Assembly: GCF_963506605.1 (NCBI RefSeq)
Contig: NC_083288.1
Coordinates: forward strand, 32,860,001 to 32,924,000
Length of the DNA: 64,000 bases
From: Zootoca vivipara
Taxonomy: Eukaryota
Reading direction: 5' to 3'
The translations under genes and the position numbers were made by a program. Of the stretch, positions 1 through 64,000 are shown one piece after another. Numbering within the stretch: position 1 is the first letter of the stretch; every line of letters starts with the position of its first letter. Below the pieces are notes generated by a model. It worked only from the letters and a program-made list of their open reading frames with translations. It was not told the origin of the DNA and ran no database searches.

Positions 1-823
1 CCTTAACAGATTAGACAACTGGGCCAAAGCAAACAAGATGAATTTTAACAAGGAGAAATGTAAAGTACTACACTTGGGCAAAAAAAATGAAAGGCACAAA
101 TACAGGATGGGAGACACCTGGCTTGAGAGCAGTACATGTGAAAAGGATCTAGGAGTTTTGGTTGACCACAAACTTGACATGAGTCAGCAGTGTGATGCAG
201 CAGCTAAAAAAGCCAATGCAATTCTGGGCTGCATCAATAGGAGTATAGCATCTAGATCAAGGGAAGTAATAGTACCACTGTATTCTGCTCTGGTCAGACC
301 TCACCTGGAGTATTGTGTCCAGTTCTGGGCACCACAGTTCAAGAAGGATACTGATAAGCTGGAACGTGTCCAGAAGAGGGCAACCAAAATGGTCAAAGGC
401 CTGGAAACGATGCCTTATGAGGAACGGCTTAGGGAGCTGGGTATGTTTAGCCTGGAGAAGAGAAGGTTAAGGGGTGATATGATAACCATGTTCAAATATA
501 TAAAAGGATGTCATATAGAGGAGGGAGAAAGGTTGTTTTCTGCTGCTCCAGAGAAGCGGACACGGAGCAACGGATTGAAACTACAAGAAAGAAAATTCCA
601 CCTAAACATTAGGAAGAACTTCCTGACAGTAAGAGCTGTTCGGCAGTGGAATTTGCTGCCAAGGAGTGTGGTGGAGTCTCCTTCTTTGGAGGTCTTTAAG
701 CAGAGGCTTGACAGCCATCTGTCAGGAATGCTTTGATGGTGTTTCCTGCTTGGCAGGGGGTTGGACTGGATGGCCCTTGTGGTCTCTTCCAACTCTATGA
801 TTCTATGATTCTATGATTCTATG
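1..823 (+). mobile_element. CR1 LINE 3' portion (C-terminal ORF2 region, open 38..736) with (ATTCTATG)n tail; begins left of the window
   Basis: 232-aa ORF with CR1 motifs ([38 protein letters not shown]), CR1 3' UTR and 8-bp terminal repeats at about 793-823. Confidence 0.95.
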
Positions 824-1467
824 GTCTGCAAAGAGCCACCCACTTAGCTGTGCAGCAGCTGAATGACCAGAAAGGGGCAAATACCCGTGTCTCCAGGACC
901 CTGCCTATTCATGCTATGGATACGATCTCATATACCTTTATACATGCCTGCTTTGATACACACTAATTTGCTTGCTTTGATGGTGCCCTTATCTGTGGGA
1001 CTGGGTTGTTGAGCTCAGAGCCCAGAAGAGGAAGTATCTATAATGTTTGAGTACTTGCCACTTACACCCTCTTTGTCAGGTAGCTGCCTTGCTATATAAA
1101 AATGTATGCACTTTCACTTGGGCGTGGACAAGCATCTTCTTGCTGTGAAGGCCATCCCCTGTGTGCTTTGAACTGGGGCAAGGGGAACTGGCAGGCTCCT
1201 TTGCTGTAAGTCAATATATTTCTTCAATAAAGCATTAGAACTGATCATTCTGGTGTTTGGGGCTTCTTCCTTTGAATTCCTACACCATGCAAACCCCCAC
1301 GAGCGCTGCTCTGACACTGGGGCTGTGGTGTGCGACACACTGGCACACACAAGTGTCATGTTGGTGACGTTTATCATTAAGCATTGAATATAATGTCCCT
1401 AGCTTGGTGTTAATGACTCCCAATCATGCCACCCCTTCTTGTCTAGCTGAGAATGAATATTTCAGTT

Positions 1468-1735
1468 CAGAATATGTGACAAACAAATTTTCTCTATTCC
1501 CCAGGGGCTCCCCAACTTTAATTCAACAATTGCCCTCACAATTACCTTGTCAGAAGGACAGCAATTACTTTTGATATTCAGGGAAATCCCAGTGGAATAT
1601 CAGTGTCCACTAGCAAAACAAACAGCAAAGTCTGTGAAGGATGTAATAAATATACCCAGTAAAATTCAGGGTCAGGGAGAAGAATTTAGAACAGGGCAAA
1701 GATCCACAGTTCTGCTCTTGGATATTGCAAGTTCG
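1468..1735 (+). promoter_or_regulatory. Conserved V2R upstream/promoter module, gene 1
   Basis: CAGAATATGTGACAAAC (1468), ATTCCCCAGGGG (1496-1507), CAATTA (1562), CCAGTGG-N11-CCACTAG (about 1589-1613), TAATAAATATA (1644), TTCTGCTCTTGGATATT (about 1710); same order upstream of all paralogs. Confidence 0.65.
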
Positions 1736-1861
1736 TGGCTATTGGGGAAATGTGCAATGTTAAGCTCAAGCAGTTTTTAATCAGAGAGGCTGTAATGATT
1801 ATGCTGTAGAACAAAATAGGGGCTTTTGTATGTAGAGTAAAAATCTGGGCTTGTACTGAGA

Positions 1862-4800
1862 ATGGTTTTAGTCATTGTGCTCCTGGCCCTGTTACCTCAT
1901 ACGGCATGCAGGGCTCGCAGGGTTCAGTGCAGTATCCGTCACCCACAGCCTCCAGTTCACACATATCATCAGCCAGGAAACTTCATCATTGGTTCTGTAG
2001 CTTATCACGGCTGCGTGGTCACCAGTGAAATGCTTTTCTCAGAAGAACCCCTGCCAACATTGACAGATACATTTATGTAAGGCCTTGATGGTTGTTTGCT
2101 TTTCTTTCCATGCATTTGACCCTGGGATAATGAGCATTAGAGCTGCACTCTCAGAACACTGAGCTCTTGTCTTTAGCTATAGTAAAGAGTGAATGCAAGG
2201 GTGACCAAGGTGGTGCTCTGAGTGCCGTTAGATTGCAACTCCCATCAGCCCTAGGCAAAATGGCCAATGGCCAGTTAGTTGTACAATGACTAACCATCAA
2301 TTAGGGGATCCTGAAAAAAATGGAGGGGTTTTTTTTTGTCAAGTGTCAAAAAAGGTACCATGGATGGATGGAGGAAGTTTTTGTGTATCAGTTTTAGTTT
2401 TGACCATCTGTATAGATCTGCCTCTTTATTCACTTTAATTAAAGTCAATTCAAAAAGTACAGATCTTTGATTTTTGTTTATGTCCCTCCCCCCAAATAGT
2501 GCACAAGCTTATTTTTGTTGTTTAGAATTTCTTCTTTCTTTTGGTAATAAAAGCTTAAGCCAAGCCTCTGTTTCAGATAGATATTGTTTAACTTACCACA
2601 TAACCTTAAAACTGCAGTATTGATATACAGGATATGCATTTGAAGGCAGAACTCCTTGTCATTTCTTCTTGTGCACCATATCAAGCCACAGCCCGTGAAA
2701 AGCTTAAAGACTTACACACAAGCCCCTTTTGATACACTTGATCACGCCAACATTGTTTTAATATCTCCTAATTTTCAAAAGGTGCTCAGCTTGACCATTT
2801 TGGCTGAAATCCTTTACCAAATCACCTAGGAGACGGAATGGATGACTCTGTCAAATTCAGCATCCCTATCAGATGCTACCCAGCCTTTTCCCCACCAATT
2901 AACTCAAACCTTTTTGTCTAGAACAAGAGCAAATAATGCTGTTCCACCTAATGAATGGCAATTTTTCAGACATTTAACAATGGCTAAAAAGTTTCCCCTT
3001 AAGCATTTCTTTTTCAAACTAAATATGATCAGCTCGTTCAATTTTTCAATGCAGTTCATTTTAGTAAACAATATCAAACAAGCAAATACTCAGGAAGCAA
3101 ATGGTGTGTCATGTTTTGAATGGGAATACTGCTGTTGTTTATCTCTTAGGGCAAAGAATTGTTCAGGAAAGAGAATATTTGAATACTGTAATAATGAATA
3201 AATCAATAAGATGTACAACACAATGACAATGATTAAACTATGTATAAAATATGTTTTTGATACAGAACACAATTCTCATTCCAGCATAGTGCCCAAGTAT
3301 TACCAACACATCACAGCCTTGGCATTTGCAGTAAAGGAGATCAATGAAAACCCTCATATCTTACCCAATCTCACGTTGGGATTCAACATCTATGACAGCC
3401 ATAACAATGCAAGGAAGACCTATTATGCCACAATGCTGCTTCTATCAGCTCTGGAAAGATTTATCCCTAACTACATAAAGAACAACCAGGAAAATCTAAT
3501 TGCTGTCATTGGGGGACTGGATGCCCACATTTCCATTAACATGGCAAATCTATTGAATAACTATAAGATTCCGCAGGTAGGAGATTTGTGTGTTTTTGTG
3601 TGTGGTATTGGAATTTAACTGACACTCACCATTACTTGTTCCTTCTTTTTTAAAATAATATTTTTATTAGTTTTCAATTACAATCCAATAATAGCCTCAT
3701 TATAACAATTCCAATTTATAATACAATTATTAATACAAATTGTTAAATACCAAATTATATAATTTACATAAAGTGTCCCCCCTGTGTGCTAGATTTGATG
3801 GTGTGATGGTTTTCTTTATTTTTGTGTTCCAAAATCTTATTAATTTCAATTACATTCCGGTCATAATAAGAATCCCTCATACAACAACTGCAATATTAAT
3901 AACTTCTATTTGTGTTGACACATTAAATGATTTATAAAACTACAAGTGAGGAATTCAGCATATATCCTTGTTTGTTCTGTGTGTGGCAATTATTCTGTCT
4001 GTGGTGTTTCTTCCTGTCCTTGTAAGGTGCTATGTTTTTCTTTCCCCGGTTGTTGCTGATGTTCTAGATATTTCTCTGTTGCTCTGCCCCATGCTTCGTT
4101 GTTTTGCAACTTTAATAACAGTTGCAAAAGGCACTCTCTCAGATAAGCCAATATTCTTTTAGCCAGAGCTATTTTAAGAAATAGGAATGCGTGTGGGGCT
4201 GTGGGTTAAACCACTGAGCCTAGGGCTTGTCGATCGGAAGGTCGGCAGTTCGAATCCCCACGACGGGGTGAGCTCCTGTTGCTCGGTCCCAGCTCCTGCC
4301 AACCAAGCAATTTGAAAGCATGCCAAAAAGTGCAAGTAGAGAAATAGGTACCACTCTGGCGGGAAGGTAAACGGCGTTTTCGTGCACTGCTCTGGTTTCG
4401 CCAGAAATGGCTTAGTCATGCTGGCCACATGACCTGGAAAAACTGTCTGCGGACAAACGCCGGCTCCCTTGGCCAGTAAAGCGAGGTGAGCACCGCTACT
4501 CCAGAGTCGTTCACGACTGGACTTAACTGTCAGGGGTCCTTTACCTTTTTTTTTATTTTGAGAAATAAAATAGTACAATTCATGCACTTGTATTATTGTT
4601 GTGAAGACTGGTAATATAAGGTGTGGGATGAATCAAAAGTTCTACTTTGGAGGGTCCCCAAATCCTCTGGAGCAGATTTAGAGAGGGACAAGCACTCCTG
4701 AGAGGAGGGGGAATTGGCAACTATTGAATCCCACCTTAATTTGCAGACAGGTAGCTTTGATTAGGAGAGAGATGGCATGGCATTCCAGTGTTCATGGTTT

Positions 4801-7116
4801 TGAAACCTTCAGCATGATAGATACATTCTGTCAGGGTTGTTGTGACTACTCTTGAGTAACAACCTTCCACATGCTTGTCTTTTCCGACATTTTTATTAGT
4901 GCACATTATTTACAGTGTAACGAACTGCTGGTTTCATGTCTACTCGCTCGAGTCAGATTCCTGCACTGCCCCCCTTCGCGTTTTCGACCATGGTAAAAGC
5001 CTCGGAACTGAGAAGCGCCTCCCTTTCCTCCTCCTCCTCAATTCTGGCATCGGCGAGACGAGTCTTCGGTCTGACCGATTCCCGTCCTCTCTTTCCGCCT
5101 CCCTCTCTCCCTGCCTATGGAGTAGGGGCTCTTGGATGTTGCCAGAGCCCTGGCACTCCCTTTCCGTTTCCTGACTCCCTCCATCAGACCCTTCACTCTC
5201 ATAACTGCTGAGAGACGTGCTGCTTCGGATGAGGGGGGGGTTCTCTATAAACCCTCCCCCTTACACATTCTATTACTATTCTCTTTCTCCCCCTCCCCCA
5301 ATCTCTCTCCAGCTCATATATGGCTCTGTTCCATTGATGAATGATGAAACTACAGGGCATTCCTTCTACCAGATGGTCCCCCATGAAGCCCTTCAATATA
5401 CAGGGATTCTTTCTTTGCTTCTATATTTCAGATGGACATGGATTGGAGTCCTTATAATGGATGATGAAAACGGTGAAAGATTTTTGCAAACTGTGTTACC
5501 ACTCTTTTCCCAGAAAGGTGTCTGCTATGCATTCATAAAAAGAGTCCCCCTATTCACTGATCACTCTCAAATTAACCAAGTAGTAGAACACGGTGAGGAA
5601 ATATATAATGAAGTAATGAATAGTGCAGCAAATGTTGCTCTGTTTTATGGAGAATCAAAATCAACGGTGTTTTTGAGATGGATTCCATATTTTGCAGAAA
5701 ATCCACCATGTATACCAAAAGCTATGGTATGGATAACAACAGCCCAAATGGAGCTCACTTCACAAGTGTTTCAAAGGGACTGGGAAACAGAAATATTTCA
5801 TGGTGTCCTATCCTTCACAATCCACTCCAGCGACCTCCCAGAATTCAAACCATTTGTTGAGAGAAGAAATCCTTCCAGTACAAAAAGAGACGATTTCATC
5901 AGGGACTTCTGGCAACAGGCCTTCGGCTGTGTATTCCCAGATGCAGATATGGCAGATGTGGAGGAGAATATATGCACTGGGGAGGAGAAATTGGAGAGCC
6001 TTCCAGCACCATTCTTTGAGATGAGCCTGAATGGCCACAGCTATAGCATCTACAACGCTGTCTATGCTATAGCCTATGCTTTACATGACATGTCCTCATC
6101 TAGACTCAAACAGAGAGCAATGGAAAGTAAAAGGGGACTGGAGCATCAGAACCAAAAGTTGTGGCAGGTAATATGCTCCACAACTTTAATTGACAGACTA
6201 CCACAACCATGGTACAATAGACCCAAATCTGTATAAGAAAAATTTTTCCCCACGACTCTTCCACTGTTCATCTTTATTCATCTTCCACCAACTAGTATGA
6301 AAATAGTAGCCCACTAGTCTTTTTAAGATTTGCTCCTTGGTTCCATTGAATTTAGTATATGAACCATGTTCACTGCTATAAATTTCCTGATTCCTGTAGG
6401 ATATCCCTGCGACGGGGTGAGCTCCCGTTGCTTGGTCCCAGCTCCTGCCAACCTAGCAGTTCGAAAGCATGTCAAAGTGCAAGTAGATAAATAAGTACCA
6501 CTCCTGCGGGAAGGTAAACAGCATTTCCGTGTGCTGCTCTGGTTCGCCAGAAGCAGCTTTGTCATGCTGGCCACATGACCTGGAAGCTGTATGCCAGCTC
6601 CCTCAGCCAATAATGTGAGATGAGCACCGCAACCCCAGAGTCGTCACGACTGGACCTAATGGTCAGGGGTCCCTCTACCTTTATATCTATAAGGTGTGTA
6701 GGTGTAGCTTTAAGAAGCATGCTTTCTGCCCCTCATTATTCTTCCCAAGTGATCCCTTTCTCTCTCACACTTTGATCAACTAAGTAACCCACATTCCAGT
6801 TCAAGACTATACAACATGATGCCCTCCTCCAGATATTTGTTGGACTACAATGCCCATCATCCCTAACAGTTAGCCATGCTGGTTTGGACTGATAGGGGTT
6901 GGAGTCCAACAAAATCTGGAGGAGGGTGCTATGTTAAATAGTTCTGCTTTAGGTTGAGTTTAGGGATATAAAAACATGCCACATAATACGTTCCAACATT
7001 CATTCATGCTTGCTACTGCTTACTGTACTGCTGCAATTGGTTTATTTTGCACAAGTCTTTTTGCCATTTTGAAATTTTGTTTGTTCATTTAAGAGTTTTA
7101 TCCATAATTTGGAAGC

Positions 7117-7148
<32 letters not shown>

Positions 7149-10100
7149 CCTACAAAGACAAAAAGAGTGAAACAAGGGCCAAAAAGCAATATTATCCAGA
7201 ACAGAGAACAGAAGGAAAACCAGGGGGTTCAAAAATCAATTTGATCACAGTTAATTCAATTTCAGCAATGACCTCTTCCAGGGCTTTTTTCTGGTGGTAC
7301 AGAGGAGGACGCATACCCCTAAACATTTTGAGAATCTAAGTTTGGGCTCATTGAGGGGCAGTATTTCAATATCAGTAGGAAAATGAGAACACCCCTAAAC
7401 ATTTTCATTAGAAAAATGCACTGTGTATCTCTCTCTGTATATCATCACTGCTGTTGGCCAGAAGGGGAAAGTGGCAGGGAAGTTGAGATAGAGCAGCTGC
7501 CCTATGGGAGCACTGGTTCTGCTGGTGCACTCACACTGCACAGATCCCCCCCACTGCCTTCCTCTTCCCCATCACTCTCTTGGGAAAGCGTATGAACAAA
7601 CGTGACAGGAAGTTTGCTTTGTTGTGGTATAACGTATTGCATTTTGTAAACTGATGTGAGACTTCTGTTTAAGGCAACTCTTAGGTCAAATTCATTATAA
7701 TGTTGATAATAATGTCACAGTTATGTCATCATTAATTGTATCTGCTCCTGTCTCTGAATCATAAAGAGTGAGAGCATTTTTCATGATTTTCCGCCCAAAT
7801 CAAAACCCATACATGACATTACTTCTTATTATGAAAAATCCAACTGCAGTCTTTTCTAAACTCTTACCTTCTTCTAACCAACCTAGCTCCATCATTTCCT
7901 CAGAAGTGTCTCCTTTAACAACAGTGCTGGAGACACAGTTTCCTTTGACCAGAATGGGGAGATAGTGGCTGGATTTGATGTGATCAACTGGATTGTTTCC
8001 CCAAACCAATCATTTCACAGAGTGAAAGTTGGAAGGGTGGATCCCAACCAAGTGTTTACCATCAATGCGGATGCCATAACATGGTACAGTGGGTTTAACC
8101 AGGTAGGTCCCTTGCCTAGTGAATATTATATCCAATTCTGAATGAGTACAAAATGTCTGGGGTGTTAGGGATGGGGTAGTGGGGGACACATCATACTCCT
8201 TCTGGGGTTGTTTGCCCACCTTTGGTCCCCACCCTGCACTCAACTCTCCCTGTGACTCCTAGAAGCTACCAGCATAGGACAATGGCCAAACCCTGGGAAA
8301 GGTTTCAACTGGCCTGCTAAGTGAGGCGAGGGTAGCCAATGGGTCTCAAACCCTTGTTTAGTAAGGGACTTCCCCTGCAGGCAAATACATGCTCCGGTGA
8401 ATAGAGCAGACAAGAGCAATACTGGGTTGAACGGTCAAGAAGGCAGTTTTTGCACATGCTGTAAAGAAGAGTGAGAGGCAGATAGGACCTAGCAACCTGG
8501 GAAGGTAGCCCATCTGGGAGAAGGAAAACTCTGGGGCTAAACCTCTGCTACTTGCATGATATTTTCAGGAAAAGAAAAGGCTAAGGAGTAAAGCCTACAC
8601 AAATCCAGAGTGCCATACATCTGGGAAATCCAAGATATGTTCTGGGGGGCATCTTAAACATTTTAAAGGAAACGTCTGGGTTTTTTTGGGGGGGGGGCTT
8701 GAGCTCAGAAGCAAGCATAGGTGGCTGGGGTGTGGGGTCGGGCACGGGCATGGGCATGGGCAGCTCGGGCGCAGACATGGGCTGCTCTGTATGACACAGC
8801 CACTGCCAGCCCGAGCTGGAGTAAGAGACGCATGGGCACAGTGGTGGTGCCATGCCCCCAAGCCCAGACCCACCCACCTCCTTCCACAGCTCATGGCTTT
8901 TTCGCTCTTCAAGATATGACAACCCTACCCTAAAATGGTTGGACAGCACATTGTATGCCTCTTTCCTGCGACTCCTGCAACCAAGCTGGTGCCACATGTA
9001 TTGCTCCATTGGACCACATCAGTGAGACCAAGGGGGGGGGGTCTTGGGGCAATCAGGAACCTCCATATACACTACCCAGGTTTACACTCCAGGGATGCCA
9101 ACAACTATCTGTCCTGATGTCGAAAACTGATTTATTGGTCAGATATTAATGAAACCCTATAAAAATAGGCTGCTGCTGTTGTTGCTTCCCCCTCCCCCCA
9201 AGAAATAGCACAATAGCTTAAATACAGTATATGGGGTCCTACAAGTTCCTATGGTTAAGATGCCCTTTTCTCTATTAACTGAGAATGATTTAGAGGATCA
9301 ATATCCTCTAAATATTTTAATAGTTTATAGAAAATGATATGTATGTATGTCTGAAAAAAAACATGCATTGGAATGATTGAATAACCTAAAGTGTAAAAGC
9401 CCATATAGGAATCAAAGTAGGGAATCAGTTTTACAAAGAACCCATCACTTTGACAAGTGTAATTAATGTGAATATTTAGGCACATTAGGATATCATTTTA
9501 TTTGTGTTAATAAAGAAAGGTAGCAGCCTTAACCATATGCTGCTTATGGTGGTATCACTTTGGAACAAAAAAGAAGTCAAAAGAAACATGAGAATTACAT
9601 CTTGTATTTTGCTTTCTCATTTATGGATTAGTCACAGCCACTTTCTTTATGTAATGAGAGGTGCCATCCTGGCTTTAGGAAGAAAGTGAAGGACGGGAAA
9701 CCATTTTGCTGTTATGATTGCATCCCATGTCCTGAAGGGAAGATTTCAGACAAGGAGGGTAAGAATTAAGTATATATTGTATTACACGACACAATTGCTC
9801 CGACTTAAAGACAGAAGAATGTGCCTATATCACAGTTACTTTTCTTCAATGTTTGAAGTGTTTGGAATGTGGTTGGAAGGTTCATGAATGGAGAGCTAGC
9901 AGAAAGGTGCTGCCGTAGAAGAAATTATCTGGTGGTTATGATCATTTGCTTCAGTTTACTCACATCAGATTCTATCAAGAAATGATAATGCCTTCTGAGT
10001 AGTTATCTGAAGGGAGATACTGGTGATATTTAGGAAAGAATGTAACTTTCAATGGGAGGGTTGAATTGTTCATGGATGGTAGCCATTAAACACCCCAACC

Positions 10101-12015
10101 CAGGCATTATGTATCCAATACTTTAAACATATTCTCATGCACTTTGCACCAGGTTGGGTGGGGGGTGGGGCGGACAGTATAGGATGCAGGAAGGGGAATG
10201 GCACCAGGGCTTGCAGGGGAAGCATGCCAGCCTGTGAGAACTTGCATCCTGAGCCAGCCCTTCTTCCACCATTGGAACTGATTTGGGTCCGAACACTGTG
10301 ACGTAAAGCAATGGCAGGCTGGTGGGGGATAGGATAGTATTGCATGTTAAGATTCCATCTGTTCAACATTTTGTATTGAGACTCCCAAACTTTTGTAAGA
10401 TAGCTAACTTCCTAAATTCTCCATAATAACACACACGAGAGAGAGAGATATCTGCAGTACTGGGAGGGAGGAGCAGTTTCTTTAAATTTTATGCTGGAGC
10501 AAGTAGTGCTAGCACCACTCATCAGCTGACTGCTCCAGCAAAGGAAAGAAGGGGAGCTCATTTTTAGCTTCTGATTATTACCAGATTGAAGCCCTAGACA
10601 TCTGATGCAAGGCAGGTGAACATGGCTTATTCAAAGGAGTCCCAAGACTCTAGTGAAAGGTGCAGCAGTTCAAGTCACAAGTCACAGCACTTAGGTGGTA
10701 TGCCTACAAGTGATAGAAAGGGTAAACACATGAGATGTTTGAAGAACAGAAGTGAATTGGGAAATGATCTTTTTGATCCCCCTCAGCCTTGATGCTGGCA
10801 ACTCGCAGCTCCGGGCCTGTTTGCTGTGCCATCCTGGGACCTGGCATAGCACAAATAACAATTTCTTGCTCCCTCTACTATTGTCCTAACCTTCGCTAGA
10901 TGTTGTGCAATGTATACCTTTTAAACAAGGCCACCAAAGCAAATTAACTGTGATTTAGTATTCCCATCTTCTTGCCACTTAGAGGATGAGTGATACTTTT
11001 CATACTGCACGTGCTGAATGAAGTATGGACAAAAATATGTGCTCTGTTTGCAAATAAAACAACCCAATTATAACTCCCCCCCAAAAAATAAGACTATATG
11101 CCTTCTTTTTCAGACATGAATGATTGTAATAAATGCTCAGAAGAAGAATATCCGAACACGAATCGGGATATGTGCATTCCGAAGGAAGTAAGCTTCTTGT
11201 CCTTTGAAGAAACTTTGGGGAGCATTTTAGTCTGTTTTATTTTTTCCTTTTCTTTGGCTACAGCTCTGGTGCTGTGGACATTTCTAAAGCACCATAGCAC
11301 ACCCATTGTCAAAGCCAACAATCGGGACCTCACCTACACTCTCCTCATCGCCCTTCTCTTCTGCTTCCTTTGTGCATTGCTATTCATCGGAAAGCCTGAG
11401 AAGGTAACATGCCTCCTCCGACAAACAACATTTGGCATCATTTTCTCAGTAGCTGTTTCTTGTGTGTTAGCAAAAACCATCACAGTAGTTCTGGCTTTCA
11501 TGGCCACCAAACCAGGATCCAAGATGAGGAAGTGGGTGGGGAAGAGAACAACCACTTCCATTGTGGCTTTCGGCTCCCTTATTCAAGCCGCTGTCTGTAC
11601 TGTGTGGCTGGGATTCTCACCCCCATTCCCAGATGTTGACACACACTCGTTGACTAAAGAAGTTGTACTAGAATGTAATGAGGGATCTGTGTCTATGTTT
11701 TACTGTGTCCTGGGCTACATGGGCTTCCTGGCTATTGTCAGCTTCACTGTGGCTTTCCTTGCCAGGAAGTTACCTGATAGTTTCAATGAAGCAAAGTTCA
11801 TCACTTTCAGCATGTTGGTCTTTTGCAGTGTTTGGTTATCCTTTATTCCCTCCTACCTTAGTACCAAGGGAAAATACATGGTTGCTGTGGAGATCTTTTC
11901 TATCTTAGCCTCCAGTGCCGGTCTGCTTTGCTGCATCTTTGCCCCCAAATGCTACATTATTGTGTTACGGCCTGAGCTGAACAACAGGGAACATCTAATA
12001 AGAAATAAGGCCTGA
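1862..12015 (+). CDS. Vomeronasal type-2 receptor (V2R, class C GPCR), gene 1; 868 aa; join(1862..2076,3285..3576,5313..6167,7887..8102,9632..9758,11114..12015)
   Basis: All introns GT-AG with compatible phases (2,0,0,0,1); total 2607 nt. Signal peptide, VFT motifs (FAVKEIN..LPNLTLG, WTWIG, YNAVYA), Cys-rich exon 5 ([11 protein letters not shown]), 7TM exon ([28 protein letters not shown]). Confidence 0.93.
3650..4165 (-). mobile_element. Probable L1-type LINE 3' end fragment
   Basis: T-rich tail with TTTATT at the left end and long T/C-skewed tract resembling the other L1 3' ends in the window; boundaries approximate. Confidence 0.35.
4183..4548 (+). mobile_element. Sauria SINE (tRNA-derived, Bov-B-related tail), full length
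   Basis: tRNA-like head with B box GTTCGAATCC, conserved body (GTGCAAGTAGA..TAGGTACC), CCTTTACCTTT tail; one of seven similar copies in the window. Confidence 0.9.
4829..5265 (-). mobile_element. Solo LTR (437 bp) with 5-bp TSD CATTC
   Basis: TG...CA termini, CATTC at 4824-4828 and 5266-5270, AATAAA on the minus strand near 4891. Confidence 0.75.
6405..6683 (+). mobile_element. Sauria SINE, 5'-truncated
   Basis: Matches body and tail of the other copies. Confidence 0.88.
6822..6925. mobile_element. Degenerate palindromic hAT-type MITE related to the 136-bp family
   Basis: CCTCCAGATATTTGTTGGACTACAA...GTCCAACAAAATCTGGAGG fold-back. Confidence 0.55.
7279..7423. mobile_element. Possible hAT-type MITE
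   Basis: CAGGGCTTTTTT...GAAAAATGCACTG imperfect termini and an internal CCCCTAAACATTTT repeat; similar ends at about 25855-25985; no clear TSD. Confidence 0.4.
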
Positions 12016-12326
12016 AGAATTTGTGCACCTGCATGTTTTAGAACTCTGGAGTTTTGCTTTTGTTTGCACATCAGAATATTTGTAAGAGCTTCCCATAAAT
12101 ATGTTTCCCCACAGATGTCACTGTTTTCTTAAATATATAATCTATAAAAGGCTCTCTATGTGGGTAGCATACAAAAATGGCAACATTAAATCAATATAAA
12201 ATTAGAGCAAATGATCTTTAAACAAAATCCATTGTATACCATCCTTAAACTGCAATAGCAATTCTATTTTGTTGGAATATAGTAAAATAGCCAGTTGCAT
12301 CAGGCTCCTCTATTATTTGTCTTCTA

Positions 12327-12327
<1 letters not shown>

Positions 12328-12379
<52 letters not shown>
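12328..12379. repeat. (TAA)n microsatellite
   Basis: Direct reading. Confidence 0.95.
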
Positions 12380-13346
12380 CTACCCATCTGACTGGGTTGC
12401 ATTACATCACACATGCATTCAGGTGTCTTCTAAATATTATATAGTTATTCATCTCCTTGACATCTGGTGGGAGGGTATTCCACAGGGTGGGTGACACTAC
12501 CAAAAATCAACCTTTTCAGTCAGAAAGCTTGGTGAAGTGGAATGTGCTTTAATGGCAAAACATTATATTATATGGTTGCACATTATATTTAATTATTTTA
12601 TTTAAATATTTGTATACTTTTTTTTTACAAAATCTATCAAAGCAATATTCAACAATCTTAAACAATGAAACTAAGAAACAAATATATCATACTTTAGTCC
12701 AAAAATGCACACCAAAAAGTGAGCTAGTTAATCAAGAGTCTGCAAATATTTGGGCTAACAAGATTGTCTTCAACCACAGGCACAGCACATCAAAGAAGGT
12801 GCCCACTGAATCACTAAATGAAGACTATTCCATAATATAGGTGCCACCACAGATAATGCTCTGGGTTATATTGCAGAATAACGTTTACTAGTTTTGAATT
12901 TAATTGGATTAGCATTTTATTTGTTTGCATCTCATTGAATTGTTAAATAAAAAAGTATAAAATAAAACAAAACAGGAGCAAGGAGAATTAATAGGGCTTA
13001 TTTCATTAGAACCACCAATTGATTTTACAAAACAGCCCAGGGAGGAACCATTCAGGGACTCTTTCACATATACAGAGGAAGGAGGCAGGCCAGAATACAG
13101 ACAATGTCTATAGCTCAGTGGATCACAAGTGGTTCACATTTCATCATGGGCAATCAAACTCATAGTTGCCTGATAATAGGGACTGTTAAAGAACATGTGT
13201 GGCATAACATAAGGTGGCTGTTGTGGGGACAAAACATAATGACTTTAATGTCGGAGCAGGTGACCCAATGCAAACATTGGTAATATTTGTGAATATTAAT
13301 GGGATATTCACTAAGAAACTTCACTCCTATCATTGGAAGTACAGGT

Positions 13347-13594
13347 GTAGTAGTAGTAGTAGTAGTTTGGATTTGATATCCCGCTTTATCACTACCCTAA
13401 GGAGTCTCAAAGCGGCTAACAATCTCCTTTCTCTTCCTCCCCACAACAAACACTCTGTGAGGTGAGTGAGGCTGAGAGACTTCAAAGAAGTGTGACTGGC
13501 CCAAGGTCACCCAGCAGCTGCATGTGGAGGAGCCGGGAATCAAACCCGGTTCACCAGATTATGAGTCCATTGCTCCTAACCACTATACCACTGG
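13347..13594 (-). mobile_element. Squam3-like tRNA-derived SINE
   Basis: Reverse complement of the copy at 28321; (CTA)n tail. Confidence 0.8.
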
Positions 13595-13715
13595 TGGGCA
13601 CAGTAGCACTCACAGGCACCATGTTGGTCACCCTTGAATAGTCTTCTTTTCTTATTTGGGGGGGGGTCATTATAAGCCCTGCCATCTGTTCCTATCTGGG
13701 AGAGAGATTTCAGCT

Positions 13716-13985
13716 GAGAATATGTGACAAACAAGTTTTCTCAGTTCCATAGGGACTACCCAACCTTAACTCAACAGCTGTCTTTAACACAATAACTATC
13801 TTCACAATTACCTCGTCAGAATGGTAATTAGTTCTGATATTCATTCAAACCCCAGTGGAATTTCAGTGTCCTCTTACAAAACAAAGAGCAAAGCCTGCTA
13901 TTAATATACCCAGTACACTTCAAAGGTAGGGAGACAGACTAGGAACAGGCAAAGATCCACAGCTCTGATCTTGGATATTCCAGGC
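13716..13985 (+). promoter_or_regulatory. Conserved V2R upstream/promoter module, gene 2
   Basis: GAGAATATGTGACAAAC, TTCCATAGGGAC (13745), TAATTA (13825), CCCAGTGGAATTTCAGT (13851), TATTAATATA, CTCTGATCTTGGATATT. Confidence 0.65.
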
Positions 13986-14075
13986 TTTGGGAATATCAGG
14001 AAAATGTGAAATGTTCAAGTAAGAAGAAAACAGAGGATTTTGTATGTAGAGTGAAGATTTGGTCTTGTACTGAGA

Positions 14076-15114
14076 ATGGTTTCAGTCATCCTGCTACTGT
14101 CCCTGTTTCCTCACATGACATGCGTAGCGTATGCTGTCCAATGCAGCTTCCATTATCCACAAGCTCCAGTTCAGACTTATAACCAGCCAGGAAACTTCAT
14201 CATTGGTGGCATTGCTTATCATGCCTGCATCGTCCACAGTGAAATACTCTTCACAAAAGAACCCCTGCCAGCGTTGACAGAATCATTTGTGTAAGGCATT
14301 AAAGATCATTTCCTTTTCTGTCCATGTATTTTGACACTCAGATAGTGAGTGGAGTTGTAAACCAACATTTGGAGGAAGGGACCAGTTTTACTACCCCAAA
14401 CCTAGCAGTTTCTCCTAATGTTAAGCAAAAAATCTGCTCTTTTTTGCAGTTCTCACTCATTACTCATTTCCCTTTGTAGCAATAGCAAATAGGCCTGCTC
14501 CACCTTCTTCCTATTCGAAGACGGCTATATTTTCTCCTCTTAAGCATTTCTTTTTCAGAATAAATATACACAGCTCATTTGACTTTTCAGTGTTGCTTAT
14601 TTTAGTAAATGATCTTTAGAAAGATATCCTACTCAGACAACACACGGTGTGTCGTGTTCTGAACTTGAAGACTAGTTTTGCTTATCTTTTAGGGCAAAGA
14701 GTTATTTATGATTAACTGCTGTAATCATGAACAAATTAAAGGGACATTAACACAGTGGAAATAATTAAGTTATGTGTGGAATATCATTTTGATACAAAAT
14801 AAAACTCTCATTCTAGCATTGTGCCTAAGTATTACCAGCACATAACAGCCTTGGCTTTTGCAGTAAAGGAGATCAATGAAAACCATCATATCTTACCCAA
14901 TCTCACGTTGGGATTCAACATCTATGACAGCCATAACAATGCAAAGAAAACATATCATGCCACAATGCTGCTTCTATCAACTCTGGAAAGATTTATCCCT
15001 AACTACGTATGTGACAACCAGAAAAATCTAATAGCTGTCATTGGGGGGCTGGATGCCCAAATTTCCATTAATGTGGCAAGCCTCTTGAATAACTTTAAGG
15101 TTCCACAGGTAGGA

Positions 15115-15178
<64 letters not shown>

Positions 15179-15661
15179 TCTCTCTCGTGTGATATGGGAA
15201 TTTAAGAGACACAGTTGATGTAGTCTGATGTTTCTGGTGTCATTTTATTTTATTAATGAATTTTATTTACAGTTTTTTACACTCACATACTTCCAATGCA
15301 GATACATATGAACCCCCCCCCCCACCTTCGTGGTTTATTCTCTTAGATTTATAATACTGCATTTTAAACTGTACTCCATTTTAGTTACTCTACAATTAAT
15401 ATTGGTAACAGTTTTAACTGCTTGGTTTAAGTTAAGCCTACCATTATTTTTCAGATATACCACAAATATTTACCACTCCTAAAAAAAAAATCCTCTTGGT
15501 TTCTTACCACACCTGCTAATTTTGCCATTCTGGCATAATCCTTCAATTTAATCAGCCACTCTTCCTTAGTTAGAACAGCATCCTCTTTCCATCTCTGGGC
15601 AAATGCCATTCTGGATGTGGTTGTAGCATACATAAACAAATTCCTTGGGAATTTCTGTATT

Positions 15662-15715
<54 letters not shown>

Positions 15716-16300
15716 GGTACCTCTACTTACGAATTTAATGCGTTCCGAACACACATTTGTAAGTCAAAAAAAGTTGTAAGTCGAATCCCATAGGAATGCA
15801 TTAGAAAAAATTCGTAAGTTGAAGCAACCCTTTCTAAAAATTGGTAAGTAGAAAAAATACTATCTAAATCGCATCCAAGATGGCGGACGGAGCTCCATTC
15901 GTAAGTAGAAACATTCATAAGTAGAGTTATTCGTAAGTAGAGGTACCACTGTATAGGAAAAGGGATCCCTGACCATTAGGTCCAGTCATGACTGACTCTG
16001 GGTTTGTGGCTCTCATCTCGCATTATTGGCTGAGGGAGCCGGCGAACAGCTTCCAGGTCATGTGGCCAGCATGACAAAGCTGCTTCTGGCGAACCAGAGC
16101 AGCGCACGAAAACACCGTTTACCTTCCCGCTGTAGCGGTACCTATTTATCTACTTGCACTTTGACATGCTTTTGAACTGCTAGGTTGGCAGGAGCTGGGA
16201 CCGAGCAATGGGAGCTTACCCCATCGCACGGATTTGAACCGCCAACCTACTGATCGGCAAACCCTAGGCTCTGTGGTTTAACCCACAGTGCCACCCACAT

Positions 16301-16361
<61 letters not shown>

Positions 16362-17572
16362 CAAACTGCCCCGTGTTCTTGAGATGAAAGTTGGTATAGA
16401 AATTTAATCGACCAATCAATAAAAAACAGGAGGTCGACTAGCCGCCACTAAAGCCAGTGTCAATCCCTCTATGTAGCCACAGTGTTTTAAATAGAAATAC
16501 ATGTTATGTGGTATGTGATATAAATTCTGTTATTGTTGTCTTACTTCCCCATCCTGCAATCTCTCTTCAGCTCATATATGGCTCTGTGCCATTGATGGAT
16601 TCTAAATCCAGTGGACGTTCTTTCTACCAGATGGTTCCCCAGGAATCCCTTCAGTACACAGGGATTCTTTCTTTGTTTCTGCATTTCAGGTGGACATGGA
16701 TTGGCATCCTTGTAATGGATAATGAAAATGGTGAAAGATTTCTGCAAACGTTGTTGCCAATGTTTTCCCAGAAAGGTGTCTGCTCTGCCTTCATAAGCAG
16801 AGTGCCTACATTAACTACTGACTCCCAAATTCATGAAATACTAGACGATGGGACAAAAATATATACTGAAGTAATGAATAGCAAAGCGAATGTTGTCCTG
16901 TTTTATGGAGAATCTAAATCCATGGTGTTTTTGAGATGGATTCCATATTTTGCAGAATATCCACCAAATCTACCCAGAAGTATAGTATGGATAACGACAG
17001 CCCAAATGGAACTCGCTTCACAATTTTATCAAAGGGACTGGGAAACAGAAATATTTCATGGTGTCCTCTCCTTCACAGTTCACTCCAATGATGTACCAGA
17101 TTTCAAATCATTTGTTGAGAAACGAAATCCTTCCCATGCAAAAGGAGATGGTTTTATCACAGGATTCTGGCAACAAGCCTTTGGCTGTGAATTCCCAAAT
17201 CCAGATGTGGGAGATGTGAAAGGGGATATTTGCACTGAGAATGAGAAATTGGAGTGCCTTTCAGCGCCATTTTTTGAAATGAGCATGTCAGGACACAGCT
17301 ACAACATATACAATGCTGTCTATGCTGTTGCCTATGCTTTACATGGTATGTTCTCGTCTATATTCAGACACAGAGGAAGGGAAGGTAAAGTGGGAGTGAA
17401 GCATCAGAATAAACAATTGTGGCAGGTAATGGGCTCAATTTCAAGTGGTACAGCACCAGAAGCAGTGCATGCTGGAGATGTATATGATACTGCATATATT
17501 GTGGGCCTGCCCCAAAATCACATTTTCGGGGGTGGAGAAGAAGATATAACTGAAATTGAATGTGTGTGTGTG

Positions 17573-17647
<75 letters not shown>

Positions 17648-17943
17648 TGAAATGAAATATCATCTTTCCTTCAGGAAAATGCTAAATGTTTGTTGAAGGC
17701 CTTTTTGCCATAACCATGAAATCCTTGTCTTTACACCTCTTTCCCAACTGTTGTGTTGCTTGTTAATTCTATAATCAGGATGTATTTATATATTTTATTT
17801 AACAATTTTGTAATTGATCCTTTTATAACCAATACTTAGAATTCCGTTGGTGCATGTAGAGCTCTGTGTATTAAAATTAAAGTATAAATTACATGCCTAA
17901 TTTGTTGTTGTTATTTATTCAATGTAAATACAGTGTGTGTGTA

Positions 17944-17974
<31 letters not shown>

Positions 17975-19040
17975 CAGCCTTTTTTAAATTCTTGCCTTTT
18001 CCAATTCAACCTAGCTCCACCATTTTCTCAGAAGTGTCTCCTTTAACAACAGTGGTGGGGACACCATTTCCTTTGACCAGCATGGAGAGTTAATGGCTGG
18101 GTTTGATATGATCAATTGGATTGTTTCCTCAAACCAATCATTTCATAGAATGAAAGTTGGGAGGGTGGATCCCAACCAAATGTTCACCATCAATGAGGAG
18201 GCCATAACATGGTGCAGTGGGTTTAATCAGGTAGGTCACTCAGTAATTGCAAATGATATCCAAGTTTCAGTGATCACTGTCTAAAACTAATTTCATCATC
18301 CTGTCATGAACCTTCATAGAATTATGTTATTCATTAGAAAAAAATCTAACTTACATAATGTCAATACATGCAGCTCTCGCTATCTGAACATAATGCATTC
18401 TCAGGAAATCATTTGTTAGCTGAGTGTTCGTATAACGAATCATCAATTTCCTTCAAATCATATGGGGAAATTTCAAATACATTCCCAATCACAGAATTTT
18501 GACCCGCAAATAACCACAAAACAAAACAGGAAACTTGCAAAAGAGAAGCAAAGGTGTGGGGAAATGATCTCTTATTTGCCCAACTCTTTTCCTTCTTCCC
18601 TCATCCTCCCACCATTGTTTCAGGCAAAATCCCTGCTATGGACCAGAAGAACACACACACCTAAGTCTTGTTAAAGGCTGCTTATTTGTTTACAGTAGTA
18701 CATGAAGGTCCAGCTGTTTGGATGTCAGAATGTTTGGTGCTTTTAGCAAGGTTTTGGTACTAATTCCTTGTGTTTGGATAAGTGATTTTTTTGTACAATG
18801 AGCATTTGGATAGTGGCACCTGTGTGTTTTGTTAATATATAGGCATGATATGATACCATATTGATTATGTTAATGAAGAAAGGTAGCAGAAGCTTGCAGC
18901 CTTGACCATATCTGATTTATGCTGATATTACTTAGGAACAAAAGAAAAGACCACAAAAACTTTTTATTATGTTTTTATGTGTGCAGGAAGCCACCCAGAG
19001 TGGCTGGGGGAACCCAGAAAGATGGGCCGGGTAATAATAA

Positions 19041-19086
<46 letters not shown>

Positions 19087-21629
19087 ATATTGATTGCAAA
19101 GTTAATTTTGCACTTTCATTTATTAATTAGTTGCAGCCTGTTTCTTTATGTAATGAGAGGTGCCATCCTGGCTTTAGGAAGAAAGTGAAGGACGGGGAAC
19201 CATTTTGCTGCTATGATTGCATCCCATGTCCTGAAGGGAAGATCTCAGGCCAAGAGGGTAAGAATTTTGTTTATACTGCATTATGAAATAGAATTGATCT
19301 GGTTACAACGTACCAGAAAGTGCCTCTAAGCTTATGGCTGTTTCAGGGCTACTTTCCTTCACCGCTTGAAATGTGATTGCAATGTTTATTTATTTTTTTT
19401 AAAAAAATATTTTTTATTAAATTTTCCAAATAAACACAAAACACAAAAAACTGATTGCAATTTATCTTAAAATTTCCCCATCTCAGTCTTTCACTCTGCT
19501 GAGCTGTGACTTCCCTCCCTCCTGTCATTCGGCTTTATTCCTCACTCCTGTCTCGCAGTTCCTTTTTATAAACATAGATAAGTTCACTTCATAGGATTTA
19601 TTTCAGTCCTGCAAGTGTCTTTAATCTTCTGCAGTTCTTCTCCATATACTCTATAAATTTACTCCATTCCCTCTGGAACTTTGTCTCTCCCTGGTTTCGA
19701 ATCCCGCAAGTCAACTTTGCCAGTTCTGCATAGTCCATCATCTTCGTTTGCCACTCCTCAATTGTCGGTATCTCCTGTAATTTCCACTTTGGGGCTAATA
19801 AAGTCCTCACCGTGGTTGTAGCATCCTATATAATAAAGTCTCTGTGTCTCTGCGTCCAGTCCCTGTGTCCCTGTGTCTGCACTACTGCACATGTGCCCCA
19901 AGGACACAGGGATTGGACGCAGAGACTTGGAGCGCAGAGACCGGCCCCTCCTCCGCCTCCTCCCGCTGTCCCAAGTGGCGACGGCCTCCTCCACCTCCCT
20001 TCTCCTGAGGAGAAGGAAGAGGCCTCTGCCGCCGCCTCCCACAGCGCGCCTCAGTTAAGCGCGCCGCCCCTTGCTCTCCCGCCTTGCCGCCCTGCGTCAC
20101 TCCACCGCAACAGGGAGGTAGAGGAGGCCGTCGCCACTCGGGACAGCGGGAGGAAGAGGAGGAGGGGCCGGTGGGCCTCAGGCGCTCGACAGAGGTGACG
20201 CCTGCGCGGTCCCAGGGCTTCTCCTTCGTTCCCGCCCGGCTAGCGCCCGTTTACTGAACGGGCTGAATGACACTAGTACATAAATAGTCTCTGATCTCCC
20301 TTTGCTATTTCCTGTCCCATTAAACCAATGGGACAATAAATGCAATGTTTATTAATGTGGACATTGAAGGCAGCAACTGTTGTAGAATAAATTATCTCAT
20401 AGTTGTGATCATTTGCCTTGGGCTATTCATATAACCACACCTTGAAGGGGGGGTGTCTCCTCAGGGTTCTCATCCATGCTGAAGGGAGAAAGCAACTGGT
20501 TTACAGCATTGGTGACCAGGCCTGTCTCAGGGCACCACAAACACCTCTGCCTGTTAACATATATGTGAATGGAAACAAACTAGTTGAAATAACACCACTA
20601 TTTGATTGCTCCAGCAAAGAAATGCACACTGAATCTACCCTGCAATTTAAATATGAAATATTTCCTTTCTGAAACGAACAATTACACCATGATATTAAGA
20701 TTAAAAACCACTTATTTTATTTTTCAGATATGAATGATTGTGATATATGCTCAGAAGAAAAATATGCAAATAATAATCAGGATGAGTGCATTTCCAAGGA
20801 TATAAGCTTCTTGTCCTTTGAAGAACCTTTGGGAGTCAGTTTAGTCTATTTCGCTCTTTCCCTTTCTTTGGTGACAGCTCTGGTGCTGTGGACATTTATG
20901 AAGCACCATGACACACCTATTATCAAGGCAAACAATCGGGACCTCACCTACACTCTCCTCATTGCCCTTCTGTTCTGCTTCCTTTGTGCACTGCTATTCA
21001 TTGGACAGCCAGAGAGGGTGAGATGTCTCCTCCGACAAATTGCTTTTGGCATCATCTTCTCAGTAGCTGTTTCTTGTATACTGGCAAAAACTATCACAGT
21101 TGTTCTGGCTTTTATGGCCACCAAACCTGGATCCAGGATGCGGAAGTGGGTAGGGAAGAGAATGACCACGTTCATTGTGGCTTCCTGCTCCCTTACTCAA
21201 GCTGCTGTCTGTACTGTGTGGCTGGGATTCTCACCCCCATTCCCAGATGTTGATATGCACTCAATGGCTAAGGAAATTGTTCTAGAATGTAATGAGGGAT
21301 CTGTGACTATGTTTTACTGTGTCCTGGGCTACATGGGCTTCTTGGCTCTTGTCAGCTTCACTGTGGCTTTCCTTGCCAGGAAGTTACCTGACAGTTTCAA
21401 CGAAGCCAAGTTCATCACTTTCAGCATGCTGGTCTTTTGCAGTGTTTGGGTATCTTTTGTTCCAACCTACCTCAGTACCAAGGGAAAATACATGGTCGCT
21501 GTGGAAATCTTTTCTATCTTAGCCTCCGGTGCTGGTCTGCTGGGTTGCATCTTTGCCCCAAAATGCTACATAATTGTGCTGCGGCCTGAGCTGAACAACA
21601 GGGAACATCTAATAAGAAATAAGGCTTGA
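14076..21629 (+). CDS. V2R gene 2; 868 aa; join(14076..14290,14817..15108,16571..17425,18015..18230,19131..19257,20728..21629)
   Basis: GT-AG introns, exon lengths identical to gene 1 (215/292/855/216/127/902), continuous frame, all class C GPCR domains present. Confidence 0.93.
15117..15186. repeat. (CT)n microsatellite just after the exon 2 donor of gene 2
   Basis: Direct reading. Confidence 0.95.
15246..15665 (-). mobile_element. L1 LINE 3' fragment (ORF2 C-terminus and 3' UTR)
   Basis: Minus-strand translation [33 protein letters not shown], homologous to the longer copy at about 27 kb. Confidence 0.75.
15712..15951. mobile_element. Tc1/mariner (Tigger/pogo-like) MITE
   Basis: TIR CAGTGGTACCTCTACTTACGAA / TTCGTAAGTAGAGGTACCACTG; TA on the right, left flank is a (CA)n run (15665-15711). 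Confidence 0.88.
15955..16303 (-). mobile_element. Sauria SINE, followed by (TA)n at 16304-16356
   Basis: Full-length reverse-oriented copy. Confidence 0.9.
17560..17645. repeat. (TG)n(AG)n compound microsatellite
   Basis: Direct reading. Confidence 0.95.
19042..19086. repeat. (GTT)n microsatellite
   Basis: Direct reading. Confidence 0.95.
19400..20340 (-). mobile_element. L1 LINE 3' fragment interrupted by a Helitron
   Basis: Minus [53 protein letters not shown]; continues after 20276. Confidence 0.78.
19824..20276 (+). mobile_element. Non-autonomous Helitron (453 bp)
   Basis: 5' TCCTATATAATAAA; 3' CTAG preceded by hairpin GCCCGTT-TACTG-AACGGGC (20245-20263); inserted between A(19823) and T(20277) with no TSD; removal restores the L1 sequence GTTGTAGCA|TACATAAA. 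Confidence 0.9.
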
Positions 21630-22125
21630 ATAATTTGTTTGTCTGCATTGCTCACTATAGTTCTTAAGACTAGAGTTTTATGATTGCACAGCAGATTGTT
21701 TGTAAGAATTTATTTGGATAAATGTTTTTTTGTCTGTTTTTTGAACTAAAAAACCTTCTGAGACTCTGAGACTTTGAGGCCTTGTACTGTTATGATGCTG
21801 CAAGTGTAGGTAGAATGAACATGGCACAGCACAAAATGATTTCCATGGGGAAGTTCATAAAATGCCACAAAATTATAAAGACAACCACTCCCAGCCACCA
21901 CATGCTTTGTTTGGGAAGTCAGCTTTGTCCTGCTGGCCCTGACTATTGCAGATCTCACACAAATACATGCAAATACACACATACTGATGTTGTCAAATAA
22001 AAACAGAGAGAATTTCCCAGTACTAGGAAAAAAATATAAGGTACCACTCTCATTTCACAGAGATTGCTTCCATAATACCTACAGATTTTGCCTCATAACT
22101 TTCTTCTTCAGAGGTCTAGATACTT

Positions 22126-22548
22126 TGTTGTTGTTGTTTAGTCATGTCCGACTCTTCGTGACCCCATGGACCATAGCACGCCAGGCACTCCTGTCTTGCA
22201 CTGCCTCCCGCAGTTTGGTCAAACTCATGTTCGTAGCTTCGAGAACACTGTCCAACCATCTCGTCCTCTGTCGTCCCCTTCTCCTAGTGCCCTCCATCTT
22301 TCCCAACATCAGGGTCTTTTCCAATGATTCTTCTCTTCTCATGAGGTGGCCAAAGTATTGGAGCCTCAGCTTCAGGATCTGTCCTTCCAGTGGGCACTCA
22401 GGGCTGATTTCCTTCAGAATGGATAGGTTTGCTCTTCTTGCAGTCTATGGGACTCTCAAGATTCTCCTCCAGCACCATAATTCAAAAGCATCAATTCTTC
22501 AGCGATCAGCCTTCTTGATGGTCCAGCTCTCACTTCCATACATCACTA
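22126..22548 (-). mobile_element. Bov-B (RTE clade) LINE 3' fragment with (CAA)n tail and 11-bp TSD TCTAGATACTT
   Basis: ORF MRREESLEKTLMLGKMEGTRRRGRQRTRWLD..WRAMVHGVTKSRT; TSD at 22115-22125 and 22549-22559. Confidence 0.93.
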
Positions 22549-23508
22549 TCTAGATACTTACTATTAAAAAAAAATGTTCAGGGTCTAAGGTATCTGCCCA
22601 TTGCAAATAAGGTATTGGGTTAAAGGGCATTTGCCGAAGAGAACTTGTCATAGGCTAAACATCCACTTGAAACAACCAAAGGAAAACAGTAGAAAACTTA
22701 ACTTACACCATTTATTTCACTAGAAACAACACCTGATTTTATTTTTAAGGGAGGGAAGTTGCAGAATAAACCAAGAAAAAAACATCCTATATATTTGCAG
22801 CTTGCCAGCATCAGGGCAAGCTTCGGATTCAGCACACTGCTGTTGCAGCCTGGTTGTGGCACAATGATCAGGCCCAAATCAGACTGAATACTCTCATATA
22901 ATGTCATGGATTTGCTGGGTGCAGAGGAGTGGTGGGAGACACCATCTGGGAAACCCCCAAGGGAAGAAGAATCAGAATCTGGGGACTAGTGGTGAGATGA
23001 CAATGAGTGGTCGAGGGAGAAGAGAGAAGACTGGAAGGAGGAGGTGTCAGAAGCTAAAGAAGTAACAGGGTTTAGTGAGTAGAAAGAATATGTGGCAGAA
23101 GGCATAGTAGCAACGAACTCTGGTGTTGAGTTATGATGTCTCTGTATTCAAAGTGGGCGCTCGGGCTGCGAGCGTGATCCGTGCGGGAGGCACGTTCGCA
23201 ACCCGCAGCATTCACACCCCACGTCTGCACACGTGCGTGTCACAATTCGGCGCTTCTGCACATGCACAAAGCATGATTTAACGCTTCTGCACATGCGCAC
23301 ATGCCAAAACCCGGTAGTTTGACCATACTTGCAAATTTCTGAGCTATGCAGAAGTAAAATAAATATAAGAATAAGCTGTGAGATAAGAACCTGTGCATTT
23401 ACAACATAGTGAGGGCAGTTGACACAGAGAAAAGTGACACAGAGAAAAGTGTGCCAAAGGTCACACAGACTGTGTGAGTCTCTATGGTTGAGCAGTTAAG
23501 AAAATGAA

Positions 23509-23630
23509 TAGTGGTACCTCTACTTACAAATAACTCTACTTACGAATTTTTCTACTTACAAATGGAGCTCCGTCCACCATCTTGGATGCGGTTTAGATAG
23601 GATTTTTTCTACTTACGAATTTTTAGATAC
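23509..23630. mobile_element. Truncated copy of the Tigger-like MITE family
   Basis: One TIR (GTGGTACCTCTACTTAC) plus internal sequence matching the 55412 copy. Confidence 0.8.
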
Positions 23631-24081
23631 GGTGTATGAGCAAAAGAAGGTGTCAGTAGAAAACAATCCAACCTCCAAAGCAACATTAATGGCAGTTGCC
23701 CATGAGGTCACACAGGACCAAATTGTATTTTGAAGTCAGGAGTCTCCTATTGCTGTTCTACTTCTGCTTGAAAAAGTTAATAAATATATTGTCTACTTTT
23801 CTTTTTCTTGTTAATTAAAGATATGCTCTCTAAACTTTAATCACCATGTCTTGGGTTTGTGTGTCTGTGTGAGGGGGGGTTCCAGGGAACATATGGCATG
23901 AGGTAGGGAGGAAATTCTCCCCTACACTATACAGGGATTGTTCATCTCCAGAACTCCCCCTTCTGCTCTCCTTCTCTCACTATTTAGCTATTGTATGTTG
24001 TCCTTAAGCCCTGTCTAACTCAGTACAAAGAGAACCCAACTTTTCTTAGACCATTCTAACGAGGAAGAGAAAACCTCTGTG

Positions 24082-24325
24082 CAGAATATGCGACAAACAA
24101 ATTTTCTTCAGCAATTCCATGAGGAATTGACTTCATAATTACTGTCCCCTTTCCCCCACGGACTGTAATTAAACCTGCTGCTTCTCAAAACCCCTGTGGC
24201 ATTTCAGTAGCCACTAGTAAAGCCACTGAGGAGGATGTTTTTCATATGCACAATACCATTTAGTGCTATGAAGAGGGAATGGGAAGAGGCAAGAATCTAT
24301 TCTTCTGATCTTGGCTACCCCAGGG
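24082..24325 (+). promoter_or_regulatory. Conserved V2R upstream/promoter module, gene 3
   Basis: CAGAATATGCGACAAAC, ATTCCATGAGGAA (24114), TAATTA x2 (24136, 24166), CCTGTGG-N11-CCACTAG, TTCTGATCTTGGCTA. Confidence 0.65.
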
Positions 24326-24431
24326 TCCAGGCCTTTCAGGAGAATGTGCCATTCAAATCAGTCTCTTACGGTATTGTTGCAGAAGAAATAAGAGATCTGT
24401 TCCAGTGACAACATTTGTAGTCATCCCTAGG

Positions 24432-25180
24432 ATGTCAGTTTTAGTTGTTTTGCTGCTGGTACTGTTTCCTCACATGGTGTGCAAGGCTCACATGGTTAGA
24501 TGCAGTATTCATGTTCCTCACCCTCCACTTCATACATATCATCAGGCAGGAGACTTGATCATTGGTGCTGTTGTTTCTCACTTTGGCATTATAACCAATT
24601 CAATAATTCCCTTCACTGAAGAACCCCCACCAACATTATTGGAGGAGCTTGTGTAAGGTTTCATTCTCATTGATTTTGTCATTGCAATGATCAGTCCTAC
24701 CACTCCATTCAGAGTTGGGGTTTATCAGCACAGGTCAGGGATTTAGAACTGTCACAGTGTAGGCTAGATATATTCTGCAGCTGGTCCTATGGGGCTCCTC
24801 CTGCCCGTTAGCTCTTCTGCAGGTGTAAGGCCTTTTAAGTGTGCAACTGATGCTCTTTCCTCTGCAAGAAGTTCTGCTGCAAGAAGATCAAAACAGAGGA
24901 GGTTGAAATGATGAGGTCTCAGCAGAGAGGCGGGCTCTGTTCCTTGCAAATACAGGGGTGGGGAATCAGACATGCATTTTGCAATTGCGTACATTCAATT
25001 CTCAAAATGCAATTGCATATTGAATGTTGAGGCTTTGAATACACGTCGAGGATGGCTTGCAGTTCAACTGCACCTTTGCATTATTTGCATTCTACTGGGA
25101 TTATAAATGGCATTGGAAATCTTTTCCTTTTTAAAACTTTGTTTAAAAAGCAAGTCTATAAAAATATGAAAATTGAAACT

Positions 25181-25221
<41 letters not shown>

Positions 25222-26040
25222 TAAATATATACCTCTGTTTCTATAGGAAAAACCCTTTGTGTTTCCATATGTGTGTGGTTGCCTGTGTGTCTGGCTTTGC
25301 TTGCTGTTGTAATGCATTCCCAAACAGCTTTTCACTGGGATAATGCAGTCAGCCTGAGAAAAGGTTCCCACATCTGATCCAGGAGGCAGAAATGTGTAAT
25401 ATGCTAACATAAAGCAAGGGTTTGGGACTTAATGATTTCAAGGGACCATGCTGAATTTACTGTTCTGGAGTCAAATTGGTTTGCAAAACTGGATTTAACT
25501 CAGAATTTTTAATCCTGCCCTTCAATAGACTTGCCATTTATTCACTTCATATAAACCACATTAAACTAAAGACGGCCTTAATTAAAATAAGGGTGTATGC
25601 AGCTAAGTTCTGTTCAAAGAATGGTATTCCATTCTAGTCTTACACAGAGTAGACCCATTGAAAGTAATGGAGATGACTAAGTAAAACACCTTAATTTCAA
25701 TGGATCTACTCTGAGTAGAATTTAATTGGATACAATACACAGTCAGTGTGGTGTAGTGTATAAGCGTACAATGAAGCTCACTGGGTGACCTTGGGCCAGT
25801 CACTGCCCAATTTACTTCACATGGTTGTTGTGAGGATTAAATGAAGGGGGGAACCAGGGCTTTTTTTCCATCTGGAACTCATTGGAACTCAGTTCTAGCA
25901 CTTCTCTGGTGGGCGCCATTGCTATTATAAGAGGACAAGGGAGGTATGCATTATGAGTTCTGGCACATTAGAAAAATAGCACTAGGTGAAAACTTGTATG
26001 CCGCCTTGAGCTCTTGGAAGAAAATGGTAGGAAAGAAATG

Positions 26041-26130
<90 letters not shown>

Positions 26131-28578
26131 CCGTAATGAGTTTAAAAACTTAAATGCAACAATAAGGTCACAGATTAGCACAGAACACAGTGCCAATACT
26201 TAAACTAAGTGCGGATGTCCTTGCATGTAATATCTGGTACACAACACAACTCTCATTCTAGTGTACTACCTAAGTATTATCAGAATATCCTGGCCTTGGC
26301 ATTTGCAGTGAAGGAGATCAATGAAAACCCTGAGATCTTACCCAATCTTACGTTGGGCTTCCACATCTATGACAGCTATGACAATGCAAGGAGGACCTAT
26401 CATGCCTCATTGCTACTGCTATCAGCACTAAAGAGATTGCTTCCTAACTATGTATGTGACATTCAGCAAAATCTAATAGCAATCATTGGAGGACTGGAAC
26501 CCCAAATTTCTCTTTATGTGTCAACCATCCTGGATATCTATAAGATTCCACAGGTAAGTCATCATGTGTGGTGGTGGTTTGAGCATTCAACTCACACTTT
26601 CTTCAGTCTTCCAGATTTGTGTATGTGTGTATAATTAAAAGACAGAGGGAAAAGTGTTTTGGACCACATGATATGGATCTTAGAAAAATAAGACTACATG
26701 TACAGATAAAGGACAATAGTGTTTATAGTGCATTAATAAATTACGCAAACACATACACACACAGTTTGTGTTCCCAGTGTTCAAGTGGGTAAGCTTGGAC
26801 TTTTATCCCATTCAGAATTTTATTTTTTTTAATTTTTTGTTATTCTATTTGTATTTTATTCATAATTTTCATTTAGAACAAATATACATTTCAGCAACAG
26901 TTCAGCAATAATTCTAACATTTCAACATTCGACTTCCCTCCCCCTGTTTCTTCAGTTCCTTAAATTTATTTTCATCATTCCCTGCATATTCCAAATTATC
27001 TCAACTTATTCTTTAGTTCATCTGTTTTCATATATGTTTTTCAAGTTTCTACAATAATCCTGCCAATGTCTTCATCTGTTTGCAATTTGTTTGTAAATAT
27101 TCAATAAACCATTTCCATTCCTTTATAGAAAGTTTGTTGTCTTCATTTCCTATTCTTCCAGTAAGTTTTGCAATTTCTATTAATTTCTGTAGCCATTCTT
27201 CTCTCATCAGAACTTCTTCTTTCCATTTTTGGGCAAATAACATTTTTGCAGCTGCAGTTGCATACATAAATAAATTTCTATAATGTTTAGGTAGCTCTGA
27301 TCCCATAATTCCCAAGAGAAAAGCTTCTGAGTTTTTGTTTTTGTTTTTGTTTTTTTTACAAATGTTACCTTAAACATCTTTTCAATTCATTATATTCATT
27401 ATATACATTTCCCCGTAAGCTTTAACATTATTACAAGATCAGCACATATGGGAAAAGGTACCTTCTTTCTCTTTACATTTCCAACACTTATTCAATTTTG
27501 ATTTATACATTTTTGCCTGTCTACCAAGTGTTAGGTACCATCTATATAACATTTTCATATTATTTTCTCTTAAACCATAACATGCTGTAAATTTCATATC
27601 CATATTCCACAATCGTTCCCATGCTTCCATTTCTATGTTATGACCAATATCTATTGCCCAGTGTGTCATTGATGATTTCACTTGTTCATCTTTTGTCTCC
27701 TATTCCAAAAACATCTTATACATTTTAGACATCACTTTAACATTACAGTCTAAAAGGTCTCTCTCTGGTTGAGATAATTGTTCCCCAAACACCCATTTCA
27801 TATCCTTTTTAAATACTACATNNNNNNNNNNNNNNNNNNNNNNNNNNNNNNNNNNNNNNNNNNNNNNNNNNNNNNNNNNNNNNNNNNNNNNNNNNNNNNN
27901 NNNNNNNNNNNNNNNNNNNNNNNNNNNNNNNNNNNNNNNNNNNNNNNNNNNNNNNNNNNNAAACTCTTTTAATTTAAATTCTTCACCCTACTCTCTTAGC
28001 AAATTTCTATAGGTTACCCAATTTTCCTCCTCCACCACGACCACCTCCTTCTCCTCCTCCGCCACCTCTATGGCACCCAATGGTGAAAGCCAAAGTGGTG
28101 TTTTTGTGTCTAGTAAAGTTGTATATACAGACTTTTCCTAATTATATTCAGAAATTAAAATATTGCTTTTTCCTTTTTCTTTCTTGCAACCCGCATGTAG
28201 AATGAATATTGTTAGAGATTGAACAGTTTTTGGCTATATAACTACATATAATGTGAAGAGAACCACTTTTGTGTTATGCTTGTATATTTTATCTTAGTAG
28301 TAAATATTATTTTTATTATAGAGAGCCAGCGTGGTGTAGTGGTTAAGAGCGGTGGATTCGTAATCTGGTGAACCGGGTTCGCTTCCCCACTCCTCCACAT
28401 GCAGCTGCTGGGTGACCTTGGGCTAGTCCCACTTCTTTGAAGTCTTTCAGCTCCACTCACCTCACAGAGTGTTTGTTGTGGGGGAGGAAGGGAAAGGAGA
28501 ATGTTAGCCTCTTTGAGACTCCTTCGGGTGGTGATAAAGCAGGATATCAAATCCAAACTCTTCTCTTCATCTTCTATA

Positions 28579-28612
<34 letters not shown>

Positions 28613-31600
28613 ATGACTAGTGCTTTCTGCAAACCACTTCTGCATGGACAGGCCACCTGTCAACCCCAGAACATCTGTAGGAAGGAGGTGTATTTCGCAA
28701 ACTAGACCATAATTTTGACTGAAGCAACAATAAAAGACTCAAAACATGAGTAACTTATATTCAGGTGAGAGAGATTGTTCAGCCTGTGCAGCTAGGGTAA
28801 AAAAAAATTGACTAGATACTCATTGTAATGAGTGTTTTTTAATGATACACACATTTTTAATTTAATTTCTGAATATTAGTGAAAAGAATGACCTAGAATG
28901 GCCCAGCGGAGTTCCTCTCTCAGATATGAGCCCATGAAAATTGGAGTTGGCCAGACAGATTCATTGCATGAGAGCGATAACACACATTTACTTTACAGGG
29001 TTGTTGCAAGGATTGTTTGCACAATGTACACAAATAGCTATGAAGAATGTAAGTTGGTTTATAAATGCTGCTATTATTTCCCTCCATGCATCTCCCCTTA
29101 GGTTATATATGGCTCTACTCCAGTAATGAATGATAAAACCCCAGGCCTTTCCTTCTACCAGATGGTCCCTCAGGAAGCCCATCAGTATGTAGGGATTCTT
29201 TCTTTGCTCCTACATTTTAAGTGGACATGGATCGGGATCCTTATTATGGATGATGAGAATGGAGAAAGATTTGTGCAAGCTGCGTTTGCAGAATTTCCCC
29301 AGAAAGGTGTCTGTTTTGCCTTCATAGAAAGAGCTCCCAAATTCATTTCTGTCAGTCAGTTTAACGATATGCTACAGCAGGGTGCAAAAATATATGACCG
29401 TATCATGGGCAGCAAAGCTAACGCAGTGCTTTTCTATGGAGATTCTTATTCCATGGTGGTTCTGAGATGGTTGTTGTATCTACCAGCAATTGAGCATGTT
29501 GTAAACCAACCCAAAGGAAGAGTGTGGATAATGACAGCTCAGATGGAACTCATTTCTTTCCTCTATCAAAGGTATTGGGATACAGAAATAATCCATGGTG
29601 CTCTGTCTTTCACGATTCACTCAAATGATCCACCAGGATTCAAGACATTTGCTCAGAGAAGAAACCCTTCCAGCACAAAAGAAGATGGGTTTATCAGAGA
29701 CTTCTGGCACCAAGTCTTTGACTGTGACCTCCCAAATACTACTGTGGGTGAAGTGGATGGGAATATGTGCACTGGGAAAGAGAAGCTGGAGAGTCTTCCA
29801 GAGATCTTCTTTGAGATGAGCATGACTGGTCACAGCTATAGCATCTACAATGCTGTGTACGCAGTGGCACATGCTTTGCATGCCATATCGTCTTCAAGAG
29901 CCTTGGCAGAAAAAAGAGTACTGAACTTTCATAATCAAGATTCATGGCAGGTAATGGGCTCAACACCCTCAGAGAGCAGAGCACCATATCTGTGGCTGTT
30001 GCCAGGGCTGTCTTACCCATAGGTGCTAAGGGTGCGGGGAACCTGGGCGCCGGGCTCTCAGGGGTGCCAGGCCGAGAGTCCAGGGCCCAAGAGTTGAGTC
30101 CAGGGAAGAGCCCGCCTGTTGGTCGGAGCACCGTGGCAGGCTCTTCTGCGGTGCCTCTGCACCACGAGTTCGGGGGTGACTGAGCCAGCGAAACACTAAG
30201 GCAGGCAGCCGGTCGGCTCCACCTTCCTGTGTGCCTGGGATTGGGCAACCGGGGGGGGGCACCGGGTGGATCTTTGCACCCCAGTGTCGCATATGCTTAA
30301 GACAACCCTGTTGCATCAGCGTCTTAACTTTGTAGCAAACTCTCTAACCAATTTATTCGGCTGTTCACATCACCTCCCCATCAGTTAACAATGAAAGAGT
30401 AATCTACACTTTTGTCAGCCTCTTTTTTCTTGTGCCCAAGCTGCCTTTGAACTATTTAGGCCCTTGGACTATCTAGCTCAGTCTTCTCGATGCTGATAGT
30501 TGTTATAAAGAATTTTGGGCAGCTGTCTTTCTCAGACCTACCTGGGGATTCCAGAGAGTGAACAGTTGGGTCTTTGCATACAAAACCTGTGTTCTAAATG
30601 TGTGCTACCACCCAAACAGTGCTTATGTTGCTGTGACATTAGAGGCATTAAAATGTGATATACTATATGTTACACATGTGCATTAATTCTGTGCTGGGGC
30701 TCAATAATGATTTTATCTCACTCTGAGTCAAACTAGAATGTCAGGAAAGCTTCCCCAGTCTTTCAGTACTTTCTTCTTTTCTGAGAAAAACATATTTATG
30801 TGTTCTTATATTTATTTAGGTTTCTCTACTCTAGGTCAATGGGCTTTGCAAGAAATAAGTCTGTCTATTTGCTGCTTTTTGAGCAGTAAAGTGTTATGGT
30901 TAAAGCAAGGAACTAGGAACTTTTTTCCCTATGTAAAATCCTTATTACCATATTAAAAATTCTCCACTTCTCCACAGAAAATATTTCTTCTACAGAAGGA
31001 CTTACCAAGGTCAACGAACCAATGAATGAACTCAGGTCTCCTCTTTGTGTTTCCTGAAATGCATTTCAGTTGAACTCTCCTCATCCCCTGCCCCACAACA
31101 CTCTCCCTGCCCATTTTTCCAGTGTGTTCATCTTGGAACTGGTATTATATGGATCCTCATAGTTCTCCCAAATAGAAGAATAGTTTGAAAGCAGCTAGTA
31201 TGTCCTTTCCTCTTACCTGGAAGCTTCCTGGAATGATTTAGTGCAATGTAAAGGTGGGACATGGGACGTGGGTGGCACTGTGGTCTAATCCTAGGGCTTG
31301 CCGATCTGAAGGTCAGCAGTTCGAATCCCCGCGACGGGGTGAGCTCCCGTTGCTCGGTCCCAGCTCCTACCAACCTAGCAGTTCGAAAGCACGTCAAAGT
31401 GCAAGTAGATAAATAGGAATCGCTACAGTGGGAAGGTAAACGGTGTTTCCGTGTGCTGCTCTGGTTCGCCAGAAGCGGCTTTGTCATGCTGGCCACATGA
31501 CCTAGAAGCTGTATGCCGGCTCCCTTGGCCAATAATGCGAGATGAGCACCGCAACCCCAGAGTCGGTCGTGACTGGACCTAATGGTCAGGGGTCCCTTTA

Positions 31601-34600
31601 CCTATCACCCGAACAAAGAGTTGATTTCATTTATTGTATTTCTATGCCTCTTTTCATTCAAACTAATCTCTGCTTACAATCAATCAATAAAAATAACATA
31701 AAAAACATAATAGAACATCACCAAATACAGCATAAGTCATATAAAATAATGATACAAAGAATGAGTCTGACATAGTTGTTCCCCTACCAATAGACTATAG
31801 TATAGAGCAGGCATCCCCAAACTTCGGCCCTCCAGATGTTTTGGACTACAATTCCCACCATCCCTGACCACTGGTCCTGTTAGCTAGGGATTATGTGAGT
31901 TGTAGGCCAGAACATCTGGAGGGCTGCAGTTTGGGGATGCCTGGTATAGAGCATCCTGTTGCCCTTTTCTGATTTATTGACTTCACTTTTTCAACCTAGC
32001 TCCATCACTTTCTGAGAGGTATTTCATTTAACAACACTGCTGGGGATGAGGTTTCCTTCAATCACAACGGGGAATTGCTAGACGGATTTGATCTTATCAA
32101 CTTGATCGTTTCTGTAAACAAATCCTTCCACAGAGTGCACATTGGGAGGATCGACCCCAAAGCTCCTCCAGAGCAAGTTTTCAGCATCAATGAGAGTGCC
32201 ATCACATGGCCCAACTGGTTTAACCAGGTAGGATCCAACAGCTGGCAGTTTGGAAAGTCTTTCAATTTTGCATGGAAACACTTTTGAATAACAATTATTG
32301 CATTAGACAATGATAATGAATACCTATAAAATGCTGGTTGTTTCTTGGAAGAAGCACAGTGCATATGTCACAGTACCAGAATCAAAAAGCCCCTCAGAGT
32401 TTAGGGCACATGTTGGTAAATAATCCATACTAGCATTCCTTTCCTGCATGCACACGGAAGCTCATACCTATGACAAACTTAGTTAGTCTCTAAGGTGCTA
32501 CTGGAATGATTTTTTTTATTTTATTCTTTCCTGATCAGTTATCCTACATCAAGTGTCAGTCTCAGCTTCATTTGGAATCTCTTTGTCTTCCGTTCCCCTG
32601 TCAATCTCTCTCTCTGAAGGTTATATGACATCTGGATGAGCTTGAAGGCTGGCATTCTCTCACCAAACCCACCCTTGCCAACCTACAGCCCCTCATGTCT
32701 GAATACTAGTATGGCCACTTGCAAAAAAGCAGCTAACCTAACAGATTCTATGGAATGCCTGTGTTGGGCAAGTTAGGTCCTATATGTTTCTGCCCCCATT
32801 TTATGTTCTTTACTTTATTAACTGAGAAATGTTTTTTGGGGGGAAATTGATATATATGCTACTTTATTTATTTTTATATATTCAATTATATATCGCCCAT
32901 TATCAAAGATCAATGAAACTGTGACACAGTTGCTCAAAATTGCGATGCTCAAGAGGATTGAAACAAGATTGAAAGTAGAAACAAAGCAGATACAAAAAAA
33001 ATTAAATATTATACTATAGGATAAAATGAACATGAAAGACTACCTATGTATATATGTGAAAATCCAAGCCACATTATACCAGTATATCATATTTATACTA
33101 TTAAAGGGAAAGGGACCCCTGACCATTAGGTCCAGTCGTGACCGACTGGGGTTGCGGTGCTCATCTCGTGTTATTGGCCGAGGGAGCCGGCGTACAGCTT
33201 CCAGGTCATGTGGCCAGCATGACAAAGCCGCTTCTGGCGAACCAGAGCAGCACACAGAAACACCGTTTACCTTCCCGCTGTAGCGGTACCTATTTATCTA
33301 CTTGCAATATGATGTGCTTTCGAACTGCTAGGTTGGCAGGAGCAGGGACGGAGCAACGGGAGCTCACCCCGGATTCGAACCGCCGACCTTCTGATTGGCA
33401 AGCCCTAGGCTCTGTGGTTTAACCCACAGCGCCACCCGCATCCCATCTATTTAAACTATTAGGTAATAGTAAAAGTGTTATTCTTAACATTGATTTGCAT
33501 TTATTATCCAGGTGCTGTATTAAGCATTGCCTGTAATTGGAGCAAATTGTATGCTTCCAAGATTGTTTCAACCTAGAGTCAATGGTGAAACTTCCACATA
33601 GGAAGAAAATGAGGTAATAAATTTACACAGAACTGGTTGACAAAAATAGGAACTTAATTTTGTAACTTTAAAAAAAATAAAGAAAAGTAAGACACTTGTA
33701 GGCTATCAAATGCTATCTGTTGAACACATTCACATACGAATGGAATGTAGTATTTCTTTGGTAAGATAAGGAAAGACCCTCCAAACCTTAAAGGCTCCAG
33801 ATTCCTTCTTCTCAAGACTATGGTTCATTATTATTTATTATTATTATTATTTATGGGTTAGACACAGCCTCTTTCTGTCTGCACTGAGAGTTGCCGTCCT
33901 GGTTCTAGGAAGAAAGCAAAAGATGGAGAGCCATTTTGTTGCTATGATTGTATTCCATGCCCAATAGGGAAGATTTCAGACCAGAAAGGTAAGAAAAAAG
34001 AAAGTCTGTGCTTCGGAGAATTGACATGTAAAAGAGGATTGCTTTTCTTTAGTGCTTGGAAAGGTTTTGTTTTGAATGTCTATGAAGAAGACACTGAAAA
34101 GCAAAGAAACTGGTGTGTGATTGAAAATCACTTCCCATTATTATAGCATTACTATATGTGTGGTCCTTACTGTTTTTCTTTTCATATATATGCAGAAATT
34201 GCATATATTTTTCCTATTTAATGAAATCTGCAAAGTTGGGGGAAAAGTTGGGGACTGTCCAAATTGCTTTTAAAACCCAATATTCTTTTAACACCTCCAT
34301 AATTCTGAAATATTTAAATTAGTATTGCGAAATTCCACAGTACCACAATAGAATACAGTTTGTAATTTTGAATAAATTGCATGGATCAGATTTCTGGCAT
34401 GTTTGTGAAACCAAGAAAATCTTTTCCTCTTCAGACAGGAATGAGTGTCACAAATGCAAAGATGAAAACTATCCAAACAAAAACCGGGATTTCTGTATTC
34501 CTAAGAATGTAACCTTCTTGTCCTATGAAGAAGCTTTGGGGCTCAGTTTAACATGTTTTGCTGTTTCCTTTGCTCTTAATACAGCTCTGGTGCTAGGAAC

Positions 34601-35336
34601 ATTTATGAAGCACCATGACACTCCCATAGTCATAGCAAACAACAGGAACCTCACTTACACTCTCCTCATCTCCCTCCTGCTCTGCTTCCTCTGTGCATTG
34701 CTATTTATTGGCCAGCCTCAGAAGGTGACCTGTCTCCTCCGACAAACTGCTTTTGGTGTCATCTTCTCTGTTGTTATTTCTTGTGTGTTGGCAAAAACCA
34801 TCACAGTGGTTCTGGCATTCATGGCCACCAAACCAGGATCCAGGATGAGGAAGTGGATAGGGAAAAGACTGACCAACTCTATTGTTCTTTTCTGTTCTTT
34901 TGTCCAGTTAGGCATTTGTATTGTGTGGCTGGCAACTTCTCCCCCATACCCAGATGTAGATATGCACTCAATGACTGAAGAAATTGTACTAGAATGTAAT
35001 GAGGAGTCTGTGATAATGTTTTATTGTGTCCTGATCTACATGGGCTGCCTGGCAATTATCAGTTTCACTGTAGCTTTCCTTGCCAGGAAGTTACCCGACA
35101 ATTTCAATGAAGCCAAGTTTATCACTTTCAGCATGTTGGTTTTTTGCAGTGTTTGGCTGTCCTTTATTCCCTCCTACCTGAGCACCAAAGGAAAATACAT
35201 GGTAGCTGTGGAGATCTTCTCTATTTTAGCCTCCAGTGCTGGGATTCTGGTGTGCATCTTTGCCCCAAAATGTTACATTATTTTGTTAAGGCCTGAAATG
35301 AACAATAAGGAAGAGCTTGTAAGAAGGAAAAAATGA
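24432..35336 (+). CDS. V2R gene 3; 872 aa; join(24432..24652,26262..26553,29102..29950,32000..32227,33862..33988,34435..35336)
   Basis: GT-AG introns, continuous frame (2619 nt), all V2R motifs; intron 2 contains an assembly gap. Confidence 0.92.
26042..26128. repeat. (TG)n(AG)n compound microsatellite
   Basis: Direct reading. Confidence 0.95.
26815..28010 (-). mobile_element. L1 LINE 3' fragment including the C-terminal CCHC-type region; spans an assembly gap
   Basis: Minus ORFs [24 protein letters not shown] and [28 protein letters not shown]. Confidence 0.82.
27822..27960. other. Assembly gap (N run)
   Basis: Ns. Confidence 1.
28321..28611 (+). mobile_element. Squam3-like tRNA-derived SINE with simple-repeat tail
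   Basis: A box TGGTGTAGTGG, B box GGTTCGCTTCC, body GGGTGACCTTGGGC..CCTCACAGAGTG, (CTT)/(CTA)n tail. Confidence 0.82.
30003..30310. mobile_element. GC-rich hAT-type MITE
   Basis: TIR CAGGGCTGTCTTA / TAAGACAACCCTG (12/13 match); TSD only partly preserved (TTGC). Confidence 0.7.
31263..31603 (+). mobile_element. Sauria SINE
   Basis: Full-length copy. Confidence 0.9.
31808..31943. mobile_element. 136-bp hAT (Charlie-type) MITE, TSD GTATAGAG
   Basis: TIR CAGGCATCCCCAAACT; perfect 8-bp TSD at 31800-31807 and 31944-31951. Confidence 0.92.
33102..33444 (-). mobile_element. Sauria SINE
   Basis: Full-length reverse copy; imperfect TSD TATTTA(T/A)ACTATT. Confidence 0.9.
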
Positions 35337-35871
35337 AGAATTTAAGTCTGTAATTTGTTACACATCAGGGTGGGGAACCTCCGGTTTGCAGGCCAGTCTT
35401 CATCCACCAGAGAATCTAATTTGGCCTGCCAGGCCATTTGCACAAAACTGTGCACAGCTGCCCATCAATTGGTGTCACTGGTGGAAAGGGATTAATATTG
35501 CATAGGCTTCCCCATCCTGTAGGGAATATAATTATACAGTGTTTCATCTTTGCTATGCTGATGAGTAGAGAGGCAATATAAGTTGAAAATAGGGACTTAA
35601 AGGGGAAGAATTGCAAATACTTTTGAAAGCTTCCTCCCTCTTACCCTTTAAGTTCTTAATCTCAGGAAACATGAAGAAGGTTGCAAAGGTTTTCGTGAGT
35701 CTCTTTTAAGACCCCACCTTGTTCTGATCTTCCTTCCCTTCCAAATGAACATCTTATGAGTGCAGGAAGAGTTGGAAGAGTTGATTCCACTGCCTTTGCT
35801 TGTGCAACCTACTTCTCCTTCCCACTAATGGAGAAAGGTCACACGTAGAAAGTCAATCTTAAGCTCTTAGC

Positions 35872-36007
35872 CAGGCATCCCCAAACTGCGGCCCTCCAGA
35901 TGTTTTGGCCTACAACTCCCATGATCCCTAGCTAACAGGACCAGTTGTTGGGGAAGATGGGAATTGTAGTCCAAAACATCTGGAGGGCTGAAGTTTGGGG
36001 GTGCCTG
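35872..36007. mobile_element. 136-bp hAT MITE, TSD CTCTTAGC (opposite orientation to the 31808 copy)
   Basis: TIRs and perfect 8-bp TSD. Confidence 0.92.
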
Positions 36008-36484
36008 CTCTTAGCAAAAGCACCCTTTGAAGCAGCCTCCATTCCCACCTTCAAAACAGGAAAACCCACTGTTTAGCGTTGAATCGGAGCATGCTTCAGC
36101 CAAGTTTTCCACACATTGATGTTTGCTTCTATTCTGTATTAAAGAGTGGGTTTTCCCAGGGGAAGCAGTGGGGGAAAGGGATCCATGCCTAGAAAGCAAG
36201 GAAGACATGGAAAACTGCTCTAGGATGAGCCCTAGGTCTTGATGACAGTGAACCATAGTGTGAAGGAAGTACGAAACTGGCTACTGCCTGAGCCCACATG
36301 ATCCTGTCTCCTCTGCTTGGGATAAGTAGCTATAAGCCTTTCCCCCTTAACATTTAGGCCAACTATATAGCTGGGAATGTAGTTAATTTTGACTAGCTGA
36401 TTGGCACAGTTTTAGTGAGCCAATGTATAGTTTAGCAATGGTTAAATTGCATCCATTTTTTATCTTGCATGTGGTGATTCAGAG

Positions 36485-36860
36485 TGCTGGTTTGAACCTA
36501 TAAGGCCTTAAAAGGCTCAGAACCGCAATACCTCAATAACTGCCTCTCCCCATATCCAACCTGGACTCTGTGTTCATCATCTGAGCCCTTTTTCACGTGC
36601 CTTTTCCACATGAGGTCCAGTGGGTGGCAACATGAGAACAGACTTTTTCGCAGTAGCTCCCTGCTTGTGGAATGCTCTGCTCAGGAAATTACATCTGACC
36701 AACTTCTTTATACACCTTTAGGCACCAGGCAAAAATGTTCCCCTATAACCAGGCCTTTGGCTGATCAATATTCTACAGCCTTTTAAGTGTGCTGGTGGGG
36801 TGGGGGTGGGGCTATTTTGTTGTTGCTTTTGTTTAAACTATTGTGTTTCTATCTTGTGAA
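36485..36860 (+). mobile_element. L2-type LINE 3' fragment
   Basis: Shares GGGTGGCAACATGAGAAC..TTGTGGAAT..CCTTTAGG..CCAGGCAAAA with the copy at about 62580; family assignment from recalled consensus. Confidence 0.6.
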
Positions 36861-37458
36861 AACATTTACAAATGAATTGACTGCTTTATTTATTTCATTC
36901 CATTTATGAACCACACATTTAAAACAATTACACATATAAAAACAATTACAATAATTTCATGGGTTTTTGCCTCCTCAGTTTTTTGGGACCCCAGTTTCAG
37001 CTGCCATTTGTGTCTGTTATTGTGCATTGGTTAGTTGTTAGCTCCTTGGGTAGAATTTATATCCCTGCTTACTTCTCCTAATCAGAAGGAAAGCTTCCCT
37101 CTGGCCTGCCTCTCTGATAATTTTAGACTGAGCTGCACTCTGAGCTGTAGCCTTGCATTGTCTTTTCACTTCATCCATATGATCTCTTAAGTCAATCAGA
37201 GTCAACCTTCCATTATTTCTTCTTCTGCAGCAAGGATGGGCAACATTTGGCTCACCAGTTTCTCTCATTTTAACCCAGCATGACCATTGGTCAGAGATGA
37301 TGGGTGTTGTAGTCAAACAACATATGGAGGACACCTCACTAGTTATCATTGCCTTCTCCATTCTATAGTTTATTTATCTCATTTACTAGTTTCTTGCTCT
37401 TTAAGTAGTATCATCAATGAAGGTGAAGGTTGATTTACATGAATGCATGGATTGAATA

Positions 37459-37795
37459 CAGTCATACCTCGGTTTAAGTACGCCTCGATTTGAGTACTTT
37501 CAGTTTAAGTACTCCACGGACCCATCTGGAATGGATTAATCCACTTTCTATTACTTTAAATGGGAAAGATCGCTTCAGGTTAAGTACACTTCAGGTTAAG
37601 TACGGACTTCCAGAACCAATTACACCCATACTTCAGGTTAAGTATGCTTCAGGTTGAGTACTCTGCGGACGCGTCTGGAACAGATTAATCCACTTTCCAT
37701 TACTTTCAATGGGAAAGTTCACTTCAGGTTAAGTACGCTTCAGGTTAAGTACAGACTTCCAGAACCAATTGTGTACTTAAACCGAAGTACCACTG
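37459..37795. mobile_element. Tigger/pogo-like MITE with internal tandem duplication, TA TSD
   Basis: TIR CAGTCATACCTCGGTTTAAGTAC / GTACTTAAACCGAAGTACCACTG; TA on both sides; repeated CTTCAGGTTAAGTA units. Confidence 0.85.
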
Positions 37796-38032
37796 TATAA
37801 ATTTATATTTAATCTATGAACGCATGGATTAAATATAAATTTGGCTGGCGGCCTGGCTGCAAATGTTATTTAACAAGAATTGAGGACAGAACTTCCTAAG
37901 CAAAATTTAAAGCAAATAATTTATTCTCTAGCTCCAGATAACTGTTTATTATTTATAACGTTCTTTTCTTGCTGTATGTCATTCCAAGTCCAATTGTCCC
38001 TTGCTAGCTAAGTGGAAGAGAAAATATCTGTT

Positions 38033-38205
38033 TAGACATGAAAACCAGCTTTCTCCAGCAATTCCAGTGGGAAATTCCAGGGTTGAACTAGTGATTATAA
38101 TCAAAGCCCAGCAATTAATTCTGCACCTGAAAATCCTTGAAGGCATTCAGCAGAGCTAATATCAAGGACGGGAAAAGAAGTCATAAATATACTGAATACC
38201 ATTTT
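38033..38205 (+). promoter_or_regulatory. Degenerate V2R upstream module, gene 4
   Basis: CAGCAATTCCAGTGGGAA (about 38056-38073), CAATTAATT (38112), CATAAATATA (38182); dyad box eroded. Confidence 0.5.
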
Positions 38206-39398
38206 AAAGTATGGAGAAGTGCTGAAAACAAGCATGGATCTTCCTGTATAGTCTAAGGTGCAGAACTATCAAGAGATTAAGCTTGCATGCAAGCCAAGTG
38301 GGTTTATTCACAGAAACTCTAAATCACACTGTTATTGAAGAAAACAGGAGAATTTGTGTGTAGAGAGATTTGTGCTTGTACTGAACATGTCAGTCTTGAT
38401 CATTTTGCTGCTGCTATTTCTTTCTCACATGGTATGCAAGACACACATTGTTAAGTGCAATGTCTATGAGCTACAGTCTCCACTCCACAAATATCATCAG
38501 TCTGGAGACCTCATTATTGGAGGCATCGCTTCTCAGGCTCACTTCACCGCCAATCCAATACGTTTTGTTGCAAAACCTCCACCAGCATTGCTTGAAGAAC
38601 TTGTGTAAGGACTTACTTTCCCTTCCTTTGATTGTTTTTATTTCCATGCATTTTGTCACCGGAATGATCTGTTACAGAGATGGAGCTTCAGAATACTGCC
38701 TCATTGGTTTAGGTCATAGAAAAGGATAATGCAATTAATATAATGTTGTGGGGAGGCTCCTATTTCTCTACAGAGAAGAATGATCAGTTCAAGCTTATTG
38801 CTTAAAATCACAATATAGAGTGTTAATCAAATATGCTGTGGGTGAAAAACATACTGAATCATAAAATAAAATTAAAAGCAACAACTGGCAGTAGACCCCA
38901 CAGATGGTGTCATGACTATGTCCAGCTCAGCCAATTAACTATGTAGATTTGAATTTCCATCCTCTTGATTTGTAGGTAACAAATATATTGAAAGATAGAA
39001 TAAAGATAAGTGATCAAGCTTCTCCAGTAGTATATTTTCCATTGTTCTCTAAAATCTGACTCCTGCCTTGGTTAGTTTCAATAAGAATGTAGCAGACCTT
39101 CTCGGGATCTTAAGGAAGCAAAAAATTCATTTTTTGAAAATCTGATCAATGATTTTTCAGCCTACCAACATGATTTTTTTTCTAGAATTTTGTGTCAGAG
39201 AACAATTGAACATACAATTAGGGAAATATTCAGTGTTGTCTAAAGCACACTGACAGAATAATATTTTATATTGTTTATTGGTTAATCTACACTAGAGGGC
39301 ATTAATTGGAACCTACAAAGATTGGGTTGTTCCTAAAAACTTATTGATTCTCTGGACTGAGTTGTATATTTTTAAAAAAGAATTTTTTTAATTTTTAA

Positions 39399-39567
39399 NN
39401 NNNNNNNNNNNNNNNNNNNNNNNNNNNNNNNNNNNNNNNNNNNNNNNNNNNNNNNNNNNNNNNNNNNNNNNNNNNNNNNNNNNNNNNNNNNNNNNNNNNN
39501 NNNNNNNNNNNNNNNNNNNNNNNNNNNNNNNNNNNNNNNNNNNNNNNNNNNNNNNNNNNNNNNNNNN
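39399..39567. other. Assembly gap (N run)
   Basis: Ns. Confidence 1.
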
Positions 39568-41056
39568 GGGAGGGGAGGGGAAATGAATATAATACCCTAC
39601 ATTAATTCATATGTTGCATATCTTATAGTCAGAGTCTAAGGTATCAAGAAATCACTTTACCCTAACCTTCTGAAATATATCCTCTCCACAAACTTAATTT
39701 GACCATTGGGGGTCTGAGTTCCATCACTGTTGTCAATTGTAAAGATTTTTTGACCAAAGCAAACCTCTCAAAAGCAAATATCTGCCATTAGGGTCATGTA
39801 GAGCATCTGTGAATACCAGGGAACCCCCCCTTTTTAAAGCAATAATAGTCACACCCTGTATCTTGGATATTGCTGGTGCACATATTTGATTCCCTCTCAA
39901 TTCCCTCTGAATATTTCTGCCTTCAAGTCTTTTCCTTTTGGGGGGGGGGGGTAAGTTTCCTGAATCAAAGCAATATCCAGATGTTCCCTTTTCAGTAAAG
40001 CTTCAATTCTTGCTCTTTTAACTGGTGACACATTTTTTTAACTTACTGGCATTTGAGACATGAGTCTTTCAACTTTTGCATATTTCATTGTTGAATGTGG
40101 GGGAGTGCATCACATTACATCACTTTGAAAAATTGTGCATCACACAAACACCTTTGAATAACGAGGACACTGCGAAACTAAGAGAGTATAAGACTTTTAA
40201 CAAAACCAAAACAAAAAGTTTGAAAAAATCCCAGGGCAGGGAAACCTCCCTGATGCATCAGAAATGAAATGGGGAGCCAAGGCAGGAGTTCGTTCCCATC
40301 TGATACAGAATGCGACTCTCTTTCTAGTGTAGTGCCTAAGAATTACCAGCACATCCTGGCCTTTGCATTTGCAGTGAAGGAGATCAATGAAAACTCTCAG
40401 ATCTTACCCAATCTTACATTGGGTTTCCACATCTATGACAGCTATGTCAATGCAAGGAGGACATATCATGCCACAATGCTGCTTTTATCCACACTGGAGA
40501 AATTTGTCCCCAACTACAGATGTGACATGCAGAATAATCTAATTGCAGTCATTGGTGGGCTGGATGCCGAAACCTCCTATCATGTGGCAACTATCTTGGA
40601 TATCTATAAAATTCCACAGGTAGGACACTTGTGAGTATGTGAGCATGGAATATAGGAATTGAACTCACACTTCCTTGGAGTATATATTTTGTGAATTGGA
40701 GACAGAAATGACTGCATCGGAGAAGACAGATTCATTCCCTTTCCTTCTCTGTGAATATTAAGAAAAATATTATGTTTCACTTGTAAATCGGCCGGGATTT
40801 AACATTGGTGTCAAAGTGGCTCACTAAATGACATTTGCACTGCTGCCTCTCTCCTCCTGATAAGCAGCTGTGGTCCACCTGCTGAGAAACTAGTGTATAG
40901 CTCCACCCAACCCAGCCAGCAACTTCTCTTTATTTCCTATTATAAAAAGGTTCCCAAACTCTTTTAAGAAATGATATTGAGAGAGATTGAAGCTGAGAAA
41001 GGATTGTTGCCTTCAGAGCTGACTTAAGATATTTTGCCACCTGAGGAAAACCAAAA

Positions 41057-41770
41057 AGATCAAGGGAAGTAATAGTACCACTGTATTCTGCTCTGGTCAG
41101 ACCTCACCTGGAGTACTGTGTCCAGTTCTGGGCACCACAGTTCAAGAAGGATACTGACAAGCTGGAATGTGTCCAGAGGAGGGCAACCCAAATGGTCAAA
41201 GGCCTGGAAACAATGCCCAGGGCTGGCTCTAGGTAGCCCCCCGGTGGTGTGGTGCGCCAGGGTGCCGGGCTGGTAGGCAGGAAACCATGCTGCGCCCTGC
41301 GAGGGCAGGGGCGCCGAAGCGATTTCTGCCCCTCAGCACCAGGGCGCGCGATCTGCTCGAGACTGCCCTGACAATGCCTTATGAGGAACGGCTTAGGGAG
41401 TTTAGCCTGGAGACGAGAAGGTTAAGGGGTGATATGATAGCCATGTTCAAATATATAAAAGGATGTCATATAGAGGAGGGAGAAAGGTTGTTTTCTGCTG
41501 CTCCAGAGAAGCAGACACGGAGCAATGGATTCAAGCTACAAGAAAGAAGATTCCACCTGAACATTAGGAAGAACTTCCTGACAGTAAGAGCTGTTCGACA
41601 GTGGAATTTGCTGCCAAGGAGTGTGGTGGAGTCTCCTTCTTTGGAGGTCTTTAAGCGGAGGCTTGACAGGCATATGTCAGGAATGCTTTGATGGTGTTTC
41701 CTGCTTGGCAGGGGGTTGGACTGGATGGCCATTGTGGTCTCTTCCAACTCTATGATTCTAAGATTCTAAG
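41057..41770 (+). mobile_element. 5'-truncated CR1 LINE, same family as 1-823, interrupted by a hAT MITE
   Basis: Near-identical to positions 254-823; ATTCTA(T/A)G tail. Confidence 0.93.
41218..41370. mobile_element. 153-bp hAT MITE with 8-bp TSD ACAATGCC
   Basis: TIR CAGGGCTGGCTC / GAGACTGCCCTG; TSD at 41210-41217 and 41371-41378; the uninterrupted CR1 copy has a single AC(G)ATGCC. Confidence 0.9.
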
Positions 41771-43092
41771 TGACACCCCCATAACCTGGGAAGCAGGTGT
41801 GAGTAAAGATCTTCATCAGGAAGTAGAGGGGAATATATGCATTGAGCACAAGGTTGGAGGAGCCAGCAGCACCTCCTACTCATTGCAATATATCTAGATA
41901 AATTTTTATTATGGGGAGGCATAAAAACACCACAAATAAATGCATACATACATGCTAATCTTGCTATCTTCCCTCCTTACCCTAATCTCTTTTTAGCTCC
42001 TATATGGCTCTGCTCCAGTAATGAATGATAAAACTCCAGGCCTTTCCTTCTACCAGGTAGCTCCTCAGAAACCCCGTCAGTCTGCGGGGATTCTCTTTTT
42101 GCTTATGCATTTCAAGTGGACATTGTTATGGATAGTGACAATGCAGAACGGTTTGTGCAAACTGTGCTTCCATTGTTTTCAGAGCATGGTGTCTGCTTTG
42201 CCTTCCTGGAAAAAATGCCCAAATTTACTTTTGCCACCGAAGGTTATGACATGCTGGAACAGGGTACAAAGATACATGAGAAAGTGATGAGCAGCAGAGC
42301 CAATGTAGTGCTGGCCTATGGAGAATCTTATTCCATGGCATTTTTCTTATGGCTTCCATATCTATCAGAACTTGAATACGTGAAAACTAAACCCAGAGGT
42401 AGAGTGTGGATAACAACAGCCCAGCTAGAGTTCAGTTCACTGGTGTTCCAAAAGACTTGGGATACAAAAATATTCCACGGCGCTTTGGCTTTTGCAATTC
42501 ATTCAAATGATGAACCAAGATTTCATCAATTTGTTAAGAGCAGAAAGCCCTCCAGCACAACAGAAGATGGTTTTATCAGGGACTTCTGGCAACAGGCTTT
42601 TGCCTGCGTTTTCCCAAATCCAGATGAGGGTGATGCAGAGGAGGATGTTTGCACTGAGGAAGAGCAGCTGGAGAGCCTTCCTGGATCTTTTTTTGAAAAA
42701 AGCATGACGGGCCACAGCTATAGCATCTACAATGCTGTCTATGCTGTGGCCCATGCTTTACATGCCATGTCCTTATCTGGAGTCAAATACAGAGCAGTGT
42801 TAAATGCTAAAGGACAGGAGCTTCAGAAACAAAAGCTATGGAAGGTAATGCACGACTTCCTCATGAAAGAGAACAGAATTTCATGGGTGTTTCAAGAAGC
42901 TTCCATCTGTTGAGAAAACTTTACACCCTAACTCTTCATCTGCTCAAAGTTGCACCTTTTATTCTTCCTCCCATTAGCAAAAGTGGAAGTCTATATTTCA
43001 TATTTCAATTTGCCTTCTCTGTTTTGCAGTCATTATCCAGCTCCCCTTTAATGAGGCTTTATTTCCCTATGAAGGTGTGGCTGAGTGTGTAA

Positions 43093-43094
<2 letters not shown>

Positions 43095-43133
<39 letters not shown>
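43095..43133. repeat. (CA)n microsatellite
   Basis: Direct reading. Confidence 0.95.
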
Positions 43134-43136
<3 letters not shown>

Positions 43137-44225
43137 GAGAGAGAGAATATGAGGGACTGGATGGATAGGGACATGTTACTCAAAATATTAGATAAGGTGG
43201 TCCAAGGCTATTGTTTTATATCCTACTCTTTTTCCACTACAAAAAAAGAAATACTAAGTCACCTTTTTTGGCAACTGATTACTTTGAATCTAGTTTCTAA
43301 CAACTCTACATGATGATATAACATCATTCCCAGGAATGTTGATGCAAGGGATGAAGAGAAGATTACTGTTATAATAGACCTATTCCTGATTTTAGAAAAA
43401 TAAAAATAAATAAGAAAGGCTATCCATACTCAGACCACCTTATCTAATAGTGCATGTACAGTCCCCTCTATTCAATCATTTGTGCATCCCAACCAATTTT
43501 GGAAGGGTTTTCGCCTCCACTCATCCCCTAAATGTTGTGTGGGAAAGCTGGGCCAAATACATCTGTCAAGTTAATTGTAATAGCACGGAGTGTTGAAATT
43601 TCTATGGCGCATGTAGTATCCATGGTTTCTGTACATTTGCAGCAAAGTGTGAGCAATTCTTCCATGAATCTTTTCTCACCCCCAATGCTGTTCCTTCTGT
43701 TAGTTGGAGAGAGAGAAAATGTGTTGCAGCCTTGCCTAAACTATTGCCTTTCCCTTTCTAATATAGTTCCATCATTTTCTGAAAAATGTCTCATTTAACA
43801 GTAGTGCTGGAGACAAGGTTTCTTTCAACCACAATGGGGAACTAATAGCTGGGTTTGATATTATCAACTTGATTGTTTCTTCAAACCAGTCCTTTCACAG
43901 AGTGAAAGTTGGGAGGATGGGTCCTCAGGGTCCTCCAGAACAAGCATTTTCCATCACTGAGGATGCCATAACATGGCACAACTGGTTTAACCAGGTAGGA
44001 TCCAACTGTAGGCACTTTAGAAAGACTTCCAGTTTTTAATGAGTATTTCCTTGGTATTGATATGAAAAATTAATTTCATATAACAGTAAATGTCCCCTAT
44101 AAAAAATCTTCCTTTTCACAGGGCATGGATACATGAAGACATTAGGACCCACATTTTTTTTTGCTCTGGTTGCTGTGTTGCTTTATTTACTGAGAAATAT
44201 CTGGAATATTTAAATTAGAATTGAT

Positions 44226-44583
44226 TAAAGGTAAAGGGTAACGGGACCCCTGACTGTTAGGTCCAGTCGCGGACAACTCTGGGGTTGCGGCGCTCATCTC
44301 ACTTTATTGGCAGAGAGAGCTGGCGTACAGCTTCTGGGTCATGTGACCAGCATGACTGAGCCACTTCTGGCCAACCAGAGCAGTGCACGGAAACGCCATT
44401 TACCTTCCCAACGGAGAGGTACCTATTTATCTACTTGCACGTTGATGTGCTTTCAAACTGCTAAGTTGGCAGGAGCAGGGACCAAGCAACAGGAACTCAC
44501 CCCATCGCAAGGATTCGAACTGCTGACCTTCTGATCGGCAAGCCCTAGGCTCAGTGGTTTAGACCACAGCACCAACCGTGTCC
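44226..44583 (-). mobile_element. Sauria SINE
   Basis: Full-length reverse copy. Confidence 0.9.
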
Positions 44584-45419
44584 TGATTACACCACTGCAA
44601 ATTGAATATAAACCCACAGTTGATTTTCTACATTCAGTCTACCTCCTTCCATTCAACTAAACTTGAAGATAAAGATGAAATCTAGATTAGTTAATGTTTA
44701 ACCACAACTCAAATATATCTATTTCCTGCATCTGCTGGCAATATCTGCTTGTAAACCAAATCTATGGTACAAAGCTAAAAATTAAATATGTTGCTCCACC
44801 CACTTTTGCCTCTGGCTCCACCCACCACTGGCATGAGACTCTTGATAGGCTGCCCAGAAGTAAATGTGGTCCTCAAGCATTTTTTACTTAGGGTCTACTT
44901 GAAATATAAAATCATTTGATACAACTGCATTTAGTGTTTTCACTAAAGAAACATAATCACAAAACCACTAGTTAAGTGGTTACACACAAAAACCATATCT
45001 TAAAAAAAGCCCATAAAAACATGCATGAGACTTGTTGGTATCAAGTTTCTGAACTGATACTTAATAAAGAAACTCAAAGTTTTACTGGAATGCCTTGTTC
45101 CTTAAAAATATTCAGAAACACCCTAGAAATTTAATGATGTCAAGCTTATTATTCATCAGATTATCACTGATCTCTTTTATTTGTGGATTAGACACGGCCT
45201 GTCTCTCTTTGTACTGGGAGTTGCCATCCTGGTTCTAACCAGAAAATGAAGGAGGGGGAGCCATTTTGCTGTTATGATTGCACCCCATGTCCAGAGGGGA
45301 AGATTTCAGAGCACAAAGGTATGAAAAATATAGGTAAATGTATATGAACATGAAAGACTACCTATGTATATATGTGAAAATCCAAGCCACATTATACCAG
45401 TATATCATATTTATACTAT

Positions 45420-45758
45420 TAAAGGTAAAGGGACCCCTGACCATTAGGTCCAGTCGTGACCAGCTCTGGGGTTGCGGCACTCATCTCACGTTATTGGCCG
45501 AGGGAGCTGCATACAGCTTCCAGGTCATGTGGCCAGCATGACTAAGCCACTTCTGGCGAACCAGAGCAGCACACGGAAAACCATTTACCTTCCCGCCTAT
45601 TTATCTACTTGCACTTTGATGTGCTTTCGAACTGCTAGGTTGGCAGAAGCTGGGACCGGGCAACAGGAGCTCACCCCGTCGCAGGGATTCGAACCACCAA
45701 CCTTCTGATCAGCAAGCCCTAGGCTCTGTGGTTTAACCCACAGCTCCACCTGCGTCCC
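45420..45758 (-). mobile_element. Sauria SINE
   Basis: Full-length reverse copy. Confidence 0.9.
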
Positions 45759-45801
45759 TAATATACACCCACTGTATAGATTTATAAAGCAGCATGGCTG
45801 T

Positions 45802-46227
45802 TGTTCAGTGGAAGACTGGTATAAAACAATGTAATGTGTAGAGGATTACTTTTCATCCATGTATGAAGTGTGATTGAAATGCTGATAGAGGAGAACCTCG
45901 GATGAAGCTGCTGAATGTAGAAGCTTCTGGTTGTATAGTAATCCAAAGGAAGTCAAGTAGGGGACAAATGTAATGCAAGGATGTTGGAGTGGAAGGATTC
46001 AGAACTGAGGGAGAACGCCAAGACTCAGAACCCCCCCAAATGCCAGAGATCAGGAACATCACTGTGGAGACAAGGAAGCCTATTAAAGTCCTTTCTGCTT
46101 AGATGGAACCAGTAGCCAGCCTGGAAGTGTGGGACCAGTTGAGACTCTGAGAATGCTCCACTGACTAATCATAGTTGATACCAAGACAGACTATAGTTAA
46201 ATGGCTGGGCAGGGGTGACACTTAACA
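45802..46227 (+). mobile_element. Probable solo LTR with 4-bp TSD CTGT
   Basis: Termini TGTTCAGTG...CACTTAACA (8/9 inverted match), CTGT on both flanks, ATTAAA at about 46082. Confidence 0.55.
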
Positions 46228-47665
46228 CTGTCATCATTTGATAAACCATTCTTATTATGAAACTACTTTTTTAAAAAGAAGATCATGGCTTAGTTTTATG
46301 AGGGAACAAGTTCAGCTCCCACTTCTTTTCAAGAAATGAAGCCACTTCCTCTCAGCTTATCAACTGGAGACTGAGATGTTGAAATAATAGCAGAGGGGGG
46401 CAGTTGTGTCATTTAGTAGAGATTTCTACCATGTTCCTGAAATAAAACGATTTTTTTTTCTTCAGACATGCATGACTGCCATAAATGTGCAGAGAAAGAT
46501 TATCCAAGCAAGAATCAAGATTTCTGCATACCGAAAACTGTAACATTTTTGACTCATGAAGAACCTTTAGGCATGAGTTTAATATCTCTTGCGCTTTCCT
46601 TTGCTTTGACCACAGTTTTGGTGGTAGGAACATTTATGAAGCACCACAACACCCCCATTGTCATTGCCAACAACAGGGGTCTCACCTACACTCTCCTCAT
46701 CTCCCTCCTGCTCTGCTTCCTTTCTGCTTTGTTGTTTATTGGAAAGCCACAGAAGGTGACCTGTCTCCTCCGACAAACTGCTTTTGGCATCATCTTCTCA
46801 GTGGCTGTATCTTGTGTGCTGGCAAAAACCATCATAGTGGTTCTGGCTTTCATGGCCACCAAGCCAGGATCTAAGATGAGGAAGTGGGTGGGGAAGAGGC
46901 TAGCCAACTCCATTGTCCTTTTCTGCTCTTTTGTTCAGGCAGTCATTTGTATTGTGTGGTGGGCAACTGCTCCGCCATTCCCACATATTGATATGAGTTC
47001 AATGACTTATGAAATTGTGTTAGAATGTAATGAGGGCTCAGCTTCAATGTTTTGCTGTGTCCTGAGCTACATGGGCTTTCTGGCTGTTGTGAGCTTCACT
47101 GTGGCATTCCTTGCCAGGAAGTTGCCTGATAGTTTCAATGAAGCCAAATTCATCACTTTTAGCATGTTGGTCTTTTGCAGTGTTTGGTTGTCATTTGTTC
47201 CAACCTACCTGAGCACCAAGGGAAAATACATGGTCGCTGTGGAGATCTTTTCTATTTTAGCCTCTAGTGCTGGGTTGCTGGGTTTCATCTTTTTCCCTAA
47301 ATATTATATAATTGTGCTAAAGCCTGAATTGAACATCAGGGAACAGCTGATAAGGAAAAAAAGGTAGAAGAATATACTGTATGTCCTCTGCTGTAATTTA
47401 TACTTCCATCATTCCATCTGACTGAAAACTTGAAATTTCAAGTGGCTTTCCGTTTCAGAGCAAAACAGAGTGGTTTCTGCATAATCAGGAGACTAAGTAG
47501 GGAATTTGTAAATTAAAGGCAAGAGCTATTATTTTAAAAGACAAAAAATCCTTGACAAACACTTTTTAGCTTCTAGAGTTAAGGGCGTGTCATGGAAGGC
47601 ATAGAGGACAAACAAGTCAGTAAAACAGACAACAACTTTATTGCCATTCGTAGTTAAGACTAGAA

Positions 47666-47775
47666 CAGGCTTCTTCAACCTTGGCCCTCCAGATATTTTG
47701 AGACTACCATTCCCATCATCCCTGACCAGAGTTGTAGGCCAAAAACATCTGGAGGGCCGAGGTCGAGGAAGGCTG
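47666..47775. mobile_element. hAT MITE variant (110 bp), TSD GACTAGAA
   Basis: Internal sequence shared with the 136-bp family; perfect 8-bp TSD. Confidence 0.88.
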
Positions 47776-48657
47776 GACTAGAACATCAGCAGAAATTAAG
47801 TCCAGTGCTGCCTAGTGACTTCACTGCATGATGACATTATCAATGCAGAAAGTAAGCATAAGAAAATTAAGTACTTAAAGTTAAGGGCCTTGCTGGATCA
47901 GGGGAAATGTCCATTTAGTGCACCATTTTGTTTTCACAGTGGCCAACCCAAGGTAAATATTCACTCGTGTACAAAATATCCATTTAATAGAGGTTTTAAA
48001 AGCATTTAAGGAAATGGGCAGAAGTAAAAATGGGTCGCATTGAGGAATTCTGATTGTAGCAGGAAGTACGATATACCCTGAGTATAAAAATTAAAGAAGC
48101 ACAGCTATCTAAACTTCATCTGTAGTTATTCCTGTGGTACTTTTTTGCTGTGGGTCTCTTATATTAGCTAAGGCATTGAGCATGTATCCAGCATCAGGTA
48201 GCCCACTTGTTACTTGATAGGAACCTGGTGGGGCCGAACCTGTGTTGGGGAGTCACCTCCAACACAGATTGGATTCCACAACCCCACACATGCCACCATT
48301 GGGGGAGGTGTACTGGCCCATCAGTACCCCAGTGGACTCCCAGACAGAGTCACCACTCCTGGACCCCTCTGATGGGGTAGCCTTGTGACTAGGGATCCAG
48401 CCCACTGCCGTATCTGCCAAAGTTGTGATGGTTGCTATGAGGTAAGCGAAAATCTGCACATGTATATGGATTGTGATTTGAGCAGCCTAGGGCAACTTTT
48501 CATTCTACAGATTACCATTGTCAATAACAAATGGTGAGATGACCAGCCTTATTATCAAACACGTTAATTTTGTCTGTACTTGTAGAATATAGCTACTGTA
48601 TGTCTGGTGTGCCCCCCCCCAATGGATCTCTATACCTGCGGGAAAGAACATTTCATT

Positions 48658-48850
48658 CCAGATGTTGCAAACATGTTTCTTCACCAATTTCCACAAAAAT
48701 ACTCAGATTTGAACAGGTGATTACCTTCGTCTATAATTATCAAAACCAGTTAATTATACTGGATTGTCCAACCTCTTGTGGAATTTCAGTAGCCACAAGC
48801 AAAACTAATAGGAGAGGATGTGATGGATGTTATAAAGAAACCCAGCACTT
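48658..48850 (+). promoter_or_regulatory. V2R upstream module, gene 5
   Basis: TAATTA x2 (48734, 48751), perfect CTTGTGG-N11-CCACAAG dyad (48775-48799), GCAAAAC, TATAAA (48831); first boxes degenerate. Confidence 0.6.
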
Positions 48851-48912
48851 TTTAGAGCAAAATAGGGGGACTGGGGGAATTTGTGTGTAGATTGAAAATC
48901 TGCCCTTTACTT

Positions 48913-51900
48913 ATGATGGTTGTTTTGGTGGCCTTGCTGCTGGTGCTGTTTCCTCACATGGCATTGATAGCTCACATTGTTAAATGCGGGGTTTGGTATC
49001 TACACCGTCCACTTCACACGTATCATCAGTCAGGAAATTTCATCATTGGACACATTGCTTCTTATGGTGGCTTCAGTTCCAGCTCAGCAAAATTCACTGA
49101 AGAACCCCCACCAGAATTGCCTGAAGAGTTTGTGTAAGAACTTGATTTATTTCATTTTTGTTGTTGTTAACAAATTGTACATACACAAATAATAAAACAT
49201 GACAAGACTAACAAAAAATGGATCACTAAATGTATTCTTTTATAGTACACAATAATGAGATGATTACAGTAAACCAGTTCCTCAATAAATCAGCTTGGAA
49301 AACACAAAAATTATAGGAGTGGGCTAATGAGTCGTGCCATATTGCAATATATATGTATCAATGACTGCTTAGTGCCTATTTTGAGGAAGTCCTGGTTAGT
49401 AAAGCTTTAAATCTTATTTATGAGTCTGGACAATTTTTATTTGAAAAGGTTTCAGTTTTTATGCATCCAATATTAATATCTGCAATAGATCAGTGAGACC
49501 TTTCCTTGTCCTGCTCACTAAGAGTCACTTTAAACTGGAGCTGCTGGGGTAGAATCTGGAAATATCTGGAAACAAAGGATGTACCCCATACCGGTACATC
49601 CTATTTTCTGAGACATTCACTGAATTACAGAAGCAATCCCGAATTCTGATTTCATCAGGGAATATCCTGTTTCCCCTCCACCGATAATGGGAGAAAGATG
49701 ACCAGGCGCTTGCCTCTTGCACTTGCACTTAGCAGGGGAATCTTCATGAAATGGAACCTTTGTGTGCAGCAAAGACAGTTCCCTTTGCATGCCATGCTCT
49801 TGCTTGCCCCTCTCTGCCGCTGTCCAAGCCATTGCTGCTGTGATGGTGGTGTGATGCACAGGAGGAGGAAAAGAATGAGGAGGGAAGAGAGCAAGCAGCT
49901 TCCAGGTTGGGGCTGGAACAGGAGAGGCAGCCAGCTGATTCACACATCTTTTGGTGCCATTCTCCTGCTTGAGCCATGGTCCATGCATCCCGATTTTCTG
50001 CTGGAAAACATTGGAGGGTATGTGTACCCAATTTAGCGTTCCCCAAAATTCACAACTGATTTTTTTAAGGGTAGTGCTTATTTGTAATTTGGGGAAATGA
50101 ACTACATCTCAGTGCTACCATCAGCCAAAGAATTTTCATGAATCCATTTTCATATTGTTAAATTCATAATTCTGGCAGCCCTTTCTCTGTAAAAGTCATA
50201 TAACCTGAATTTTGACTTTTTGGAAACATCATTCTCCTCATATCAGAGGAGATTTATGATTTCCATTATTCAGATGCAACCTATTTTATTTATGTCACCT
50301 GATATACAAAGCAATAATCCTTCAGTTTACAAATGCCGTCACCACCATCATCACTTTCTTGTGTTCCTAAGGCATGATTTTAAAAAGATTATTTCTTTTT
50401 TATTTTCATTTTGTTCTCCAGCTTATTTTCAGTGAAAGCATCTTCACAAAATGCTTGGTGTGTTTCATGGTTGGTGGTTCTTGTTTCTATTATCTTTCCA
50501 TAAGCCACCTTAAACTAAAGACTGCCTTCGAAATATTTAAATAATAATGAGATACAGATGCAGAAAGTAAAGTAAATCCCATAGTGTTCTTTGGGTTTAC
50601 TTAAAGGTAATTCTGCACAGAATCTCAGTCTTACAATTCTATACCAATGCATAAGGGATTGAGCACCAATGGATTCAAAGAGATTGCTTTGGAATTACCT
50701 TTTGGTTTGTGCAACATGTGTAGAACACTATTCTAATAAAGTACACTATTCTTATTCTAGAGTGGTGCCCAAGAGTTACCAGCTCATCCTGGCCTTGACA
50801 TTTGCAGTAAAGGAGATCAATGAAAACCCTCAGCTATTACCAAATATCACCTTGGGCTTCAACATCTATGACAGCTATGTTGATGCAAGGAAAACATATC
50901 ATGCCACAATGCTACTTTTATTCACATTGGAGAAATTTCTCCCCAACTATATATGTGATACACAGAATAATCTGACAGCTGTCATTGGGGGTCTTGATGC
51001 CCAGATCTCCCTTCATGTGGCAACTATCTTGGATATTTATAAGGTTCCACAGGTAGGACACCTATGCCTGTTTTCTGTGTGGAATATTAAAAATCCATAC
51101 TATTTTCATACTTTCTTTCTTGCAGATTGTATTTTATAGTTTAGAGACAGAAATGTGTACATTGGGAGTAATCAGATCAACCATTATTTTTCTTTGCTTC
51201 TTTTGCAAAGCACACTGAGACTAAGAAAAATGTATTCATTTGCAAATGAGAAAAACCACATGACATTCATAAAGTGTAACTGCAATTCAGTACTACATTT
51301 ACATAGGCAGTGATAGATCTGGAAACAGAAAGCATGTCTTTCATTATTGCAGGCCATGTTCAAATGGACATCTTATTCATTGTTTCCAATGTGTCAAGTT
51401 GTTAATTCTTTGTCTATATTGCTCACATCCAATAATAATGAACGGAGTATCCTGTGAGCCACTTGTTCATGCCAACCACGGACTGACCATTTTTAAGACT
51501 GGGAAGCAGACCCACTTCATAAAGTGGAGGTTAATTTTCATTGAAGTAACACCAAAATAGTTCAAAACATAATTAAGGGCTTGTCTACACTTACCTTTGC
51601 TCCACATTTCTATGCACAGGTCTGGGCTTTCTGGGTCTGTGTCTGAGAGCTCATTTCCCCATGGAAACCTGCTCTTTACTGCTGAATCAAAGAAAATGGG
51701 AATGCATGAAAAAAGTACTTTGCTGTTGGTTCTGATTCAGCTGTAAAGATCAAGTTTTTCTTGAGAAAGTGGGTGGGAGGGGGAGTGCTTGGACACAGAC
51801 CGGAAAAGTGTGGACCTCTGCCTCTAAAGTGTGGGGCAAAAGTTAAATATGGATAAGTTCTACCTGTTTGAGGAGAAAACCAGCAGAGATGTCAATCTGT

Positions 51901-54900
51901 CAGGGACTGTGCAGAGGAGGAATGGTAGAGACCACCTCTCCATCCTGACCCTTCTAGGGAGGATGAAGAGGATGAAGACAGATTTGCAACAGGGGTTTGA
52001 GGGGGGTTGCAGCTCAGAGGCAGATGAGGGGGAAAGCTGGGAAATCATGGGAGAGTCAGAACAACACCCAGCTGGCACGTTGTTATTAGAAAGCATCCCA
52101 GACCCTCCATCTCCCACAATCTGGTGAGCCTTAAAGCAGGAGAGCAAAGAGCTCAAAGACAGAGGGCATGTAGCAGCACCTGTAGAGGTGACGATGAGAA
52201 TGACGAATGAGGAAGTGGGAAAGATGGTGGGTGGAGATTCACTCGGGACAATGCCATTATCCAAGAGGCTGGGTCCTATAGCCTCTCTCTGTAAATATTT
52301 AAATAAAAAAGGACTGTAACACATTTTCCTTGTCTTTATACTTTCCTGGGCACCCAGCCGGGAGCTGCTGACAGCATCCTGACACAATCTGGCAATTAAC
52401 AAAGTGTGTTTGGTTCTTTTTTAAACATGGCAATTATCAGGCAGGGGCTGATGCAGATTGGGATCTTTATATGAAGGAAAATAGAATGGCAAGAGATTTT
52501 CCCATGGATACCTAAACATATGCATGAAGTTACAGTTCAATCATGCCTGAATAAAATCTGAATAAAATCAGAGAGGCATTGATTACATCCCTTTGAACCT
52601 CTTGAGTGTTAAGGTAGACTGTAAAAAGTGTGATGTCATGTTGGTATCCATCTGCTTCGAGAGGCAATGGAGTGCACCACCAGGGGTGAAGTCAAACCAC
52701 TGTGTTAGCAACACCAAAGTGACCTCCCTAGGGTGCAATTCCTTGCAGTGTTTATGGTGGTCCTGGCCTGCCCAGATGACAAGACTTCCCTCTTGGTCTC
52801 ACTGATGTCGTGCCAAGGAAAGCAGAGCAGGTGGTGTACAAGGTCCTATCGCCTTAGGGACTTCAGATTTGTGTAGGGTTTACTCCTGAGCCTGTTTTTA
52901 CATTTAAGACCAGCAATAAAAAATTATTTTAATATATTAGTAGCAAGAGACTATCTTGGGAAGCAGGCAGATGCTTGGATGACTAGGGAGTCAAAGGTGT
53001 GCTAAAGTAGGATAAGGAAATTGTAGAGAAACTGAATTCTTTGCATCTGTCTTCAACAGATATAGGGCAGATCCTCATCAATAATTGAATCATTGATGAG
53101 GGAGGCCTTACTCAGAACTAGCATGGCATTCAGCAACATCAGCCTTAGACTCAAGGGCTGGCTGTTAGGACAACCACAATTCCCTAGGTTGGAGGAGGGG
53201 CTGGCACTAACTGCTTGTGCCCAACCTGTCCCACACCCCACACCACAAATCCCACTGCATAGAACCACTTACGGTTATAATTATCTTTCCTACCCATTTC
53301 TCTTTAGCTCATATATGGCCCCACTCCAGTGATGAATGATAAAACCCCACGAATCCCTTTCTATCAGATGGCACCCCAGGAAGGCCACCAGTTTGCAGGG
53401 ATTCTCTCTTTACTTCTGTATTTCATGTGGACATGGATTGGGATCACTGTGATGGATAATGACAATGGAGAAAGTTTTGTACAAAATGTGCTCCCACTCT
53501 TTTCCCAGAGTGGCATCTGTTTTGCCTTTATAGAAAGAGTCCCCAAACATAGTTTTCTCTCCGATGGTCTTGCCATGATGGAACAGGGGGCAAACATACA
53601 TGATAAAGTGATGAGCAGCAAAGCCAATGTAGTGGTAGTCTATGGAGAAGTTTATTCCTTTGTATTTTTTAGATGGCTTCCATATCTATCAAAATTAGAG
53701 GAAATGTCAAATAATGCAAAAAGTAAGGTATGGATAACAACAGCTAACGTGGAGTTCATTTCATTGGTCTATCAGAGGAATTGGGATGCAGGAATGTTCC
53801 ATGGTGCCATATCCCTCAGAATTCACTCCAATGATATACCAGGATTTCATCAATACATCAAGGACAGAAACCCTTCTAATGCAGATGGAGATGGTTTTAT
53901 CTGGGATTTCTGGCAACAGGCCTTTCTCTGTGTATTCCCAAATCAAGTTCTGGGTGATGTGGAAGGTGATATCTGCACTGGAATGGAGAAGGTAGAGAAC
54001 CTTCATGGATCTCTCTTTGAAATGACAGTGCAAGGTCAAAGCTACAGCATCTACAATGCTGTCTTTGCCTTAGCCCATGCTTTACATGCCATGTCCTTAG
54101 CAAGACTCAAACATTCACGAATGGTGAACATAGGAAGGCAAAAGCTTTGGAAGCAACAGTTTTGGCAGGTAAAGGAGTAAACCACCTCAGGTGGGTATTA
54201 CATTCTTTCCAACTCTTCCTCTGCAAACTCTTTCCTCTTCCTTCTTTTCCAGGCAACTGGAAAGTAGAGATTAGCCCTATTCAGATCAATGTATGAATCA
54301 TTTACACAGGGATAGTCATATCATTCTGTTGCAGCATGTAATGATAATATTGCTGATTTGCAGGTGAAACTCAGAAAATTAGAATATCTTTGAAAAGTGC
54401 ATTTATTTCAGTAATGCAACTTAAAAGGTGAAACCAATATATGAGATAAATGCATGACATGCAAAGCAAGATATGTCAAGCCTTTATTTGTTGTAATTGT
54501 AATTATTTGTCGTTAGGCGTAAATGGAATGTAATTAATGAAATGTAATAGCGATGTTTATTTTTATATTATTGTAACTATTTGTTGTATTACTGTGGAAT
54601 TTCCAAAAGAAAGCATTTGTAAAAATTAAAAGAAAAATAACAAATAATAAAAAATTGCATTACTGAAATAAATGCACTTTTCGACGATATTCTAACTTTC
54701 CGAGTTTCACCTGTATGTAGTAACATTTCATGAAATATTTTGGATGAGTACATATCCCCTCCATTTTATTATTTGAAATTGAAATTATTTGAAATTGTCC
54801 ACAGCATTATTCTACTGTTAGCATTATAATGGGGGTGGCAAATCTTTTTTTCTGTTTGAAGACTTCGTTTCCCTCCTTGCTAAATATCCTAGAATTTCAT

Positions 54901-57614
54901 TCCAGCAGTAGCAAGGGCAAAAATGTCGGTGGGCGTAGTTGTAGCTAGTAGTGGACTGGACTACCTCACAAATGCCCACACAAACACACATGCACTGACC
55001 ATACACATATGCACACGGACATTATTCACACATTTTTCTATACCAATTGATTCTCTTTTTCTGTCACACTCAGAAACACCCACCCACTCATTCATTGTCT
55101 CCCATTCCTCATTAGGCTTTAGTTTGTAAATATTGAATATGGATATAAAATTTACAGCATATTATGGTTTAAGAGAAAATTATATGAAAATGATATATTG
55201 ATGGTATCTAGCACCGAGTAAATTGGCAAAATTGTATAAATCTAAATCAAATAAGTGTTGGAAATGTAAAGAGAAAGAAGGTTCTTGTGGTAAGGTTAAA
55301 GCTTACTGGGAAATGATATATAATGGAATGAAAAAGATGTTTAAAATAACCTTTGTTTTAAAAACCCCAGAAGCTTTCCTTTTGGGAATTATTACCTAAA
55401 ATGTATAAATACAGTGGTACCTCTACTTACGAATAACTCTACTTACGAATGTTTCTACTTACGAACGGAGCTCCGTCCGCCATCTTGGATGCGGTTTAGA
55501 TAGGATTTTTCCTACTTATGAATTTTTAGATAGGGTTGTTTTGACTTACGAATTTTTCTCCCAATGCATTCCTATGGGATTCGACTTACAAATTTTTGCG
55601 ACTTACGAATGTGCGTTCGGAATGCATTGAATTCGTAAGTAGAGGTACCACTGTAGTTATTCATGTGGGTGGCTTGTACTCCTTACAAGGAAGTATATTC
55701 AAAAATGTTTGTTTATGAGTTTTTACTTTTACTTTTTTCATTTTCTTATGTTTTCTTTTCTTTTTCCTTGTACATTTAATATGTATATGTAATATCAATA
55801 TCTAATAAAAAAGAAAATTATTTGTGTATGATACTACAGTGGCAAGAATGTTATTCACGCCAAAATGGAAAGAAGCAGAAGTCCCAGCAAAGGAAGAATT
55901 GAAACAAAAACTTATGGAATACACAGAAATGGTGAAACTTACCAGAAGAATAAGAAATAAAGCTAACAAACTTTTTAATAAAAGAATGGAAATGGCTTAT
56001 TGAATATTTACAGATAAATTGCAAACAGATAAGATAATTGGCAGGATTATTGTAATAACCCACAGTTTTAAAAGAGTATATATTTAAAGTAGATGAATAA
56101 ATGAGCAAAGTAAGTTAATTTGGATATCCAGAGGATATTAAGAATAAATTTAAGGAACCGCAGAAAGGGGGGACGGAAGTCAAGTTTTGAAATGTTAAAA
56201 TGATTGTAAAATTTGTGAAATGTATAAAACCAGTGAAATGTATAATTGAAAAGTTTAAATAAAATTTGAAAAACGGGGGGGGGGTAGTTTGTAAATGCTT
56301 ATGCACTGTTTTCTATATTTTTGCCTTTTGTTTTCAATTTAGCTTCACCACTTTCTGAGAGGTGTGTCATTTAACAACACTGCAGGAGACACAGTTTCCT
56401 TTAACCAGAATGGAGAGATAATATCTGGCTTGGATGTTATCAACTGGATTCTTTTCTCCAACCAATCCTTTCAAAGAGTGAGAATTGGGAGAATAGATCC
56501 CCGGGCTCCCCCAGGCCAAGTGTTCACCCTTGATGAAGATGCTATAACATGGCATGGCTGGTTTAACCAGGTAGATTCCAGGTGACGTTTATCAAGAAAG
56601 TAATCCAGTTTTGAATGAGCATTGAGCATCTGTCCTGATGCCTAGATTTAAGTCCGTTTAATAAATATAAAAGACCTGTGGAAATACTGGTATTTGCCTT
56701 ATGAAACAAAGTGGACCCCAAAATTTCCATCCTAATAGCCGACCCAGAAAGGGTGTGAGAATAAGTGTGGATAGTGGAGGCAACAGAAGACCAGAGGGAA
56801 AAGCCAATAGCAAACAGAAACAGGTAGAAGAGACAACTAAAGCTTTAAGGGGAACAGTAGAAGAGATGCTGAAGATGAACAGAATGGAAGAGGGAGGGAG
56901 AGAAATGGAGTCAAGCTGCTGGGGTAGATGGGGGACACTGGGTCTAGGAATTAATGCATCTCTCTATTAGTGCTTCATGTCACGGATTCATTTTTTGTTC
57001 CATTTTTCAAAAATGGGTGTTTAAACTGTTATTTTCTCTCAAAATACATAACTAATTAAATCCACATTTTTTTCTGCATACTGATAATTGTTTTGCAATT
57101 CTAGGAGTTCCTTTGAAAGGTATGGTTGGCCTCACTATTGGCCTCACTCTCACTTCATGGGCTAGATTTCCAAGCTGTTTCTTCCTTGGTTTAGACTCAG
57201 AGTCTTCCACCGAGGCTGCTGGTTTTCAGTGCCAGAAAGAAATTTACTCTTAGCACTCTTAGCCTTTGGTGGAGACGTTTCTGCCTTTCTCGGTGGATAA
57301 AATGCTGGATTCCAAGTTTATGAATTTTAAGATTCTCATTCTGTTCTCTTTTTCTTTCCTGAGTAGACTCGGCCTCTTTCTGTCTGTACTGAGAGTTGCC
57401 ACCCCGGTTTTAGGAAGAAAGTGAAGGAGGGGGTGCCATCTTGCTGCTATGACTGCATCCCATGTCCAGAGGGGAAGATTTCAAATCAAAAGGGTAAGAG
57501 ATATACAAAGGAGATTGGATCCAGATGCAATAGTTACTGCTAAATAAAAGAAATGAGGCTTGTATTAAGCCATGTCTAGGTTGCTAGAGAAGGTAAACGA
57601 CCTACGGCATATAA

Positions 57615-57687
<73 letters not shown>

Positions 57688-60352
57688 ACTCAGTTGCTAG
57701 AGCAGGCATCCCCAAACTTCGGCCCTCCAGATGTTTTGGACTACAATTCCCATCATCCCTGACCACTGGTCCTGTTAGCTAGGGATCATGGGAGTTGTAG
57801 GCCAAAACATCTGGAGGGCCGCAGTTTGGGGATGCCTATGCTAGAGCATGAGACTTTTAATCTGAGTCATGGGTTCGAGCCTCATGTTAGGCAAAAGATT
57901 CCTGCACTGCTGGGGTTTGGACTAGATGGCCATCTTGGTTCCTTCCAAGTGTACAATTCTATGATTTCTGCTGGCTGCCAACCTACTACAGGACCATGGT
58001 CAGTGCCGGATTTATGTATAAGCTAAACAAGCTATAGCTTAGGGCCCCACTCCCTTGGGGCCCCCCCAAAAAATGTAAAGGAAAAAAACACTGGGTGTAT
58101 ATTTCCAAAATATGAGATAAAATAAAACACATAAAATAAAACCTACATAAAGCAACTGTGTTTTGTGTTGTGTAGGCTCCTATGATTTAAGTAATGGACC
58201 CTGCCTGGTAGCCTGTTCCCTAAAATATCACTGGTTTGGACATATAAAAGGTCCCATTACCTTCAGTAGCTTAGGGCCTCATCAAACCTAAATCTGGCCT
58301 TGACCATGGTCTTGGTACTAACATCTGGTGCCATATGTAGCTCAGGCCAAGGTTACTTGTAAAACCCCTTGTTCCTTACATACCTAACAGGGCACTGAGG
58401 TCTGTGGGAAAACTCCTTGTGGCAGTTCCAAAGATATCAGATGCTTGTACCACACTAGCTCAAAGTAGGGCTTTTTATGGTGGCTGTCCCTCTTACATGG
58501 AATAGCATTATGGTCAAGATTTGACAGGTACTCACTATCTGCATTTTCTGCAAGCAATTGATTTTTATTTTTATTTTGTTCTGTCAGGTTTTTCCAACTG
58601 GATGAATGGGTTTCTATAGGTTTCTGAATGCCATGGGTGTCTATTATGTATTGAATTGTTTCAGGGGTTTTTAAAACTTGTTTGTTTTTGTGGTGTTTTA
58701 AACTGTTTTTCTTGAGACACGTATGTAGAAGGCGGTGAATAAATGAATAACAATAATAACAATAATAATTTCTAACTTTTCCACTTACTTTCAAAGGGAT
58801 CTTAGTATTGATAACCATAACTATAGGGAGATAAATGTGCACAGAAGATCTGTGTTCCACAGGAACAAACATGTCAAACTATGCTTTCCTCATGACTGCT
58901 TTTCTTTACTATTTAAATTTGGATGAAATCTTTTGCAGGGGCTGGAAAGAAGCTTTAGAAGTGGACGTAATCTGTCGTGTTGTGTGTGTGTGTGTCTTTC
59001 TGATCACTGGCCTTTGGGTATTCTGGATACATTTATCCAGTAAGAATAACAAAGGGCTTGTAGTTCTTTTGTAATTGAAGGGGAACTGGTCAACTCTTCT
59101 GCTACCTGCAGCATGCACCCAGACTATACATTCAACATCTGTGAGGGTGAATAGCGTATAACCATACTAGCCACCCCAGTTCCTGCAAAAACCTGGGATG
59201 TGAGCCATATTTAACATGGCTTCCTGTCAGCAGGTTTACTACATCTTTTTTAGGGGAAAAAACTACTTTATGTCTACATTCGTTCTAAACAAGTTAAACC
59301 ACCATGTGCCACAATCTATAGTGCCAACCACTAATATGTACTCTCTGAATTGAAAGGAGACATTTTATTTGAGAGAGGGGAACAATTTCAGCATGTTGTT
59401 GATATTTGTGGCATGTAACTGGGATCAAGACCTCATGTTTCTTTTTCCAGATACAGATGAATGTAATAAATGCTTAGATGAAGACTATCCAAGCAAGAAT
59501 CGGGATGCATGCATTCCCAAGAGTCGGAGCTTCTTGTCTTATGGAGAACCTTTGGGCATCAGTTTAGCCTGTTTTTCTCTTTCCTTTTCTCTGATAACAA
59601 TTCTGCTGCTGGGTACATTTATGAAGCACCATGACACTCCTATTGTCATTGCAAACAACAGGAACCTCACCTACAGTCTCCTCATCTCCCTCCTGCTCTG
59701 CTTCCTTTGTGCATTGCTATTTATAGGCCAACCTCAGAAGGTAACATGTCTCCTCCGACAAACCGCTTTTGGCATCATCTTCTCAGCGGCTGTTTCTTGT
59801 GTATTGGCAAAAACCATCACTGTGGTTCTGGCTTTCATGGCCACCAAACCTGGATCCAGGATGAGGAGATGGGTGGGGAAGGGACTGGCCAACACCATTG
59901 TCCTTTCCTGCTGCTTTGTTCAGGCAGGGATCTGTGCTGTGTGGCTAGCAACCTCTCCCCCATACCCAGATGTTGACATGCACTCAATGGCAGAAGAAAT
60001 TATACTAGAATGTAATGAGGGGTCTGTGACTATGTTTTACTGTGTTGTGAGCTATATGGGTTTTCTGGCAATTATCTGTTTCACCGTTGCTTTCCTCGCC
60101 CGGACATTACCCGACAGTTTCAATGAAGCCAAGTTCATCACTTTCAGCCTGTTGGTCTTTTGCAGCGTTTGGCTGTCCTTTATTCCCTCCTACCTCAGTA
60201 CAAAGGGAAAATACATGGTTGCTGTGGAGATCTTCTCCATCTTAGCCTCTGGTGCTGGACTGCTGGGTTGCATCTTTTTTCCTAAATGTTATATTATTGT
60301 GTTGAGGCCTGAACTGAACAACAGGGAACAACTAATAAGAAGAAAAGTCTGA
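48913..60352 (+). CDS. V2R gene 5; 876 aa; join(48913..49133,50761..51052,53308..54168,56343..56570,57367..57493,59451..60352)
   Basis: GT-AG introns, continuous frame (2631 nt); start could be ATG 48913 or 48916. Confidence 0.92.
51576..51860. mobile_element. Old palindromic MITE, possibly PIF/Harbinger-like
   Basis: AGGGCTTGTCTACACTTACCTTTGCTCCACA versus imperfect inverted copy TGTGGGGCAAAAGTTAAATATGGATAAGTTCT. Confidence 0.4.
51898..52384 (+). mobile_element. Solo LTR (487 bp) with 5-bp TSD CAATC
   Basis: TGTCAGG...CCTGACA termini; CAATC at 51893-51897 and 52385-52389; AATAAA at about 52302. Confidence 0.82.
54361..54713. mobile_element. Non-autonomous Tc1-like element with about 59-bp TIRs
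   Basis: CAGGTGAAACTC(A/G)GAAA(A/G)TTAGAATATC..GAAAAGTGCATTTATTTCAGTAATGCAA at both ends in inverted orientation; TA on the right, TG on the left. Confidence 0.85.
55125..56275 (+). mobile_element. L1 LINE 3' fragment, interrupted by a MITE
   Basis: Plus-strand homolog of the 27-kb L1 (AATAAGTGTTGGAAATGTAAAGAGAAAGAAGG; GCAGGATTATTGTAA). Confidence 0.8.
55412..55653. mobile_element. Tigger-like MITE, TA TSD (same family as 15712, inverted)
   Basis: TIR CAGTGGTACCTCTACTTACGAA; TA on both flanks. Confidence 0.9.
57618..57686. repeat. (AG)n microsatellite
   Basis: Direct reading. Confidence 0.95.
57687..57967 (+). mobile_element. tRNA-Lys-derived SINE with CR1-type 3' tail, interrupted by a hAT MITE
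   Basis: With the MITE removed it reads CTCAGTTGCTAGAGCATGAGACTTTTAATCTGAG-TCATGGGTTCGAGCCTCATGTTAGGC (tRNA-Lys-like), then GGGGTTTGGACTAGATGGCC..TTCCAA..ATTCTATGATT (CR1 tail). Confidence 0.75.
57703..57838. mobile_element. 136-bp hAT MITE, TSD TGCTAGAG
   Basis: TIRs; TSD at 57695-57702 and 57839-57846. Confidence 0.92.
58001..58302. mobile_element. hAT MITE (302 bp), TSD ACCATGGT
   Basis: TIR CAGTGCCGGATTTA / TAAATCTGGCCTTG (11/14); perfect 8-bp TSD at 57993-58000 and 58303-58310. Confidence 0.88.
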
Positions 60353-60440
60353 AGAATTAATAAGTGTCCTTTGCTATAATTTGTAAACAATACAGGAGAT
60401 TTGTTTGTGTGCCACAGAATATTGGTAAAGACCAACTCAA

Positions 60441-61269
60441 CAGCTGCCCGAGCACCAAGGGAAAATACATGCTTGCTGTGGAGATCCTCTCTATCTTAGC
60501 CTCCAAACTCGGGTTGCATCTTTCTCCTCAAATGTTATATACTAGGGTGATGACTTTTTCATTTTTCCCCTCAAAAATTATTTCCTGTAGCACAAATGAA
60601 TGAACTTTTGCCTATTAATGACTAAAATGAGGTATATTCCATTGAAATATTAAAAAAGGTTACGCACAAACCGTTTTTTTTTTATGCCGTTTTACTATTT
60701 CATAAAATTGTATTAACAATTCTATATATATTCCGTATCAAATTTGGACACAACACCACATTCCACAATGGGGAGTGTTCTTAGCAACATAGGCTATACA
60801 ATTGTCACACCTGCGCAAGGTAAAAGCCCTTTTTTGGGACCTCAAAACTCAGCCAGCAGACCCTGCCGGGCATGCTGGGAAAAGAACCTACAGGAGAGGT
60901 AGCAAAACATCGTCCTCTAGCGGCGTCTATACTGTTACTGCATCTTAAAAAAGCTTCCTTGTGTGTTTGATGACCCTATATAATGTTGTATATATGTGAC
61001 TCTAAAGCTTGGGTTCAATTTTATATCTGCTTACAGTGACTTCAAAAATGGTCAAAAAACTGATAAATAAAAATTTTAAAATCATTTTGTGCGTGAGGTT
61101 TTTTTTATCAAATCTCTTTGAAAGTAAGATTTTATCTAATCTTTAATGAAAGCTCATTAAATTTTCATACAGGGAAATGAGGTTGTAAAAAAAGTCATCA
61201 CCGTATTATATTCTTTTGCTGAGGCCTGAGTTGAACAACAAGGAACAGCTAATGAGGAATAAAAAATAA
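60441..61269 (+). pseudogene. Relic 3' end of a V2R exon 6 (TM7 and C-tail), split by a hAT element
   Basis: STKGKYMLAVEILSILAS..GCIF..KCY (about 60451-60542) continues after the insertion as ILLLRPELNNKEQLMRNKK* (to 61269), followed by sequence resembling the gene 5 3' UTR. Confidence 0.88.
60543..61205. mobile_element. 663-bp non-autonomous hAT element, 8-bp TSD TTATAT(A/T)C
   Basis: TIR TAGGGTGATGACTTTTT / AAAAAGTCATCACCGTA (16/17); TSD at 60535-60542 and 61206-61213. Confidence 0.88.
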
Positions 61270-61896
61270 AGGAAAAATAATTCTGTCCTTTGCTATAATC
61301 TCTGTTTTTCTCTGCATGTAGAGCATAATATTTTCACATTTTCAGCAGCTCCCTTATATAAATGTTTCTAGTCTCCAAAAATCCCTAGTTGAAAATTCAT
61401 TTGGAAAAAATGCTTTAGGATTTTTTTTAGGAGTATAATAATAGTAGTACATTATACACGGACATTATTCTCTTGTAGTATATTTTAGTTTGAAGACTCG
61501 GAGCAATTCTTGTCAAAATTTACTTATAAGCAAATCTGTATCTGGTCTTAATTCTCAATGATAAAACTTGCCTCAAAGCTTTCAGCATAATGGAATCTAG
61601 AAGACTGTACAAGGAATGAACTTCATCCTTTTCAAACCATTTGTGAAATATTAGTTGACTATTTTCCTTTCCAGTTCGTTGAGCCAGATTTCACTGTCAG
61701 CTATTCCCTACTACAGAACAACAGAATGAAAGATAAAGCCTGTTGGATCAAGCTAGTGAGCCTTCTGGTGCAGCAGCCTGGACACAAAGCCTGTGGGAAA
61801 TCTGCAAGCAGGAGCTATGTACAAAAGCACTCTTCCCTGCTGCGATTTACAGCAACTGGTATGCAGAAGCATTCCAGCCTCCAACCACAGAGGCTG

Positions 61897-61897
<1 letters not shown>

Positions 61898-61944
<47 letters not shown>
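61898..61944. repeat. (AAT)n microsatellite
   Basis: Direct reading. Confidence 0.95.
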
Positions 61945-61946
<2 letters not shown>

Positions 61947-62579
61947 TTTATTTATAGCATAACTTCCCCAGCCAGGACCAGACTCAGGGCGGCTAACATC
62001 AAAGTATATGATACATTAAAAACATAAATCAAACAATCCTAGCCATGTCCTCTAGGAATTTCTCTAATTCACCTTTAAAACCATCCAAGCTGCTGGCCAT
62101 CATTGCTACCCCCAGCAGCGAGTTCCATTGTTTAATTATATGCTATGAGATAATACAGTTCCCATAGCAATGTTTTTTTAAAAAAGATATTGTCTGAATC
62201 AGGTCCCCTTGAGAAATTCAGAGATCTAGAAAAGGCATTATGAATGAACCATGCTCTGGTCCATCACACTTTCTTATTCATTCTGATAGCCAAGACATTT
62301 TGACAGAATATTGTTATATAGAATATTATGTCTCATGATGCCTTTCCATTAAGGTGACAATAGTTGCTACTGTTTCTGCTGTTCCTTGTTAGTCCCCTGT
62401 TATGCAAAAATCTCCAGGTGACCTTGAAGCGTTAAAAAAAAAACCCATAAACATAAATGCATTATACAGAATTCATGCAAAACATTTTGGTTTGCAAAAC
62501 ACACACATACCAGCCACAGGAAGCTTTGGCAACATAACAACAGCAAGACATAATCTCAGACCATCAAAAACCCGGGGGA

Positions 62580-62860
62580 AAGGGTGAGTCTGGAGGGTGG
62601 CAACATGAGAACGGGCCTTTTCTGCAGTAGCTCTCCATTTGTGGAATACTCCTGGTGCCTTCCTCATGTACCTTTAGGTGCCAGGCAAAATCATTCCTCT
62701 TTTTGCAAGCCTTTAGCTAATTAAACAATCTATGACACTTTGAACTGTGTGTGGCGGGGTATTGTTTTTGTTTGTTATTTTGGTAGGTATTTTTGTGTTT
62801 TTATATTGTAAACTGTCCTGTGATCTTCGGATGAATGGCGTCATAGAAATTTAATAAATT
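62580..62860 (+). mobile_element. L2-type LINE 3' fragment
   Basis: Homologous to about 36620-36860; ends near AATAAA. Confidence 0.6.
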
Positions 62861-63761
62861 CTTTAAAAAATTACGTGGCATCAGAAGGATTTCAGCAAAG
62901 CACCAGGTGGACCTCAGTGGGCAGAGCATTCCACGGGGGGGGGGGGGGGACCTCAACTGAAATGTTTAGTTCACTAATTTGCCTCATGGATCAGAACACA
63001 ATATTCATAATGTATTGATCGGGGGGGGGGGGATTCACCAGATATAGAACTGAAAGCCAATATGTATTTTAGGGCTGTGCAGGCTTCCCGCTCCCCATCT
63101 CAATTCAATTTACAGCATGATTTAGTCACTCAGATTGCCCCCCCCCCCGCATTAAGAATGAATCAATTTAAATGGGCTGACCATTAGGCCAGGGACTCGA
63201 TGCTTTCTATGGGCTCCTCTCCTTCATTGCCCCTCTCCCTGACCTTTGACTTCCTTGTGCTAGAATACAAGTGCTGGGTCTGTTTGCTGCTCCCCCCCCC
63301 CATCACTGGGCTTTGTCTGGATAGTCATTTGTGGGTGGGTGGGGGCTGTGCTGCAGTAACTAAGCTTCCAAGTTTTACTGCTGTTTGTGATTAGTATAGT
63401 GGAAGTCAAAGATCAGGGAACATAATAAAGCAGAGACTGGATTTTTCTTTTAGCAGTATTCTCTCCTTCATATGTTTTACAAGTGTTGTACAACTTTGCA
63501 GTCAGAGACAAGCTCCATGGAGTTCAAGGGAGCTTACTCTCAAGTTGCTGCTATGCATAGGGCTACAGTCATGACACATGGTTGACAAATATGGGGAAAC
63601 CATGTCTCCCCAGACAAATTCCAAGATACTAATGACACATTGCTACATTTTGGAATCTCCTTTCATTATAGGATTTCATATGCTGAGCTTCTAACTTCAA
63701 AATTCACCACTATGCCACTGGTTCCTTATTACCTAACCAAAGGGAATAAAAAATGACAGTC

Positions 63762-64000
63762 CTGAATATGGGACAAATTCATATTCTGCAGCAATTCCAC
63801 AGGGAGTCCCCAGCTTTGAAAGAATAACTATGGTCATGTTAGATTATTAAGAGGACTATAATTAAATCTGCCGCTTTTTAAAAAATCCATGTGGATTTTC
63901 CGTGGCCACTGGCAAAACTAAGGGCAAAGGATGCAATCAATCTAACCAGGGTAATTGAGGTGAGGCCTGGGTTCTGATTTTGGGTACTCCCAGATTGCAG
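63762..64000 (+). promoter_or_regulatory. V2R upstream module of a predicted next gene beyond the window
   Basis: GAATATGGGACAAA, CAGCAATTCCACAGGGAG, TAATTA (63859), GTGG-N11-CCACTGGCAAAAC, TTCTGATTTTGGGTACT, in the same order as in genes 1-3. Confidence 0.7.

Follow-up and report, generated by a model that had tools for sequence, protein, structure and literature searches.

A conserved block upstream of tandem V2R genes in Zootoca vivipara as a candidate shared proximal promoter and 5' leader

V2Rs are the dominant chemosensory family in squamates, where they form arrays of hundreds of genes, and to our knowledge V2R gene choice and transcription are poorly understood even in mouse. For the mouse V1R genes, promoter regions of ~1 kb are conserved within subfamilies, with the transcription start site (TSS) lying inside and O/E-like sites clustering near it, and this promoter block has been proposed as the regulatory element that members of the family, of which each neuron expresses a single gene, have in common (PMC1955453, PMC3247230). 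In mouse OR promoters, O/E and homeodomain (Lhx2/Emx2) sites are overrepresented (PMC3247239, PMC5608512), and the OR enhancers termed Greek Islands bear a juxtaposed Lhx2/Ebf composite motif of rigid spacing that has been proposed to act in receptor choice (PMC5608512). A literature search found no paper on squamate V2R promoter architecture. The locus described here has a short block that recurs upstream of the V2R genes of one array and resembles mouse V1R and OR promoters.

The window, i.e., the whole 64-kb stretch of Zootoca vivipara DNA that was analysed, is a head-to-tail V2R array on the + strand. Exons were queried singly in protein and domain searches, with joined models serving only for reading-frame checks. 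In the first gene (g1), PF01094 (ANF_receptor) is found on exon 3 (E 2e-20) and PF00003 (7tm_3) on exon 6 (E 8e-86), and the best matches of exon 3 are squamate V2Rs (Podarcis, Salvator, Pogona, Tiliqua and others) at 53-59% identity and E down to 1e-115, in line with the identification of these genes as V2Rs in a preliminary description of this DNA. Five genes (g1-g5) were mapped, each comprising six coding exons with GT-AG borders, and the first coding exons begin with the ATG at 1862 (g1), 14076 (g2), 24432 (g3), 38387 (g4) and 48913 (g5):

1862-2076, + strand: coding exon 1 of g1, signal peptide
14076-14290, + strand: coding exon 1 of g2
24432-24652, + strand: coding exon 1 of g3
38387-38604, + strand: coding exon 1 of g4
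48913-49133, + strand: coding exon 1 of g5

Open frames of 868-876 codons are present in g1, g2, g3 and g5. From g4 exon 3 (41997-42844), 13 nt present in the four paralogs are deleted near 42123, resulting in a frameshift, and g4 is probably a pseudogene. A sixth gene (g6) contributes its upstream block alone, the ATG lying past the window end. Intronic conservation among the old paralogs is confined to ~30 nt before the exon 2 acceptor, i.e., branch point and polypyrimidine region, which are kept in all five genes (3255-3284 in g1). Runs of N interrupt g3 intron 2 (27822-27960) and g4 intron 1 (39399-39567). About 90 bp past the g5 stop, a fragment resembling the 3' part of exon 6 at 77-93% identity (60444-60541) is taken, from its sequence, to result from a small duplication of part of the exon end; the exon 6 ends that it resembles are the following:

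11860-11914: exon 6 end
21474-21527: exon 6 end
35174-35278: exon 6 end
47205-47310: exon 6 end
60197-60294: exon 6 end

Several repeats are dispersed through the array. A segment of ~560 bp upstream of g1 (254-813), overlapping a 232-codon open reading frame (38-736) that has no Pfam match, recurs in g4 intron 2 (41057-41768) at 94-96% identity and is accordingly regarded as a young repeat or small segmental copy. A family of ~290-370 bp with 80-91% identity occurs in V2R introns in both orientations:

4181-4549: repeat copy
6403-6692: repeat copy
15952-16313: repeat copy
31261-31605: repeat copy
33102-33453: repeat copy
44225-44597: repeat copy
45420-45774: repeat copy

RNA reads with many variant letters cover the copy at 15952-16313 and the adjacent repeat at 15711-15954, and the family looks like a transcribed SINE-like one. 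An element of ~150 bp (31803-31954, 35857-36017, 57694-57853 and 47660-47789; 83-94% identity) matches its own copies in both orientations and is thus palindromic; its appearance is that of a MITE or hairpin repeat. Two more short repeat families have identities of 90-94%, one at 13364-13591 and 28331-28559, the other at 15711-15954, 55409-55654 and 23510-23633, and the copy at 13364-13591 ends 113 bp before the g2 block.

By means of an nhmmer profile, a homologous block of 240-285 bp was located at six places, all on the + strand:

1455-1736, + strand: g1 upstream block (nhmmer bounds)
13704-13989, + strand: g2 upstream block with boxes A, B, C, E and F, and box D with CCTC for CCAC
24069-24329, + strand: g3 upstream block with boxes A, B (two mismatches to the EBF consensus), C, D and F, and a degenerate TATA-like box
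38020-38262, + strand: g4 upstream block, decayed, with B, C and E retained and A, D and F lost
48646-48886, + strand: g5 upstream block, diverged, with C, D and E retained and A as well as the right half of B lost
63749-63998, + strand: g6 upstream block with A, B, C and D, and F with one mismatch

The boxes, taken at their positions in g1, and the stretch between block and ATG are as follows:

1470-1483, + strand: box A
1498-1507, + strand: O/E-like box B
1539-1544, + strand: extra CAATTA
1563-1567, + strand: invariant AATTA core (box C)
1592-1610, + strand: box D inverted repeat
1613-1619, + strand: GCAAAAC
1646-1652, + strand: TATA-like box E
1711-1721, + strand: box F
1737-1861, + strand: variable leader, then a second conserved stretch (~1819-1855) abutting the g1 ATG

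From block start to ATG, the distance amounts to 407, 372, 363, 367 and 267 bp in g1-g5, respectively, and in a MAFFT alignment of the six places colinear homology extends from ~15 nt before box A to the ATG. A seventh copy was not found on either strand of the 64 kb, as the block profile returned nothing else under E 0.5. Because scores against the full profile are circular, it was rebuilt with copies omitted (g1 and g2 together), and these leave-one-out profiles recovered the omitted copies at E values of 3e-17 (g4), 2e-20 (g5), 1e-30 (g6), 7e-42 (g3), 1.5e-33 (g1) and 1.6e-25 (g2), with no further match under E 0.1 in the window. Homology, position and orientation of the block are thus observed directly, and the earlier proposal of such a block at six places upstream of V2R ATGs is borne out by the six nhmmer copies and their leave-one-out E values of 3e-17 to 7e-42. 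The copies of g4 and g5 are the most decayed. Metagenome matches to box A (>120 loci) were rejected as chance, the block profile aligning only the seeded 17-mer there (best E 0.0075).

Box A (GAATATGNGACAAA) is exact in g1, g2, g3 and g6 (4/6), these being its sole four occurrences in 64 kb, and degenerate in g4 and g5. Box B, in the form TTCC[AC]NN[AG]GG[AG], is present in five of the six copies and box C, [TC]AATTA, in all of them, each at the same aligned place and the latter with an invariant AATTA. The inverted repeat of box D (GTGG-N11-CCAC) is found in four copies and GCAAAAC in three. Box E is represented by ATAAATA, ATTAATA or TATAAA at the aligned place in g1, g2, g4 and g5 (4/6) and is degenerate in g3 and g6, while box F is exact in 3/6. 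The preliminary description had the same ordered boxes at all six places, which is right for the order, identical wherever boxes are present, but too generous for the content, as A, D and E occur in 4/6, B in 5/6, C in 6/6 and F in 3/6. Spacing is near-fixed in the C-D-E part (C-D 24-29 bp, D-D2 24 bp in 5/6 and D2-E 22-32 bp); A and B are 28-32 bp apart, and the B-C distance of 51-81 bp is loose, with 66, 81, 52, 51, 64 and 65 bp from box B to the invariant AATTA in the six copies.

For comparing the block with other non-coding DNA of the same genes, several methods were employed. With self-blastn, only exons and dispersed SINE-like repeats are returned among the old paralogs, introns aligning only in g1-g2, the youngest pair. 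Smith-Waterman Z scores, with dinucleotide shuffles as baseline, are between 6.8 and 76.7 for the region from -400 to -1 in 10/10 pairs (median 16.3), whereas twelve control classes of 400 bp, drawn from intron flanks, further upstream sequence and the downstream flank, give median values of only -0.3 to 4.3. Applying one MAFFT procedure throughout, mean pairwise identity (g1-g2 excluded) is 0.595 in the block versus 0.39-0.47 in the controls, and five-way invariant columns number 57 versus 8-25; shuffled blocks reach an identity of 0.41 and 10 invariant columns, the controls being at this shuffle baseline. In segment-versus-segment nhmmer searches, the block is matched nearly full length in 9/10 pairs, while the introns (7-9 kb per gene) show only the g1-g2 homology, non-colinear SINE matches and a few short weak ones, and the 600 bp directly upstream of the block have no nhmmer match in any pair. 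The block is the sole non-coding DNA common to all old paralog pairs and is selectively retained. The earlier remark that introns and spacers do not align agrees with self-blastn, control Z scores and nhmmer, and the possibility raised along with it, a block no better kept than intron flanks, was checked with the outcome that the block is clearly better kept by Z, identity and nhmmer.

From the sequence comparisons, the block is read here, at a probability of roughly 0.6, as the shared proximal promoter and 5' leader of one V2R subfamily, kept by purifying selection. Each tandem duplication would have passed it on, while the introns and the DNA between the genes were replaced over time. A proximal promoter had also been assumed in the preliminary description, and of this the retention above intron flanks, the position and the TATA-like box fit, whereas promoter activity, the TSS and the identity of the binding factors are what we infer from them.

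The strength of the constraint was estimated by reference to synonymous positions. Among old paralogs, identity is 0.61-0.67 at 4-fold sites (K 0.44-0.56) versus 0.54-0.64 (K 0.48-0.72) in the block, counting aligned block columns only, and for g1-g2 the values are 0.78 and 0.80, respectively. With the tree kept fixed, the block evolves at 0.94 times the third-position rate in g1, 1.01 times in g2, 0.87 times in g3, 2.07 times in g4 and 1.77 times in g5, and the elevated ratios of the last two would fit relaxed constraint there. As the block rate in g1-g3 approximates the third-position and 4-fold rate, substitution constraint is modest or absent on average. Precisely this would be expected of a neutral leftover of duplication, i.e., paralogous DNA that is still alignable beside exon 1 and has no function of its own, and the invariant columns, which do not cluster significantly apart from a weak lag-1 autocorrelation, as well as the loss of several boxes in 2/6 copies point in the same direction. 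Such a leftover is nevertheless unlikely, since twelve exon-anchored flank classes of the same age are down at the random-alignment baseline, the 600 bp directly upstream are matchless in all pairs, and the copy beside the frameshifted g4 decays faster, evolving at twice the rate of those beside g1-g3, which therefore are held back. Judged from the decayed copies, unconstrained DNA appears to change here at ~2x the third-position rate, with g1-g3 held to roughly half of this, although the factor of two may be inflated by misalignment in the decayed copies. A rate so much faster than that of third positions would also account for introns being no longer alignable.

Overall, the constraint on the block in g1-g3 seems moderate, and the term "cis-regulatory code", by which it had been introduced, is overstated for sequence whose rate of change is close to that of third codon positions. 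Conservation is highest at 1455-1500, 1558-1568, 1586-1620, 1636-1665 and 1819-1850 (g1 coordinates) and drops between these peaks. Rates differ significantly, though mildly, among sites (HKY versus HKY+G4, 2dlnL 9.7, alpha 2.1), and column conservation has a lag-1 autocorrelation of 0.13 (p 0.016). AATTA is the only invariant run of at least three columns, a run of five not being significant (permutation P 0.13). Clustering into discrete boxes is thus weakly significant, and the boxes are partly a matter of eye.

With regard to the start of transcription, box E precedes the ATG by 215, 175, 191, 203 and 80 bp in g1-g5, respectively, the short distance in g5 being due to deletion of box F and most of the leader. 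If the TATA-like box E sets initiation ~30 nt downstream, transcripts would begin some 145-185 nt upstream of the ATG in g1-g4 and some 50 nt upstream of it in g5, and the stretch 1737-1861 of g1 is probably 5' UTR. A profile of this leader ('utr') matches all five genes g1-g5, and conservation also covers the ~50 nt that precede the ATG. In mouse, V2R transcripts are longer than their CDS-only models by no more than some 350 nt (PMC4154679), and a TSS close to the ATG is therefore expected; this small excess and the TATA-like box at a fixed place would together point to initiation within the block. In g1-g3, a conserved upstream ATG, part of GAAAATGTG, is found downstream of box E and ahead of the main ATG (1745-1756, 13998-14010 and 24338-24349), and that of g1 (~1749) opens a 20-codon upstream ORF. 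These conserved ATGs fit awkwardly with an unspliced leader of ~180 nt. A 5' UTR intron was considered and rejected, as no conserved donor lies between box E and an acceptor-like TGTAG/AG at about -30.

Within 12000-17999, three same-species RNA runs of unspecified tissue leave the g1 3' flank, the g2 block and exons 1-3 of g2 without a single covering read, which does not show g2 to be silent in the vomeronasal organ; RNA depth in this interval is restricted to the SINE copies at ~13364-13591 and 15711-16313.

Transcription may instead start at or upstream of box A, in which case the block would mostly be transcribed leader, either 5' UTR or an untranslated first exon, and its conservation post-transcriptional. 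Conservation of the 50 nt before the ATG, continuing with gaps as far as box A, would suit such a transcript, but the constant mid-block position of a TATA-like box, the upstream ATGs in g1-g3, the missing conserved splice donor between box E and ATG, the short UTRs of mouse V2Rs (PMC4154679) and the lack of any match to Rfam families in the window argue against it, so that this explanation is rated somewhat below even the neutral leftover. Gene conversion keeping exon 1 and the upstream flank alike among neighbours, to which tandem paralogs are prone and which a block adjoining exon 1 could share in, is highly improbable, as block identity is not above that of synonymous sites, the block tree has the topology of the third-position tree with long terminal branches, and no high-identity patches occur.

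Returning to the preferred reading as shared promoter and leader, sites upstream of box E would recruit factors of vomeronasal sensory neurons, the candidates being the invariant homeodomain-type AATTA, the O/E(EBF)-like TTCC-N-GGGA palindrome, box A and the box D inverted repeat. Assignment of the AATTA core to homeodomain factors is plausible, and the TAATTA/CAATTA site previously proposed indeed occurs as [TC]AATTA in 6/6 copies, each time in the same alignment position. The O/E (EBF) assignment of box B is weak. Relative to the EBF consensus TCCCNNGGGA, the aligned place deviates at one position in g1, g2, g4 and g6 and at two in g3, while g5 has lost the site; the canonical left half TCCC is present in g1 only, the O/E-like site mostly reading TCCA, and near-matches to the EBF consensus number 28 window-wide versus 20 ± 4 expected. 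Moreover, the six joint occurrences of O/E and homeodomain sites are not independent, because all are part of one inherited block. AP-2 is a factor of mouse basal neurons, and scanning the six block copies for AP-2 sites (GCCNNNGGC) gave one match, in g6 only, while the same scan for ATF/CARE gave one TGACG, in g2, and a CARE site in none of the copies. The suggestion of a TALE (Meis/Pknox) core, TGACA, in box A had to be abandoned, since just g1 and g2 have it at the aligned place, g3 having CGACA and g6 GGACA, and box A varies at a single position, the T of this core (T, T, C and G). In mouse, Meis2 marks the V1R-type apical neurons, not the V2R-type basal ones (PMC9525060, PMC13354959).

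On a wider scale, squamate V2R arrays might be driven by an inherited cassette of homeodomain (Lhx2/Dlx-type), EBF-like and TATA elements at near-fixed spacing, which would apply the factor logic of mammalian OR promoters to another receptor family in reptiles and whose decay would mark genes leaving the expressed repertoire. This generalization is tentative and rather doubtful, and any role of the block in receptor choice would be pure conjecture. For practical purposes, the ~280-bp cassette offers a profile for annotating V2R starts and telling live from decaying genes as well as a fragment short enough for reporter assays, footprinting and tests of factor binding. As the evidence is comparative and comes from paralogs within one 64-kb window, the gain is a testable candidate, not a demonstrated mechanism, and it would add a receptor family and an amniote lineage to those in which vomeronasal subfamilies have conserved promoters.

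Compared with the known systems, the composite motif of the Greek Islands is not recognized in the V2R block, boxes B and C being 51-81 bp apart at variable spacing instead of juxtaposed; a CAATT directly abutting box B was noted. In addition, the block is promoter-proximal, whereas Greek Islands are intergenic enhancers. With OR promoters it has in common an O/E-like palindrome and TAATTA/CAATTA, both no more than a few hundred bp from the presumed start. However, OR promoters share motifs and not alignable sequence, while the V2R sites sit in one inherited block. The mouse V1R promoter family is the closest precedent, likewise presenting a peak of non-coding homology with O/E-like sites upstream of clustered vomeronasal paralogs. 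In contrast to it, the squamate V2R family is of class C with six coding exons, the block measures about 0.25-0.4 kb as compared to about 1 kb, and it lies directly before a coding exon, whereas the V1R block precedes a non-coding 5' exon; V1R TSSs have been mapped, while the start in the V2R block is predicted from sequence. As a concept, such a promoter is already familiar from mouse V1R and OR genes (PMC1955453, PMC3247230, PMC3247239), and the candidate described here belongs to V2R genes and to a squamate.
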